This document shows, piece after piece, positions 1-64,000 of a DNA stretch of 64,000 bases (position 1 is its first letter; every line of letters starts with the position of its first letter). Source of the stretch: Balanoglossus misakiensis. Its lineage: Eukaryota; Animalia; Hemichordata. The stretch lies in contig CM082592.2 of NCBI GenBank assembly GCA_040954595.2, positions 9,163,677-9,227,676 of the forward strand. Reading direction: 5' to 3'. Made by a program: the position numbers and the translations under genes. The notes under the pieces are model-generated. The model saw only the letters and a program-made list of their open reading frames with translations, was not told the DNA's origin and did no database searches.

Positions 1-1422
1 TATGAAAGCTTCTGAGGTCTCCAAGAGTTCAATGACTTAGTAAACATGATAGTGACCTGTTATAAAAGAAAGGTGTCAAAAGCCATAAACATCAAACAAA
101 ACAATTCGACTCTTGGTCTGAAACATTTGACAATTACACCTCACTGGAATAGGTGGGTCTTTTTCTGGAAACAAGCAGGAAATCTAGTGGACAATGCGAC
201 TGTATTTACAGTCCTTTGCGTCACTCCTTAGAGGGTTTGTAATTTCCTGTATGGGCCTTCTTTTTGTTCTGCAGTCAGACACAATGAAACCATGGTTCTG
301 CCCTAGTAATCTACTTTGAACCCCTGAAAGACAAATATCTGCATTTCAGTTGGCTGCACCCAAAATAGCTAGTCTAATCGCTAATTCCACCATCCATAAC
401 AACACACACGGAAAATGTTTTGTTTTAATGACGTGCAATGCCTTCTTCAACTATGGTGGGATCTTGAATGGTGGGACCTCATGGTTTTTGAAAAATGATT
501 TCCGGGTACTTGATGTACACAAACAAAAAATATTTGATTGATGTTTGAACAAACTATGCTGTCAGTCAAGACGTCTTGACAATAAAGACATGAATACAGA
601 AACAACTTGACTCATAAAAATGTTCTCCTTTCAATGTTGACAGGTGGCAAAAAAATCAAATATACTGATCAGCAACTTAGACACACACGTATCTTGAAAA
701 ATGGACAGACTGTTAAAAATTAACGAACGATATTCAATACGAGTGTCAATTATGATTGTCCCTGGGTCAACTAGAGAGCACCATGCTTTCTGGGTGATAA
801 CTCCACCATGAACAAATTTACAAATTTGTCGTTCATCGGGATGGTTCTGTTCACACATATTTTGGCTTGACATCATTTTAATTGGAGGCGCACAGTCAAC
901 CTTGAGAATTCAGCACCTAAATATAGGATGCATGTTTATGTTGGAAGGGGGTGAAATAAACAATTCATGTTGTGGAGCAACTCAGGACCTTGTGACGCAC
1001 CATAAACCCAAGACAAAACAAATTTAGAGTACTTCACATATGAAGTGGTCTGCAGGACCTCATATAAAACGTAAAAGAGAAGGTCACTCTGTTTTCTAAT
1101 TCTATTTCTGTATACATTGTCAATATTTTGCATCAAGCCCTCTCAGATATATCCTACAAGATACACGTACACACAGGAAGTTTTCTAAGATTTCAATGAA
1201 TTTGACGTTGAAAGTGATCTTTTTCTAAGAATGGAATAAGAAACCTACAATGTTTACAATACGTATTGTTATGCCGAAGCCCGATTTCGAAAACACCTCC
1301 TCATTGTGCACATAAAACAACTTGATTTTATTTCCTCGAACTGCAATTACAATTACGCCACTTTCCCACTTTCTGAGCTGATATTAATTCATGACTTATA
1401 AAGAGACTGATCTGGTACTTAC

Positions 1423-4400
1423 ATGTCTAAGAGTTTCCAGACATTCCCTGTACACGGCATCGCTCTCCAGTATTCCTGCCACCACAAGCTTTCTCATGTC
1501 GACCGGACTCGGAGTGTCACCAAAACTCTGCAAACCAAACATAACAATGTATAAGAGACACCGTGCAACAGTCCAATTTCTATTTTTTTATTTGTGGTTC
1601 CAAACATTATTCTGTTATGCATTTAAAGTGATCATTGCTGCGTAACATCAAAACAGACGGTGATGTCATTGGAACACCTCCCACTCTCTTGATCTCACAA
1701 TCGCTTTCTACATCATGCCGATTCTTGAGATCTTCTACCATTCCGGACTTTGATAGAGGGTAATTGATTTTCAATGGAACCACTCTATCACATTTGTGTT
1801 AATTACAATGGAAATCTCACCTAAATGTCTAAATGGTGTTTAATGCAAATTAGCCAGGCCACAATAATGTATGAGTCTGTATTGATCTGCAGTTGTGTAG
1901 CAAATTTCTTTGTTTCTGCCAGTCATTCTCTCCAAATTTCAAAAATTATTTACTATACTTGATGATTAATATACACTGACGAGCAACTTTCAGAAGACCT
2001 CACAAAGGCACATGGGTGTATGATCCACAGCACGTGCTGGACATTTTTCGACCGATATTCAATTTCACATTTTTATGGGAGCAACATGAATGGGATTCCA
2101 CACAGCAGAGTCTAACAGATTTCCCAACAGGGATTATTGTTTTTAACTTAAAAAACATCAATGTTGTTTTGTCAACAGAAGATGTAGAAATTAACACATG
2201 TCTGGGTCACGGTGAAGGGTCATTATGACGCCAACATCGAAAACCCTGACCACAGTGCAAGTTTCTCCATAATTCGAGACGAACCACATTCTTGCCGTTA
2301 TACGGAGGATAAAATTGAAAAGTCTACATACTTGCACTGCAAATTATACCCTCAGGACACCTAAATATTCCCAGGCAGAAACAGGTTCAGTGTAAAAGCT
2401 AGAAGCAGCTGCGACGATGGTGTCAACAGAGACAGATGTTGAGTTACGATTTATCTGTTGGCAAACGCGCAACACCCGAAGAGACAGCGAACGAAAACTG
2501 ATAATACGATATCTTCATCAGCAGTTCGGGTCGAGACTCTGATCAGTCCTGGCGTACCACACTGGGTATTTTTATGATGTGAACTGATGCTTGTTGGGGT
2601 CAGGGTATCACAGAGTCCACACTCACAAAAGACTAAAATTTCAATATTCAGCGTCGACTTTTGTTTCATCATCTGTTATGTGATCCTTGTCTCCCATTGT
2701 ATGTTAATCGGTCATTCAGTGTCAAATTAGCTGCTGTGGATATTTTGGATCATCAAAAACATGTGAATGGTATCTTTTCAACTGATAGCCAAATGAACAA
2801 ATATTAGTCTCCGTAAAGGATCCTGCTGATTAAAGGTCACTGTAATTGGTCAATATTTGATTGCAAAAATTCAAACTTTTTACACTACACATAATAGAGT
2901 GTTGGTTGGATCTTATTTGGTTTGTATGAATGAATATGACTGATTGATGAATATTTATTTCCAGGGAGAAAAAAAATTCACAGCAAACTCAACACTTTTC
3001 CAAACTACCCACAGATGAAGAAAGACTTGTTGTAGCCAGCAAAAATTATGGGTAAGTGGTTATGAGTTAATTTTAGAGCAATGGTTCTCCTTATTTTTCT
3101 ACTCGATTATATTTTCCCTCCTAGCTGGTTTTGAAAACCTGGAAGTTTGTACTATAAGAAGACGAGTGTTGATTTCACACTATCAGAGAAATCAAAACTG
3201 ACTGGCTGCGAAGCCGATAATAATGGCCTATTTAAGTACAATAAAACAGTTCCCATAAAATGTGAGTATTGACAATTTCTGCTAATGGCATGTAAGTGAT
3301 TCAAAGCCATTAGGGAGAAGGAAAAAAACCCCAGTAATATTGGCATTCATTGTTTCATATAAACTGTTTATCGCGGCCCATGTAATGAGTGAGTCACTAG
3401 AGTGGGATCCATGTTTGATCTGCTCGAGATCGGAGATGGATTCGTAAAAGTCAAATAAATTTGCGATTGGCATTCCTTGGTCATCGTATACATTGTAATT
3501 GTTCAAAAAGATGCATGATTTTTGTGTGTATTGTTAAAAATCTCGTAAATTACACAGGTTTAAATATGTGGTTTCCAAATACACATGCACACACAGCAGG
3601 ATTGCAGACAATTGGGACTGAGTTTCAATAGGTGGCTTGTAATGTTACTATATATATCCCCGTTCTTTTCAATCTGCGATAGTTTTGTTGTCACATTGGT
3701 ATTATGTGATTGCTGAAAGACAAAACACGACTTGTATTTGTGCAGAGGATTACTTGTACAGTGTTGGTTAAACACAGGCCAAATGGAATATGTTCTATGT
3801 ATGTTTACATACATGTACATCACGTAGGGCAATGTAACTGATCACACTTGGTATCACAAGTTGGGAAAATATCTACATGTACCGATGACAGATGCACACA
3901 GACGAGAATTTTCTGTGGGGAAGCATGCGTACTGCTGAGAATTCTCACTGGGGAAGAAATTAGCGTACTCTACATTGTACATTTCTCTATGAAAATTGCT
4001 GACGTGAAAGTATATGTGCAGAAGAATGGAAAGATTGGCTGTCATGAATTTGCATAACGGTTACTGCGGTTATTTGCACTGAAAAAAGAGCATTTGCATG
4101 AAATCTTACCAGTGTCTTCAGAAGTGAATTACAAGCACGGTACTTGAAACACCAACAGTGTGTCTGTTCAGACATCGCTGCGAATAAAGAGATAGACTCA
4201 ACACTTACCAGACTGACAGAATCGACGGATGTACCATCACTTTCGGGTTCCACGATGCGCACCGACTTCTTCGAATTGCTGCTCTGCGGCTTGGGACCTT
4301 CAAGAAACGAATGCGGGAGACCACACCGTTTAGTATACGAACGACGAAATTTGCCTCGCAGGAAGTGCACATGCTGGGTATGATTTCCCGGCAAGGCTTC

Positions 4401-7400
4401 TAGCGGCTTGCGTTCTTTGTAAATATCACTCATTGCTCCGTGTTTTGACTGACAAAAACTCCAGGCTGTTGAGGTTACTCAGAGTTCAAGTGAAAAATTT
4501 TCTGTCCAAGGCCAAGTTTGTTCTATAAGCAGGCGAGAAACCACAGCGGTGTTTGCGATCGAGCCCTGCGATGGAGAACTGTTTTGAACATTCATTTGAA
4601 AATCTGGAACCGTTAAAAACCCTGAATAGGCATGATTTAAATAAGAGGTAAACTAGTTAAACTGAAAAGTAACCTTTTGAACTCTGTTACTGGTTAAACT
4701 GATCTTTAATATCTTGCTAGGCATTGGGTCAATTCTTTGTGTGTTTTCCTAAGCGACTTGCTTTTGTAGACTGAGGCTGTTCAACGTGATCACCATTTCG
4801 TATAACTACGAAATGCACGAAAAACATCAATGTATGAAATGTAATGTTTCAATTCACACTATACCATGATAAACAGTGTCCACCCAGTACATTTTGATTG
4901 TATGTACATGTATGTGTATGTGTACTTGGGCACATAAGGAAACGCTCATTTTCGCTTATCATGTGATGCACCTTTTAATTACTATTTGCACTGTTGTCTG
5001 TTATCAAAATGAGGAATTACTAGATTACAGAACTTAAGGAGTTACTTGGTTAACTCAAACTGCATGAACATTCCATACACGAATGTCCCTCCTAGCTGTT
5101 ATGATGCCGACCTCAGATTTTCCAACCAAAGAACAGGGGCACTTTCGACGCCTGAGGTCACCGGCTATTCACTGCTTCATTACCATCACAGTCCTTGCAT
5201 TGACTAACAAAATTAAACCAAATCCTTCTTCCTCCTTTTGAGAGCACTCACTGTACATGTAATTTATTTGAACAGCGTTTCACGAGACAGAACTGTCATT
5301 CTCACATGACTAAAACCGTTCCCTTTGCACACAATCACAGTTTTCCCCACTTCTACCCAAGTCTGTTGACACTTTTCAATGACAGCATGCACACAACAAT
5401 AACTGGGTTACTGTACATGTGAAACCTGGGGTCATAACAGGTTCGTCGTGCTGCATGGGTGACACGCAATCACGCCATGTCACATCAGCCTAAAATGGGG
5501 CAATGATGTCATCACGTATCTTTTCCTGATATTTTGACAATCAGCTTGATGCCAGGAGTCTGTTCTGCCGTTCAATGACTTGTAATAGAGGCTGATACCG
5601 AAAGTCACCACATGTATATATTTGTAGCAATATAAAACGTTCAGCAATTGATTCAGTGTACATGTACATTTATGAGTGCATTAACGTGAATGTACATTTC
5701 GTAAACATGCCATATAATGAAATGTACACTGTGCATGTACATTACATGTATGTTACACATGCCCTCATGTATTCCCTAAACAATGAACTATTATGAAGGA
5801 TCTGAGATTTCTTGAAATGTTTTGGATTTTCTGAAAAATAAAATGGCTGACGATTTGTTGTGTGCAAAGTGCAGGATGCATACTTAAAATGCTTGACTAC
5901 GAAGTCATTATCAGTGTATACAGGATATTCAGATAAACGCTTCTGGACTTTCCTCGTGTTTCTAACTCCACTCAAAATTACTTGGAGACTATTAACTTCC
6001 ATATATGGAAACGTGTATGTGTATTGTTAAAAAATTCATGAGTGGCATGTTTGATTATTTCATTTATTAAACAGCTATCTGATTTTCAAACTGCATGTAT
6101 ACATATATATCACCAACCAGGTATCTGTTGTGATTATTTCTTTTCTTTTCACACTCTCTTCAGAACTGGTTTGAAATTCACTTTCAAACTAGGTCGGAGG
6201 AAAATCAGACAGTGACCTTTCACCTTTGTGTAAGCTGTAATTTGATAAAGAAAAATAGGAAGCCATACATTTCTATGTGGTGTAACTGATTACAAAGAGA
6301 ATACAACTATCTGTGTGCAGAGATGTCAAATTTTGACAAGATAAGCTAGGCAAATGATGTTACAGTTCTTTGCTATTCAAATCGTATACACTTTTTGCAG
6401 CTACATGTACGTTAATACAAAATATCACCTTGAGGTTAATACAATTAAAACACTTGCGATGTAATTCTAAATTTTATTGTGTACACATACATGCAATGGC
6501 ATGCGTTAATTAAAGAACAGGACTTTGCATTCAGAAGTGAGTGAGAAAGACACACCCATTTCTAAAAAAAGATCTCCAGGCCACCTATATACATGTGTAT
6601 GTATGTATATATCCAATACATGTGCACACATACATACATACTTTCAATACACAATACCGGATAGTTTCATCCACTCATGTACGTCAGCTGCTGACGACCG
6701 GAGACTGTAGGTCAAAATCAATGACGGCAAGGTTAAATCTCAGAATCTCAGACATGTTAATGGTCGTATTTTATTGTGCGTAAAACAAAACAGGACTTTT
6801 GACATCCGGCTTTCCTGGACTTGACCATGGTCAATCAAGTAATTGATAACAAGGAAATTAATAGTCCAAGAAATTATTATTACCCAGTGTGAAATAGGCT
6901 CCTATCACATTAACAACATTTCTGTTTATATTATGGCCCTGCCTTCTTGGTTGATTAGGGTTACCTGGAAAGACTGGCTAAATGGCAGGAAATTGGATTT
7001 TCCTTGACAGATTTCACTCCCTGAAATGTACAGTATTTTAGCTTAAGTGACTGAGATATTCTTAAAACCTCAGACGGTGATGTACAGTACACGCAAATAG
7101 ACACAAGCTCAGGTTGGGATTTCACACGGCCAAATATTTATCATGCCCGTGCATCACCAGGAAACTGAAATGGAACAAAGTCTTTTGTCATGCTGATATT
7201 AGCAGCGTTTACATGATGTATCAATGTGCAGTGTATGAGCACAAAAAAATAATATTCAACACACGTACTACAGATCAGGACAGCCAATTTTCCAAGCTTT
7301 TCATAACAAAGGATAATGTAAAATTTACCTCCGTTTTCCTACAGACATGTAGTGATCAGAGTCACATTGAGAACAACCTACACATGATGCATCATATTGC

Positions 7401-10400
7401 CTTTTATTGCACATAAACTGTAAAATTTTAATTATAATTTCAGTAAGCTTTTGTGATTTACATGTGCCTGCTAATCCGATGCCAATTAAACTTGATTTGC
7501 TTTGATTTCCCCAGAGTTACAATACATTGTACACATTTATATAAGACTGAGTATGTGTTTTGACTGCAAGCACTAAATTTGACCCAATTTTTACATATTA
7601 AATAATTGCCGGACATTGAAAACGTTTGTTTGTGACTTGTTCCCAGAAAGCGAAGTCTGCCTTGAACAAAGAACACAATTATATTCCTAAGTGGGCAATC
7701 TATTACATTTGTTGGGCATAAACCAGGTGTACTTCCGTAGCCCACAACTTCCCCCCCCCCCTCCCCCATAATTTTGCTCTTGTGTCAGCCATCCACAAAT
7801 AAATGGGTGCAGTTCATGCTGTGAAACTGATCTGAAGTCCTGAAAGACATTGCAATAGTTGAAATACCCAGAGTTTATGCACACTGAAAGCCAATATGTC
7901 AACAGTCTGGAATGATGGATGGGGTGCGGAATAACCTTAGAACATAATTTGGGGTTAAAAGTGTATGCTCACTTTCAGTAATGGCCTATAAAACCCCTGC
8001 TAGTTTTGTTTTATCACCCTCAAACATATATATTTACACTTTCATTCAATTTGCATTACATTAATGTGACAACTGTTACTTCTTTGCCAAGTGACGGATT
8101 ACACAATAAAATTTATTTTCGTTCCATAGAAGTTGATTGGGATCTTATGAAAAATGCAAACAGGCACTGAGAGAGCAGTCGATCTTGCCCGTTCGTTTTC
8201 TTTTCGCTTCAGTGACGATGAGATTTCTTAGAACCGCTGGATGTTTTGTACTGACTCAACAGAGTATTGTGCAAATTGCACGTCGTCCCTGTATAAGTGC
8301 AAAGCTTTTGTGTTGTTACAATGTAATTCAATCCAGAATGTTGTCTGTTTTATCCAGCTTTGACCCAGCCAAGTTTCATTTAAAATCTATCTACACCAGG
8401 TACACAGAGTGATCACATTAGTCCTTTGGACCAAGGTCCAAAGGACTAGTAGAAGGTATATACTATACAAGGGAATTACAGAAACATAAGGAAACTAAAG
8501 GGGTAAATTTCGCCAAACAAGCGGGAAGCATTTTCTATGTCGACGTTTCCACAAATGCCAGCAAGACCTAGCTACACAGTAAGCTCATTTACCGAATTCC
8601 CAGCCTAATGCACGATTCTCGCATATTTTCACTATTTGTCAATTTCATTAAACCCACTTCAGTTTTTACGTTTTCTTCATCGGGGGATGCAGGGTAAACT
8701 TCACATCACGAATCAATGCATCAGTACCGGTAAATCAAGGACTGACGACAAGCCATATTGCCAGAGCGCGAGTTATACCATGTGCGATGTGCTACACCCC
8801 AGTCCTAAGTTTGCCTAGCGTGGCACCTGTCAATCACAGGTGTTGTAATATACAGCCAAGCCTGTGTGTGTACAGTGGTCCAGGTCATAACTTTGCCAAA
8901 CGACCACTAAAATATGTGATTACTACAATCATGACCGAGTCGTAAAACTATGAAGTTTTTTACTATAAAATCAATCACCCCATAGGGAGTTGCTGTAACA
9001 TGCAAAATTTGAATACAGTAATTTAATCAAATACGCATGCCTGGTAAACAACAGTTGGTACATATATGTGATGTATACATGTAGTATAGTTCGTCATTAG
9101 TTTAGACCCAGGGTTCAAAGTCTAGAATCTATCTGGCGGTTGAAAGTTCTGTTCTGCAGAACTTTCCTCAGCCTAATAGTAATACATGGATTTTTTGTAT
9201 TACAAGGGCAAAACCATACATCCATGCAGCAATGTGAAGATGATGTTGTCCCAGCGCCAATTGTAGATGTATATATCTAATCAATTTGTGGCAGCATCAT
9301 TTTCCCAGGGCATAACATGTTTATTTTTAAATCTGGATACAATGCATGCTGGGTAATATAACAATCTAGTTTTCCAGCTACGAAGTTGTGAGTTGTCATT
9401 CGTGTTGTTACAGCACGAACACTTTCAACTACTGATTTCTGACAATTTGCAAATCCATCCATACTCACCATGATATCCTTGATCTTCATCCTGATCACCT
9501 GACTCTGAATCATTATATGAATCGTCAGATGCAGATGCAGACTCTGGCCCGCCGCCGGCCAATCGGCTTCGAATGAAATCAAACGGCGACGGCACAGGAA
9601 AGTTCCCTTCCGAGCCAATCGAGTCCAGGTTTTCCTCCCCGACCGTCATGTACTCATTTCCATTATTCTTGCTGCTCTCATCATGGACTGTTTCATACTT
9701 AACCTCATCTTCTTTGCGCTCCTCATTGAAGCCTTCATAGATGGGGTTCTTCTGTTCAACGAACTGTCCAGTGTTTTCGTAAATGCTTCGTTGTTTGCGT
9801 GGCTCCTTCGGCGGAGCGTCGCCCACTTGATCGTACAGGTTCTCTTCTGCCAATGCCGGTGTTGGGCTTTTGGGACTTTTGGGGACACATAATCCTGCTT
9901 CGGGTTTATCCGTGTCGTTATTTTGCTGCTGTAGCTGGCGGTTTTTGAGTTTCTCCAGGACAGGTGACGTCTCCAACATCTTTTGGTGCAGATTTGGTTG
10001 AACCGCTGGTTGGCCAAATCCCCCCATCTCTCTCCTGCTACTAGTACTATGGCGGAAGGAGGCTGGTTTCGGTTTGATTTCTGGTCTGGGTTTCTTTACC
10101 TGGGTGTACAGGTCCCCGGTACTGGTTCCGCCAATCCCCATCCTCAACACATGCGGTGGTGGTGTTACTTCCTTGTTTTTCCCTGGCCCCGGTGGTGGAT
10201 AGCTCCCAGCTTTGAAGGTGCCGTTCGGTGGCTTCGTTGCCATTGGGAAGTCATCGATGGTTTCGTAGGCATTTTCACGATGGCGAAGTTTAAATTTGTT
10301 TTCTCGTCCTTGGCTAGTCTCGAAACTATTTTGGTGTTCCGAACCAACACCTGAACTGGGTGCCGCTGTCAATAGCGGTGACGTATTTAGCGATCCGCCC

Positions 10401-10699
10401 AACCCACCCCTCGCCATATTTTTGCTACCACCCGATCGATCCCCCTTCAGAAGCGCCACGGCCTTCCCCAACCCCTCCAATTCCTCTAGTTCCTTTTCAA
10501 TCCAGCCCTTAAGAAATTCCTGTTGCTCGATCTCAAATCGGAGCCTGGAAATCGTCTCATCGATCCTTACCACCTCATCCTGAAGAACGTACTTCGTTCG
10601 ACCTCTACCTGCCCCGGCAGTCAAAAAGGAGACATCGGGTGGCTTCTTCCCCGGATACTTATCGTTCCAGCTCTGGAGGAACTCCGACATCGTATCCAT
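1423..10699 (-). CDS. BCR: BCR/ABR-family RhoGEF(-RhoGAP) gene, 5' portion; continues off the left edge of the window
   Basis: Exon 1 is 10699..9469 (410 codons plus 1 nt, donor G|GTGAGT). It starts MDTMSEFLQSWNDKYPGKKPP...IDETISRLRFEIEQQEFLKGWIEKEL, resembling the BCR N-terminal coiled-coil oligomerisation domain, then runs as a disordered region rich in Tyr motifs. The 105-nt exon 1527..1423 (tttgcag / gtaagt, phase 0-0) encodes SFGDTPSPVDMRKLVVAGILESDAVYRECLETLRH, matching the start of the BCR/ABR DH domain (MRKWVLSGILASEETY). A bridging exon is needed; the candidate is 4465..4209. Confidence 0.82.
4209..4465 (-). CDS. Candidate BCR-like exon: internal exon 2 (4465..4209) or alternative first coding exon (ATG at 4433)
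   Basis: Open frame MSDIYKERKPLEALPG...DGTSVDSVSL ends at a strong donor CTG|GTAAGT in phase 0, compatible with exon 1527..1423. A weak acceptor (ctcaacag) at 4465 gives phase 1, compatible with exon 1. Confidence 0.5.
8419..8448. repeat. Perfect hairpin, 14-bp stem with 2-nt loop
   Basis: TAGTCCTTTGGACC-AA-GGTCCAAAGGACTA in BCR intron 1. Confidence 0.85.
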
Positions 10700-10799
10700 G
10701 TCTGTATGCGTAATAATAGTTGAACAACAATCGATTGTACAGATCTACGTGTAAGAACTCACTACGAACTTAAGTTTTCCGGCGATTTCAAAACTTCCA

Positions 10800-11650
10800 T
10801 GGTTTATGCGGTAAACACACAACACAGTAATAACACAAAGCCTTCTTCACCACTTCGTGCAGTTCTGAAGCTCGATGAACTTTGCTCTCCGGAAGTTTAG
10901 ATCACGTGGTGAAATTAACATAAGTCATGTAAGTATCATCGAGTCACTACCGGTGTATGACGTACATCTGAGTATATTACAAGAAAAAGGGAACATACCC
11001 ACCCAAACTTGGAGAATGTGATTAACAGCTTCATAACTTTACGAGTAATCTCCAAGTTTACGATTTCCAAATAACAGTGGATTTTCCAGACAGCGCAATA
11101 ATTCCGTTAAAACTATTGCTAAAAGATTAAAAATTAAAACAAATGTGCGCTTTTGAAATCTACAACCACTGTCACTCTGTCAGACTCAGAGTTTTTCCAC
11201 CGGACAGTTTCAATTGATTTAATATATTTGCCCCGCGAGTTGTTCTATCAAACATAATTAATGGAAAATGCGCAGCGAGAGAGACACTTTGTCCCTTTAA
11301 AGTTTAATTAGAAGTTGATGTCACATATCAACATTTGAGCTCCGCTGTTAAGTAGGCGCCACCAACGACGGGAAAGTGAATTTTACACGCCTTCGTTCAC
11401 AAGTCGAAATAGACAACACTCTCACTCACAATGTCAACGTTGTGACACGTTGGCAGAAGAAGAATGATGTTGTAGTGTGTTTATCAAAGAGGGAAGAAAA
11501 CAAATGTGACGACGGGTGTCTATGCTTTACAAAATGTAAGTAAATTTCACTAAACCAGTGACGGGGGTGTGTCCCAGGGGGTGTGTCACACTGTGTGTGT
11601 GGGGAACGTTGATAGTGATAGACATACACAGACACGGTCCGTAGCCTTGG
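10800..11650. promoter_or_regulatory. Divergent promoter region between BCR-like (-) and SVOP-like (+)
   Basis: The genes are head to head and the region is locally richer in CpG. It has an E-box TCACGTGG (~10902), a CRE-like TGACGTAC (~10958), and a probable non-coding first-exon donor G|GTAAGG at ~11651 on +. Confidence 0.5.
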
Positions 11651-12354
11651 GTAAGGTGGCTACCACTCCCAGGACAAAATGTTCAAGGGAGTCACTGGTA
11701 TAGGGCTAAGTTTGACTGTTTCCAGAATGTTTTCTTGGTTTGCAGATAATACAGCCCATTGAATTTATAGTGTCTCTGTTAAACCTGTAGTCTCCCTACC
11801 AGTAGATTCACTAATTATATTCATAGGAAAACATTGGTAAACCAGTCCAATTTTTCATTGCAATACATGCACCGATGATTGCATTTGGTCACCTGCCCAC
11901 GTTTTTCAATTGTGATATGATAGCCCTATCTATCTTCAAGCACAATAAGATTTTCCCAGCTGCCACTCCCCCAACTAACTGTGTGAGTTGGGAGCGGATC
12001 ATACTACAGCGTGATTTAGAATTTACCGGTATGTCATTTACCAACAATACGTATACTGTAGTTTCACCCATTCGTTGGTCACATGGACGGATTCTATACA
12101 ATAGTACGTGCCATACATTTGACTCTATATATTCATATTTACTTTCAGGGTAATAGCACATTAACATTGGTAATCCCATATTTATCAAAACTGTGGTGCA
12201 CCCGTCCAGAGTTTCCCCGATTGCCAGTTTTATTTCATCTGTGGCCATGGCGAATTGGTAGCAGTGTCCATCAGATACCGGTAGAAGTTCTCCTGGCTAA
12301 GACTGCAGACACCTAAGAAGATCTAGAGGGCCTGGAGAAGAACTGTCGAACAAT

Positions 12355-15300
12355 ATGAGTCGATCCTACAGGAGATTAGCTGAGAGTAAGGATTGCTTGG
12401 TTCCCACAGTCATGGATCCTGTCAATATCTATATTAAATTTTGTCGATATAGACAGAGCCAGCAAAATTGCTATCCTCAATACCTTAAATAGATTTTTGC
12501 TACCTCAGGGCACGTCTTGTTTGGTCAACTGATATTCAAGATGGCAGATTTCTATTTTTAATACTCAGAAGCTCTTAACTGTTGTTAATTTCAATTAAAT
12601 GTGATTAATTAATATCCAAAATAGGCTCAAAATAATATCATTTTTATCCAATACATCCGAAGACAATTTCAAAACTAGTTGTTGACAATAATGTTCTATT
12701 ATTATTATTATTTATTTTGCAGGTAGCAATGAGGAGGAGGAAGAGGAGGTGGATATTGTGCGCTTACGAAATGTCCTGAGTGAAATCAATCCTGATAGAA
12801 GCAAGACTCATGGGAGTGATGTGACATATACAGTGGAAGAAGCCGTGGAAAGAATAGGATTTGGAAAATTTCAAGTGTTCCTGACCCTCATCATGGGCAC
12901 TTTCAGTGTAATTACGAGTTACTGTTGTGTACTTATATGCACAGTAAAACCTGTCTGAATTGATAACGGACACATTAAATAATGGGGGAACTGGAGAAAA
13001 AAGAATGACCGAGTGTGTTTTTCATTCCTGTTGATGACTTTTTTTTTCGTAGTTTTCTGATGCCTGTGAGATGATGTTGCTTGCGGTGCTGTCCCCGGTC
13101 TTGAGATGTGCTTGGCATTTGTCGTCGTATCAAGTTGCCATGATTACCACGGTATGTTCTGGCGCAGCACGAAAACACCAATATTTTACTGTAACAAAAC
13201 TGTGTTTATCACTGCTTCCATTCTCAGCCTTCATCAATGAAGTCACATCCAACAGTGGATTTGTGATTAGAAATCTGTTGGCATTTAATTAAATGATTTG
13301 ACGAAATGATTTGGATTTTCCTGTTTTGGCAGGTTGTATTTCTTGGTATGCTAATTGGATCTGCTGTGTTTGGAACAGCCACTGACAAGTACGGCAGAAA
13401 GCCAGTAAGTGCGGTTATAGTTTGGAATTCCTAGTAATAACTATGTATGTAATCAATTTTTTTTTTTTTTTGGGGGGGGGGGGGTGTTGAGTTTCCGCTA
13501 AGTGTTGAATAGTTTGATTTCTGTGCGAGACGTGCAGATGTGATGGATCGCGTGTTGAATTCTATAGTCATGTATCTGTAAACATGGTACAATGTAAAAT
13601 CTATCATGGAATCAGACATCTATAGACGTGTACACTGTATCTATGCAATCAAAGTCTGTATGGTGTATTAAAATAACATCCACTTTGTCATTGTTATAGC
13701 TGTCATTGTTATAGCGGATGCTGATTGGGTTTTAGCAAATACAAATTGTGAGGCTTTTGTAAGTGTGTGTTATTGTTGTAAACCATAAGCTTCCTGTTAC
13801 CATTGATTTTTGCTTTGGCTGGCAGAGCAAAATTTTAAACTCTGGCTATCGAGAATGGTGTGTGTGCATGTGTGGTGATCGACAGCATTATGCCATTCTC
13901 TCGCAGTTCTATCAGTGGGAAGAAAGTCTGATATTGTAGTGTGAGTCTTCCAAAACAACATTTCTGATTGATGTTTCCATGTGGGCAGTGCTATATGCCA
14001 TATGGATACAAGACAATCAAATTGGTGATCCCATAAATATGCATCATAGCCAAAGGACATGTGTGGTTGACTGGTGTGTTTTTACTGAATTGCAATGTCC
14101 ACTGAATAATGCAAGTAACCTTGTGGTCACAACAGGTTTTTTACCGTATCATATTTCACCCATCTCTGAAGAGACGTCAGATTTGAATTCCTAAAAATAT
14201 ACAATGGAAGTGTGCATACATTTTTTTAGGGTCATGAGATCGAAGATTGTGAAACGCTTTGTGCCCAAAATGTGTATGAACGCATTACACGCATTACTAT
14301 TTATTAAAATTATCTGAACACAAAAGAATTGCTGTTATGCGCAGGCAGGGCTACAGAAAACATATGCTATGATTCTGTGCGTTTTGTGATGTTTTTATGC
14401 GCCTGGATGTAAATGAAAGCTGAGCATTTTAGATGAGTGATGCAAATGTATGCTCCGAAACGGTGCCATATGGTGTACTTAAATAATGGGCTGACAGAAA
14501 ATAGGGACAGAATAATTCATATTGCTGCAATAAGGTGGCGGTGCTTTATGGAGGGTTCTGTGTTGTGTTTGATGAGAAATATGGCTTTGAGTCTCATGTA
14601 TGTGACCCAGGTTGTGTGCGTCACAACTCTCAAGCAAGACAGAGCTTCGCAAGGTTGTTTGTGTACAGACATTATATGCAAATGATACCAGTGGTGTTTT
14701 TGTCACAAAATCATTCGAGCATAAAGTATTTGAAAAGGAATCACGCGTGCACCAGATAAATAGAATCACTTCTAATTGCTGACTGACAGCAATTTTTTTC
14801 GTGTTTGCTAAAACATTTGAACCACGAACGCAGCTATTTGGAAGGTGAACATGTGATGGTGCACTATTTTTATATGACTGTCTACTAAAATTAAATCTCA
14901 ACCTTCCATAGTAACTGTTGCTACCAGCAAGCAATTAATTTTGGCACTTTTTAACATAATTGCAGATTCTTATCCTGGTTGCAGTGTGGATATGTTACTA
15001 TGGTTACTTGACAGCACTCAGCCCAACTTTCATCTGGTTGCTATGTCTACGGTTCCTGGTTGGGTTTGGGATAGGGGGAGCGCCACAAGGGTGAGTGAAC
15101 TTTGACCTTACCGGTAGAATATAACACCATTCATTGGTCAGATTGAAAAAAAAAATATCCTGTAGCATTTTCTAGTGCTGTTTATAAGTTTTCTTAAGGT
15201 GTATCAAACTCATGTTTTATCTTGATACATAATAGCTCAATGTGTCATGTTTCCCTTTTCTAGATTTACAGCATTGTCAGAGTTCATACCTTCCAAGCAA

Positions 15301-17536
15301 AGAGCTAAGCTGCTGGGATCTTTTCAGGTTAGATTCCAGTCCATGCAGTATTTCCATTTTAACCATAATTTCATCATGATCATCAGTCAGGATTTTAAGC
15401 CAGCCATTAAATTGTACTAATTTGTCTTTCAGGTCTTCTGGGCATTGGGGACGTGTTTTGAAGTGTTTATGGCATATTTGATAATTCCAACACTTGGATG
15501 GAGGTATCTGGTTGGCTTGTCAGCAGTCCCATTGACAATATCGCTGCTCTCATTTCTGGTAATTCAATTTTGGCTGTTTTGTTGTTCAATTATTGAATAT
15601 GAAGTTTGATTCTATTTGCAATAACCAGTTGCTTAATTGGTTTCACTTGTAAATGTCATGCAGGATTTGAATACATATAATTTACTCTTTACATCATTAA
15701 CACATACATGTACTCCTTAATATTGATAACCATTTTGGTTCATATATTTTGTCTTCATACTACAGTATGTACCAGAGTCAGTCAGATATCAGATAGCTGC
15801 TGGGAAACAAGAGCAAGCGATGGCAGATCTGGAATCAATCGCCAGAAAAAATGGAAGTGAACTGCCTCCCGGAGAGCTGGTCAAGTCAAAAGAGGTACAA
15901 GGCATTTGATTCAGAATGGATGGGGAGGGTCTCTACTTAGGTATTGAGAGCTGATCAGAGAGAGAAATCGTGTTCATGTACTGGGCTCTCCCTTACCGTA
16001 CTTTGCCATTGAGGGCGCCCCTTATATTTTCTACCATGGAGCGCTTTCTGAAAAGTGACAAGTTTTATTTGGAGTTTCGTTCTCCTCTCAAATACAGGTG
16101 CCCCGAGGCAAACTTAAAGACCTTTTCAAGCCAGACTACCGACGGACCACGTTACAGTTATGGTATCTGTGGTTCTCGGCAGCATTCTGTTACTACGGCC
16201 TGGTCCTCATCAGCTCTGAAATCCTCGAATTTGACAGCGTGTGCGGAGCCATGGAGAAATGGACCAGAGACAGCGAGTCCGCAGAAATATGTTACTGTCA
16301 GTTGTTAACAAAAAGTGATTATGTGACATTAATTTTAACAACACTAGGGGAGTTATTAGGTAAGAACGACCTGTTAAGATTCACATAGCTACTTGTCTTA
16401 CCCTCTCTGAGGTTTTATTTTTAATGAATTTTACCTTGAGTAGACTTCTAGAAAATGAAAAAATGTATATTGCCAAGATAGAATTATCAGTTATGTGTAA
16501 GTCAGTCCAGCTGTAATGCATATCAAAACATTCAGTTTATCCCCTTTCTTTAAAAAGTGTTTTCTTTACCGAGTACATACACACAGTTAGTGTAACGTGT
16601 TTGATTTTTTTCCTCTGTAGCAATACCACTCAATATGGTTTTACCGGATGCTATTGGCCGCACAAGACTCCTGGGTTGTTACTTCATAGTCACGGCGATT
16701 GGCAACGGTCTAATTCTTGTGTGTTCCACAAGGTATGTTGAGGGAGTGCAGATTTAGATTCAGATTCAGAAATCTTTATTATCTCCGCAGAGAAATTAAA
16801 AAAGTGTATAATAGTGAAGGAGTGTGAAGTAAACAAAATTGTAACATTGCCCATTTCTGTTTATTTTCAGGCTAGTGCTGACAATAACTGTGTTTGCAGT
16901 CAGAGCGTGTACTGCTGGTATTTTCAATGTAGTTTACATTTACACTGTGGAGGTCTACCCAACCACAATACGGGCATTAGGGCTTGGTTCGGGTAGTTCC
17001 ATTGCCAGGGTCGGTGCCATGGCAACACCGTTTATAGCTCAGGTGAGTCTCTATTGTGCATGTGTGCACCTTGCATTTTGTGTTTGTACATCACAACATA
17101 TTTTTGGCCGTCTATACACTCTGCCTCAGTGGTTTGTAATTGATGGACTCATCAAACCAGACAAAATTTACTCACCAACAGAACCAAGACTGCAAATTTT
17201 ATAATCACCGCACAGACAACTGACATATCAGATTTTAATAATTTCCATCCCTTGGCAGGTTTTATTAACTTACTCAATCAGGTCAGCAATGATCCTGTAT
17301 GCTGTTGTGTGCCTCCTGGCATCCATCCTGTCTTTCACGCTGCCCATTGAAACTAAAGGCAGAGCTATTCAGGTAAGCGACACATTCAACAGTTCTCAGA
17401 ATCAGTCAGATTGCTGTACTTTCACAAGAAAATGTTCACGTCTTTTCAGTTTACTTGCCAAGGAAACTGCACCGACTAACAGTTTTGTCAAATTAATTTT
17501 ACTTTAATATACTTTTGTTTCCAACAGGAAATCTGA
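12355..17536 (+). CDS. SVOPL: SVOP/SVOPL-like (synaptic vesicle 2-related) MFS transporter, 499 aa
   Basis: 13 coding exons, all GT-AG and frame-consistent: 12355-12385, 12723-12907, 13053-13151, 13333-13404, 14966-15090, 15264-15327, 15433-15558, 15766-15894, 16098-16359, 16621-16732, 16871-17042, 17259-17372, 17528-17536. Family motifs: [70 protein letters not shown] versus SVOPL orthology is not resolved. Confidence 0.9.
13686..13715. repeat. 15-bp direct tandem duplication
   Basis: TGTCATTGTTATAGC twice, in the intron after SVOP coding exon 4. Confidence 0.8.
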
Positions 17537-18943
17537 AAACAGACTCTTTAAGAATTTATGTTTGAAGCAAGTACCAACAGGAGACCAGGTTATACTACAT
17601 CAGTTGAAGCTACATGCCGCTGCAATTTTTCTGTCAGTTTTCATGGCAGTTTTGTCATATATGACAACTTGTGTTATGACAACTTGGTTGTTCTGTCTAC
17701 AACACAGTACTCATTATTCATGTCCAAAATCTTACAATCTGAAATACAAGGTACTCTCTTTTTCTGAAGCTTACCTCTATATGCTGCACGACTCCCTGAC
17801 CAGTATCTCTCTTCTGTGGAATTTAATCATGTAAATACATATGCATGATATGTAAAATAAATGGATAATGTCACTTACATGTTGATGGGAAAAAATAAGA
17901 AAAATCTGCCACAATGCCTTAAAGTGAAAAAAAGTGGAACATTTTATTTTATAACGCACAATTACTAAGTAAGGATTTTCAGTGCCAGTATACATGTATA
18001 ATCAAATATTATTCCTAATGGAGGAATTGAATTTTTATGTTTAATTAATGACTGCCATGTTATAGAGATGGGCATTTTTAACAGGTATTTGACAAATACT
18101 CTTGCATTGGTTAAATGTATATTTGGGTTGTTAAATTATGTAAAACAACTGCATACAAAGTTTATGTTAGTTGGCTGTACATATTACGGAATATCAAATG
18201 AATTGTAATTTTTTTGTTACAAGGACTGTATACAATTGATGAACATATCAGCACATTCTGCATGAATTTCTTTGGACATGTTTAACTACTTTTTACTTGA
18301 TGTCACTAAAGTTGTATCCCACCAATATTCTGTGTCCATTTCTATTCATTTGACTCTGACAATTTTATTGGTATTTTATTTAAGTTCTTGGTACAGTATT
18401 CTTAAACTTTTAAATACATTCTGATATCAGTTCAGAGCCTTTTTCATTATTTATTCTCATCTGTCATTTCCATAATATGTACAACTCCTAGATCTTCCAT
18501 AATAGGACTTTGATGTATATTTGCACTTATTTCTTTGGGTGTGAGACATATCCCTTTTTAAAAAAGGCGAATAAATCATGACATAAAATCACTGATATTG
18601 CCTAACACCTTATATATTGGAGTTAACATACATAGCTTTTTGTTACATTTATCGAGAAAAAGAAACATCGAAAAAAGGGTCAGAAAATAAAGCGGTCCCA
18701 GAAACGCCCGCAAAATGTGTAAATCAAACATCGACGCAAATGATCGATTTCTGCACAAGTATAATAGAACGTTCATTTTCGATATATTTTCTTGAAAGAC
18801 TGTGGTTTGGCCCTGTGCTAACGGAGTTTTATGTTTTATCCGGCGCTACGTGACCGTGCGGATATATTCAATACATGTTGTTGTGTCACGTATCGCGTAA
18901 CATGAACGGCTTTGGGAGTCCCGAAGCCTCGTTTTCATTACGT

Positions 18944-18955
18944 TCAAAATGGCGG
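18944..18955 (+). promoter_or_regulatory. YY1-type motif overlapping the SART3 start codon
   Basis: CAAAATGGCGGC, with the ATG at 18949. Confidence 0.55.
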
Positions 18956-21900
18956 CGGGTAGTCCCCAGGCAAACAACAACACTCGAGATTCTGACGAAG
19001 AACCCATGCAAATGGAAGAAGAGGAAGGCAATTCGAGCAGTAGCAGTGATAGTGAAAGTGACGACGGTGGTAACGAAGAAGCTATTAGAGCCCTTGAAGC
19101 CCAGGTAAGTGCGTTACGTGAAACAAACTCATCGGAAGGCCAAGTTGCTGTCCCAGGCCATAGTCCATGCACACACGTGGAGAAAGTTTATGAGACTCAA
19201 CATTAGCCTAGGTACATTCTGCAAGACCCGGAAGTATGGTCAGTTTATGGCCTTTGTGTGATAGTTTTCGTTTCTTGGATCTCATTATAAACTTGCTAGT
19301 GATGGGAAACACTATTTAAAGGTAACCATGGTTCCTGCATGGAGGTACTAGTACCTCCATGGTTAAGTTGTAACCAGTGGTATCTTATTCCCTTACACTC
19401 TGTATATGTTTGGTGTCGTTATTCTGTAGGTATCAGACAATCCCTTCCAGTATGACCTGCACGTACGGTTGATCAAGCTGCTCAGAAAGGAGGGTGAATT
19501 AGACAGATTACGCGAAGCACGAGAGAGGATGCATCAGCTGTTTCCTATGAATGAAGGTGAAGTAGCGATATTGTCATAGACATACAGTCATGCGGGATGG
19601 GAACCAGGGGTGGATCCATTATAGACAGGAAAATTCCTAAATAATAAGAATTTTACAGTACTCCAGAATGTAGCAGCACTTGTGCATACCTTGATTCTAA
19701 CAAACATACTTTGTCGTAGTCAATGTACTGAGTAATTCACACTTATGTCATGTAGATCTATGGCTTGAGTGGTTGAAAGATGAAATCAGCATTGCAGCGG
19801 ATTCTGAAGGAAAACGGGAGCACATTGTGTCTTTGTTTGAACGAGCCATCAACGACTATATGTGTAAGTATCAAATAATCACTGTTATAGGGGCATTCTG
19901 TATCTCAAGAAGGACGTGGCATATATGAAATTATATTTTTCCTCCCGAGGAAATGTTTTGCGACGGCTTCATTTCACATATTTACCCCCTGCATATTTTC
20001 AGCTGTTCCGATCTGGCTAGAATATGTGCAGTACTCCATCGGTGGTCTGGGAGAGCCGGACGGAATGACCAACATCCGCAACGTCTACGAGAGGGCCATC
20101 ACGGCCGTGGGTCTCCATCTCACAAAAGGTGCAGCCATCTGGGAGGCGTACAGAGAGTTTGAGAATGTCATCTTTCAGACAATCCAGGTAATTAATCCTG
20201 ACAAGTCTCTCCACACTCAGCTGTGTATTGAAATAACTGGTTCAGATGCAGTGTTTTTCTCTTGGCAGTACTCTTAACTCTTTCACCCCCAGTTCCCTCT
20301 TTAGAGGTCCAACCTTACCATAGAAAACAATGGGTTTGGGTTGAACCATGGTGGTGAAAGGGTTAAGAGAAGAGAGGAGAGGGGACTTGAAAGATGAAGA
20401 TAATAAATTGAACTCTCTCTGTATCTGATTTCATTTCAGCCAAGCTTAGGAGCCACAGTATCACCAGAAAAACAAGAAGAAATATCCATGCAGACAGAAA
20501 AAATTACGAATTTGTTCAAACGACAGTTGTCAGTGCCGTTAATGGGTGAGTATATGACCACCAGAGTGTGGCAAATTGTGGACATTTAATACCCTGCTCT
20601 CACTGGAAGCACACCACTCATGGATTGTTGTTCTTTCCCCCCTCAGATATGGAGAATACACGGGTAGAATTTGACCAGTGGCTGTCGGATGCTGTACCCG
20701 AACACATCACCCAAGCCTACAAGAGAACCCTGGGAAAATTAGAACACAGAAAACCTTATGAAGACGCCTTGGTAAATAGCTGTTATGTCTACCATCGTAC
20801 CTCCCTGACCCCTGATAATCCCACAGACATGAAAACCCTCCCTTCTGTCAGATATTATGTGATGACTGTACTAAAGGGGAAATCTCATATCAGAAATAAA
20901 AAAATACTATATTTTTTATCAATTCTAGTTGGCATCAGATCCACCAAGATACCAGGAATACCAGTCCTATATAGACTACGAGAAGTCAGAAGGTGATCCA
21001 GCCAGAATTCAGTGTGTCTATGAGAGAGCTTTACAAGAGAACTGTCTTGTACCGGATTTGTGGAAACAGTATACCAAGTACCTGGTGAGTGATGTAACGT
21101 ATTCTGTGATTGGTTTACAGGGTTTTCAAACTGGGAAATTTCTAGTACTGAACCAATCAGACTTGAACAAGAAACTCCCTTCACAATCCAAGTGTTCATT
21201 TTGTATTTCTTTATTTGATTCTCAGGATACCCAGCTGAAGATCGCCAATGTATCGTTACAAGTACACGAGAGGGCTGTCAGAAACTGTCCCTGGAGTGTT
21301 CAGCTCTGGCTAGACTATCTGCTGGCTTTAGAAAGATACGGACAACCCCATGAAAAAATCAAAGGTATTTTTTATATATGATGAGCCAAGTTCAACCTTG
21401 TGAAGTACTAAACTAGAAACATATGTCAGCTGCTGTAATTAGTCTTCTGTGGCTGTGTCGTTATATTTCCGTTTTTGTTCTTTTGTGCCACTTTCCAGAG
21501 TCATTTGAGAAAGCCATGAATGCTGGTTTGTCACAGGGATCAGAGTGCTTCCAACTCTGGCAATGTTACATCGACCACTTGAGGCGGAGAATAGATTGGC
21601 GTTCAGGTAAGAAAGTGTTCATAGCATAGAACGAAAACCTAAAATTCGACACATTCCAACAACATGTATAACAGATTCTAACATGTAGTCAAAAGGGTCG
21701 AGACACATGAAAACCATTGTGCATAGAGTCTCAGTTATATATGGCGAAATAAACATTGAGAAACTGACATTTATCATGTGCTTGATTTCAGATCACAAAG
21801 AAGAATTGGATGAGTTTCGGAAAAACATGAGAAGAGCAATAGATTATCTAGCAGAGTGTAAGTGTTCATGTTCATGGTGATGAAGTCAAAGACAGGAACA

Positions 21901-24900
21901 CTGATAGTCTTCAGAGATAAAATGACACAGACAGTTGTATGTAAATCACACATTCTTGAGATAATCCCCTTTACAATGAATTTTTTTGTTGTAGATTTTG
22001 GCGATGAAGCCGACCCCACATGTAGCTTACAACAATACTGGGCCAGGATAGAGGTGAGTGTAACTAATTATCTACTGTCAATCACTCTCTATTTTTGTGG
22101 ATCTGTCACAGTAATTTCCAGTTTCTAAAAAACGGGCATTTCAAGAAGTTGACTACACCTTGGTTTTTTTCTTACACTTATCTTGGTATGCAAAATGTTC
22201 AAAACATTATTCACCATGTTTTCTGTGTTGTTTTTTTATACAGGAAGTTTTAATTCTTTGATTGTGTTGTTTTGTCCGCAGGCGAAGCACTGTGACAACA
22301 AACAACTTGGCAGGGAATTATGGGAAGAGGTCATGTCGAGCCACGGCAAGGAGGCACAGATGTGGTTAGAAAATTACAACTTTGAAAGGTTTGTAAACGA
22401 TCCCTGTCAGCGATGTAGATAATAAAGAGATTGGAGCAGGTGAAATACATGTACCTGACTAGATTTATCCCTACAAATGTTCCAACATGTTCCATTAAGC
22501 AGACATGGTACATTTGTTTTCTTCACAGGGCGTATGGCGACGTCAAACACTGCAGGAAGGTGCTGGTGAGGGCGGTGCAGTCAGCCAGCGACTGGCCCGA
22601 GTCAGTCTGCGAGGCTCTGATTGCCTTGGAGAGAGAAGAGGGCTCGCTGGAGCAGTATGAGGCCGCCGTCAGCCGAGTGGAAGCCCAGATGAGTCGGGTC
22701 AACGAGAGGAGAACCAAGGTCTGTGGGATTTTCATGCCCATTATAAAAATGTTATGTACATACATCAAGGTTAAATGTTATGAGCTAGACCAAAGATTGG
22801 GCTGGTAAAGATTTTTGACAGTAATGAGTAATTTAGAGAATAATTAGCAATCTTTCCTTTGTGGATACAGGCAGCAGAGAAGGAGGCAGAGCAGGCCAAG
22901 CAGAAACAAGAAGTAGCAGAGTTCAGGAAACAAGCTAAAGCAGAGAAGAAAGCCGCAAAGAAAGACGAAATAAAAGCAGTGAAAAGAAAAGTAAGCACAT
23001 TGCTACATCGTATTAAATACATATTTGATGTCGATCAATCATATTTTTGCCTCAAAGTTTGGGACAGTTTGAGACAGCCTGTGGAACTCCCCTCTCCTCT
23101 CTCTGACAGGCAGACCACACTGACCAAGAAGAGACGAAAAAAGCAGACGTCCGATTTAAAGTTCCGCCACCACCAGGCATGCCAACAAAGCCGACCAATG
23201 AGGAACCACCGCAGAAGAAATCGAGGTCAGAAACAGCAGAAGTCGCAGCGGGTTACGTGTCACATGATTCCACCAAAGACAGTAGGACTGTCTTTGTCAA
23301 GAACTTGTCGTACGAGCTGACTGATGACAAGATACGAGACATATTTTCCAAGGTATAGTAATGTGTGTTGTTAAAATGTAAGTGTTCAGCTGAATTTTTT
23401 TGAAAAGTCATGTTTTGCTGACTGAACAGACAGCATACATGTACTGTGCTTGGAGATGGCAGTGTGAGATATAGTATAGAATCGTGCATTGTGTATTCAC
23501 AAAGTATAAATGTCTTAATTTTTCCACACAGTGTGGTGAAATAATTGAAGTCCGAATGGTGAACACTTTCAAGAACAAGTTCAAAGGATATTGTTACATT
23601 GAATTCAAAGATGAGGTAAGAGAGAGACTTTGGATTGCAAATATCAGTTGTATCACACAGTTGATTTCTACAGTTGAACAGAGGAATTCATTGCAAAGCA
23701 GGGTCTTTACATACTTTGGCATTTTGTCTTCTTTCGCCACCAGTTTGCTGTTAAGAAAGCCTTGGCACTCGACAGACAGCCCATTGATGGCAGACCCATG
23801 TATGTGGACCCATGTATTGATAAAACTAAAGGAGCGACCACACAACAACAGTTCAAGGTAGGTTCAAAGTGTTTTGTGTAGATTCATTTAATCACATCTT
23901 TCAAAAGTTATGTAGTCAATTTATTATGATGCAATGATTTATACGGCGAGTTAATAGTTGTATGTCAAGGCAATATCTTGAGAACTATGTGCTTGTGTGG
24001 AAAATGAAATCTTACAGTTTGGAAGCACTTACTAAAACCACAAATTTCAGCTTCCTGAATATCTTATACATGTAGCTATAAACAACATCCAAGAGGTCTA
24101 TGAATGTTATTATTTTTGTTGTAATTATGTTTTACAGTGGAGTACCGAGCTGGAGAAGAATAAATTATTTGTGTCAGGATTGCCAAGGTCAATCACAAAG
24201 AAAGATCTTCAAGACTTCTTTGGAAAGGTAACCTAAATGATCTTGCGAATACCGATGTTACAAATAAAAATAAAAATCACCTATTTTAGGTGATGATGAT
24301 GTGGCAATTTCATTGGAAAAGATAGAGTCTTTATGTTCTGTTTTTGATTTGTCCTCAGCATGGTACGATCAAGGATATGCGTATAGTGACGTACAGATCA
24401 GGAGCTCCGAAAGGGCTGGCTTATGTGGAATACCAAACTGAGGTAAGTTGAGCTGGTTTTGTGGCAGTTGATATACAATGCAAAAACTATTGAAAAACAT
24501 GCAAAAGGTGTATTTACTTTCCCTCAGGGTCCTCCCTAGCTTGTTTGTTGGCTACTCATTAATACTCATGCTCATGGACATGACAGGATAGGTGTTGTTT
24601 GTTTTTATCAGACAGAGGCAGCTAAAGCGGTGTTAGCCACCGACGGCGCCGAGATGGGAGAGTTCAAAATCAACGTTGCCATTAGCAACCCTCCAACCAG
24701 GAAACCGAAGAAAGGCACGTCGCTGGAAGAAGATCTGATGGACTTGCCGAGAGGACCCAGAGGGTAAGTTGGCCAAATTTCTGGAATGTATGGGAAAGTC
24801 TGAAGGAAGCAGCCCGTTGTTCTTGTTACGGCTTCAGTGGAGGTCTTGTCTGGATATGTTGAGGGTGAACAGTCACTGTGTCAGGTCTATACTGGTGTTT

Positions 24901-25171
24901 GGATAACTGGCCTGAAAAGTAACACTAGAATTTTTCAAATTATGAGGTACTTTCCCTTTATTCCAACAGGCCGGGATTTGGACCCCGCGGCAAAGGAAGA
25001 ACACAGCTGGCATTCATGCCCAGGGCAATCACCAAGCCTTCAGTGATCTCGAAACCATCCAGAGCTGGCGATGGCGACAGACAAGAAAGTACTGTCAGCA
25101 GTTCTAGTAGTAGTACTGGGGCCAAGAAGATGAGCAACGCAGACTTTGCAAATTTTTTCAAGAAGTCATAA
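18949..25171 (+). CDS. SART3: SART3 (p110/Prp24) U4/U6 snRNP recycling factor, 906 aa
   Basis: 21 exons: 18949-19104, 19430-19556, 19756-19863, 20003-20187, 20440-20545, 20647-20771, 20929-21084, 21226-21364, 21499-21606, 21792-21857, 21995-22053, 22282-22388, 22529-22718, 22871-22990, 23110-23352, 23532-23615, 23744-23857, 24138-24227, 24359-24442, 24612-24763, 24970-25171. Domains: acidic N-terminus, HAT repeats (LWLEWLKDE, IWEAYREFE, ERAVRNCPWS), two RRMs (TVFVKNL...KGYCYIEF; LFVSGL...KGLAYVEY) and the C-terminal LSm-interaction motif MSNADFANFFKKS. Confidence 0.96.
19338..19361. repeat. Perfect 24-bp palindrome in SART3 intron 1
   Basis: CATGGAGGTACT|AGTACCTCCATG. Confidence 0.85.
20274..20366. 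mobile_element. 93-bp TTAA-flanked MITE (piggyBac-like ends) in SART3 intron 4
   Basis: TTAA-CTCTTTCACC...GGTGAAAGGG-TTAA terminal inverted repeats. A second, partial copy lies at 26369-26427. Confidence 0.75.
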
Positions 25172-25524
25172 AAGGTAGTTAATCGTTGTGATTATTTTTT
25201 TTAAAGTGGCTTTACGTTTTGTTTGCAAAAGATGGCATCTGCTTTTACTGTGTTTGGGGTAATGACTGTAAACCAGTAGACTTCAGAAAGCTCTACCAAC
25301 TGCCATTACTTTTAATTCTCCATATACTTAATGTTTACTTTTTAGCAAGTGCCGAAAATTTTTTAAGTCGTTTTTAGATAGATGATCTCAGATCAAGACA
25401 TTATTTTCTAGGAACTGGATAGTGTTTTCTTTGACAGACTACCAACGTTTGTATGTGACTGTATGATGAAGTTAAACATTATTTCTTGAAGAAAGAATAT
25501 GTTGAGGCACAGTCACTCGACTGA

Positions 25525-25530
25525 AATAAA
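25525..25530 (+). terminator. Probable SART3 polyadenylation signal
   Basis: AATAAA about 350 nt after the stop codon, followed by a GT/T-rich stretch. Confidence 0.55.
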
Positions 25531-25670
25531 AACTTTTAAGTTTATATCAGATTGGTAGGTATTGTATTTTTTTGTTCAATAACAAAATAATCTGCACACG
25601 CCACAGATGAAACCAACTAGGAATAGACAACACTACAATCACACCACATAGGTCTTGCGCTTTCTTAATA

Positions 25671-25676
25671 TTTATT
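25671..25676 (-). terminator. Probable SMPD4 polyadenylation signal
   Basis: TTTATT on + (AATAAA on -) about 295 nt after the SMPD4 stop codon, convergent with SART3. Confidence 0.55.
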
Positions 25677-25969
25677 TACAAAGTCATGTGTACATCTTTC
25701 ATTGACACATTGTTCGGACAATGTTTTTCTAAAGAAAGAATGGGCTCTCTTATTTTGCTGTTCAAATTTTATACAGCATCATTTCTTTCTGACTTGGCAG
25801 TGCACCTTAGTGTTACCAACTGGCAATGAAGCGTTCTGTATGTCGCGAGTAAATGTACATCTCCAGCCTGGTGGGTGAAATTTTTTGCCTGAACAGTCAA
25901 CTGTCTGTGTACCGGCACGATTCAGTAAGCCTAGACGTATTGCAACACAACCAACTCCACATTTATTCG

Positions 25970-28900
25970 TCACTGTTCATCGTTGCCGCGGTTCTTCCTC
26001 CTCCTTGACGACAGCAGCACCTTGGCGAGTCCGTATAGCAACACGAAAATTGCCACCAGAGCGATCCCCAGCACAAACCCGATATTGTACACGTAGCAGA
26101 ACATCACGAATCCCAGCAGGTAACCCATGTTCTGATAACTCCCCAGAAATCTCAGGCTCAGCCTCGGTTTCCAGGTGGCCATCTTGTGCTGCGACGACGG
26201 ACTGCTGGACGAGGACTGTAGGTACGGTTGCCACGACGACACGGGCGGCGGGCTAAAGTACTGCTTTGCTAGCCGGCCAATCAGGTCAGTTCTGGAGCAC
26301 AACTCTTCAATTTTGTCACCTGCCTGAAAACAAATTATATACACAACCAGAGCAGATTATTTTATGATGTCCAACTTCACCATAGTAAACCATTGGTTTG
26401 GACCAAACCATGGTGGTGAAGGGGTAACCCTCAAGCTTGAAGGCAGGCAGACATCATATCTATGCTGCAAAAAATGATTTGACGTTCCTCCAGCCTAATG
26501 ACATTGTTTTGTGCGAACGCCAATTATTTTGAGATTCCAGACACAGCGAGAGATGATCAATACCTACCTGTGTGTTAATGTTCGATGATAACCTGTAAAG
26601 AAATCGGACCAGTGTGGCATTTTCAAAACTTCTGATTGGCTGCAAGTCTGGGTCCCCCGTGTAGACAATGTCAAACTTCCGTAGTCCATTGGCCAACTGC
26701 AACATGTTATGATAACAAGAGTTTGTAATGATATATAATGCAACAGCAGCAGGAATATCACAGTTTAGATGGTTCAACTCAAAGTCAATTGATATTTGTA
26801 TTGACTGTACCTGATATCTTCCGAGAGCTGTGAGTTCACCATCTACCATGTCCGGCAGATGAGATTTCCCGTCACTTTTCCCATTGGACAGCGTCTCCCA
26901 TGTCACATTGGTCTCGTTGCCCGTTGGTGGCTCAACCTGAAGAGCAAATGTGAAATGTGAGAAAAAAAACAACGAAATTGTCACAGTGAAGTCTTGTGTA
27001 CAAATGGACCGGTGATGGATGGGCATGTGGCTAAGATGGTTGGGGTTAGGCCTGGTAGAGAGTGGTGGAAGTTACCTTAAAAACCGCCGATAAATACTGC
27101 AGGGACTGCCTTAGATAATTATTCACTTTCTGGACATCTGGATGCGGGTCGTCATAACCGTCCGGATCGCGAAAACTGCCGGTTGTGCCGATCTGTTGGT
27201 TGATGTCCATCAAGCTATCGAGTCCCAGCAGACTCATCAGTCCGCTGGACGAGCCACTGCCTGGTTTAGACAGCAGTGTGAGTGTGCTCTGGGCATGCAG
27301 GATCTTTCCTAACAGTTGTTCGATCTGCAGTTGTATATAAAGTAGTATATTGAGTCAGTATTGATGCTAGAAGTTACCTTTACGACATGAACTCTAAAAG
27401 ACAACCAGGTGACACAAAAATCAGAATACAATAGGGACTCACCAAGCTCTGCATTTCTTGACTGAAAAGTGGTTTATACACAAAGCCCTGCCCCTCCAAC
27501 TCAGCCAATTGCGACTTCAGTAAAGTTCCGCTAGGGGGTCTGGCTGTGGATAAGAAACTGCCACCTGTGCTAGTGGGTGTAGTGAAATCACTTCCTAGTC
27601 TGGGTCCACCAGTTTGCTCGTACAGCAGACCTTCCGCTGAAAAATACCAAGGTAATGAATTTGGTTGTTATGTTTTTTGAAACTGTTAAAATTACTATTT
27701 TCTAAATGTTCACATGTCCTCTTCCTTCCAAAATGTCAAACCCCGCCAGGCCTACCTTCTTCTATCATTTGCGCCAGGCCTTGTTGGGCATAGACTTTTG
27801 AAACTCTGAAGAGCATGTAAGCGTTCTTGGAGGCACTCATGTCCTGTCTGTAGGCACGTGGCAGGAAGTCTATGAACAGCGTGGTGTAGAACAGCAAGTT
27901 GTCGGTAATGAACTTCATCCTGCAAGGAGAATGGCGATGGAACATGTTAAATTTTTACTAAGAGGCTCAGGGGGAAAAATGCAGTTGGGGGAAAATGTCT
28001 AATTGTTGTATGTTTCTCATATGACATTAACTTTTTCAAGCATGATATCTTACCATTGTGTTTGGATAGCAGTATTCTTGCCTTCAGCCTTACTGGGGTT
28101 AAATCTCCGGTCCTCGGTGTATCGCCATGGTTGTATGTAACTCAACCAGGTTTCATACATCTGTCAACATTTGACAAGCCAAAAAACAAACCATTAATCT
28201 TGACACCCGAACATGGCTTATGTGCTTAGCAGTCGGAGAACTGGACTCATGATAAAAGGATAATGAAAATAGAGACCAACTCAATGTGTGTTATTTTCAA
28301 TAAATGTACGGTGATGAAGTGAAACACACATACCAGTCGGAAAGATGCATCCAGTGGCCATTTGTCAAAACCGTGTCTTAGAAACGCATACAGCTTCTTT
28401 TGAAAGATGTGTGGGATTATAGTCCTGTCACCAAAAAAAGGATACAAACCAAATTAGTATTTTGGTCAGTTTAGGTTATTTTCGCACCTTGCATCATTGT
28501 GTATTAGTTTGTAATCACATTCATAAAAGTGTCACATCTGTCACAATAATTACAAGATGTACATCAGAATGGTATGCGTACCTTTTCAGGTCATCAAGTG
28601 GCAGTTCAGTGTGTTGTTGGTACGGCGACGAGATTACAGTGGTCTTCACTGAGTTGGCAAAGAAGTGAAGATGTTTCACCAACATGCGTACAATGCGGAC
28701 GTGATCCTGACTGGGAAGAAAGCTTTCCTGTGGAACACAGACAAAAGTCATGATTTCCATATTTATTTCAAACAAAAACGTGAAGAGCACCGTTATGTCA
28801 GAATCAAGAGTTTTACTATGCAGTATAAAACTTACTGCAAACTGTTCAGACAGGCTTCTGTCCCGCACGTCCAGTGAATTCTGATTGAGCCAGAATTCGG

Positions 28901-31886
28901 CGATGATCTGGGCGAACGTCTCCGATCGCCAGTGTTCGTGCGCTGTGGGTTCTGACTTCATGGCTGCCTGACTCGGCGATCGGACCTGGCCGGCCGCGCT
29001 GCCACGGATCAGACCACTGTACGACGGCGACTGGTAGTGCTGTGAGTGCTTTCGCTGTTGGAGGCTGCCACCGCCGCTGCTGCTATGGGGCACGTGAAAG
29101 CTGGGTGATTGCCTGCAAGTGCATGATAAACACGAGCCATTACTCACGACATAAAAAATAAGGCCACCTGCAACTGTTCTGTTCATGGAGAATGAAACAT
29201 TACAGTCAGACACGACAGAAAATCTGCTTTTGATAAGCTGACCAGATATCACTGATCACTTGCAACCACTACTCATGCATGCATGGCATTCTCAGTGGGA
29301 TCAACACCACATCAAAGTTCAATACAATAATACATGTATGTAGCTGGCTGCCAATTGCCATGCAAATGCATAGCATCAGCCTTTTGCCCAATACTGGACT
29401 GAAAGCTTGTCTCAGCAACTTACTCTGTACAATTCAGACCTCAGTATGTGCACATCAGATAATTCTGAGTGAGTATTAGTCATGTGTAACAATTTTAATG
29501 ACTTTACACAGCAACCATTTGACACAGCACAAAGTACTTTACTCAACAACTTGTACAAAACAAAGGACTGCAATGTTACAAATACAATTAGAGCTTTTGC
29601 AACAAATCATGCATTGTCATATATTGACATTCAGAGATATTTACGTAATGCAAGAAATGCAGTCTGGCTTGCTCATTACACAGATTCTTCTTGTCAAGCT
29701 GAATCTGAGTGCATTATTTTTTTTTTTAACGAAATGCCATGTCTGGTCATGATATACATGAACAATGCAACCAAGTTCTTCCAAGTTAAATTCTCACCCC
29801 ATTGTGTACAGTGGCATGAATGAAAAAGATTAAATTTCATTCATAGAAAAACGTTCATTGAGAACATCATAGTGCCACGTCAGAAATGCATGCATGCATT
29901 CAGGAAAGTTTGAGTTGATGCAGAAAATCGTGTGCAGCCAACACAGATGCACATGTACTTGAATGTGTCAGCTAGATGTAGCAATGTTATACCCAAGTGA
30001 CTTACAGAAGATAGTGATACAGAACCCCATTTTGTGGAATCCTATCAGAGAATGTAAAAAAATAGTTGACAGGTAGATCACAAAAACCATTAATTACAAG
30101 CTACCTTACCTAGGTTGTCAACAGTACCGCCAAAAATGTCAAATTTTACAGATACAGAATTTAGCAACACTATTAATATCTGCTTGTCTGCTGTACAGTA
30201 AAACCAAGCCAAACACTTTTTTTCCTCATTTCCTACAAAAACAAATCAACAACATGTAAAAAAAAAAATATGGTTTCAGGTATCATTTTTTACCTGCTGT
30301 ACGGCGACTGTGGAGAATGGCCGGGGGAAGGCCCACTGCTTCCTCCAGACAGAACGGGCATGTTCACATTGTCCGGGGGCAGGAAGTAATTCAGGTAATC
30401 GTCTAACACGCAGGGATACACACAGTTCTCTGGATTGCACCAGAAGGCCATGTTCTGCAGGAAAACAGAAGGCGAAGATTTCTCAGTAGTCACCCTACTG
30501 AATGCCTTTAATTAAACAAGCACATACCATGTACATGTATAAATACAGATTTAATATAGGACCCCTCTTTCATTTAACCAATTCATATCCTCTCATCAAG
30601 AAATGTAGGCTTTTAACTCACCTTATTCTTGGGATAGACAATGAAGTACGCAAAGTGGAAAAAGAAATATTCAAACGCATCTGATTCAAAGATAAGGAAA
30701 TCAACTGTTTATAGCGTGGCCGGAACAAGCATGCCCTTTAAGTAAAATAGACCCGGCACAGAAACAAAAGTTTTCCATGTTGTAAGAACATAAAGGATAC
30801 TCAGGGAAATAACATTGGCTGGTCTTCCTTGAGTCTGATACGAGATCTTGTTCCCGTACAGAATTGGGATAACACCTTCCTGGATGGCATGCCTACTTGG
30901 AGTCTGTATGAAATAAAAATTGTTGATCATGATCGATTGAGTGTTTGTACAAGAGAGTGTGTGTGTGAGAGAGAGAGAGAGAGGGGGGGGGGGGGGAGGG
31001 GGAGGGTTTAACAAAAGTACTTACCGGAAGGCATGACACCAAGAAGTCATATCTGAGGTAATTATCTGACTGTAATTTGGACACCATATTCATCAGAGGT
31101 CCGGTTGGTGACAGAAACATCCTGAGTGCTTGGAACTCTATCGGGTGAGTCTGCTTCGTTATCGTTTTCAGCCCCCATCCTGGAGAGTTGTTGAATCCAA
31201 ACAAGCTCTCCAGCAACAAGGGAAATATTGCATGAAGATCCTGTTGGCATGAGATGAGAGTTTCACATTTTGAGTAATGACTATTACATACAGTAACAAA
31301 TGGAAAGCTCAATTAATTCTCAAAGCTCGGTAACTTCTGACCAAAATTCTGTATACACTGTAATAATACTTACTCGAACACTGCAGTCATTTATGATGAT
31401 TGTTACCTCATCACATCGTTGTTTTAATGCCCTGCTGGTTGCCAACTGAAATCTTGTCTGAAACAAACATCGACAACACTGTATGAAGATCTGCATCAAT
31501 GACCGTATGTAGCACAATCGCCCGTGGGCCCCAAGTCTGCCCTACGCTTATGCGCTAATAGGCACTCCCTGTATTACAATGAGAGCGCCTACGCGCGGAG
31601 CAGACTTGGAGTCGATCGAGCCGGGTCCACAAGCGACAAATCACATATGAACAAAGGCAACAGGCACTAGTGCATGGGACCAGTACCCTTCACGAGAGCG
31701 CCGGGGACTTCATTGAGTTCTGAAAAACATCAATGCGTTTGCGGAATGCTGTTTTCATATAATGTCCATGGAAGTATTTGGTATGAGATGTTGTAACGAA
31801 ATTTTGCACCACTTTCACCCGGTTACAGTGCTACAAACAGCTAAACTTACCGTGACAGACAAGTTACTTGTTGAGGAGGCCGCCAT
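25970..31886 (-). CDS. SMPD4: Sphingomyelin phosphodiesterase 4 (neutral SMase 3), 831 aa
   Basis: 16 exons (high-low): 31886-31851, 31457-31374, 31240-31025, 30903-30801, 30680-30622, 30454-30294, 29112-28836, 28727-28582, 28424-28334, 28160-28054, 27919-27756, 27636-27443, 27324-27076, 26936-26811, 26696-26568, 26323-25970. Motifs: LHAIFPLLLESLFG, AFEYFFFHFA, WRSETF, KHLHFFANS, WPLDASFR, WLSYIQPWRY, GDPDLQPIRSFE, PRLSLRFLGSY, plus a C-terminal transmembrane segment. Confidence 0.96.
26369..26427. mobile_element. Truncated copy of the TTAA MITE in the last SMPD4 intron
   Basis: GTCCAACTTCACCATAGTAAACCATTGGTTTGGACCAAACCATGGTGGTGAAGGGGTAA aligns with the 3' two-thirds of 20274-20366. Confidence 0.75.
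30681..30800 (-). other. U12-type (minor spliceosome) GT-AG intron, SMPD4 intron 4
   Basis: 5' splice site GTATCCTTT. A branch-like TTTCCTTATC (30700-30691) lies about 10 nt before the CAG. The frame is preserved across the junction (ISL-N-AFEY). Confidence 0.85.
30955..31007. repeat. Compound (TG)n(GA)n microsatellite plus G-run
   Basis: Directly visible in SMPD4 intron 3. Confidence 0.8.
31518..31636. mobile_element. About 120-bp foldback, MITE-like element in SMPD4 intron 1
   Basis: Nested inverted arms TCGCCCGTGGGCCC/GGGTCCACAAGCGA, CCAAGTCTGC/GCAGACTTGG and TAGGCACTC/GAGCGCCTA around a TGTATTACA centre. CpG-rich compared with its flanks. Confidence 0.65.
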
Positions 31887-32185
31887 TTTGTGATGTTTGT
31901 TTGTTGATTTTCTTTCCTCCGGGCAAAACTGCCCTCAACCCCTAACTTAGGAGGTCATTTCGGACACCCCATGCAGGTGTTAATTATAACGACAACACGA
32001 GACCATGCAGCAGCTGACTCAGCGGATGATGTAAATGAAAAGCAACCCAAATTTGTGAGTACGATGCTTGCGCAACGATATGACACGCTGATTCGGTGTA
32101 TGACAGTTCATTTATAGGGAAAGGGATAAAGCTGTAGCGCATGACAAACATCGGTACGTGAAGTAAAACTCTGATATCACCAAAC
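31880..32185. promoter_or_regulatory. Compact bidirectional promoter shared by SMPD4 (-) and the Tpt1N-LRR gene (+)
   Basis: The start codons at 31886 (-) and 32186 (+) are 300 bp apart. A YY1-type CAAAATGGCGGC overlaps the SMPD4 ATG, and an AP-1-like TGACTCA lies at ~32015. Confidence 0.65.
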
Positions 32186-35121
32186 ATGCAGGACTCAAAC
32201 CGTACAGGCACTGTCGGTGGCAATGGCAACGGTCAAGTCAGAAGTAAACGTGGGCGCCAAAAACAGGACAGGGGCCAAGACGGCGAAAGTCGACTGAGCA
32301 AAAGATTGGGTTATGTGTTGCGGTACGGTGCTGAAAAAGAAGGACTGCGAGTCAGTGACACTGGTAAGACTTTTATGCTACCATGGAAACACCAACAACG
32401 TACTACAGGTGTCAATATCATAAACTTGTATCAGTCACTGAATGAAATGAATATATATATTTTCAAACCGAGTGAAATGCAGGTCATTGTTTCACTGTGG
32501 AAGCCATTTCCCCAGTTTATCCCCAATACATGCAATAGGGTCATCACCTGTGGTAATTTACATGTAATTTACATGTTGGTGCACATAACCACCTGTTCAG
32601 ACTGAACCACGTGTTCCTCTCCTGTCTTTCAGGATATGTCGATTTGAGGGAGCTACTAAAACTGCCATTATTCCAACAACATGGAGAAGACGAAGTCCTT
32701 GATGAAATCAAACACTCCAGGTCGGGCAGAGGCAATAAAAAATTTGAATTCAAGAGAGAATATAATGGCCAGATTTTGGTGAGAGCCCTCTATGGGCGGA
32801 AAATGGAAAGGGTGAGTGCCCTAAATTCTTTTGTTTTTATCTCTCCCACACCATTCATCGATTTGATCAAAGATAATCCAATGAATGATCTAATATATGG
32901 TGATCCAGAATTCAATTCTAACACAGTTTTTCTTCTTCTGTTTTCCACTTTTCTTATCTTCAGAACCCTTACCACGATGGCTGTAAGGTTGTCAGGCTTC
33001 TGGAGCTGTGCTTGCTTCACATCTGTAAACACATGGAAGATTACGACCTGGAAGATTTTCCAGATGAGTATTTAGTAAGGTGAGTGACTACCAGAAAGTT
33101 GTTCCTTTACATTGTGTCGTCTGTGGAGAAATAGAAGTTCAGCTGTTCTCCAGTTACGTAAAATTGAAGATACATGTACTAGTTAGTATTCTCAACATGA
33201 AGTACCTTCTGCTCTTTAAATTGCAGTTCAATTGTACATAAACTCAAACGCCAGAAGAGACTGACCAATAACACCATGAGATGCGCACTGGGCAATGTGC
33301 TAGAATCGCTGGATCTTGACGGAGTCTATCTGACGGAGAAATCACTGAAGATTATCACTGCCAGATGTCCGAACCTGAAACATCTTGGCCTGAAGAACTG
33401 TGGCTACCTGATGAATGATCAGTTGTTTACACAAATGATAAAAGTGAGTGTGCCACTTGAGTCCGTCTCACTGGCTTCTTTTGTTTTTATCCAGTCGTGA
33501 AGTTTAAAAAAAATAATATTGAATGTATAAATGTATATGACAATGTCAAAGCCCCTGATATTGTGAAGATCAGGAAAATGTTGTAGGCATTTGTGTATTT
33601 TAAAAATTGTACCTGTCATGGTCTGTTGATTCCGACAAACAACACCTTGAATGAGAAAGTTGTGTATTGCTCCTTGAAATTCTTTCAAGGTCAGGCCTCT
33701 CAACAGGATAACGAAACTCTATCGCCCTGAATGTTTCCCACTGAAAGACAACAGTTATTTCTATTGTGAGTTTCCCAGGAAGTATTTCAGCAATTTGCTG
33801 TAAATGGATCGCCATTGTATCAAAATACATTATCCCGTCCTAATCACTGTTACATGTGTGTGGTTGCTTGCATAGGCTGCCAGTCAAGGTTAAAGATGTC
33901 TTGTAAAACTGGTCGTTGTTGGTTTTTTAGTCTAGTCTAGTATGGTTCTTCAGATCACACATGTATGTCGTGAATTACAGTTTAAAATTTGTCAGAAATA
34001 ATTCAAAGTGCAGATTTTGGGTTTTGGATTTTTTTGGCCTTGTGTTGGGAAATGAGTCCTTGAGTTGCATGATTGTGGAACCAGGAGTCTTGAAGGCCCC
34101 TGGCTGTCAGTCATTGGGCAACCAGTCAATCTAAGTCGCCCAGACTTCAGACCGAAATCACTAGTGTGAAGTAAAGTAACCAGTTTTGTTTATCGTCCGT
34201 GTGTCAGCAAGCAGCTACTGTTCCCCCCACGTAGTTTATCAACACTTCTCAGATCAGAACCGCGGCCCAGTCTGCAATTAGTGCTCGTTAAGCAACTAAT
34301 TCTCAGTCAACAATCGCCTGGCTTGTTGTGTAAGCCTTGCATTCACATGATGTTAGCACAGCACAAACTCCCGTCTTGTTGTGTTTACGTCTATGACTAT
34401 TTTACACGTTTTCTTCTTACGGAAGAATTTTGTTGACAAAAATTTCAATCCCAGAAATGTCCACACTCCAACATTCAAACAGAAGATGATGTGATGCTTA
34501 TTTTTCTTTTCCGTGCAAACAAAAAATACTTAAGTTCTCAGGATTTTTGCGGTCTTGTTCCACAAGTGTGGCCACCCAAGACAGCATTTTGCACCGCTGG
34601 GAAAACACGCTGTCTCAATTTGCTCAGGAATATGGGAACAAATTTTTTAAACTTCCTGTTTTTCCCAGATGTATTTCAAACTTCCAGACTTTACTTCAGC
34701 TGCTCAGGTCAAAGGAGTAAACTTTTCGTCTTTTGACTGTACGGTGAAAAGAGTTTTCGACAACAAAAGGTTGTATATGGTAGTCCTGTTTATTTTCGAT
34801 ATACCATAACAAAATTTCCATATCTGTTTTTTTTTTTTGCTACAGAAATTGCCACTTATGGAGAAGATCCACTTACACGGATGTTCGCAGCTGACAGGGA
34901 AATCGCTGAAATCGCTACGGAAACACGTCCCGAGCATCGTAGGTGTCAACTTGGCCTGCATCAAAAATTTCACTCAGCAGGATATCATAGATTTCATCAA
35001 CAATTGCCCAGACCTGATCTATATTAATATCTTGGAGTGTGGTCTGGAAATGACTGATGAGTTCTGTCTCAGACTGACAGATGCCTGGAATGGCCGCAGT
35101 ATTAAGATAGTTTATCAGTGA
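32186..35121 (+). CDS. Uncharacterised 321-aa protein: Tpt1/KptA N-terminal (RNA-binding) lobe + BC-box-like motif + AMN1/FBXL-like leucine-rich repeats
   Basis: 5 exons with canonical sites and a continuous frame: 32186-32363, 32633-32811, 32964-33079, 33227-33443, 34846-35121 (966 nt). The N-terminal part LSKRLGYVLRYGAEKEGLRVSDTGYVDLRELLKLPLF...KKFEF...ILVRALYG resembles TRPT1 LSKALSYALRHGA..LGL....GFVPL..LLQLPQF...KQRF...IRANQG. It is followed by VVRLLELCLLHICKH and LRRs (LESLDLDGVYLT, CPNLKHLGLKNCG, MEKIHLHGCSQLT, CPDLIYINILECG). Confidence 0.85.
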
Positions 35122-35198
35122 TATCAACAGTAAAAAAAGGCGTATCGAAACTCCACATTTACAATGTACTTGTGCATCCCAGTTACTGCATTCACTTT

Positions 35199-35390
35199 AA
35201 ACAAGTTTATTTTGATCATTTTGTATTTCTCTATGTTTACTTTATTTGAGTTTAATCAGTTTATTTTGAACATTTTTTATTCTCAACACATGTATTTATT
35301 TCATTTGAGTTAAAACAAGTTTATTTTAAACATTTTGTATTTCTCTATGTTTATTTTATTTGAGTTTACACCATTTGATTTTGAACATTG
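35199..35390 (+). repeat. Degenerate T-rich minisatellite (unit ~55 bp, ~3.5 copies) just downstream of the Tpt1N-LRR stop codon
   Basis: Unit is approximately AACAAGTTTATTTTGAACATTTTGTATTTCTCTATGTTTATTTTATTTGAGTTT. Confidence 0.8.
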
Positions 35391-37329
35391 TGTAATTCTT
35401 TTTTGTTTTGTTTGTGTTGTTTTTTTTACTTCAGCTTTTTTCACATTCAGACAAACCAAATTGTTCATATAAGCAGAATAATACTTGTATATGTAAATCA
35501 AATGATTTGTTTATATTTTAGGAGTGGATGAATACCATGTATTTTCCGAGTTGTAAGTATGAATAATGTTATACTTATTTACATAGAAACTTGCAAATGT
35601 TTGCATGGTATCCTGCCAAGGGCACATCATTGAAACATGTGTTCGAAACGACATGATCCGTGATATTTTTCCTTATTACTCTGGTTTCTTGAAGAAGGGT
35701 AAAGCGCTTTGGACGCGTCTATTTCATGTCACATGTATACAGCGCCCTCTATGGGTAGTTCCCTCGTTTCTAAGGGGGCGCACAGGATTCCTCTTTGGCG
35801 AAAAAGACGGAGAAGTCAAATATTTCATAGGAAATCAATAACTCACAAAGGCACACAATGGAGAAACAGTATCCACTGACCATCGTGCTACTTTTGTCAA
35901 GCCCTTTTGCCGCATCCCGCGACGCGGAGGATCTCCCAGAGCAACCTGTTTTAATGTGAAATTAAAGTTCTTCAAATACACAATTTAATGAACCTCGCGA
36001 ATGCTTGCACACCCTCGGGGCCGATTAATCAGAGGAAATGCACTCATCGCCACGCAGATACCCCGCCTTGTTTCGCTAGCTGTTCCACGTCTCGTTCGCG
36101 TCGTCCCATGAGATTCGGCGATTTCACTTAAACGTTTCCACACCGAAGCCCTTAATATTTGTCTTGTCTGTGAAGGGGAAAGGGGGGGGGGGGGGTCGTG
36201 TTTCGAGCAGACTGCCTGAAAAGGAAGGTGAAGCATAGGAACACCCGTTATCTGCCGGCAGTGTAACTTGTTATTATTTACACGCCAGAATAACTCGCTC
36301 GCACGCGATGTCCAATCCACCAGACCGAGCCGAACTTTGACCGTTCGGAGCCAACGGCGACGTGATGAGCGCGGGCTAAAATAAAGGGATGGCTCGTGTT
36401 TTCGACGAGAGCATGTATTTTGATTCCCAAATGGACCCAAAAGAATCGGTGTACTGTGTAGCGACCAATTTTGTTGACCTGCTCGCTAAACCGTTTTCAA
36501 TTAACCTCTGCCAGAGCGAAAAGCGCATTTCGTTGTAAAGCCTAGCTTTGAATAACACACGGTACTGTACAGAGATTACTCAGTATATGCTTGTAGTATA
36601 CAGGTATGATTCCATGTTATTTTCAACGAAAATTATGATTTTAACAAAAGAAAATCTACTTCTAAAATACTGAACAAAATGTGCGGACCATTCTTTTTCG
36701 GCCGGGGAATAAGTCCCCGAGAATCCGTAAGACGTCAAATAATTTTCAGAGGAAATGGAACCGGTTCGATGAAGACAGGTGCATTCAATGATCCAGAAAC
36801 TCGGGTCGTGCCGCTGCAAGAGATGAGTTTTTGTGCACGTTAAGTTGCTGTTTTTGAATTCTGATCTTTTTCAGCAGAAAAGGTGTTTGAAAATGGCCTA
36901 TCGATGCTTAAAATTTTTTTATAGAAGCAAAATATGAGTAACTGGGTATTTTGATTTAACCCCCTGGTTGCCCGGACTGTTTTGCTTTTCTTTTACCATT
37001 TTGTCACAGATCCAAGATTCTTTCATCGTCACGGTAATATGACAATATCCGGTCTAACCGATGCTTGCACTGACCGCACACAAACACGACGAGAACGTTG
37101 AATCGTTCCAATTCTTTAACCTGAAATCGTACAAACTCGCTCAAAATCGTTCCCGTCAATAAATTTCGCGGTGGCATCGCCGTTGATTCAGACACCTGTG
37201 AGGCATTTTCTTTTCTGGGCTGTTTCGCGTCACTCACGAAAGTGACAACACATCGCTAAATTTCAAGGATTTACTTCAAGCAGTTAAAATTTCGTTATCG
37301 GTTCTCCATCACTGCCGTTCCTGTCGACG

Positions 37330-37435
37330 CCCCCCTTTCTCTCCTCTCTACAGCCCCCTCTCTCAGTGCCATCTCTCGCTCTGCCCCCTTCTCCCTTCTC
37401 TCCATCTCTCTCCCACCCCTCCCCATCTATCCACC
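37330..37435. repeat. Polypyrimidine (CT-rich) low-complexity tract
   Basis: Directly visible; a similar tract lies at ~40425-40480. Confidence 0.6.
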
Positions 37436-40400
37436 CAGCGCGAACGCACACGTGTTATCATTTTCCTGCTAATCACCATCACGTCCCGTTCACCCAAGTT
37501 CATATAACGATGTCTGGAGACATTGCTCGTCCAATCGTCGTATAATTTGGATAAAAAGAAAAACTGTCGAACGCCGCTCCAAAAAGATCTTTACAATATC
37601 ACGGGATGCAGTCGGTCTGCGCAATTTGCGGCGCGTTTGCGCCTGTCAGTGTGTCTATTTATTTGGTCTATTAGCGTCACGCTCGATTACCCAGCTGCCA
37701 GTAGACGTGTAGTTCCCGCCATCATGTATACCTCTGTACTTCGCCGAAGTCATCCCGATTTAACAGCGAGAAGCCATATGCACCGAAATATTTCCCGTCG
37801 GAACTGTGATGACGTCACGAGTCCCTCGGGTCACCGAGGACGCTGTCCCTGGCGGAGCTCAGGACACAGGGAGTGGGAAACCAAGAAATGAAATCGATGT
37901 GATTTCCATTTTTTTTAATTCAAGACCCCCTTTTCTAAAGCATTAATATAGTTGTTGTATCAAAAATCCGTTGAAAGCTGTGACGTTGCTTATGGAGACG
38001 CGAAGTCAGTAGTCGACCTCCGATGGTTCGATCGTGAACTGTTTTTTTCGGGTTGTTTGGAGGAAAAAGACCTTGAAATTCGTAGATACAGCCGTGGTGA
38101 GTGATTTGACCAATCTGAGTGTAGCCACCATGAATCGGTGTTGGCTCTGAAGTTAAAAATATCTCGCAGAATATACACGCAACCGGGATCCTGTTGCCTG
38201 AAAATGACTGACAGTGCATACAAACCCCCAGAAAGTGGCACTTAGGCCAAAAATAGCTGCCAAGATTGGTGTATATTTAGAAGTTCTTCGAACGACGCCA
38301 TAGGAAAAGTCAAGTGCACCGGAAAAGGGTCTAAAAAACAAAACTCGCCTATAGTTGAGGCAAAGCAGACAGGGTTTATATCTATGTGATGATACAAGAT
38401 TCCAATGCCAGATCAATTCTTGTCTTCCAAGTCTAACCATTTTACCTTCTTTTTCTTTGGGTTGTTTTGTCATATTTGTGACATTTTACTTTTGATTTTG
38501 ATGTGGGATAGCATGTATGAACGCCTTCTATATACTAGTACTCTTGTCACTTCTGCGACGAATCGATCTAGACTTTTTGTCGAAATGAAACTTTTGAAAT
38601 CCAGATATCGCAAGCAGCGCAGCGCTCGGTGACCGTTTTTCACCCCGACCGTATAAGCTGATTAAAATGATGCATCGGCCGCTCATCCGCTTTGAAAAAC
38701 GATCCAACCCTTTAATAAACTATCATCGTTCATTTATCATCAGTAATGATCGGTCACGGAATACATCCCACATTGTTTGACGTGTCCCGCAAAATCTATC
38801 GCGGCGGTCGGCGGAGGGACCTTCAGATCACTAGCTACCATATCCGACACGCGAAAATGATACAACCGAAAGCCTTAGCGCCTCTCACGGCCACTAAGTC
38901 CGTATAAGATGTCCCCGCTCTCATAAATTACTCGTCGCCATCTGCATGAAACCACAGTAAACTTTAATAGCCGGGCAAAAGAAGATCTTTAAATAGTTTG
39001 GAACGATTAGAAATTAGCAGTTGTGTCGTTACAAGTGAGTGATTTACCTCAAGAGACAGGAGTTGGTTAGCGAGACGCTAACACTTGTCGTCCGCGCGAA
39101 ATTTCAAGAATTGCACATCAGATCAAGATGGTCATTTTTACGCGATTACTCATAAGGACATTCTCTGTGTTTTAGTATATTTAATTCGGTGTATCGATTT
39201 AAGATCCTTGTTTTACTCCCTAAGCTAGTTGAAATGTACGGTATCTGGCTTGGTATTACACTGAACAAAGTTTCTCAAATGTTTTCGATTAAAAACCAGC
39301 GTTTTCTGACGGTCACAATTCTTCCCACGGCAGAATTATAAAAATTGTGTTTTCTGTAAGCGAAATATTGAAACGGTAAGGCGAAAGCGACCAACGGCCG
39401 TCTCTGTATGTACCGACATTTCTGTCAATTTTAGAGTCGTTTGGTGGTCGACTTATTGGGACGTTGGACTGCCCGCAAGGTGTCCGGCTCATGAAGCGTT
39501 CAAGCGGGACTGCTCAGAAAATGTGCTCGTGGGCCGATGCCTGGGAGCTGGCGGGGATGAAATACGAGGTGTCGAAGGAAGGCCGTCGAGCGACACGGAG
39601 TCATGCGACAAGCCACGGGACACAGATGCGGTCAACCGTCAACAGCATTCCGCGGAGACAAACTGGAGGGGATCAAGTCATTAGATCGAAAGCGATGAAG
39701 GGGAAAACAAAAACAGGAGAGAAACCATAGATTTTGCTGGGAAATCTGGAGAAAAAGTTTGAAATTGGATATCGAGCTTCGCAGCCCTTTGCCAGAATTC
39801 ATCCCTGCAAATTTCTCCCTGTGGTGAATCGATTAACCGTGTTTGCGGCGCTCCAGCTCTCCGGGAATCAGAGAGACCGAGCGAGCGCCACACCCACCAC
39901 GCGCGCGATAGCCCTGCTCCATAGCAGACACCACTGCCATGCACCACGTGGGGCGTTTCTTTTCCACGGGAATTTTTAACGGCGGGCGGTGGCAGTCAAA
40001 GGCTTTCCGTCCACCCTTCCCAGTTAATACGGTGTCACTTTGTCGCCATGGAAACGAAAGCGATAGTGTTGAAGATGGTGGTCATTTTTCCATCTGTTTG
40101 TGTGCCTTGCATAGTGAAGTGTAGCCATTGGCAGAAATTGTGTGGGGTCTCCTCTTTGCGGCTGCAAAGGTCGACCTTTCGATGAGCGCATCGCTTAATC
40201 ACCCCGTTTCGGCTGTCATCCCACAAACGCCACAATCATAGCACTATTTCACGACCGTGCACTATGCCTCCGCGGGAACATCCCATCAAGTCCAACGAAA
40301 GCTTCCCTCCACTGACTCCCTAATTTGTATAAATAACCAGAATACGGCACTTTTGTGCACATATTGAATTAATATAACAACAAAGTCATAGACAGTGGAT

Positions 40401-42673
40401 CGGAGGACAAAGTGACATCAGTTCACCCTCACCCTCTCTCCTCCCTCACACTCTTTCCCCTCTCTCGCCCTCTCTCGCCATTACGATTATGTATTTTCCA
40501 TAATAACGTTGCCATGTCTCTTAAATCGAGAAAGCCAGGGTTTTAACTTTCTCTCCATGATGTACAATGTACAGCATGTGCTAGTAGCCATTTCTGTATA
40601 AAACATGCCTGTGTTTTTCGACGATGGGACTTTTAGTGCCTATATTCACATGATGTAGAATAAGAAATAACACTTTAATCATTAAAGCTTGGGACGCGTG
40701 GAATGATGGGCAAAGTTGATGAAAGGGGACAATTAACAGTTTCTAAATAGTTCACCGTGTTTTCCCTCCGTGTTCAGGTCAGTTACGCCACGCTACCCAA
40801 CCGTTGAGCAGAAAAGGGGCGATCACGGTGATTTATAGGTTTTGCGCACACACTGCTACCCACTGCAAAACGCCATCGAATCAACTCCAATTATACTTCT
40901 CATAAACCTTGATTTTGTCACCGGGTTCCTTGATTACCACGCTCTTTATTCATCTTTCCTCTCTCGTTTATTTCGTTCCGTTTAGCGCAAGTCTGACTTC
41001 GGTGGCTACGTGAAATCACACGACTCAAGCCTGGTTAACTTCAGCGGACGACGGACATAGGATGCACAGCGACCCCCATTCATGAGAATTTCGAGGCGAG
41101 ACAACTTCTCAAAGAGGTAATTGCAAATTGATCTCTATATGGCCACGATTAATTGTGATTATATCAGGCTTCCTGGTTGAAAAGGCGGCTTTCAGTATTT
41201 AAAGGTAGATAGTTTGAAGTCCACAAACTATCGCTCAAATATGCAAGAAATACGCTGCCTTGAAATCGGTTGATTCCTGGCTGACATGGTTGTTGTAAGA
41301 TGTTCGCGCCGCACGGCTTGGCAGGCCCGAGCGGACTGCGAAACCGCGGCAGGGAAATATTACAATCTTCAGCAAGAATGAGTGAACCTAAAACGCTTAT
41401 CTGCAGGGGTTAATTTTCCCGGTGAACTCCTGTGATCAAGTCAAGCAACTCTGTCGGTACATGCGCTCTTAGCGGGTGAAAATATTCCCTGGTAAATCCG
41501 AGATCGGTAGACCGTCTCAGTTGGGAATAATTTGGCCGACAGGTCTGAGCAGATGATTAATGTCCCGCGGGTCAAAAGTGTCTCTTGTAAGGTCATTACA
41601 GACTCGACACAAGAAATGTGGTAATTCAGTTTTAATGTTTTATTAACAGACTCAGAGAATAATACATAAAAAAGACAGCGATTGAATCCGTAGTTAATCT
41701 GGCTGACTTTCATACCCTGTATATCAAAGCAACCTGAACTGCCTCAAGGTCACGGTGACCTTTTTTTAAGTGACAAAAATCAGACATGATGATGACGCAG
41801 GAAGGCTAATAAAAGCATGGATGCCAATGCAAGGGTGTGCATTTGTTGTTTGCGGATCCCATTTGAGGTCTAGTGGTTTACCCAGAACTATACTCGACAA
41901 TGAAATACGAAATAGTGGATATCAAGTATCTCTATACTTATGTAATAGACCATTTCCGAACTTCGCGAGATCCTGCGAGATCTCACATCCTCAAAGGGCC
42001 ACACAGGACAAACAACACAACACCTATCAGCCTCTTTTTTATTCTAGACTAAAACGCGAACAGCCTCTTCTTCTTAAATGTTTGAACTAGTGACCCGAAT
42101 ATTGAAAAGAACGTTCCAACAATTTTTGTACGTAGAAGTAGTGTGTGATTCTTAAAGACTGTTAAAAATGCGATTCCCTCAATCCAATACGTCGGCTCAC
42201 TTGAGAAAGTCTAGGAGCACACGAAGAAAGAGAGAGAATAAAAAAAATCAAAACTGACATGGCGAAAGACGTGATGTAGTGATGACGTTATGTGAGAGTC
42301 AGGATAACGTCACAAAAACTCCCTCAAAGTTAATATTATTCGAAAACATCCAAATTCCAAGCTGGTTAGAGCTTTCTATCACCACAAATCATCTTTGGTA
42401 TTCTTCCACAAAATGAATCAAAATTGCTTTAATTTAAGTGTACCTGCACCGTAGTCAATTTGTGTTATCTAATAAATAAAAGTACGGCAGCTCAAAGAAG
42501 ACGTGGAAGTTTTGTCCCGCGGTGGCGATGTATGTATTTTATATTCACAATCACCAAAATTTCGTAGAATCTGTCAAAATTACATATTAGGTTCATTGAT
42601 ATTGCTTTGGTTTAACGTTAAATACGAGTCATTTGAGCTCAAGTTGATCCTCGTCCATTTGGTTAACGGGTTA

Positions 42674-45600
42674 TCATCGAGTGCCATACTCCAGCGACTG
42701 TGCCTGGCCGAAGTATCCGAGTCCGTTGTACGCCGTGTTTCTATACGGATTGTTCCGGTACTCCGATATGTTCTGTGGGTACGGCGTGGTGCGGTGGCTG
42801 GTCGTGGGCGACCGCAGGTAGCAGCTCGATATGGGTCCGAAATTGCATTGTGTGTCGTGGCGGTAGGGCGCGAAGCCCTGCTCGGCACAGGAGTTGTTCG
42901 GGGTTATCTGCATATTGAGTCCGGTTGCAAAGTCTGTGTTCATTTGCATTGGTGGAGGCGGCGGTGGTGGCGGCGGTGGTGGTACTGGCTGCGATCCCAT
43001 CATTGGGAAAGATGGCGGACTTGGATCCAGATGGTTGCCGTGGCTACCGAGCATTGCACTTGACATAGGAGAGACGTTGGATGGCGTCGACACACTTGAA
43101 GTAGCCCTGTCGTCGTCTTGTCTCTCTGCAGTGTAAAATATGATATTAATTTCGTTAAATTTCCGAGATACACAGTAAAACGTTTGCTATAATAAACAGA
43201 TGTGATGTAGGACTCGGAGAGATCAGAATACGCATGCGCTGGGTCAAGTTGGATTTTGGATCCTTACCTTGGTCTTCACGATTGCACTGCGACTGCGTCC
43301 TTGCCCTTGCAACGCCGACAATCTGCAGTGAACTGGGACGATGGTGATTTCTTGGCCTCGCGCCAGGCTGACCATGCGGTAAAATTTCCACCAAGCTGAA
43401 ACACAGAAATTCACCGGGGGACAATTACATTTTTGTCGTCGAGAATACCATAGAACAGAAGGGTATTCACGCATACAGTCGAAATAATATTTTAACGTGA
43501 AACTTAATCTGTTGGTAAATCGCTATGTCTTCCAGTGCGTCTTGCGGACGCAAAAGCTCAAAGTATTCTGTTATAATCCGGATTTTAATCAGATTCATCA
43601 TCCTTACGATGATGACGTCAGCGAGCGTGATCCTCCCTTGATAAATGACGCACTGCGTCACCACGGAGACCATAGCAGCTGAACCGACGAGTATTAATAA
43701 TGCTTTTGGGTGACGTCACTTACCAATCGTCAGGATCGCTGTCTCGGAATCCCTTTGCGAATGGATTACTGGCAATTTTCAGCTGTGTTATCTGAAAAGA
43801 AGCACACGAGGAAAACGTCACTTCCGTGAAGTTGAATGGCAAAAAAGTATGTCGAAGCTCTCGGCGTAAATCAGTCAAGGGCCAATTGTTGGAAGTGGAC
43901 TGAACTAGATCTCAAGAAAAGCTCCTTAAACACGTGTCTTGTCTTCTGGCGTAAATATTTTCCCCGTTAACATGACGGAATAAAAACGGTCTTGGACAAC
44001 TGTCAGGACAACTAAGTCGTGGTATTTTCGTTGCATATTTGGATTCTGTGCCAGCCCGTCACAAACAAGCGAGCAACCACGCCCCCTCCCACACCAACTT
44101 CTGAAGTTGCCCACCCCTGCATCCGCTATTGGCCGGACTGAAACAGAAACGCTCTCACAAGAAAAGGGTCTGGTTCTTATTTCTGATACTACAGCAGCAT
44201 AATCTGAAAGTTTCGGTCAGTGACTATCTTTAATTCAACGTAAAGTGTCTTCTGCTTGGGAATAAGTGATCGTGACACGGCGATTCAGAGTGACTCTCTT
44301 GCGCTTAGGCGCTCTATTGTACTGAGGCAACGCACTTAAACAATCGTCCCACCCACTCCTCAAATCCCAAACACTCGGATTATAACTGTATGTTTCTGAG
44401 AGTGCCGGGGACGCACAGACACTCGTCTGCGGCGGCTGTCAGCGTTAGAAAGCTCCCGTTCACTTTGAGCGCTGTTTACACATTAAAAAGTTTGTAAACA
44501 AATCGCACAATTGTACAATGAGAGCGGAACTTTTTGCGCGGGCCTCAAGTAGCCGCGTCGAGGTTCCTGCCTGTCACCGTTCGGCTTGGGCTTCTTGAGG
44601 TTTTGTTATTGTTGCTTACGTCTTCTGAGATCGTCGATGGGGTCTCCATTTGTAGCAGTGGTTCCAGAAGACCACGAAGGTCAACAGCGCTCGTGCCTTT
44701 CTTGGAGAAATCTCCAACGAAGCAACGCGTCAATTCTGACACCGCTGGTGTTTGTGTCGCTTGTATTTGTAAGAAGGGGGTTAGGTCAGCTATGAATGTT
44801 ATCTCAGCCATCTAAATGGGAATAGGTGCGTTTTTAGTCAGTCCCATCGTTTGATAATTGTTTTGTACACAGCTCTGAGAGCGTCGGTCTCATCTCTTGT
44901 TGTGTTCTTCAACTGCCACACTTGTTGAGACTTCGCAGAAAGTCATTTGGGCGCTGCTGTTTGTTTTCAGTGCCGTTATACTCTTTCTTTCTCCCCGCCA
45001 TGATTCGCGTGTCACCCGGTTACAGCACCGCGTGACAAATCGGCCGCAATAATGGGACCCCGCCAACAAAACACCGACATCTCGATTTAATGGACGGCCC
45101 TGTCATGTACATGTGTGTGCAACGCAGACCGAATAAAAAGAAGAAAAGTCTACTCATTTCCATATTGTTTTCCGATATTTTTGTTATCCCACTTCAATCG
45201 AGCGCCACCCGACTCCAAACTCCCGTTCCATCATTTTTTTGGAGGGAAGCTCCACCTGTTGTCATCGGCTGGAATTCTCTTTGTGCTTCGGAATCGAATT
45301 GGAAAATTGGACATCAATGTAAAACCAATTTTCACCGCTCAATTGAAACCTTTAAACATACTAATGTACGATAATCGATGAGTCCGAATGACACACCATT
45401 TATCATCGTGTCAGGCCGAAGACTAAAAAAAACCGGGGGCAGTCACCGTCTATGGTAATACAATCAAAGACACCGTCCCGCTATTTAGTTTGGGTTTCAA
45501 CTTTTACTCAAGTTGTATGCTAGCTGGCCCACGCGCTTTTGGAAATTACATTAAATGTTAATATTAAGTGTTTTCTATACGCGGATAATTCTTCATTTGG

Positions 45601-48600
45601 TGTGTGTGTCTTCGCTGAAACTCCCCTCGATCCCTTTTGTAAGTTTAGTGCGATTTTCATTCGAAAACAGAGGCAACAAAAAGGCAACATCCACCTGAGC
45701 CCACCTATGGAGAAATTCTCACCGGGGAAAATCCACGCGTTAATCTCTGCTCTAAACATGATTTGTCTGTGTACACCCATTAACATGATGTATTAACCCA
45801 CTACTCAGAAAGCCTAATTCTTTCTTCTAAAGATTCCATCAGAATCAAAACATAACATATAGACCTCCTTAAAATCGCGGGTGTTACTTAACCATTTGAC
45901 TGCTGTCAGAACTGTGAACGCTTTTAACAAAGACTGGGCTGGACCGTTAGGTCAATAATGGCTTCAGTGTAACATGTTACGATCGTTACTCCTATTTTTT
46001 AAAACTTTTTCTAGCGGAAAGTGCAATTCTGTCGGACAAGAGAAACACTGGAGAGAGACAGATAGACAGAGAGAGAGACGGACAGAGAGAACCAGAAAGA
46101 GACAAAGAGAGCGTGTGTTTTGGGAGAGATTTGAGAATTTTCCATTATCAACACCACTTTCACTCTTATCTAAAGATAATGCGGGATGAATAACCATGCT
46201 ATTTTGGAGTTCCAATGCCGCTTGTTACAAAGATCAATCCTGACATCCTGAAGTAGGCCGTGTGTGCGCAGACAAAAAATGGCGTCGCCTTTCCGTTTAC
46301 CCTCTCCTTTTCAGTGAAAAACACACATTCACTCGGGTTTCAATGGAGCAGTTAGAGCCCAAAGCCTTGTACAAATGTTTGAAGAGCTTTCCCCTCTGTG
46401 TGTTTACAGAGGAGCGGGCGATGAGTTTTGCCCGGGACCGCGTTACGCCGACCGACCGCGGGCGACTTTCGGAAGTCAACTCGCGGCGGCGCGGACAGCC
46501 ATATTTCCATGTAAAGTACTTGGGCAAAGTTTGGTTATGGCATGTAACCAAACTGTGAACATGATAAAAGTAGGTATCACGCCGACAATAAATGCCACTT
46601 CTGTACGAGTGAATGTTTTTTTGCGCCCGGGTCAAAGTCAACTACGCGTCAAAGACAACCTGATTGAGTACATATTATAGGAGCGGCGCCTTTTAACAAT
46701 GGGAACAAAAACCCATTAGTCGATTTGTAACTGTGTAACGCAGACCCGACGCGATGCATTCCTGCAAATGGCTCGGAGATTCTTTTGAGTTCCGCTGAAA
46801 CTGTTTCCACGATAACGGTGCCTGTAGATTCTCACAAAAAAGGCCCATGGGCACACGTGGTTCTACTTCTGGGGGGAAGATTTTAAAACCGCACCGAAAT
46901 CCATTAAACTGCCCTGACATTTTTGCAAATTGATTGTTATCCAGTAAAATATTATAATTCCTTTTTTTAACAAAATAATCAAGTATAGAACAGTCAAATG
47001 TTAAGATCTTATTGTTACAAAGTACAGTTTCAATCATGTTAATGTAAGACGGACATTAACACTTGAAAATGAAATTGTCGCCAAAATAATCACTACGTTG
47101 TCCCCCCCCCCCAAAGAACTACGAACAAAAACTAACGCGCAATCGCGAGGATGCCACATGAAAGATAATGGTGAAAATGATTACTGACTGTAAAGCCTCC
47201 ATCAGAAGTTCGATTTTAGTCTCACCAAACCCCTGTCTTGTAAGTATGTTCCCACCACTGCATGCGGGGCGCAATATGGATATCGTCAGGAGCAGGCGAG
47301 TGCAGTGACAAATATTATCATGAGTGGCGGTGCCATTCTATATCTTTCGGTGGCTTTGAATGAAATACTTCAATTAACCCCGTGCGTTGTTTGACATTTA
47401 TTGAAACGGGGAGACCGAGATGTTTCGAAAGCTTTCTAGATTCGCCGGTGTCTGTCCTTTTTGTGGAACAGATAGCTTCAGTGGTCTGCCGTTTGGCGCT
47501 CGGCTTGAAATCTTTAGCATGTCCAGTATTCGTAGTTAGCAAATGAGTTGAAATGAGGTTCGGGATTAGATTCGGGACAAAACTAGAGTCCCTTCCCTCC
47601 CGATTTTCAGTGTGAGTAAGATCCAAAATCTGGTCGCAGCACATATAGTCTAGACATTTTACAACTTTTATAGTTTTCACTGATATTGAAACAAACGAGA
47701 ACACGCGAAACTTGACCAATCACTCAAATTAATGACTTTCAAATTCAAACAGTGTATGGTATCAAAATTAATGACCTGATATTAATATTCAAAGTATCCA
47801 GAAATAATAAGTATGACTCAACTTCCTCCAAGAAACCGATGCACATCCGACCAAACTATTTTAGGTAATATTTTAAGCCATGAATCATACATCTTTTGCA
47901 TCATTGGCGGGATTAGTAAATTTATGTTTTCAGGAAAGATTTATAGGTCAAGTCTTTGCTATGTTTATTTATTAAAATATAAAAAAACGCGGATACTATT
48001 TCGTCAGGCTAGATTTTTTTAACCTGGAGAGTGAGTCTATGGCGAATGTTAACGATATTTAAATTATAATTGGTACTAACTAAAGAACGCCACCCATTAT
48101 AGATGGAGTGTAAAGATATGTGACTAAACCGGAAAAAACAGTTAATATGACGATGCTTGTAAGGTGAAGTGTGTAATAAGTAATTGCATGTATAACTTAC
48201 CCTGTGGTTTTGATAGGCAGTTACCGCTGTGAACTGTGTTTCTGTAAAGATAAACGTTTGGAACTCCTTTTCTGTCGCGTTCTCGGGATCCTTTCTGCCG
48301 CTCACGTGGACGACGTGAAAGCGAGGCTGATAGCGGTGCATGGAGTTCAGAATTATCTGTGGAAATCGGAAAATGGATAACTTTTTAGTATTCCTGGCGA
48401 CTTGGCATAAAAGTACTACAGACGAGCCCTACAGAAATTAGAGAAAAACCCCGGTGTGTATTCTTCATTCATGTTCCGGGTATTAGATTATTAGCCAGCC
48501 TGGCAAATCATTTAATAAACTTTTCTCGTGGATTTTACAGAAATGGCAAGAAAAAAAAAACAGATATAGAGAAGTCGTCTCCCTGATATTCGTTTGAGGG

Positions 48601-51600
48601 ACACACTTCTTGGTTGGGCAAGTCCGCGTTGATCTGCGTTTGAAACTTTACCTGCCAGGGTTGGGTTGGGGGTTCAACGACTCACTGAATGACAAGGGGG
48701 CGACTTGACGTTACCTGCAGACATTCGCGATAATCGGGGGCGGGACAGTATTACATGATCTTGCCGCGTCACCTATTTGCCGTTCCCCCGAGGTCAACGT
48801 ACGTCAGTCATATTTACCGCACCACGTCACAGCGAATTGCCCAGGCATTGTTTGTCTGAAACGCCAGGATTCCCCCGTAGTCTCTGGTGCCGATACATCG
48901 CAACCCATGCGGAGACAAGTGCGATATCAAGTTGACGGATAGAGCCGTATTTGATTTAATTTTGTTGTCCAAAACAACTTGAAAGATCTAATCCCGCAGG
49001 AGAGAGCTGAAAGCCCAACAATTGAAGAGTCTAAAAGATTCTGCAGAAATATTTGCACAATTTTGTGAAGGTCGATCGACCGGCCGATAAAGGGAAGCTG
49101 ACAAAAGATGCTAATGGTCCGAGATCTCGCCTAGCACAGCTCCGAAATGGATACACAGCGAAATTTGGTTCTTGAAACTAATTGCGGGGATTTCTCCATA
49201 AACAAGTACTGTGGTGGAAAAAGACATGGCCAAACATCAGGTTACCCTGGTAACACATCAGAGGAATTGTAACACTTCCTTTTGGTCTATGTCGAGACCT
49301 GACTACGGCGATTGCGTCTTACAAACAATACTTTGAATCGCAGTTAAAGTAGGCAACTTAGGGTCAGGGATTTTGAAGTTCTTCGTCGTTTGAAACGGAC
49401 CCACATCGGAACACTGTAAGTTTTGTGAGCCCATTTTACCTGACCCGTAACCATACAAATCGGTTCCTTTTCAGTGAGATGTGAAAATGGGCGAGTCTGA
49501 AACGGAAAACTCTCCTTTTTTTCAAAATAGAGAGTTTTGTCGCCATTATTGTTGACGTCATGGTGATTACAAAGAGTCGGGGAGAGAGAGATAGGATTCG
49601 GTTCGTTCGAAGGTGATACTGGTGGGAACGAGTTCGAACTACTTTGATGGCGTATTTGTCATTTAGCAACCAAGCGCAAAGCGACAGAGTTTGTCTGTGT
49701 GCACAACCGCCAACACGAGTGTGTGTTGTCACGGTGTAGGTGTTTTATGACGGTAAATACATGGAAAAATTGTCACAACCGGACAACAAAGACGGAATAA
49801 ATAAACCCATGTGTAAAAAAAATCGAATCGGAAATAAAAAAACAAGTTGTGTAAATAGGAAAGGGGTTGGGTAATATTAATCTGCAATCTTGTATTACAC
49901 TGCCCCCGCGCCATAAATCATACGATGGGAGATATTAAGCTGGCAGACTTACATGTCCGTTATCGTCCAGCAGATTATTGGTCAGTTTGAGTTTATCGAA
50001 CGATACGATCTGCTTCATCCATATAGAACCGCGCGCCGGGGAGTCTGGGTGGACGTGGATTCGGCCGGGCATCTCCGGGTCTCCCTGGCCAGCGACCAGC
50101 CAGCTAGAACTATGGAAGGCGTATCGATATCGTTTGTTGTCCACCTGCGAAAGAAAAGATGTAGGTTTTCTTAGCTGCTAGGTAAAGCGTAAAGAGCAGA
50201 TGTCGACACGCAGGGATTCATCTGTTCAGCGTCTGGTGGACAGAGGATACTGCTGGGGACATTACTGTCATGCTTTCGCAGTAAAAAAATACTTCAGAGA
50301 ATAAAAACTTTTTCAAAAAGCGTTACCACGGAACCGTGATAAATTCTTTCCCAATACAACCCGTTACAAACGTGCATCCGTCCTGACTAGGGTATAGTAT
50401 GCGTTTACCGTTCAAGTCTATTTATAAACCGGCTCTTTTTATTTCCCCCATATCCTCAGAGCTTATCGCAAAATATGATGGATTTTGACGAATTATCCGC
50501 GACTGATAGGCGCTGGTTGAATTTCAAGTAAAAGGGGCATCTTCGGGCCGGTGACAGGTTTATAAGGGTGCCTTTACAGAGATACGCAGATCTGCACCGT
50601 CACCACAAACCTCGTGTATGCATTACTGTATAGTCATAAATTTATCATCGAGTATCTGATAATATGTTTTTTTATATCACAACCCCAAACTTTTATTTCC
50701 GCTTCGCGTGATTGTATTGCCCCCCCCCCTAGTTTGTCACGAATTGGGGGCAACGCTGCCCGCGTTACTTACCGGAACGAAGTCCATCATCAGTATGTAC
50801 TCCGCCATAGGGTCCATGCCGCGGAGTTTGACTTGGAAAGTCGGAAACATTCTCCTGCAACACAAGCAGAAGACATTATTACCGCCATGTTTTCAAAGGA
50901 AGGGGGTATAAAAATAATCCAAGATTCAGTGCCAATAGGTGATTATTAGGCTATTCTCTACTGGCGTATTTTAATCGACATTTGAACAAAAAAAGAAAAA
51001 ACAAAGGGGACAATTTAAATATTGTGGATAGATGCGACCATTAAATGCGGACACACCTTTAACAAGTACAAACATATAAAAGAATACCGATGGATAAATA
51101 GTAATAAATAATACGAATTGAGACACTGGTTAATCTTTAATGTAAGACATTCGAAAACTCTTGACTTCGTGATTATCATGACATCAGTTGACAAGATTAT
51201 TACGGTCTGGCATGTTTTCCGACAATAAAAATATGTATGGGTGCCGTCATCGTTGTCTTATCAAGGGTCAAACGAGTTTTTCCGCTGCAGCTTGGGGAGT
51301 AAATTTTAACCCTCCTTTTTTCCGTTACAGAGAAATCTGTACCGTGGGGTGGGGGTTCTTATAACTGCGTGTAACCCTGGCAACAACTTGAACAAAAGTG
51401 CGTCTCCCTTCTTCACTTCGAAGGGCACAATCCGGGTTTCCAGTTTGCGAATTGGAAACTAGTGAAAGCGCAAGACGTGACGAAAGTTGCCATCCCGTGG
51501 TGGCGCAGAAACGCACTGTCCATCACTGGGAGACATCTCTCAGACATTAATGGGCGGGGGGGGGGGGGCACATCGACAAATTTAACGGACACGGGGGGAT

Positions 51601-54600
51601 GACACGTAACATGCAATTACCGGGAAGATAAATGGGACCTGGGCAATTAGGCCCAGATTCTAAAACAAACTGCTCGTTGGGAACTCTTCAGCCAGTCACT
51701 CTCTCTCTCCCACTCATCGAACGGCTCTCAGGGTCGCATTAATTGTCCACGTCTGAAGGAGCAGTGACGAGTGAGAATGACGAAAGTACACATGATGCAG
51801 CCCCGTTGCGTGTTCGGTGTTTGATGATTCGGTTTTGAAATGAGAAATGGTATGAAAAAGGACGCGAGCGCAGCAATCAACACGTGGACTTTCCTCTCAA
51901 TATCCAGACGAGACGGCAAACATCTGCCTTTTAGTTGGTGAAAAGTCCGCTTTTGCAGCGGAAGATTAATCGATATCGAATTAATTCACCCTGTGGAGGC
52001 TTTTATTGTCGTTACCCGTTAAATAGAGGGGGAAAAAGAACGTAGCAAGTTACAGTTGTTGTGAAATTTTTGTCACCGATGTTAATCCTGTCTCTTTTTT
52101 TTCTATTTGTTCTGAATGACGTCATTCGCGGTTATCGGGCGACGCACATCATGGCCGCCATTCTCTCGTTATGAAATTAAATTGTCGTTTGAAAGTAGAT
52201 GAAGAAAGCAAGACATAACCGGAGGAATTTACAGTACAGTGGAGGTGGATTTTTTAAAAGAATCCCGAGCATGACGAATGCCTTTGTTGCCTCTGCGGTG
52301 TTAGCCATTCAATGTAAAATTGTAGGCATGTCACGCTTTTTTGGCGACCACCCGTCAAAGAGACTTGGGAACAGTGGTGCGCACACGACTCATCACACAT
52401 GAAACACCCAACTATTTGCTTTGTGCGCTTTTCCAGAATTACTTCGTTCCGTTCGACAACCGTCAAAAAAACAACAAATTCCTGTTACCTATTCAAGCTC
52501 AGTTCACAAACAAACGACTATGGAAAAAAAGTTCGTACCGCGGGATGTTAGGGGAGTGGTACAACTGAAAAAAAAACATGGCGGATGTAGCTAGTATTAT
52601 TTTCCCCGTCAGAATCCACTATTCATAACTGTTTTGATCAGATTTACTTCCAGCAAAGTTCCGCTTAGTGATGTTCTAAATATATTGTTTAATAATCACC
52701 AAAAACGCATAAAATAGCAGTAAGGAGACAAGTAGCATAGTGGGCAGTTTAGCATGGGATGTAGAACATGAAAATGTAGTAAGCACACTTGAGTGAAGAT
52801 GGCGGGCTAGTGCTATAGAGTGTAGTGGATAATGACTGTATACAACTAGTTTCGCCACACTCAACGTCCAATGTTCTGGGAACTTACACCAGCGTCTAAT
52901 GCTTGTACGCTGTGGTGTACTGTTCACCAACCCCATTCACGACTGCTTAAAGAAACAGCGATCGATTTGCAGGCAGTGACGATATCACCTGTCCATCCAC
53001 AGTATCGGGCTACGGTGGAATAATAAAATATTTTGTATTTAACTATGACGACAAGAATACCGCTGACGTCGATCTCAAAATACGAATATGTGTTAACACT
53101 AAATGCCAGTAAAACATCTCCGGATCAAGTGGCCAGCTCTCAGAAATTGTGTTCCCGTAGCCGTGTACCACTTCATCTTATTCCTGGCTCTTTCCAACTT
53201 TATGATTATGTAGAACAGTGTCTTGTATGCAAGGTGTTTGAACCTAAACTGGTTCACAGAAGGACGATTTTTTTCTGGACAACTGCCATGCGCCCCTTTC
53301 AAATACATCTCAGCTTACGTACGATATCTTTATTTTTGAGATCTGTGATATGTGGTGTTGTCTTTTCTGAGGCGGGTGTGATTTCTTACCGTTTTTTTTC
53401 AGAAAAGATAAAATACCGTTATTCTTGAATTAATTGTAAACATCACGGTTGTATGCTTTCGTTCAAAGTTGACAGGTATTATATTTTTGATAAGTCGCTA
53501 TTCAAAACAGCGATAGGAATGACATAATACGAGACAAAGAGTCAGAATGCGGTTTTATACTTTTATCATATATTATATGCTGCGTCGCTTGGGGTAGGGG
53601 ATGCTAATATCGATTTGGGAACGAGGATAGTTCCGTCAGTTTGAAATAACATTTCGTCGTCGTAACCATCACCACCGCCGCCGCCAAAACATAAGTGTTT
53701 TGCGTAGATCGGGTGCTCTGCCCCCCGGTCCTCAGGAATGTATATTACGTTTCGGATTTGCTGATATCCCCGTGTATGCTTTGTGTAAAGATGGCGGTCA
53801 TTATCGTTCACAAATGTCAAACTGTCACACGACAGATTGATCGGAGATAACCCGGGTCTAACCACTCAGCCTCGGAGAGGAATCAAAAGCCGTCAAGTGC
53901 GAGTCGCTGAGACAAGACAGACAGCGGACGGAAAAACCCCCAACCACCGCAGCCGCCATTAAATCGTCACACTACACCGCCATGTTGTGGTCTCATTCAT
54001 AAGGCCATTAATGTGACATTTCAATGCCACCTAATGGATAACTGTCTGTGATTTGAATTTAACCCAATTAACTACATCTTAGGATCATTACAACCGATCT
54101 TGGACATCGTTGATTTCTGTCATCCGATTCTTTCTTTATTATTACATTTGGATGTTAAACTTTCCGTCGCTTTTTGTCAAAACAACGGGCCAGTGTCCAA
54201 TCCGGCGTTCAAGCATAATACACATGAGTCGGAATGGGTTTTTTAAATCTATAAATTATTAGTCGTAAAATCATGTGAGATATTTGTATCGTCTGAATCG
54301 TATATGGAACTTTATAGCATTAATTGGCTGTCTCCGACTCAGTATGTCTAAGTTTGTATCAAGTTGTCGGTCTGTCTGCCTATGTCTCTCTGTCTATCGG
54401 TCCCTTCACGTCCCCCTCTCTCCGTCCACGCGCGTAACAATCTCTATATGCTTGTTTCGCAATGTGATTTATTGCACAATTTTGTGGTCTAACATTAACA
54501 ACCACTTTGATGTCAGTCTTTTGGCAAATAGGGTCCCACACGAACAAAGCAAAACCTAGACGCGGGATGGCACGGCCATCATAAAAACGCCGTCGTAAAA

Positions 54601-57600
54601 TTATGATGATGGTGGCTGAAGTAGAAGAAGCCCCTAAAGCTCAGAAACTATAGTAGGTGACGGGACCATTTCCCCCTTTTTAGGTTTATGCGTACGGTTT
54701 ATATTACAATGGTCTTCGCATTTCTACTTGGACATGGTTGAAGAGTGTTCGAAAAACACACATAGATAACAAACAGAGCTGCGTCATGAGACGCCACCAT
54801 CGAACAGGTAACTGACCGATTTCGCGAAACTGTTGACCTGCGATGCACGTCACGGATGCAATCATTTTGGGTTTACTGAGAGACGTTTTAGACGTTCAAT
54901 CTACAGAGAGAATACACTGCGCGTTGTGACTGGGCAATCGAAGCAGTCCTGGCCCGGCAACGTAATTTGAGGATGCGCGTCGCAGGGTGATGGTACGGAC
55001 CAACCTGCGTCCTATATCAGTTCCCACACCACTTATGTCCGCCCTAGCGTGGGGGCCAAAGTATCCGCCGACGGAGATATTAATTTTTAATAAAAAGGGG
55101 ATCCATAATTCCATCGCTTGACATCACATCTGGACAATTATGACACGTGCGGATTTGGTGTCAGCGCACCGGGCGGTATAGATCACACATTAATAATAAT
55201 CCTGGCGTTTTTATGGCTTTTTATGACTGAATAAATAAAAATTGGAAAGAATTTGCTCTTTGCCTTTGACACAGTAACAATCAAACTATCAAACACTGGC
55301 TGTGTATGTTTTGTACTAAAAATAATTCCAAACACAAATTTGCCGTGTGGTTTCACAAACATTTCAAAATTCCGTCAGTTTTCACGAGTCTGTGGCATGT
55401 GACTTAGGCCTTTGTCGTGTCGTATTTATCCAAGCATTTTCAATTTGGACTGACTGGCCCTGCTTGAGCTGTCCCTTGTTTGATTTGTGTGGGCTTTCTG
55501 ACATTACACGAGTTTTGAATTAGGTCTTAAATTCTACGAGATTTTTGTCTCGTTCTCAATCATTTGAATGGTCTCTGTGCGTCGACCACGAGGGCTAGTG
55601 ACACGAGCAATCGTCTGCTGGTCGACCGGGGTGAAGTTGTTGGCTTTGAAGCGGCAACGGCCGGCTGCTACAAGGATGTTGCTTGTTGATGCCGAGCCCA
55701 CGTCGCATAATGCAGTCGACCAGACTGCTTCTTACTAGTTCGCTGTGTCCATTACTTGTATATTTGACATACATTAGCGACGACGCAAGCGGGTTTTTTT
55801 CCTCCTTGCGACCGAACGCTGCAGCCGTGTGAATACACACATTTTTCTCTGCGATTTTTTCTGAACGTCCACGTATGGTTTCAACACTTGGCTGGGATCA
55901 AAACAAGCCGGACCATTCAAGCTCACACTTGCAACAACCTTGCCAGATTTTGTGACACGGTGTAAAGAAAAAAACCTCACACTTTTCAAAAGTGCGAAGT
56001 GAAAAAAACATGAGTGATTACCGCGAAAGTGGATACGTGCGGGTCCGGATTGCGTTGCATATTCCGAGACAAAAAACGCATTCTACCGAGCGGCGTGGTT
56101 TGGATTCTTCAGGCGGGGTTATAGTCTGGCAACCAAGGTATAAGCTGCCCAACAATTTCCAACGCACTCTGAAGAAACCATCCACGCAATTTTCATGAGC
56201 CTGTCTTGATTCAAAATATGTATCCGATGACAACGAATCAATGTTTTTTTTTTCACAAAATAGGAAAAACAACTTACATGTAAACCACAGACTCTGAGAA
56301 AAAATGAAAGAAATTTTATAAAGTGCATCTTCTGGTTCTTTGTTACGTATTTTCTGCTGTGTTTCTGAGCTACCATGATCAGGTATAGTCTAGCCTGTGT
56401 CTATATGGGTTTATTTCCAAACAGATGTCCTGACATTTCTGTTTTGGATGTCAAAGGCATGTTTGCGCGGAATCGGCATTTATGACTTGTACACACCGAA
56501 GAAGCTATACTGTCGAAACAAACCAAAGGGTTATAAGTCATCGTGGGATGTTGTAAATGTCAGCGTGTTGTCATTCGTTGAGATAAAGAAAAACTTGAAG
56601 TCAGTCATCTTGTTTTTGGGGGGATGAGGACTTTACAACGAAATTGGGTTCTGTTGGCCAGCCCTGTGCTGTGATCAGTGACGCGGCCACGCTGTCAACT
56701 GCCAACGACGCGTCGGCTTTGTATGCAGCCCACAGACCGTGAGGCGAAAAGAAGTCACTAATTGTGTGGTCAGATGCGTTGATGTCTTCTTGTCAAATAC
56801 GATCACGAATTCGAAAAAAAACCCTAAAAGCTCCAACGATTCGTGTTTCCCTCGTCTCACTTGTCAGGCGACCTGGCACTATCAAAACACGACCAGACGA
56901 TGTCAACATGACCGAAAAATGGGCCGGCGTACTCGTATGTCTGCGCTCTCACATACAATACCCACTTTATTTGAATCGAACTGTCATCACACTTTTCAAA
57001 ATCTCATTATCACGGTAATTAACTGTCCCGAACTAATGAAATGGACAAATTATCACCCTGTAGGTACCAACGGAGTACTCCGCCCCCGCGGTGTACCCGG
57101 ACGAGAACACGAGTGTGGCGGTCAGACTTTTGTGCGTAGTCGAACTAGCAGGCAGACTTTGGAGCCTCCGTTCTGGTAATCTGTGGGGCCGGCAAGCGCT
57201 CGCCGTTACCGGACTACACCGGACGCCCCATGAAACATGGACGACAGACACTGTTCCGAACTCAACAAAATTTGGGATTTGAAACACATTATGTTTAAGG
57301 GTTAGTTTGAGGCATCGGACAGTGCCAGTTTAGCTACACCAGAGACCGAAGCGAGTCTGTTTCAAGTAGCTAGACCATGTTGGGGGGAAACTGAAAATTC
57401 GCAAGCAAGAACATTGCTTTTAAACTTACCTCCCACTCTTTGTAACTATCATCTCGGTTCCCAGCGAGTGAAATTCGTCCCACAAAGCCTTCATTTCCAG
57501 CTGAACCTCAACGTATCTCACTTTATCACTCAGCGGTCTGTTGTCCACTTTGGGCTTGCAGACAATCTCCTTCTCCCCCTCCTCCTCCTCCCCATCCTCC

Positions 57601-58833
57601 ACATTGCTGTTCTCCTCGGCGTTCTCCCCAGTCGCCCCTCTGTCTTTGGAGCCCCTCTCTCCTCCGCCGTCGGGGCTGTTCAGAAACTTATCCGAAGAGC
57701 TGTCGCCGAAACTGTCGCCGCTCTCCGAGCCGCACTTACCGTTATGACTTGAGACTGGAGAGAGAAACCACAGCGCAGAAAAGAGAGTTAGCCACACGCA
57801 TATATACAGAAGGATGGTGCGTTTTGGATGCACATGAAACAACACTTAGCCCGGACTGACTAACTACCCAAGTGTATACTGGTGGAACGTCAGCTCTGCA
57901 AGATAAGGATTTCCATCGGCCGCCATTTCTGAAACATCTAAAACTATGACTTTCACTCATCGAGAATTCAGGAGGACGTGGCTAATATGAAATATAACTT
58001 TACAAAACATGTAAGACAGAAACATGAATCGAGATTTCTCTCAGATGCCTACGTTGTTCTGTTTTAGGACGTACAACCACACACGCCATATCCTGAGAGC
58101 AAACTTTAACCTTTCGAAAAAGGGTTACGGCTGGGCACTGCCTTCGTATTACGTGCGTAAATGAACAAAAAACTTTTGAAGTTGAACTAAAACCAAGTCT
58201 TTATCGACCCAGGACAGGGCTAAAATGTGCAGTGGCATGCCACACGACAGGTGGGTTCTGAACGGACTACGGTGAGAGGGGAGCGATTTCAAGTTTGTTT
58301 TGTGTGGCCACTGGGGCATGGTCTTGTTGTATTAAGGATTCCGATGTATTTCCAGTGTTGCTACTACCAGCGTGTCTGAGTAAACCATACCAGCTGATTG
58401 ATTATTATCTCCGTGTAAGTCGGGGGAGAATATCGCACTGGGAGCGGAATATAGGCTGTGTAGGGACGATGGGTGTTAAGTCACCCTACAACTGCCCGGG
58501 ACAGTCACAGTAGATGTCGTTCGTTGGTTCTGCGTGTCTGTCTACGAGTCTCTTGAATCGACAATAGGCTTTGCACTTGGGGGTAACAACAGCTTAGAAG
58601 CTCTGCACAATTCACTACCAACCTTCCATGTCTTTGCCGCCGAGCACCGGCGTAGCACTGCCCCAGGAGTCGATCGAGTCGTCGTTGAACGGGCCGCCGC
58701 CTTTCCTGGTGCCGTTGCAGAGGGAGGACTCCGAGAGAGAGCGCTGCGACATCGGCGAGATGAGAGAGGCGATGCTGAAGGCGTTTGCCCGCGGTGACAA
58801 CGGATTAGATGAATCTATACTATGCACGTCCAT
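42674..58833 (-). CDS. TBX1: T-box transcription factor Tbx1/10, 537 aa
   Basis: 8 exons (high-low): 58833-58623, 57754-57430, 50854-50773, 50144-49953, 48356-48201, 43791-43724, 43395-43268, 43125-42674 (1614 nt). N-terminal eh1 motif [14 protein letters not shown]. The T-box reads [71 protein letters not shown]...[39 protein letters not shown]...[23 protein letters not shown], which is diagnostic of Tbx1/10. The C-terminus is Pro-rich. Confidence 0.96.
46051..46111. repeat. Imperfect GA-rich microsatellite in Tbx1 intron 5
   Basis: GAGAGAGACAGATAGACAGAGAGAGAGACGGACAGAGAGA... Confidence 0.7.
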
Positions 58834-59159
58834 AACGTTGACTAACTATAAGGGCAGATTTAGAAGGGGGAAAAAATCCTCGGCCACTTCAAGTCAGGAA
58901 CTCTTCAATGATTGAGTCTCGTCGTAATGAGAAAGTCAAGTAGATTCCCATAGAGTGTAGTATAACTTCGACTGATGGGGCTATATAGCGGCTACAAGTG
59001 TTGGTACTGCAAATACAACCGTGGCCAAACAAAACACCTTTTAAGCATTGTTCCGCGGGCACACACAGTAATCTCTCCCGATCGCATTCTGTGGGAAAGG
59101 GGACGCAGGCACGGTAAAGGAAAACAAGGGGAGCGATGTTCGGACCTCTCGGCCTTCCC

Positions 59160-59335
59160 CGCTCGGTAAACACGGCGGGGGTGACGTGCACCGTGATTGG
59201 CTGGCACGGGGGCTTGCCCGACATTGGCTCATTAAGCGCGCGTGTCAATCAGTGCCCGATTGGAGAACAATCGGGCAGCCACAGTCTGACAGTAATCCCA
59301 TACTTAGGGTTGCGCACCAATCCAGCCAATCAGCG
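59160..59335 (-). promoter_or_regulatory. Tbx1 proximal promoter with five clustered CCAAT boxes
   Basis: ATTGG at 59196, 59223 and 59259; CCAAT at 59317 and 59326. Also a Fox-type GTAAACA (59166) and TGACGTG (59182). The cluster lies 330-500 bp upstream of the ATG. Confidence 0.6.
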
Positions 59336-61958
59336 GTGCCCTCTTAATGCCAGTTCAGAAGTCAAAAGTCAGTACCCTCAATGGCCGTGTAGTATCCGCA
59401 CTCAAAGCACTCAGTCGGTCGACAGTGTTTACAAATTCTAAATAAAAAATCTTACTATAGAGAAACGGCAAGGAAGGGAAAACCTGACTATAATCGATAG
59501 GTTCATAACTTATTTTCCATGAAATATATTTTCAATGTATATCCTTAGCCTGAGCTTGTCACCTGTATATACTGAACGTTTTTTTTTATTGTGAAACGGG
59601 TCTTCTTGGACTATTTCGCCCAATGACTCATTTTTATATCCACAAGGTACGATATTTTATTATTCAATGACTAGAAGGACGGAAGGAGTTTTTGTGTCAG
59701 CAAATTGGAGGTGTTTTGCATGGAAACACCAGGTGAATGGACACGATAAGAAAACCTATCGTGCAAATATCCCCCCCCCCCCCCACGCGACGCGAAGGTG
59801 CCGTGAAGCGCAGTTTATCCCGAATCTGAAAGCGATGGCTTTCTCGGCAATGCATGCGCGACCCGTCAACCATGAATCTCAAGTCGAGATTACCACGCGC
59901 ACGCCTGAAAAGATAATGCGAAGTTCGGATCAGTGTTTTTGGATCCCATATAGATAAAGCGGATGGGACCCTGAACGATTGTATCTGCGCGAAGAGCGTA
60001 GACCATGCGCCGAATGAACGGGACGCGGAGGTGAATTACGAGTTCTGGTGGACTTTACGTGATGGGAACGAGAAAGAAAGTAATTCGAGGGAAAATTCAG
60101 CGAGATAACGCCGATGGACGAACTGCAATTAAAATATAATGCTTGATAATACGCACTGGTATTTCGCACTCTTGAATTGGGAGTTTAGTGGCCGCCGGTG
60201 TTTCATTCCGTATTTCTGTACAATGCAAAACAGATAGGCCTATAATGATTCCTGTCAATATTCTTGATGTCTGGGGTTGCCTGCGTCGGACCTTTTTTTG
60301 GAACGAACTTTTACCAATTTACGTGTTATTTTACCATCCGGCCTTCTAAAATCTCTGTTTACATAAGTCCTTCCAGTGACATACAATCAAATAAAATTGG
60401 CAAAATAACGATCTGATTAAATGTCTGCTCCTGATAGAAAAATAGAAACGGGTTCGGCGTTTTTCGTCCACCGGCCATCAAAAGAAAACTTGCAACTGTA
60501 CTTCGGGCAATCAGAGGCAGCTATAAAAAACCCAGGCAATGTTTTAAAGATGGCTGATATTTCGGTCACCCTTATCAAGTCGTGACTAAATCGGAAGTAT
60601 TTTGCCAACGTACTGTGAAGAACAAGCATAAAACGACACGACTATCTAAATGTCATTTCGCACATTGGGGCCGGAACATGCACAACGTATGTAATCTTTC
60701 GCGCCCATTGTAAAGATTGCGCAAGTCGTAAAGTCTCGCGATGCTGGGTACGGGGAGTCGTTTAGCAGTGATGATAATAGGTCCCCCTTTTTACACCTAA
60801 TCAATTAAGGAGACCGTTACCAGAGGACAGATTTACGAGCCGGCCGTCCCGAAGAACCAAAATACTCGCGGAAACATTGATGTACTCTGCGTGCTCTCGC
60901 TTACTATGTACCGGACTGTGAGAACCCGCAGGAATGCGAACTGGAGTCGGCGCACTGCCTGGTATGCGTTGTAAACGACTCGCTCTTTTCACGTATTCCT
61001 TTTCTCCCACCCTTTATCCGTTTGCACCCAACCAAAGCGGAATGCCTCACACTACACAGAGGTGGTTACACTCGGAGATATGTTTTCACTGCCCGTTTCG
61101 AGCGATTTCGCCATCGCCTGTGGCCCAATACAATACTCCGCAAAAGGAAACTAAAACCAACCGTTCAATGTTCAATTTTCCCCTCGTCAAGTTTTTATCT
61201 CGCTGCCGTAGCCGACAAAGCGGCCGAGTGAAAGATCCGTGTCATCACTACGCTAACCCGACAAATGGACGCAGGGTGCTGATAAAGAGCCCGGTTACGC
61301 GGCGAGCGAAGAGACTCTGTGTGGGAATGAAGTGGCTTTTTTGTAATTTAGCATCCAGCCAGAGAAGTGAGAACCTCGGCCGCTTTGTTGCGCCCTGAGA
61401 AGTGCGGCTATTTTTACACAGCACCCAATGCAAATGTCCTGAATGGAATCCACGACAATGGAAAGTTCAAATAATTTGCCTTTATGCCAGTTCTTATAAA
61501 ATCACTTCTCGTCAAGTGTTCCGTTCCGGTCCTGTCTGAAGATTTGGACAATTTCTGAGCACGACGTCGAAGCCAGTCACAACAGCTTTACATAAATGCC
61601 ATGTGGGATGGCACTAGAGTTGCCATTACTGACCAAAAACGGTTGCGGACTAATGTGACGGAATTTTCCTTCTGATCAAGTCGGATTAGTTGCTTCTTCA
61701 GAGAGATAGACGCAAGAGAAACTGCCGTAAGAACGAAACGCACTTTAAAGAAGAATAATCTATGAAATGCGCGTTATGGAGTCAGAGAGAACGAAAAAGG
61801 GACACTTAAAAATTGTGAGCGCACCTCACGCATACATAGGAGATAAGACGAGAAAAATAGTGTTTTTTGTACTAATTCCATTGAATGCTAGGGATACGGG
61901 ATATCACTGGAAGATTAATGTCGATGGGCTTTGATGAACTGTCGATGGAGAAATTAGT

Positions 61959-62042
61959 TTCCTAAATAGTATACAAGTTGTTAGAAAGTTCTGGGAAAGC
62001 TTCCTTAATAGAATGCAAGTTGTTTGAATGTTCTGAGAAAGA
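61959..62042. repeat. 42-bp imperfect tandem duplication
   Basis: TTCCTAAATAGTATACAAGTTGTTAGAAAGTTCTGGGAAAGC followed by TTCCTTAATAGAATGCAAGTTGTTTGAATGTTCTGAGAAAGA. Confidence 0.8.
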
Positions 62043-64000
62043 TTCGATACCTCTCTCAGAACACTCAACGTGTCCCTGTACTGTAGTGTGTATAGAAAGC
62101 TGCCCCCATCTCGTCTGCACTGCCGGATCGCATGCGAAGCCGAAGCCATAACCCAAACACGGATCGCTATCTGATGGCCGACGCGGGACCGTGTCGGAAG
62201 TTTATAAAACCGAATCAAACGACGTCTTGAAAGAATCTTGACAGCCCGCATGTAACAGTCAACAGATTCCAGATTCCGGAATCCCCAAAATAGAGTCACA
62301 ATCGACAGAGAGAAGGAGAGAAAAAAAGCGACGGTCTTTTCTCTTCAAATAATCTACTTCGACGTGTGTGGGACTCTCCCGGTTCAATTCGAGTGAGATA
62401 TCTCTAATGAATACCTTCTGCTCCGACCGGCTCTGACCTACAAAAACCGTCACTATCGTCTGCATGCGTTCAAACCGTGACTTGCTGCATCGATTGTTCC
62501 GACAAGAGAACTGGCTGTCCCCAACACGACGATAAGACGGACTGTATGTTGAGTAAAATAGCCAAACTAATTGGAACAAACATTAACCTCTTTATCAACA
62601 TAAACGACAAAATAACTCCCCACCGTAGTTTTATTTTGAATGTTTCGATTGCCTCTGTTGAGAAACTTCTTCGCTGCGTCTTTCTTTCTCTGTGGTTATT
62701 ATATATTTGTCACGAAACCTGTAGAGCCGAACTTGGTCAGCTCTCTAAACGGTTAGAAATTTTGGCTGGTACTGAGATAAAACTGAAGGGAAATGTTGGA
62801 CATTTGTCGGGCGTCTGTCGTCGGGAGAGCGCGACGTCGCCCGCAGAACGTCATCCGTCGTCACGGTGGACGGGCGGACAACGGAGATCTGGTTGTGCCG
62901 CCGTTTACTCGGCGAAACCTGAGACTATTTAGCGGTAATCATCGTAATCTAAGATAAGACGCACAAAAAACTAGAAAGGGAACCGAAAAACAATATGAGC
63001 AAGCTACGCTACTTCTGCTTTTCATCGTCGGAAGTTAGCAAAAAAAAAGAAGAAAGAAAACGACAAAAGACAAACGGAAAAGGACGTGAAATCTATTTTG
63101 TTATAAAATGGTAAAATCTTGTTTTCAGTACACCGTGTTCATAAAAAATTCTGTGGCATGAGATCCAGCAGTGTTTTTTTCACGAAACAAGCATCTAGGA
63201 AACAATGAACAAACCAACAAACGGACTCTTTCAAGTATCGCTCATTTTTCGGGTTGTGGTATTTATTGCTTTTTTAAAAACATGCACTCAAGGTTTACTT
63301 TCAACTTTCGACGCTTTGATAATTTGCCGGCATTATTTATTTGTTCTGGAATCACGCTTATTGTGGTTGGTCATTATATTTATCCCCCCGATCCCGGCCA
63401 GGAACGTCGCCTATATTTTGGAAGGGCTGTTGGGCAAGTGTGTTTCGCGCCGGTGCGGTCCTCACAAAATCGCCAATGGGTCGGTTTTGCACGCGAGATG
63501 GCAATGGCAGATAATGGGCGTCCGAACAGAAAAAAAGCCTGGATACAGGGTTACCTTGATCCCTATCCATCTTTCCTTTCACAGTCAAAGGGGTACGAAC
63601 AACCGAATCTACCACCCCCGTGTAACTAAATATGTATGTAACGGCTTGTAAATAGCGAGGCGTGATTGTACGTGTTTGCGCGGCGTGTCGTTGCACCCCG
63701 AGGCGTTGAACCCACTCTTGCCGCTGTTTTCAGCATTGTAAAAAAAAACAAAACAGCCCATGGAAACGACACTCTATATTTCGCCATGTCTAATTCTTTA
63801 TGTGAAAATAATAATGATGAATTCAAATTTAAGGAGGTTCTCTATTTTCGATTTTGTACGTCGCGTGAAAGTTCTCAGACTGACTGAGAACTTTCTGTCT
63901 GCTAATGACGACAGTGAGATCGTCGGTTCCTCTGTTCGGAGATTAGATCAAATCTGAAAATCAAAATCTAACTGATCCCCCGATGAAAATATTTCGTGAG

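Follow-up and report, generated by a model that had tools for sequence, protein, structure and literature searches.

According to a 2026 paper, every Tpt1 enzyme characterised is a single bilobed unit except for one fission-yeast fusion (PMC12810181). In Clostridium thermocellum Tpt1, Ser10, Lys11, Arg18, Arg68 and Tyr80 bind the nucleotide and its 2'-phosphate (PMC6333775), and the Tpt1 RNA site is completed by arginines of the NAD+ lobe (Arg121; Arg133 in PhoTpt1). The VHL-box of Elongin C-binding receptors consists of a BC-box, LxxxC/S/AxxxPhi with S, T or P before the Leu, and a Cul2-box, PhiPxxPhixxxPhi, 8–23 residues on (PMC3355856). In the receptor ZYG11B, Leu18 is held by seven Elongin C residues (PMC13201589). 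In this study, a Balanoglossus misakiensis gene that joins half of the first system to a module resembling the second was analysed within a 64-kb stretch of DNA, referred to as the window.

The gene had five exons and four GT..AG introns (phases 1, 0, 2, and 0), which spliced into a 321-aa frame with a lone stop codon at its end, as the initial annotation had described (Table 1). The family profile, scanned in six frames over the whole window, matched the five exons only. No NAD+-lobe exon, the alternative exon that the initial annotation had considered, was recognisable in intron 4 or elsewhere in the window. The window protein aligned without gaps to the NCBI-annotated Ptychodera flava protein P0001, with 79% identity over 309 residues. 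It was confirmed that this is one real gene, encoding a Tpt1 RNA lobe, a BC-box and five leucine-rich repeats (LRRs) and lacking the NAD+ lobe. The gap between the gene and its divergently transcribed SMPD4-like neighbour is probably a shared promoter.

Table 1. Positions of the gene, its key residues and its upstream neighbour in the window
Feature	Position	Strand	Content
Exon 1	32186..32363	+	aa 1–59; disordered N-tail, then helix 1 of the Tpt1 RNA lobe
Exon 1 residues	32297; 32300; 32321; 32324	+	Ser38; Lys39; Arg46; Tyr47 (His in Tpt1)
Exon 2	32633..32811	+	aa 60–119; remainder of the RNA lobe
Exon 2 residues	32740 (Lys96); 32791 (Tyr113)	+	Ser88, Ser90, Lys96, Arg110, Tyr113
Exon 3	32964..33079	+	aa 120–157; linker, BC-box, start of the Cul2-box-like motif
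Exon 3 residues	32997 (Leu131); 33023 (Ile139); 33057 (Phe151-Pro152)	+	BC-box Leu131-Cys135-Ile139; Phe151-Pro152
Exon 4	33227..33443	+	aa 158–230; end of the Cul2-box-like helix, capping helix, LRR 1–2
Exon 5	34846..35121	+	aa 231–321, stop; LRR 3–5, capping strand
Gap, 299 bp	31887..32185	.	between the ATG of the gene and the likely start codon of the SMPD4-like gene
SMPD4-like gene	31884–31886 (likely start codon)	minus	divergently transcribed

The whole fusion was found in hemichordates, echinoderms, amphioxus, annelids, molluscs and cnidarians, and also in a rotifer, a nematode, Capsaspora and amoebozoans; 27 of the 158 collected proteins scored on all three sub-profiles. No vertebrate member was seen among the family proteins found. 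In the tree, hemichordates, cnidarians and animals grouped as expected. The fusion was also present in a transcript-assembly protein, a Soliformovum TRINITY record. A gene-model artefact joining two neighbouring genes does occur in the collection, where P0182 has an extra N-terminal region with a PF01764 match. As an explanation of the family it is almost certainly wrong, because the identical full architecture recurs in many phyla and in the Soliformovum record, the window protein and P0001 align without gaps, and the breaks in partial models from other animals fall at the same junctions. The family scan of prokaryote genomes gave 0 of 38 candidates. In viral contigs, 6 of 54 were marginal hits (E 3e-4 to 5e-4 among candidates); the three inspected shared only a short search motif, and the viral hits were rejected. 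When viral sequences were scanned for Elongin C, 43 loci came up, but Elongin C was not among them.

Since Capsaspora and amoebozoans have the fusion too, it is likely older than animals, and the animal intron is uninformative on its origin. Exon shuffling at intron 2, proposed by the initial annotation, was therefore unsupported. That annotation had also placed the start of the BC-box exactly at a phase-0 boundary of exon 3. The phase was correct, but the intron follows residue 119 within the linker, 11 residues ahead of Leu131. A duplicated Tpt1 lobe likely joined a VHL-box LRR protein before the amoebozoan/opisthokont split. Several members carry the UniRef label 2'-phosphotransferase, which is likely a mis-annotation, and the NCBI name is fbxl-1-like. 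In agreement with the initial annotation, which knew no named precedent, no description of the Tpt1-lobe/BC-box/LRR architecture was found in the literature searched, the three likeliest surveys lying outside its reach. The family is real, ancient and apparently unstudied.

The Pfam family PTS_2-RNA (PF01885) was matched by 9/9 members of alignment A1. On P0001 the match covered only profile positions 3–83 of 177 (E 6e-12), and in every family member scanned coverage past position 93 of 177 was absent. The HGT motif was found in 0/32 family proteins scanned, so the missing NAD+ lobe noted in the initial annotation was real. Residues 24–112 of the P0001 model superposed on mouse TRPT1 (7yw2) with Z 14.2 and rmsd 1.4 Å over 85 residues, which bears out the assignment of the N-terminus to the Tpt1 RNA lobe; the N-tail had pLDDT <50 in this orthologue model. 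Exon 2 alone, searched against the PDB, gave only RbcS matches, which were chance.

The pocket residues were counted in a corrected alignment of 33 family rows. Arg46 was retained in 32 rows, Arg96 in 30, Tyr/Phe113 in 30, Lys39 in 26 and Ser38 in 21. In profile register, Ser38, Lys39, Arg46, Arg96 and Tyr113 correspond to Ser10, Lys11, Arg18, Arg68 and Tyr80 of C. thermocellum Tpt1. Arg96 was replaced by Lys in 2/33 rows, the window protein among them, and Lys96 is, judging by the alignment, a lineage quirk. Position 47 was Tyr in 25 rows and His in 7. Of the Tpt1 tetrad Arg-His-Arg-Arg, the window protein has Arg46, with Tyr47 and Lys96 at the next two positions and the fourth residue absent. 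In the non-animal-clade members, Arg-His-Arg was present in 6/6 and YGHS in most. The K-x-R lysine was out of register. Columns with at least 85% conservation made up 13/84 of the lobe vs 8/136 of the LRR part, and further conserved basic residues of the lobe were Arg40, Lys51, Arg110 and Arg115.

The motifs LRY, KKF, RALYGRK and VVRLLELCLLHICKH were all present as the initial annotation had given them. Its view of the lobe motifs as degenerate did not hold, given the rarity of Lys96, the state of the non-animal members, and the Tyr of RALYG, which aligns with phosphate-binding Tyr80. The family resembles Tpt1/KptA/TRPT1 in its N-terminal winged-helix lobe and in the largely retained phosphate-binding residues. 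It differs in lacking the NAD+ lobe, the HGT motif and the fourth arginine, in the change of His to Tyr in most animal members, and in the attached VHL-box and LRRs. The NAD+-lobe arginines that complete the Tpt1 RNA site are likewise absent from the family. On its residues the lobe is catalytically incomplete, yet not degenerate. Since the NAD+ half is missing, the lobe should be unable to catalyse, and an assay of NAD+-dependent phosphotransfer would be expected to be negative. The lobe could instead be one half of a split enzyme, docked through its LRR part and complemented in trans by an NAD+ lobe or ADP-ribosyltransferase encoded elsewhere, and the three tetrad residues of the non-animal members are in line with this. 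However, no NAD+-lobe piece was found within the window, the BC-box would be left without a role, and the characterised enzymes are bilobed units; this explanation is highly improbable.

The BC-box core LxxxC/S/AxxxPhi was present in 31/33 rows, including the window protein, and Leu131 had a modal frequency of 1.0. S, T or P preceded this Leu in 13/33 rows, including 5/6 non-animal-clade rows; the window protein has Arg. The Cul2-box-like motif follows 11 residues past the BC-box, within the 8–23 range. Its internal spacing was canonical in 2/33 rows and one residue longer in 24/33, the window protein included, and its proline was missing in 5/6 non-animal-clade rows. Phe151-Pro152-Asp153 and the next hydrophobic helix were well conserved in animals. 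Among the nearest non-family matches aligning over the box, 22/28, in rows selected for matching the box region, had a canonical BC-box and Cul2-box vs 0.6% in shuffles. Profile A4, built from lobe and box fragments, matched Tpt1 chains and, weakly, LARP7. No BC-box protein was matched among solved structures at E 10, so the box is undetectable by sequence against them. In the fold searches, the BC helix did not align with the box of either Rad7 or ZYG11B.

The complex of P0001 residues 112–315 with Elongin C was predicted with a score of 0.80 in three runs, and the best of three controls scored 0.02; the query was the 79%-identical orthologue with Elongin C from another animal, and the score cannot separate Elongin C from SKP1, as close cousins may pass. 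The pass mark was reached by 51/78 solved and 2/108 mismatched microbial pairs, and by 39/65 solved and 2/126 unrelated eukaryotic pairs. At least 81% of contacts were common between runs, with a partner pLDDT of at least 84. Resemblance to VHL-box complexes of known structure may account for this score. In the model, P0001 Leu125, equivalent to Leu131 of the window protein, contacts the Elongin C equivalents of human V73, Y76, L103, A107 and L110, which are 5/7 of the residues around ZYG11B Leu18. The Phe-Pro sits in the predicted interface like F50-P51 of ZYG11B, and the window protein has the same residue at 17 of the 21 interface positions of P0001. The BC-box is thus predicted to dock on Elongin C through Leu131, and the model agrees with the BC-box-like motif of the initial annotation. 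Compared with the VHL-box LRR CRL2 receptors (ZYG11B, PRAME, LRR1), the family shares the BC-box helix, the Phe-Pro hydrophobic motif, the LRRs and, in the prediction, the ZYG11B Leu18 pocket. The box of the family, however, is internal, behind a ligand-binding lobe, its Cul2-box is one residue longer, the residue before Leu is usually Arg, and no ARM domain is present.

The orthologue model contained five LRRs of the cysteine-containing type and a cap, close to the count of about five in the initial annotation. The top match of the LRR part was Rad7 (Z 17.1, rmsd 2.6 Å, 168 residues), aligned from residue 140, so that the fit begins past the BC helix. FBXL2 followed with Z 16.1 and rmsd 3.4 Å over 186 residues, and across two fold searches FBXL2 and Rad7 were similar (Z 17.9 vs 17.8; 16.1 vs 17.1). 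For residues 140–315, yeast Rad7 is thus the best or tied-best fold (Z 17.1–17.8), and it is an Elongin C-bound LRR protein; its identity to the family is 16%, it has no Tpt1 lobe, and the BC helix lies outside the aligned range. Rad7-Elc1 serves DNA repair alongside Rad16 and Cul3. The Rad7 fold and the rarity of canonical Cul2-box spacing would suit an Elongin BC binder that works with another cullin, like Rad7-Elc1 with Cul3, or as a non-degradative RNA/DNA repair adaptor, and not in a CUL2 ligase. This is unlikely, as the Phe-Pro-Asp and its helix are conserved in animals, the Phe-Pro lies in the predicted interface, and the closest relatives have canonical Cul2-boxes.

SKP1 and Elongin C are related proteins. 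An atypical F-box receptor of the SCF/SKP1 type, as the name fbxl-1-like implies, would fit this kinship, the tolerance of the complex prediction for close cousins, and the best LRR sequence matches, FBXL2, FBXL17 and SKP2. It is very unlikely, since no F-box family was among the 15 Pfam families matched at E 0.1 by the nine A1 members, a search that a divergent F-box could escape, the motif order runs from BC-box to Cul-box, and the predicted contacts follow VHL-box geometry. AMN1 homologues were ESM Atlas feature matches 2 and 3 (0.84 and 0.83; a lead only), and the AMN1 clusters had no PF01885. The BC-box segment of the window protein may resemble the AMN1 N-terminus, as the initial annotation proposed.

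A C-terminal NADAR domain (PF08719) was found in P0037, P0062 and P0092 (E 1e-27 to 1e-29), that is, in 3/6 non-animal-clade rows and none of the animal rows of alignment A2. As in the NADAR/YbiA ADP-ribosyl hydrolases, the domain is full, and the equivalents of Lys50, Trp89 and Trp133 were retained. The Glu43 equivalent was Thr, Ile and Ile, lost in 3/3, and the Glu125 equivalent was Phe, His and Glu. The two acidic ribose-binding residues of an active NADAR hydrolase did not occur together in any fused member, and the window protein has no NADAR domain. The overall reading of the initial annotation, a candidate RNA-sensing ligase receptor, was supported in part; the wide family range and the NADAR members had escaped it.

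The gene is best read as encoding a conserved protein, predicted to dock on Elongin C and likely a cullin-RING receptor, whose NAD+-less lobe likely reads a phosphorylated nucleic-acid mark, a reading held with moderate confidence. Elongin BC would connect the receptor to a cullin, CUL2 by descent despite the altered Cul2-box. The lobe would hold a flipped-out nucleotide that carries its phosphate at the 2' position or at the terminus; the NADAR fusions hint at a possible ADP-ribosylated form. Lobe and LRRs together would position a protein bound to the marked RNA or DNA for ubiquitylation. The same Elongin C-based receptor might instead take a phospho-degron or a small phosphorylated metabolite, such as NADP(H), ADP-ribose-1''-phosphate or 2',5'-ADP. 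Tpt1 crystals hold NADP+, 2',5'-ADP and the pAp end of CoA in this same pocket, and the contact residues are retained in the family; the basic NAD+-lobe surface, the proposed RNA path, is gone, and NADAR indicates ADP-ribose chemistry, for which RNA is not required. However, the Ser-Lys/Lys/Arg clamp of mammalian TRPT1 grips ssRNA and ssDNA (PMC10415124), and the conserved Arg40, Lys51, Arg110 and Arg115 suit a polyanion. A metabolite or phospho-degron ligand is rather unlikely.

If the nucleic-acid reading is true, the family would be a cullin-RING receptor selecting by a nucleotide-phosphate mark. A lone RNA lobe with an Elongin C docking motif, from amoebae to amphioxus, would put the fold to a new use. 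The family is a small candidate reader with defined, mutable residues, and the database names 2'-phosphotransferase and F-box are corrected for its members. What 2'-phosphate and ADP-ribosylated RNA do in animals is an unsettled matter (PMC13247085, PMC9458441). In a more speculative and rather doubtful version, the ancient eukaryotic receptor, assembled from two ADP-ribose-pathway domains put to new work and retained in many invertebrates, would grip a phosphorylated nucleotide with the Tpt1 lobe and ADP-ribose with an ancestral NADAR, and so read ADP-ribose-phosphate RNA. The mark would then be a stalled Tpt1 intermediate or an ADPr cap, and proteins on the marked RNA would be destroyed, as an arm of RNA end-damage quality control.

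The five exons splice into 321 codons and a stop codon in a single frame, as the initial annotation described, and all introns are GT..AG (phases 1, 0, 2 and 0). The exon 5 query gave one relative among 22 candidates, the Ptychodera flava orthologue P0001, which was 79% identical to the spliced window protein over 309 gap-free residues. P0001 was used in place of the window protein for searches, folds and complex prediction. Ten of 17 partial or aberrant animal models start, stop or break within 2 residues of the window junctions. The fusion gene is almost certainly real, and that the fusion is an artefact is barely credible beside these junctions. The fusion gene is head-to-head with an SMPD4-like gene, with 299 bp between its start and the likely SMPD4-like start.

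Features of the window and junctions of the fusion gene
Feature	Position	Strand	Remark
439-codon open frame	9428-10744	minus	no Pfam match at E 1e-4
HAT-repeat + RRM gene	about 19900-25200	plus	presumably SART3-like
SMPD4-like gene	25970-31886	minus	mit_SMPDase PF14724 in four ORFs
AT-rich tandem repeat	35200-35399		55-bp unit, 3.6 copies, directly past the fusion-gene stop codon
ATTAAA, nearest on fusion-gene 3' side	35961
AATAAA, nearest on fusion-gene 3' side	36380
ORFs	42674-43186 and 44545-44811		may be 3' exons of the T-box gene
T-box exons	48012-48428 and 57429-57845	minus
Fusion-gene junction	residue 119		matched by partial/aberrant animal models P0018, P0072
Fusion-gene junction	residue 157/158		matched by partial/aberrant animal models P0023, P0038, P0042, P0080, P0090, P0137
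Fusion-gene junction	residue 230		matched by partial/aberrant animal models P0004, P0023, P0036, P0072

Two relatives have unusual structures. In P0072 (197 aa), the lobe is joined in frame straight to the exon-5 LRRs, and the whole BC/Cul box is missing. The join would correspond to window junction 32811>34846, where both introns are phase 0; this single sequence could be a ligand-reading isoform without ligase recruitment, or a model error. The Branchiostoma hybrid P0010 (487 aa) has about four copies of the exon-4-matching segment, reflecting either tandem exon duplication or an assembly artefact.

The structure model from 30 sequences had a mean pLDDT of 86.8 and a pTM of 0.66. Residues 24-112 of the P0001 model, the lobe, matched mouse TRPT1 over 85 residues (Z 14.2, rmsd 1.4 A). 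The NAD+ lobe and HGT motif, reported missing by the initial annotation, were indeed absent from every family member scanned, which excludes Tpt1 catalysis for this polypeptide. The fusion protein is outside the Tpt1 enzymes, since two defining features fail; the exclusion concerns one polypeptide, and a split enzyme is very improbable.

According to PMC6333775 and PMC10622864, Arg18, Arg68, Lys66 and Tyr80 of C. thermocellum Tpt1 contact the transferred phosphate; Arg68, Lys11 and Ser10 contact the base; and His19 contacts only the 3'-phosphate, its mutation causing a threefold step 2 loss. The register to the family was set by HMM alignments with yeast, mouse and a YGHS-type Tpt1. Residues were counted in 33 rows (window protein plus 32); five fragments without a lobe, cluster-mates, P0010, P0072 and the aberrant or partial models P0080 and P0090 were excluded. 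Arg occupied position 46 in 32/33 rows and position 96 in 30, with Lys at position 96 in 2 more, one of them the window protein. At position 113 there was Tyr in 22 rows and Phe in 8. Lys was found at position 39 in 26 rows and Ser at position 38 in 21, and at position 47 Tyr (25 rows) was commoner than His (7 rows). Non-animal-clade rows had Ser, Arg-His, Arg and Tyr in 6/6 and Gly-His-Ser in 5/6. Lys96 is conservative because fission yeast Tpt1 R96K restored step 2 340-fold over R96A, yet complementation was weak (PMC12810181). The lobe was at least as conserved as the remaining protein. The earlier description as a dead enzyme with eroded motifs thus holds for catalytic incompleteness and is not supported for the motifs, as the phosphate-pocket residues are mostly kept. 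Judging by the kept pocket and conservation, the lobe, though catalytically incomplete, looks selected for binding a putative ligand.

Crystallised Tpt1 lobes take RNA, NADP+, 2',5'-ADP and CoA, and part of the ligand site is supplied by the NAD+ lobe, missing here (PMC6333775 and PMC10622864). The lobe would fairly probably bind a nucleic-acid phosphate mark; a metabolite or phospho-degron as ligand is unlikely. Capsaspora P0062, Balamuthia P0092 and a third member, P0037, carry a NADAR domain C-terminal to the LRR. Compared with YbiA and residues defined in PMC11543638 (register inferred from motif spacing), the phosphate-binding Lys and Trp positions were retained, and the first glutamate was replaced by Thr or Ile in 3/3. 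The last-strand glutamate position was Phe, His or Glu. TRPT1 and PARPs make ADP-ribose-phosphate RNA in human cells (PMC9458441). In these three sequences, one receptor combines two domains of the ADP-ribose pathway whose catalytic parts are eroded, a hint that the ligand may be composite, for example ADP-ribose-phosphate RNA.

A review defines the VHL-box by the consensus (S,T,P)LxxxC/S/AxxxPhi and, 8-23 residues further on, PhiPxxPhixxxPhi (PMC3355856). The previously proposed BC-box-like motif was present at core level in 31/33 rows and in strict form in 13/33; the Cul2-box was canonical in 2/33 and one residue longer in 24/33. The fusion protein is predicted to work like VHL-box receptors, although the strict consensus is broken at two points. 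The box region presumably also resembles the AMN1 N-terminal motif. Both canonical boxes occurred in 22/28 non-family hits whose best stretch starts here, versus 0.6% of shuffles; these hits were chosen by the family profile, biased toward the BC pattern and not toward canonical spacing. The C-terminal module is therefore likely derived from VHL-box LRR proteins. A large set of mostly 1000-2400 aa proteins (P0034, P0040, P0043, P0048-P0052 and others) has an internal canonical BC-box and Cul2-box, then LRRs; the two named members are amoebozoan, and in P0040 an OTU domain lies immediately upstream. The set is likely an undescribed VHL-box receptor expansion.

Complex prediction used P0001 residues 112-315 and the animal-type Elongin C sequence L081 (identity confirmed), without alignments. 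Each of three runs scored 0.80, against 0.02 for the best control; the runs shared at least 81% of contacts, and partner pLDDT was at least 84. The mark set by the prediction tool was reached by 51/78 solved versus 2/108 mismatched microbial pairs, and by 39/65 solved versus 2/126 unrelated eukaryotic pairs. The predicted contacts reproduced those listed for ZYG11B (Leu18, Leu19, Cys22, Leu23, Leu26, Phe50 and Pro51; PMC13201589), and 17/21 interface residues were identical in the window protein. Since similar complexes are already solved, this prediction with Elongin C shows likeness, not binding. The fusion protein would very probably bind Elongin C. SKP1 and Elongin C are kin, and an SCF receptor is very improbable. 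The fusion protein would likely form an active cullin ligase. Rad7 works with Cul3; another cullin, or a non-degradative adaptor, is rather improbable here.

The family profile was run against 1.84 billion representatives, with separate sub-profiles for the lobe, the box and the LRR; 27 of the 158 proteins gathered had all three modules. The fusion, which had been proposed for a search across metazoans, was found in hemichordates (Ptychodera, Glandiceps, Saccoglossus), other animals (Amphiura, Patiria, Branchiostoma, Owenia, Dimorphilus, Pinctada, Liolophura, Lottia, Adineta, Soboliphyme, Hydractinia, Rhopilema) and non-animals (Capsaspora, Balamuthia, Soliformovum). Vertebrate, arthropod, fungal and plant names were absent among the 21 clusters with names looked up (best 150 hits). 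The ESM Atlas held a 52-member cluster of the same architecture, automatically named 2'-phosphotransferase; as far as seen, members are in databases under automatic names only. The architecture, unrecognised from any named gene by the first reading, was likewise undescribed in the literature searched for it or its context, including PMC10415124, PMC11125620, PMC9503650, PMC8120803 and PMC13247085; a prior computational mention is possible.

In a 29-row tree, the window protein was sister to Ptychodera (95/96) inside hemichordates (100/99), and 23 animal-clade rows were split from 6 others (100/99). The latter were the three named protists and three further rows, several long-branched, with the root for drawing only. 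The simplest inference from these sequences is a family origin before the amoebozoan-opisthokont split. Chances are about even that the protein as a whole would be an Elongin C-based cullin-RING receptor with the lobe as reader of a nucleic-acid phosphate mark.
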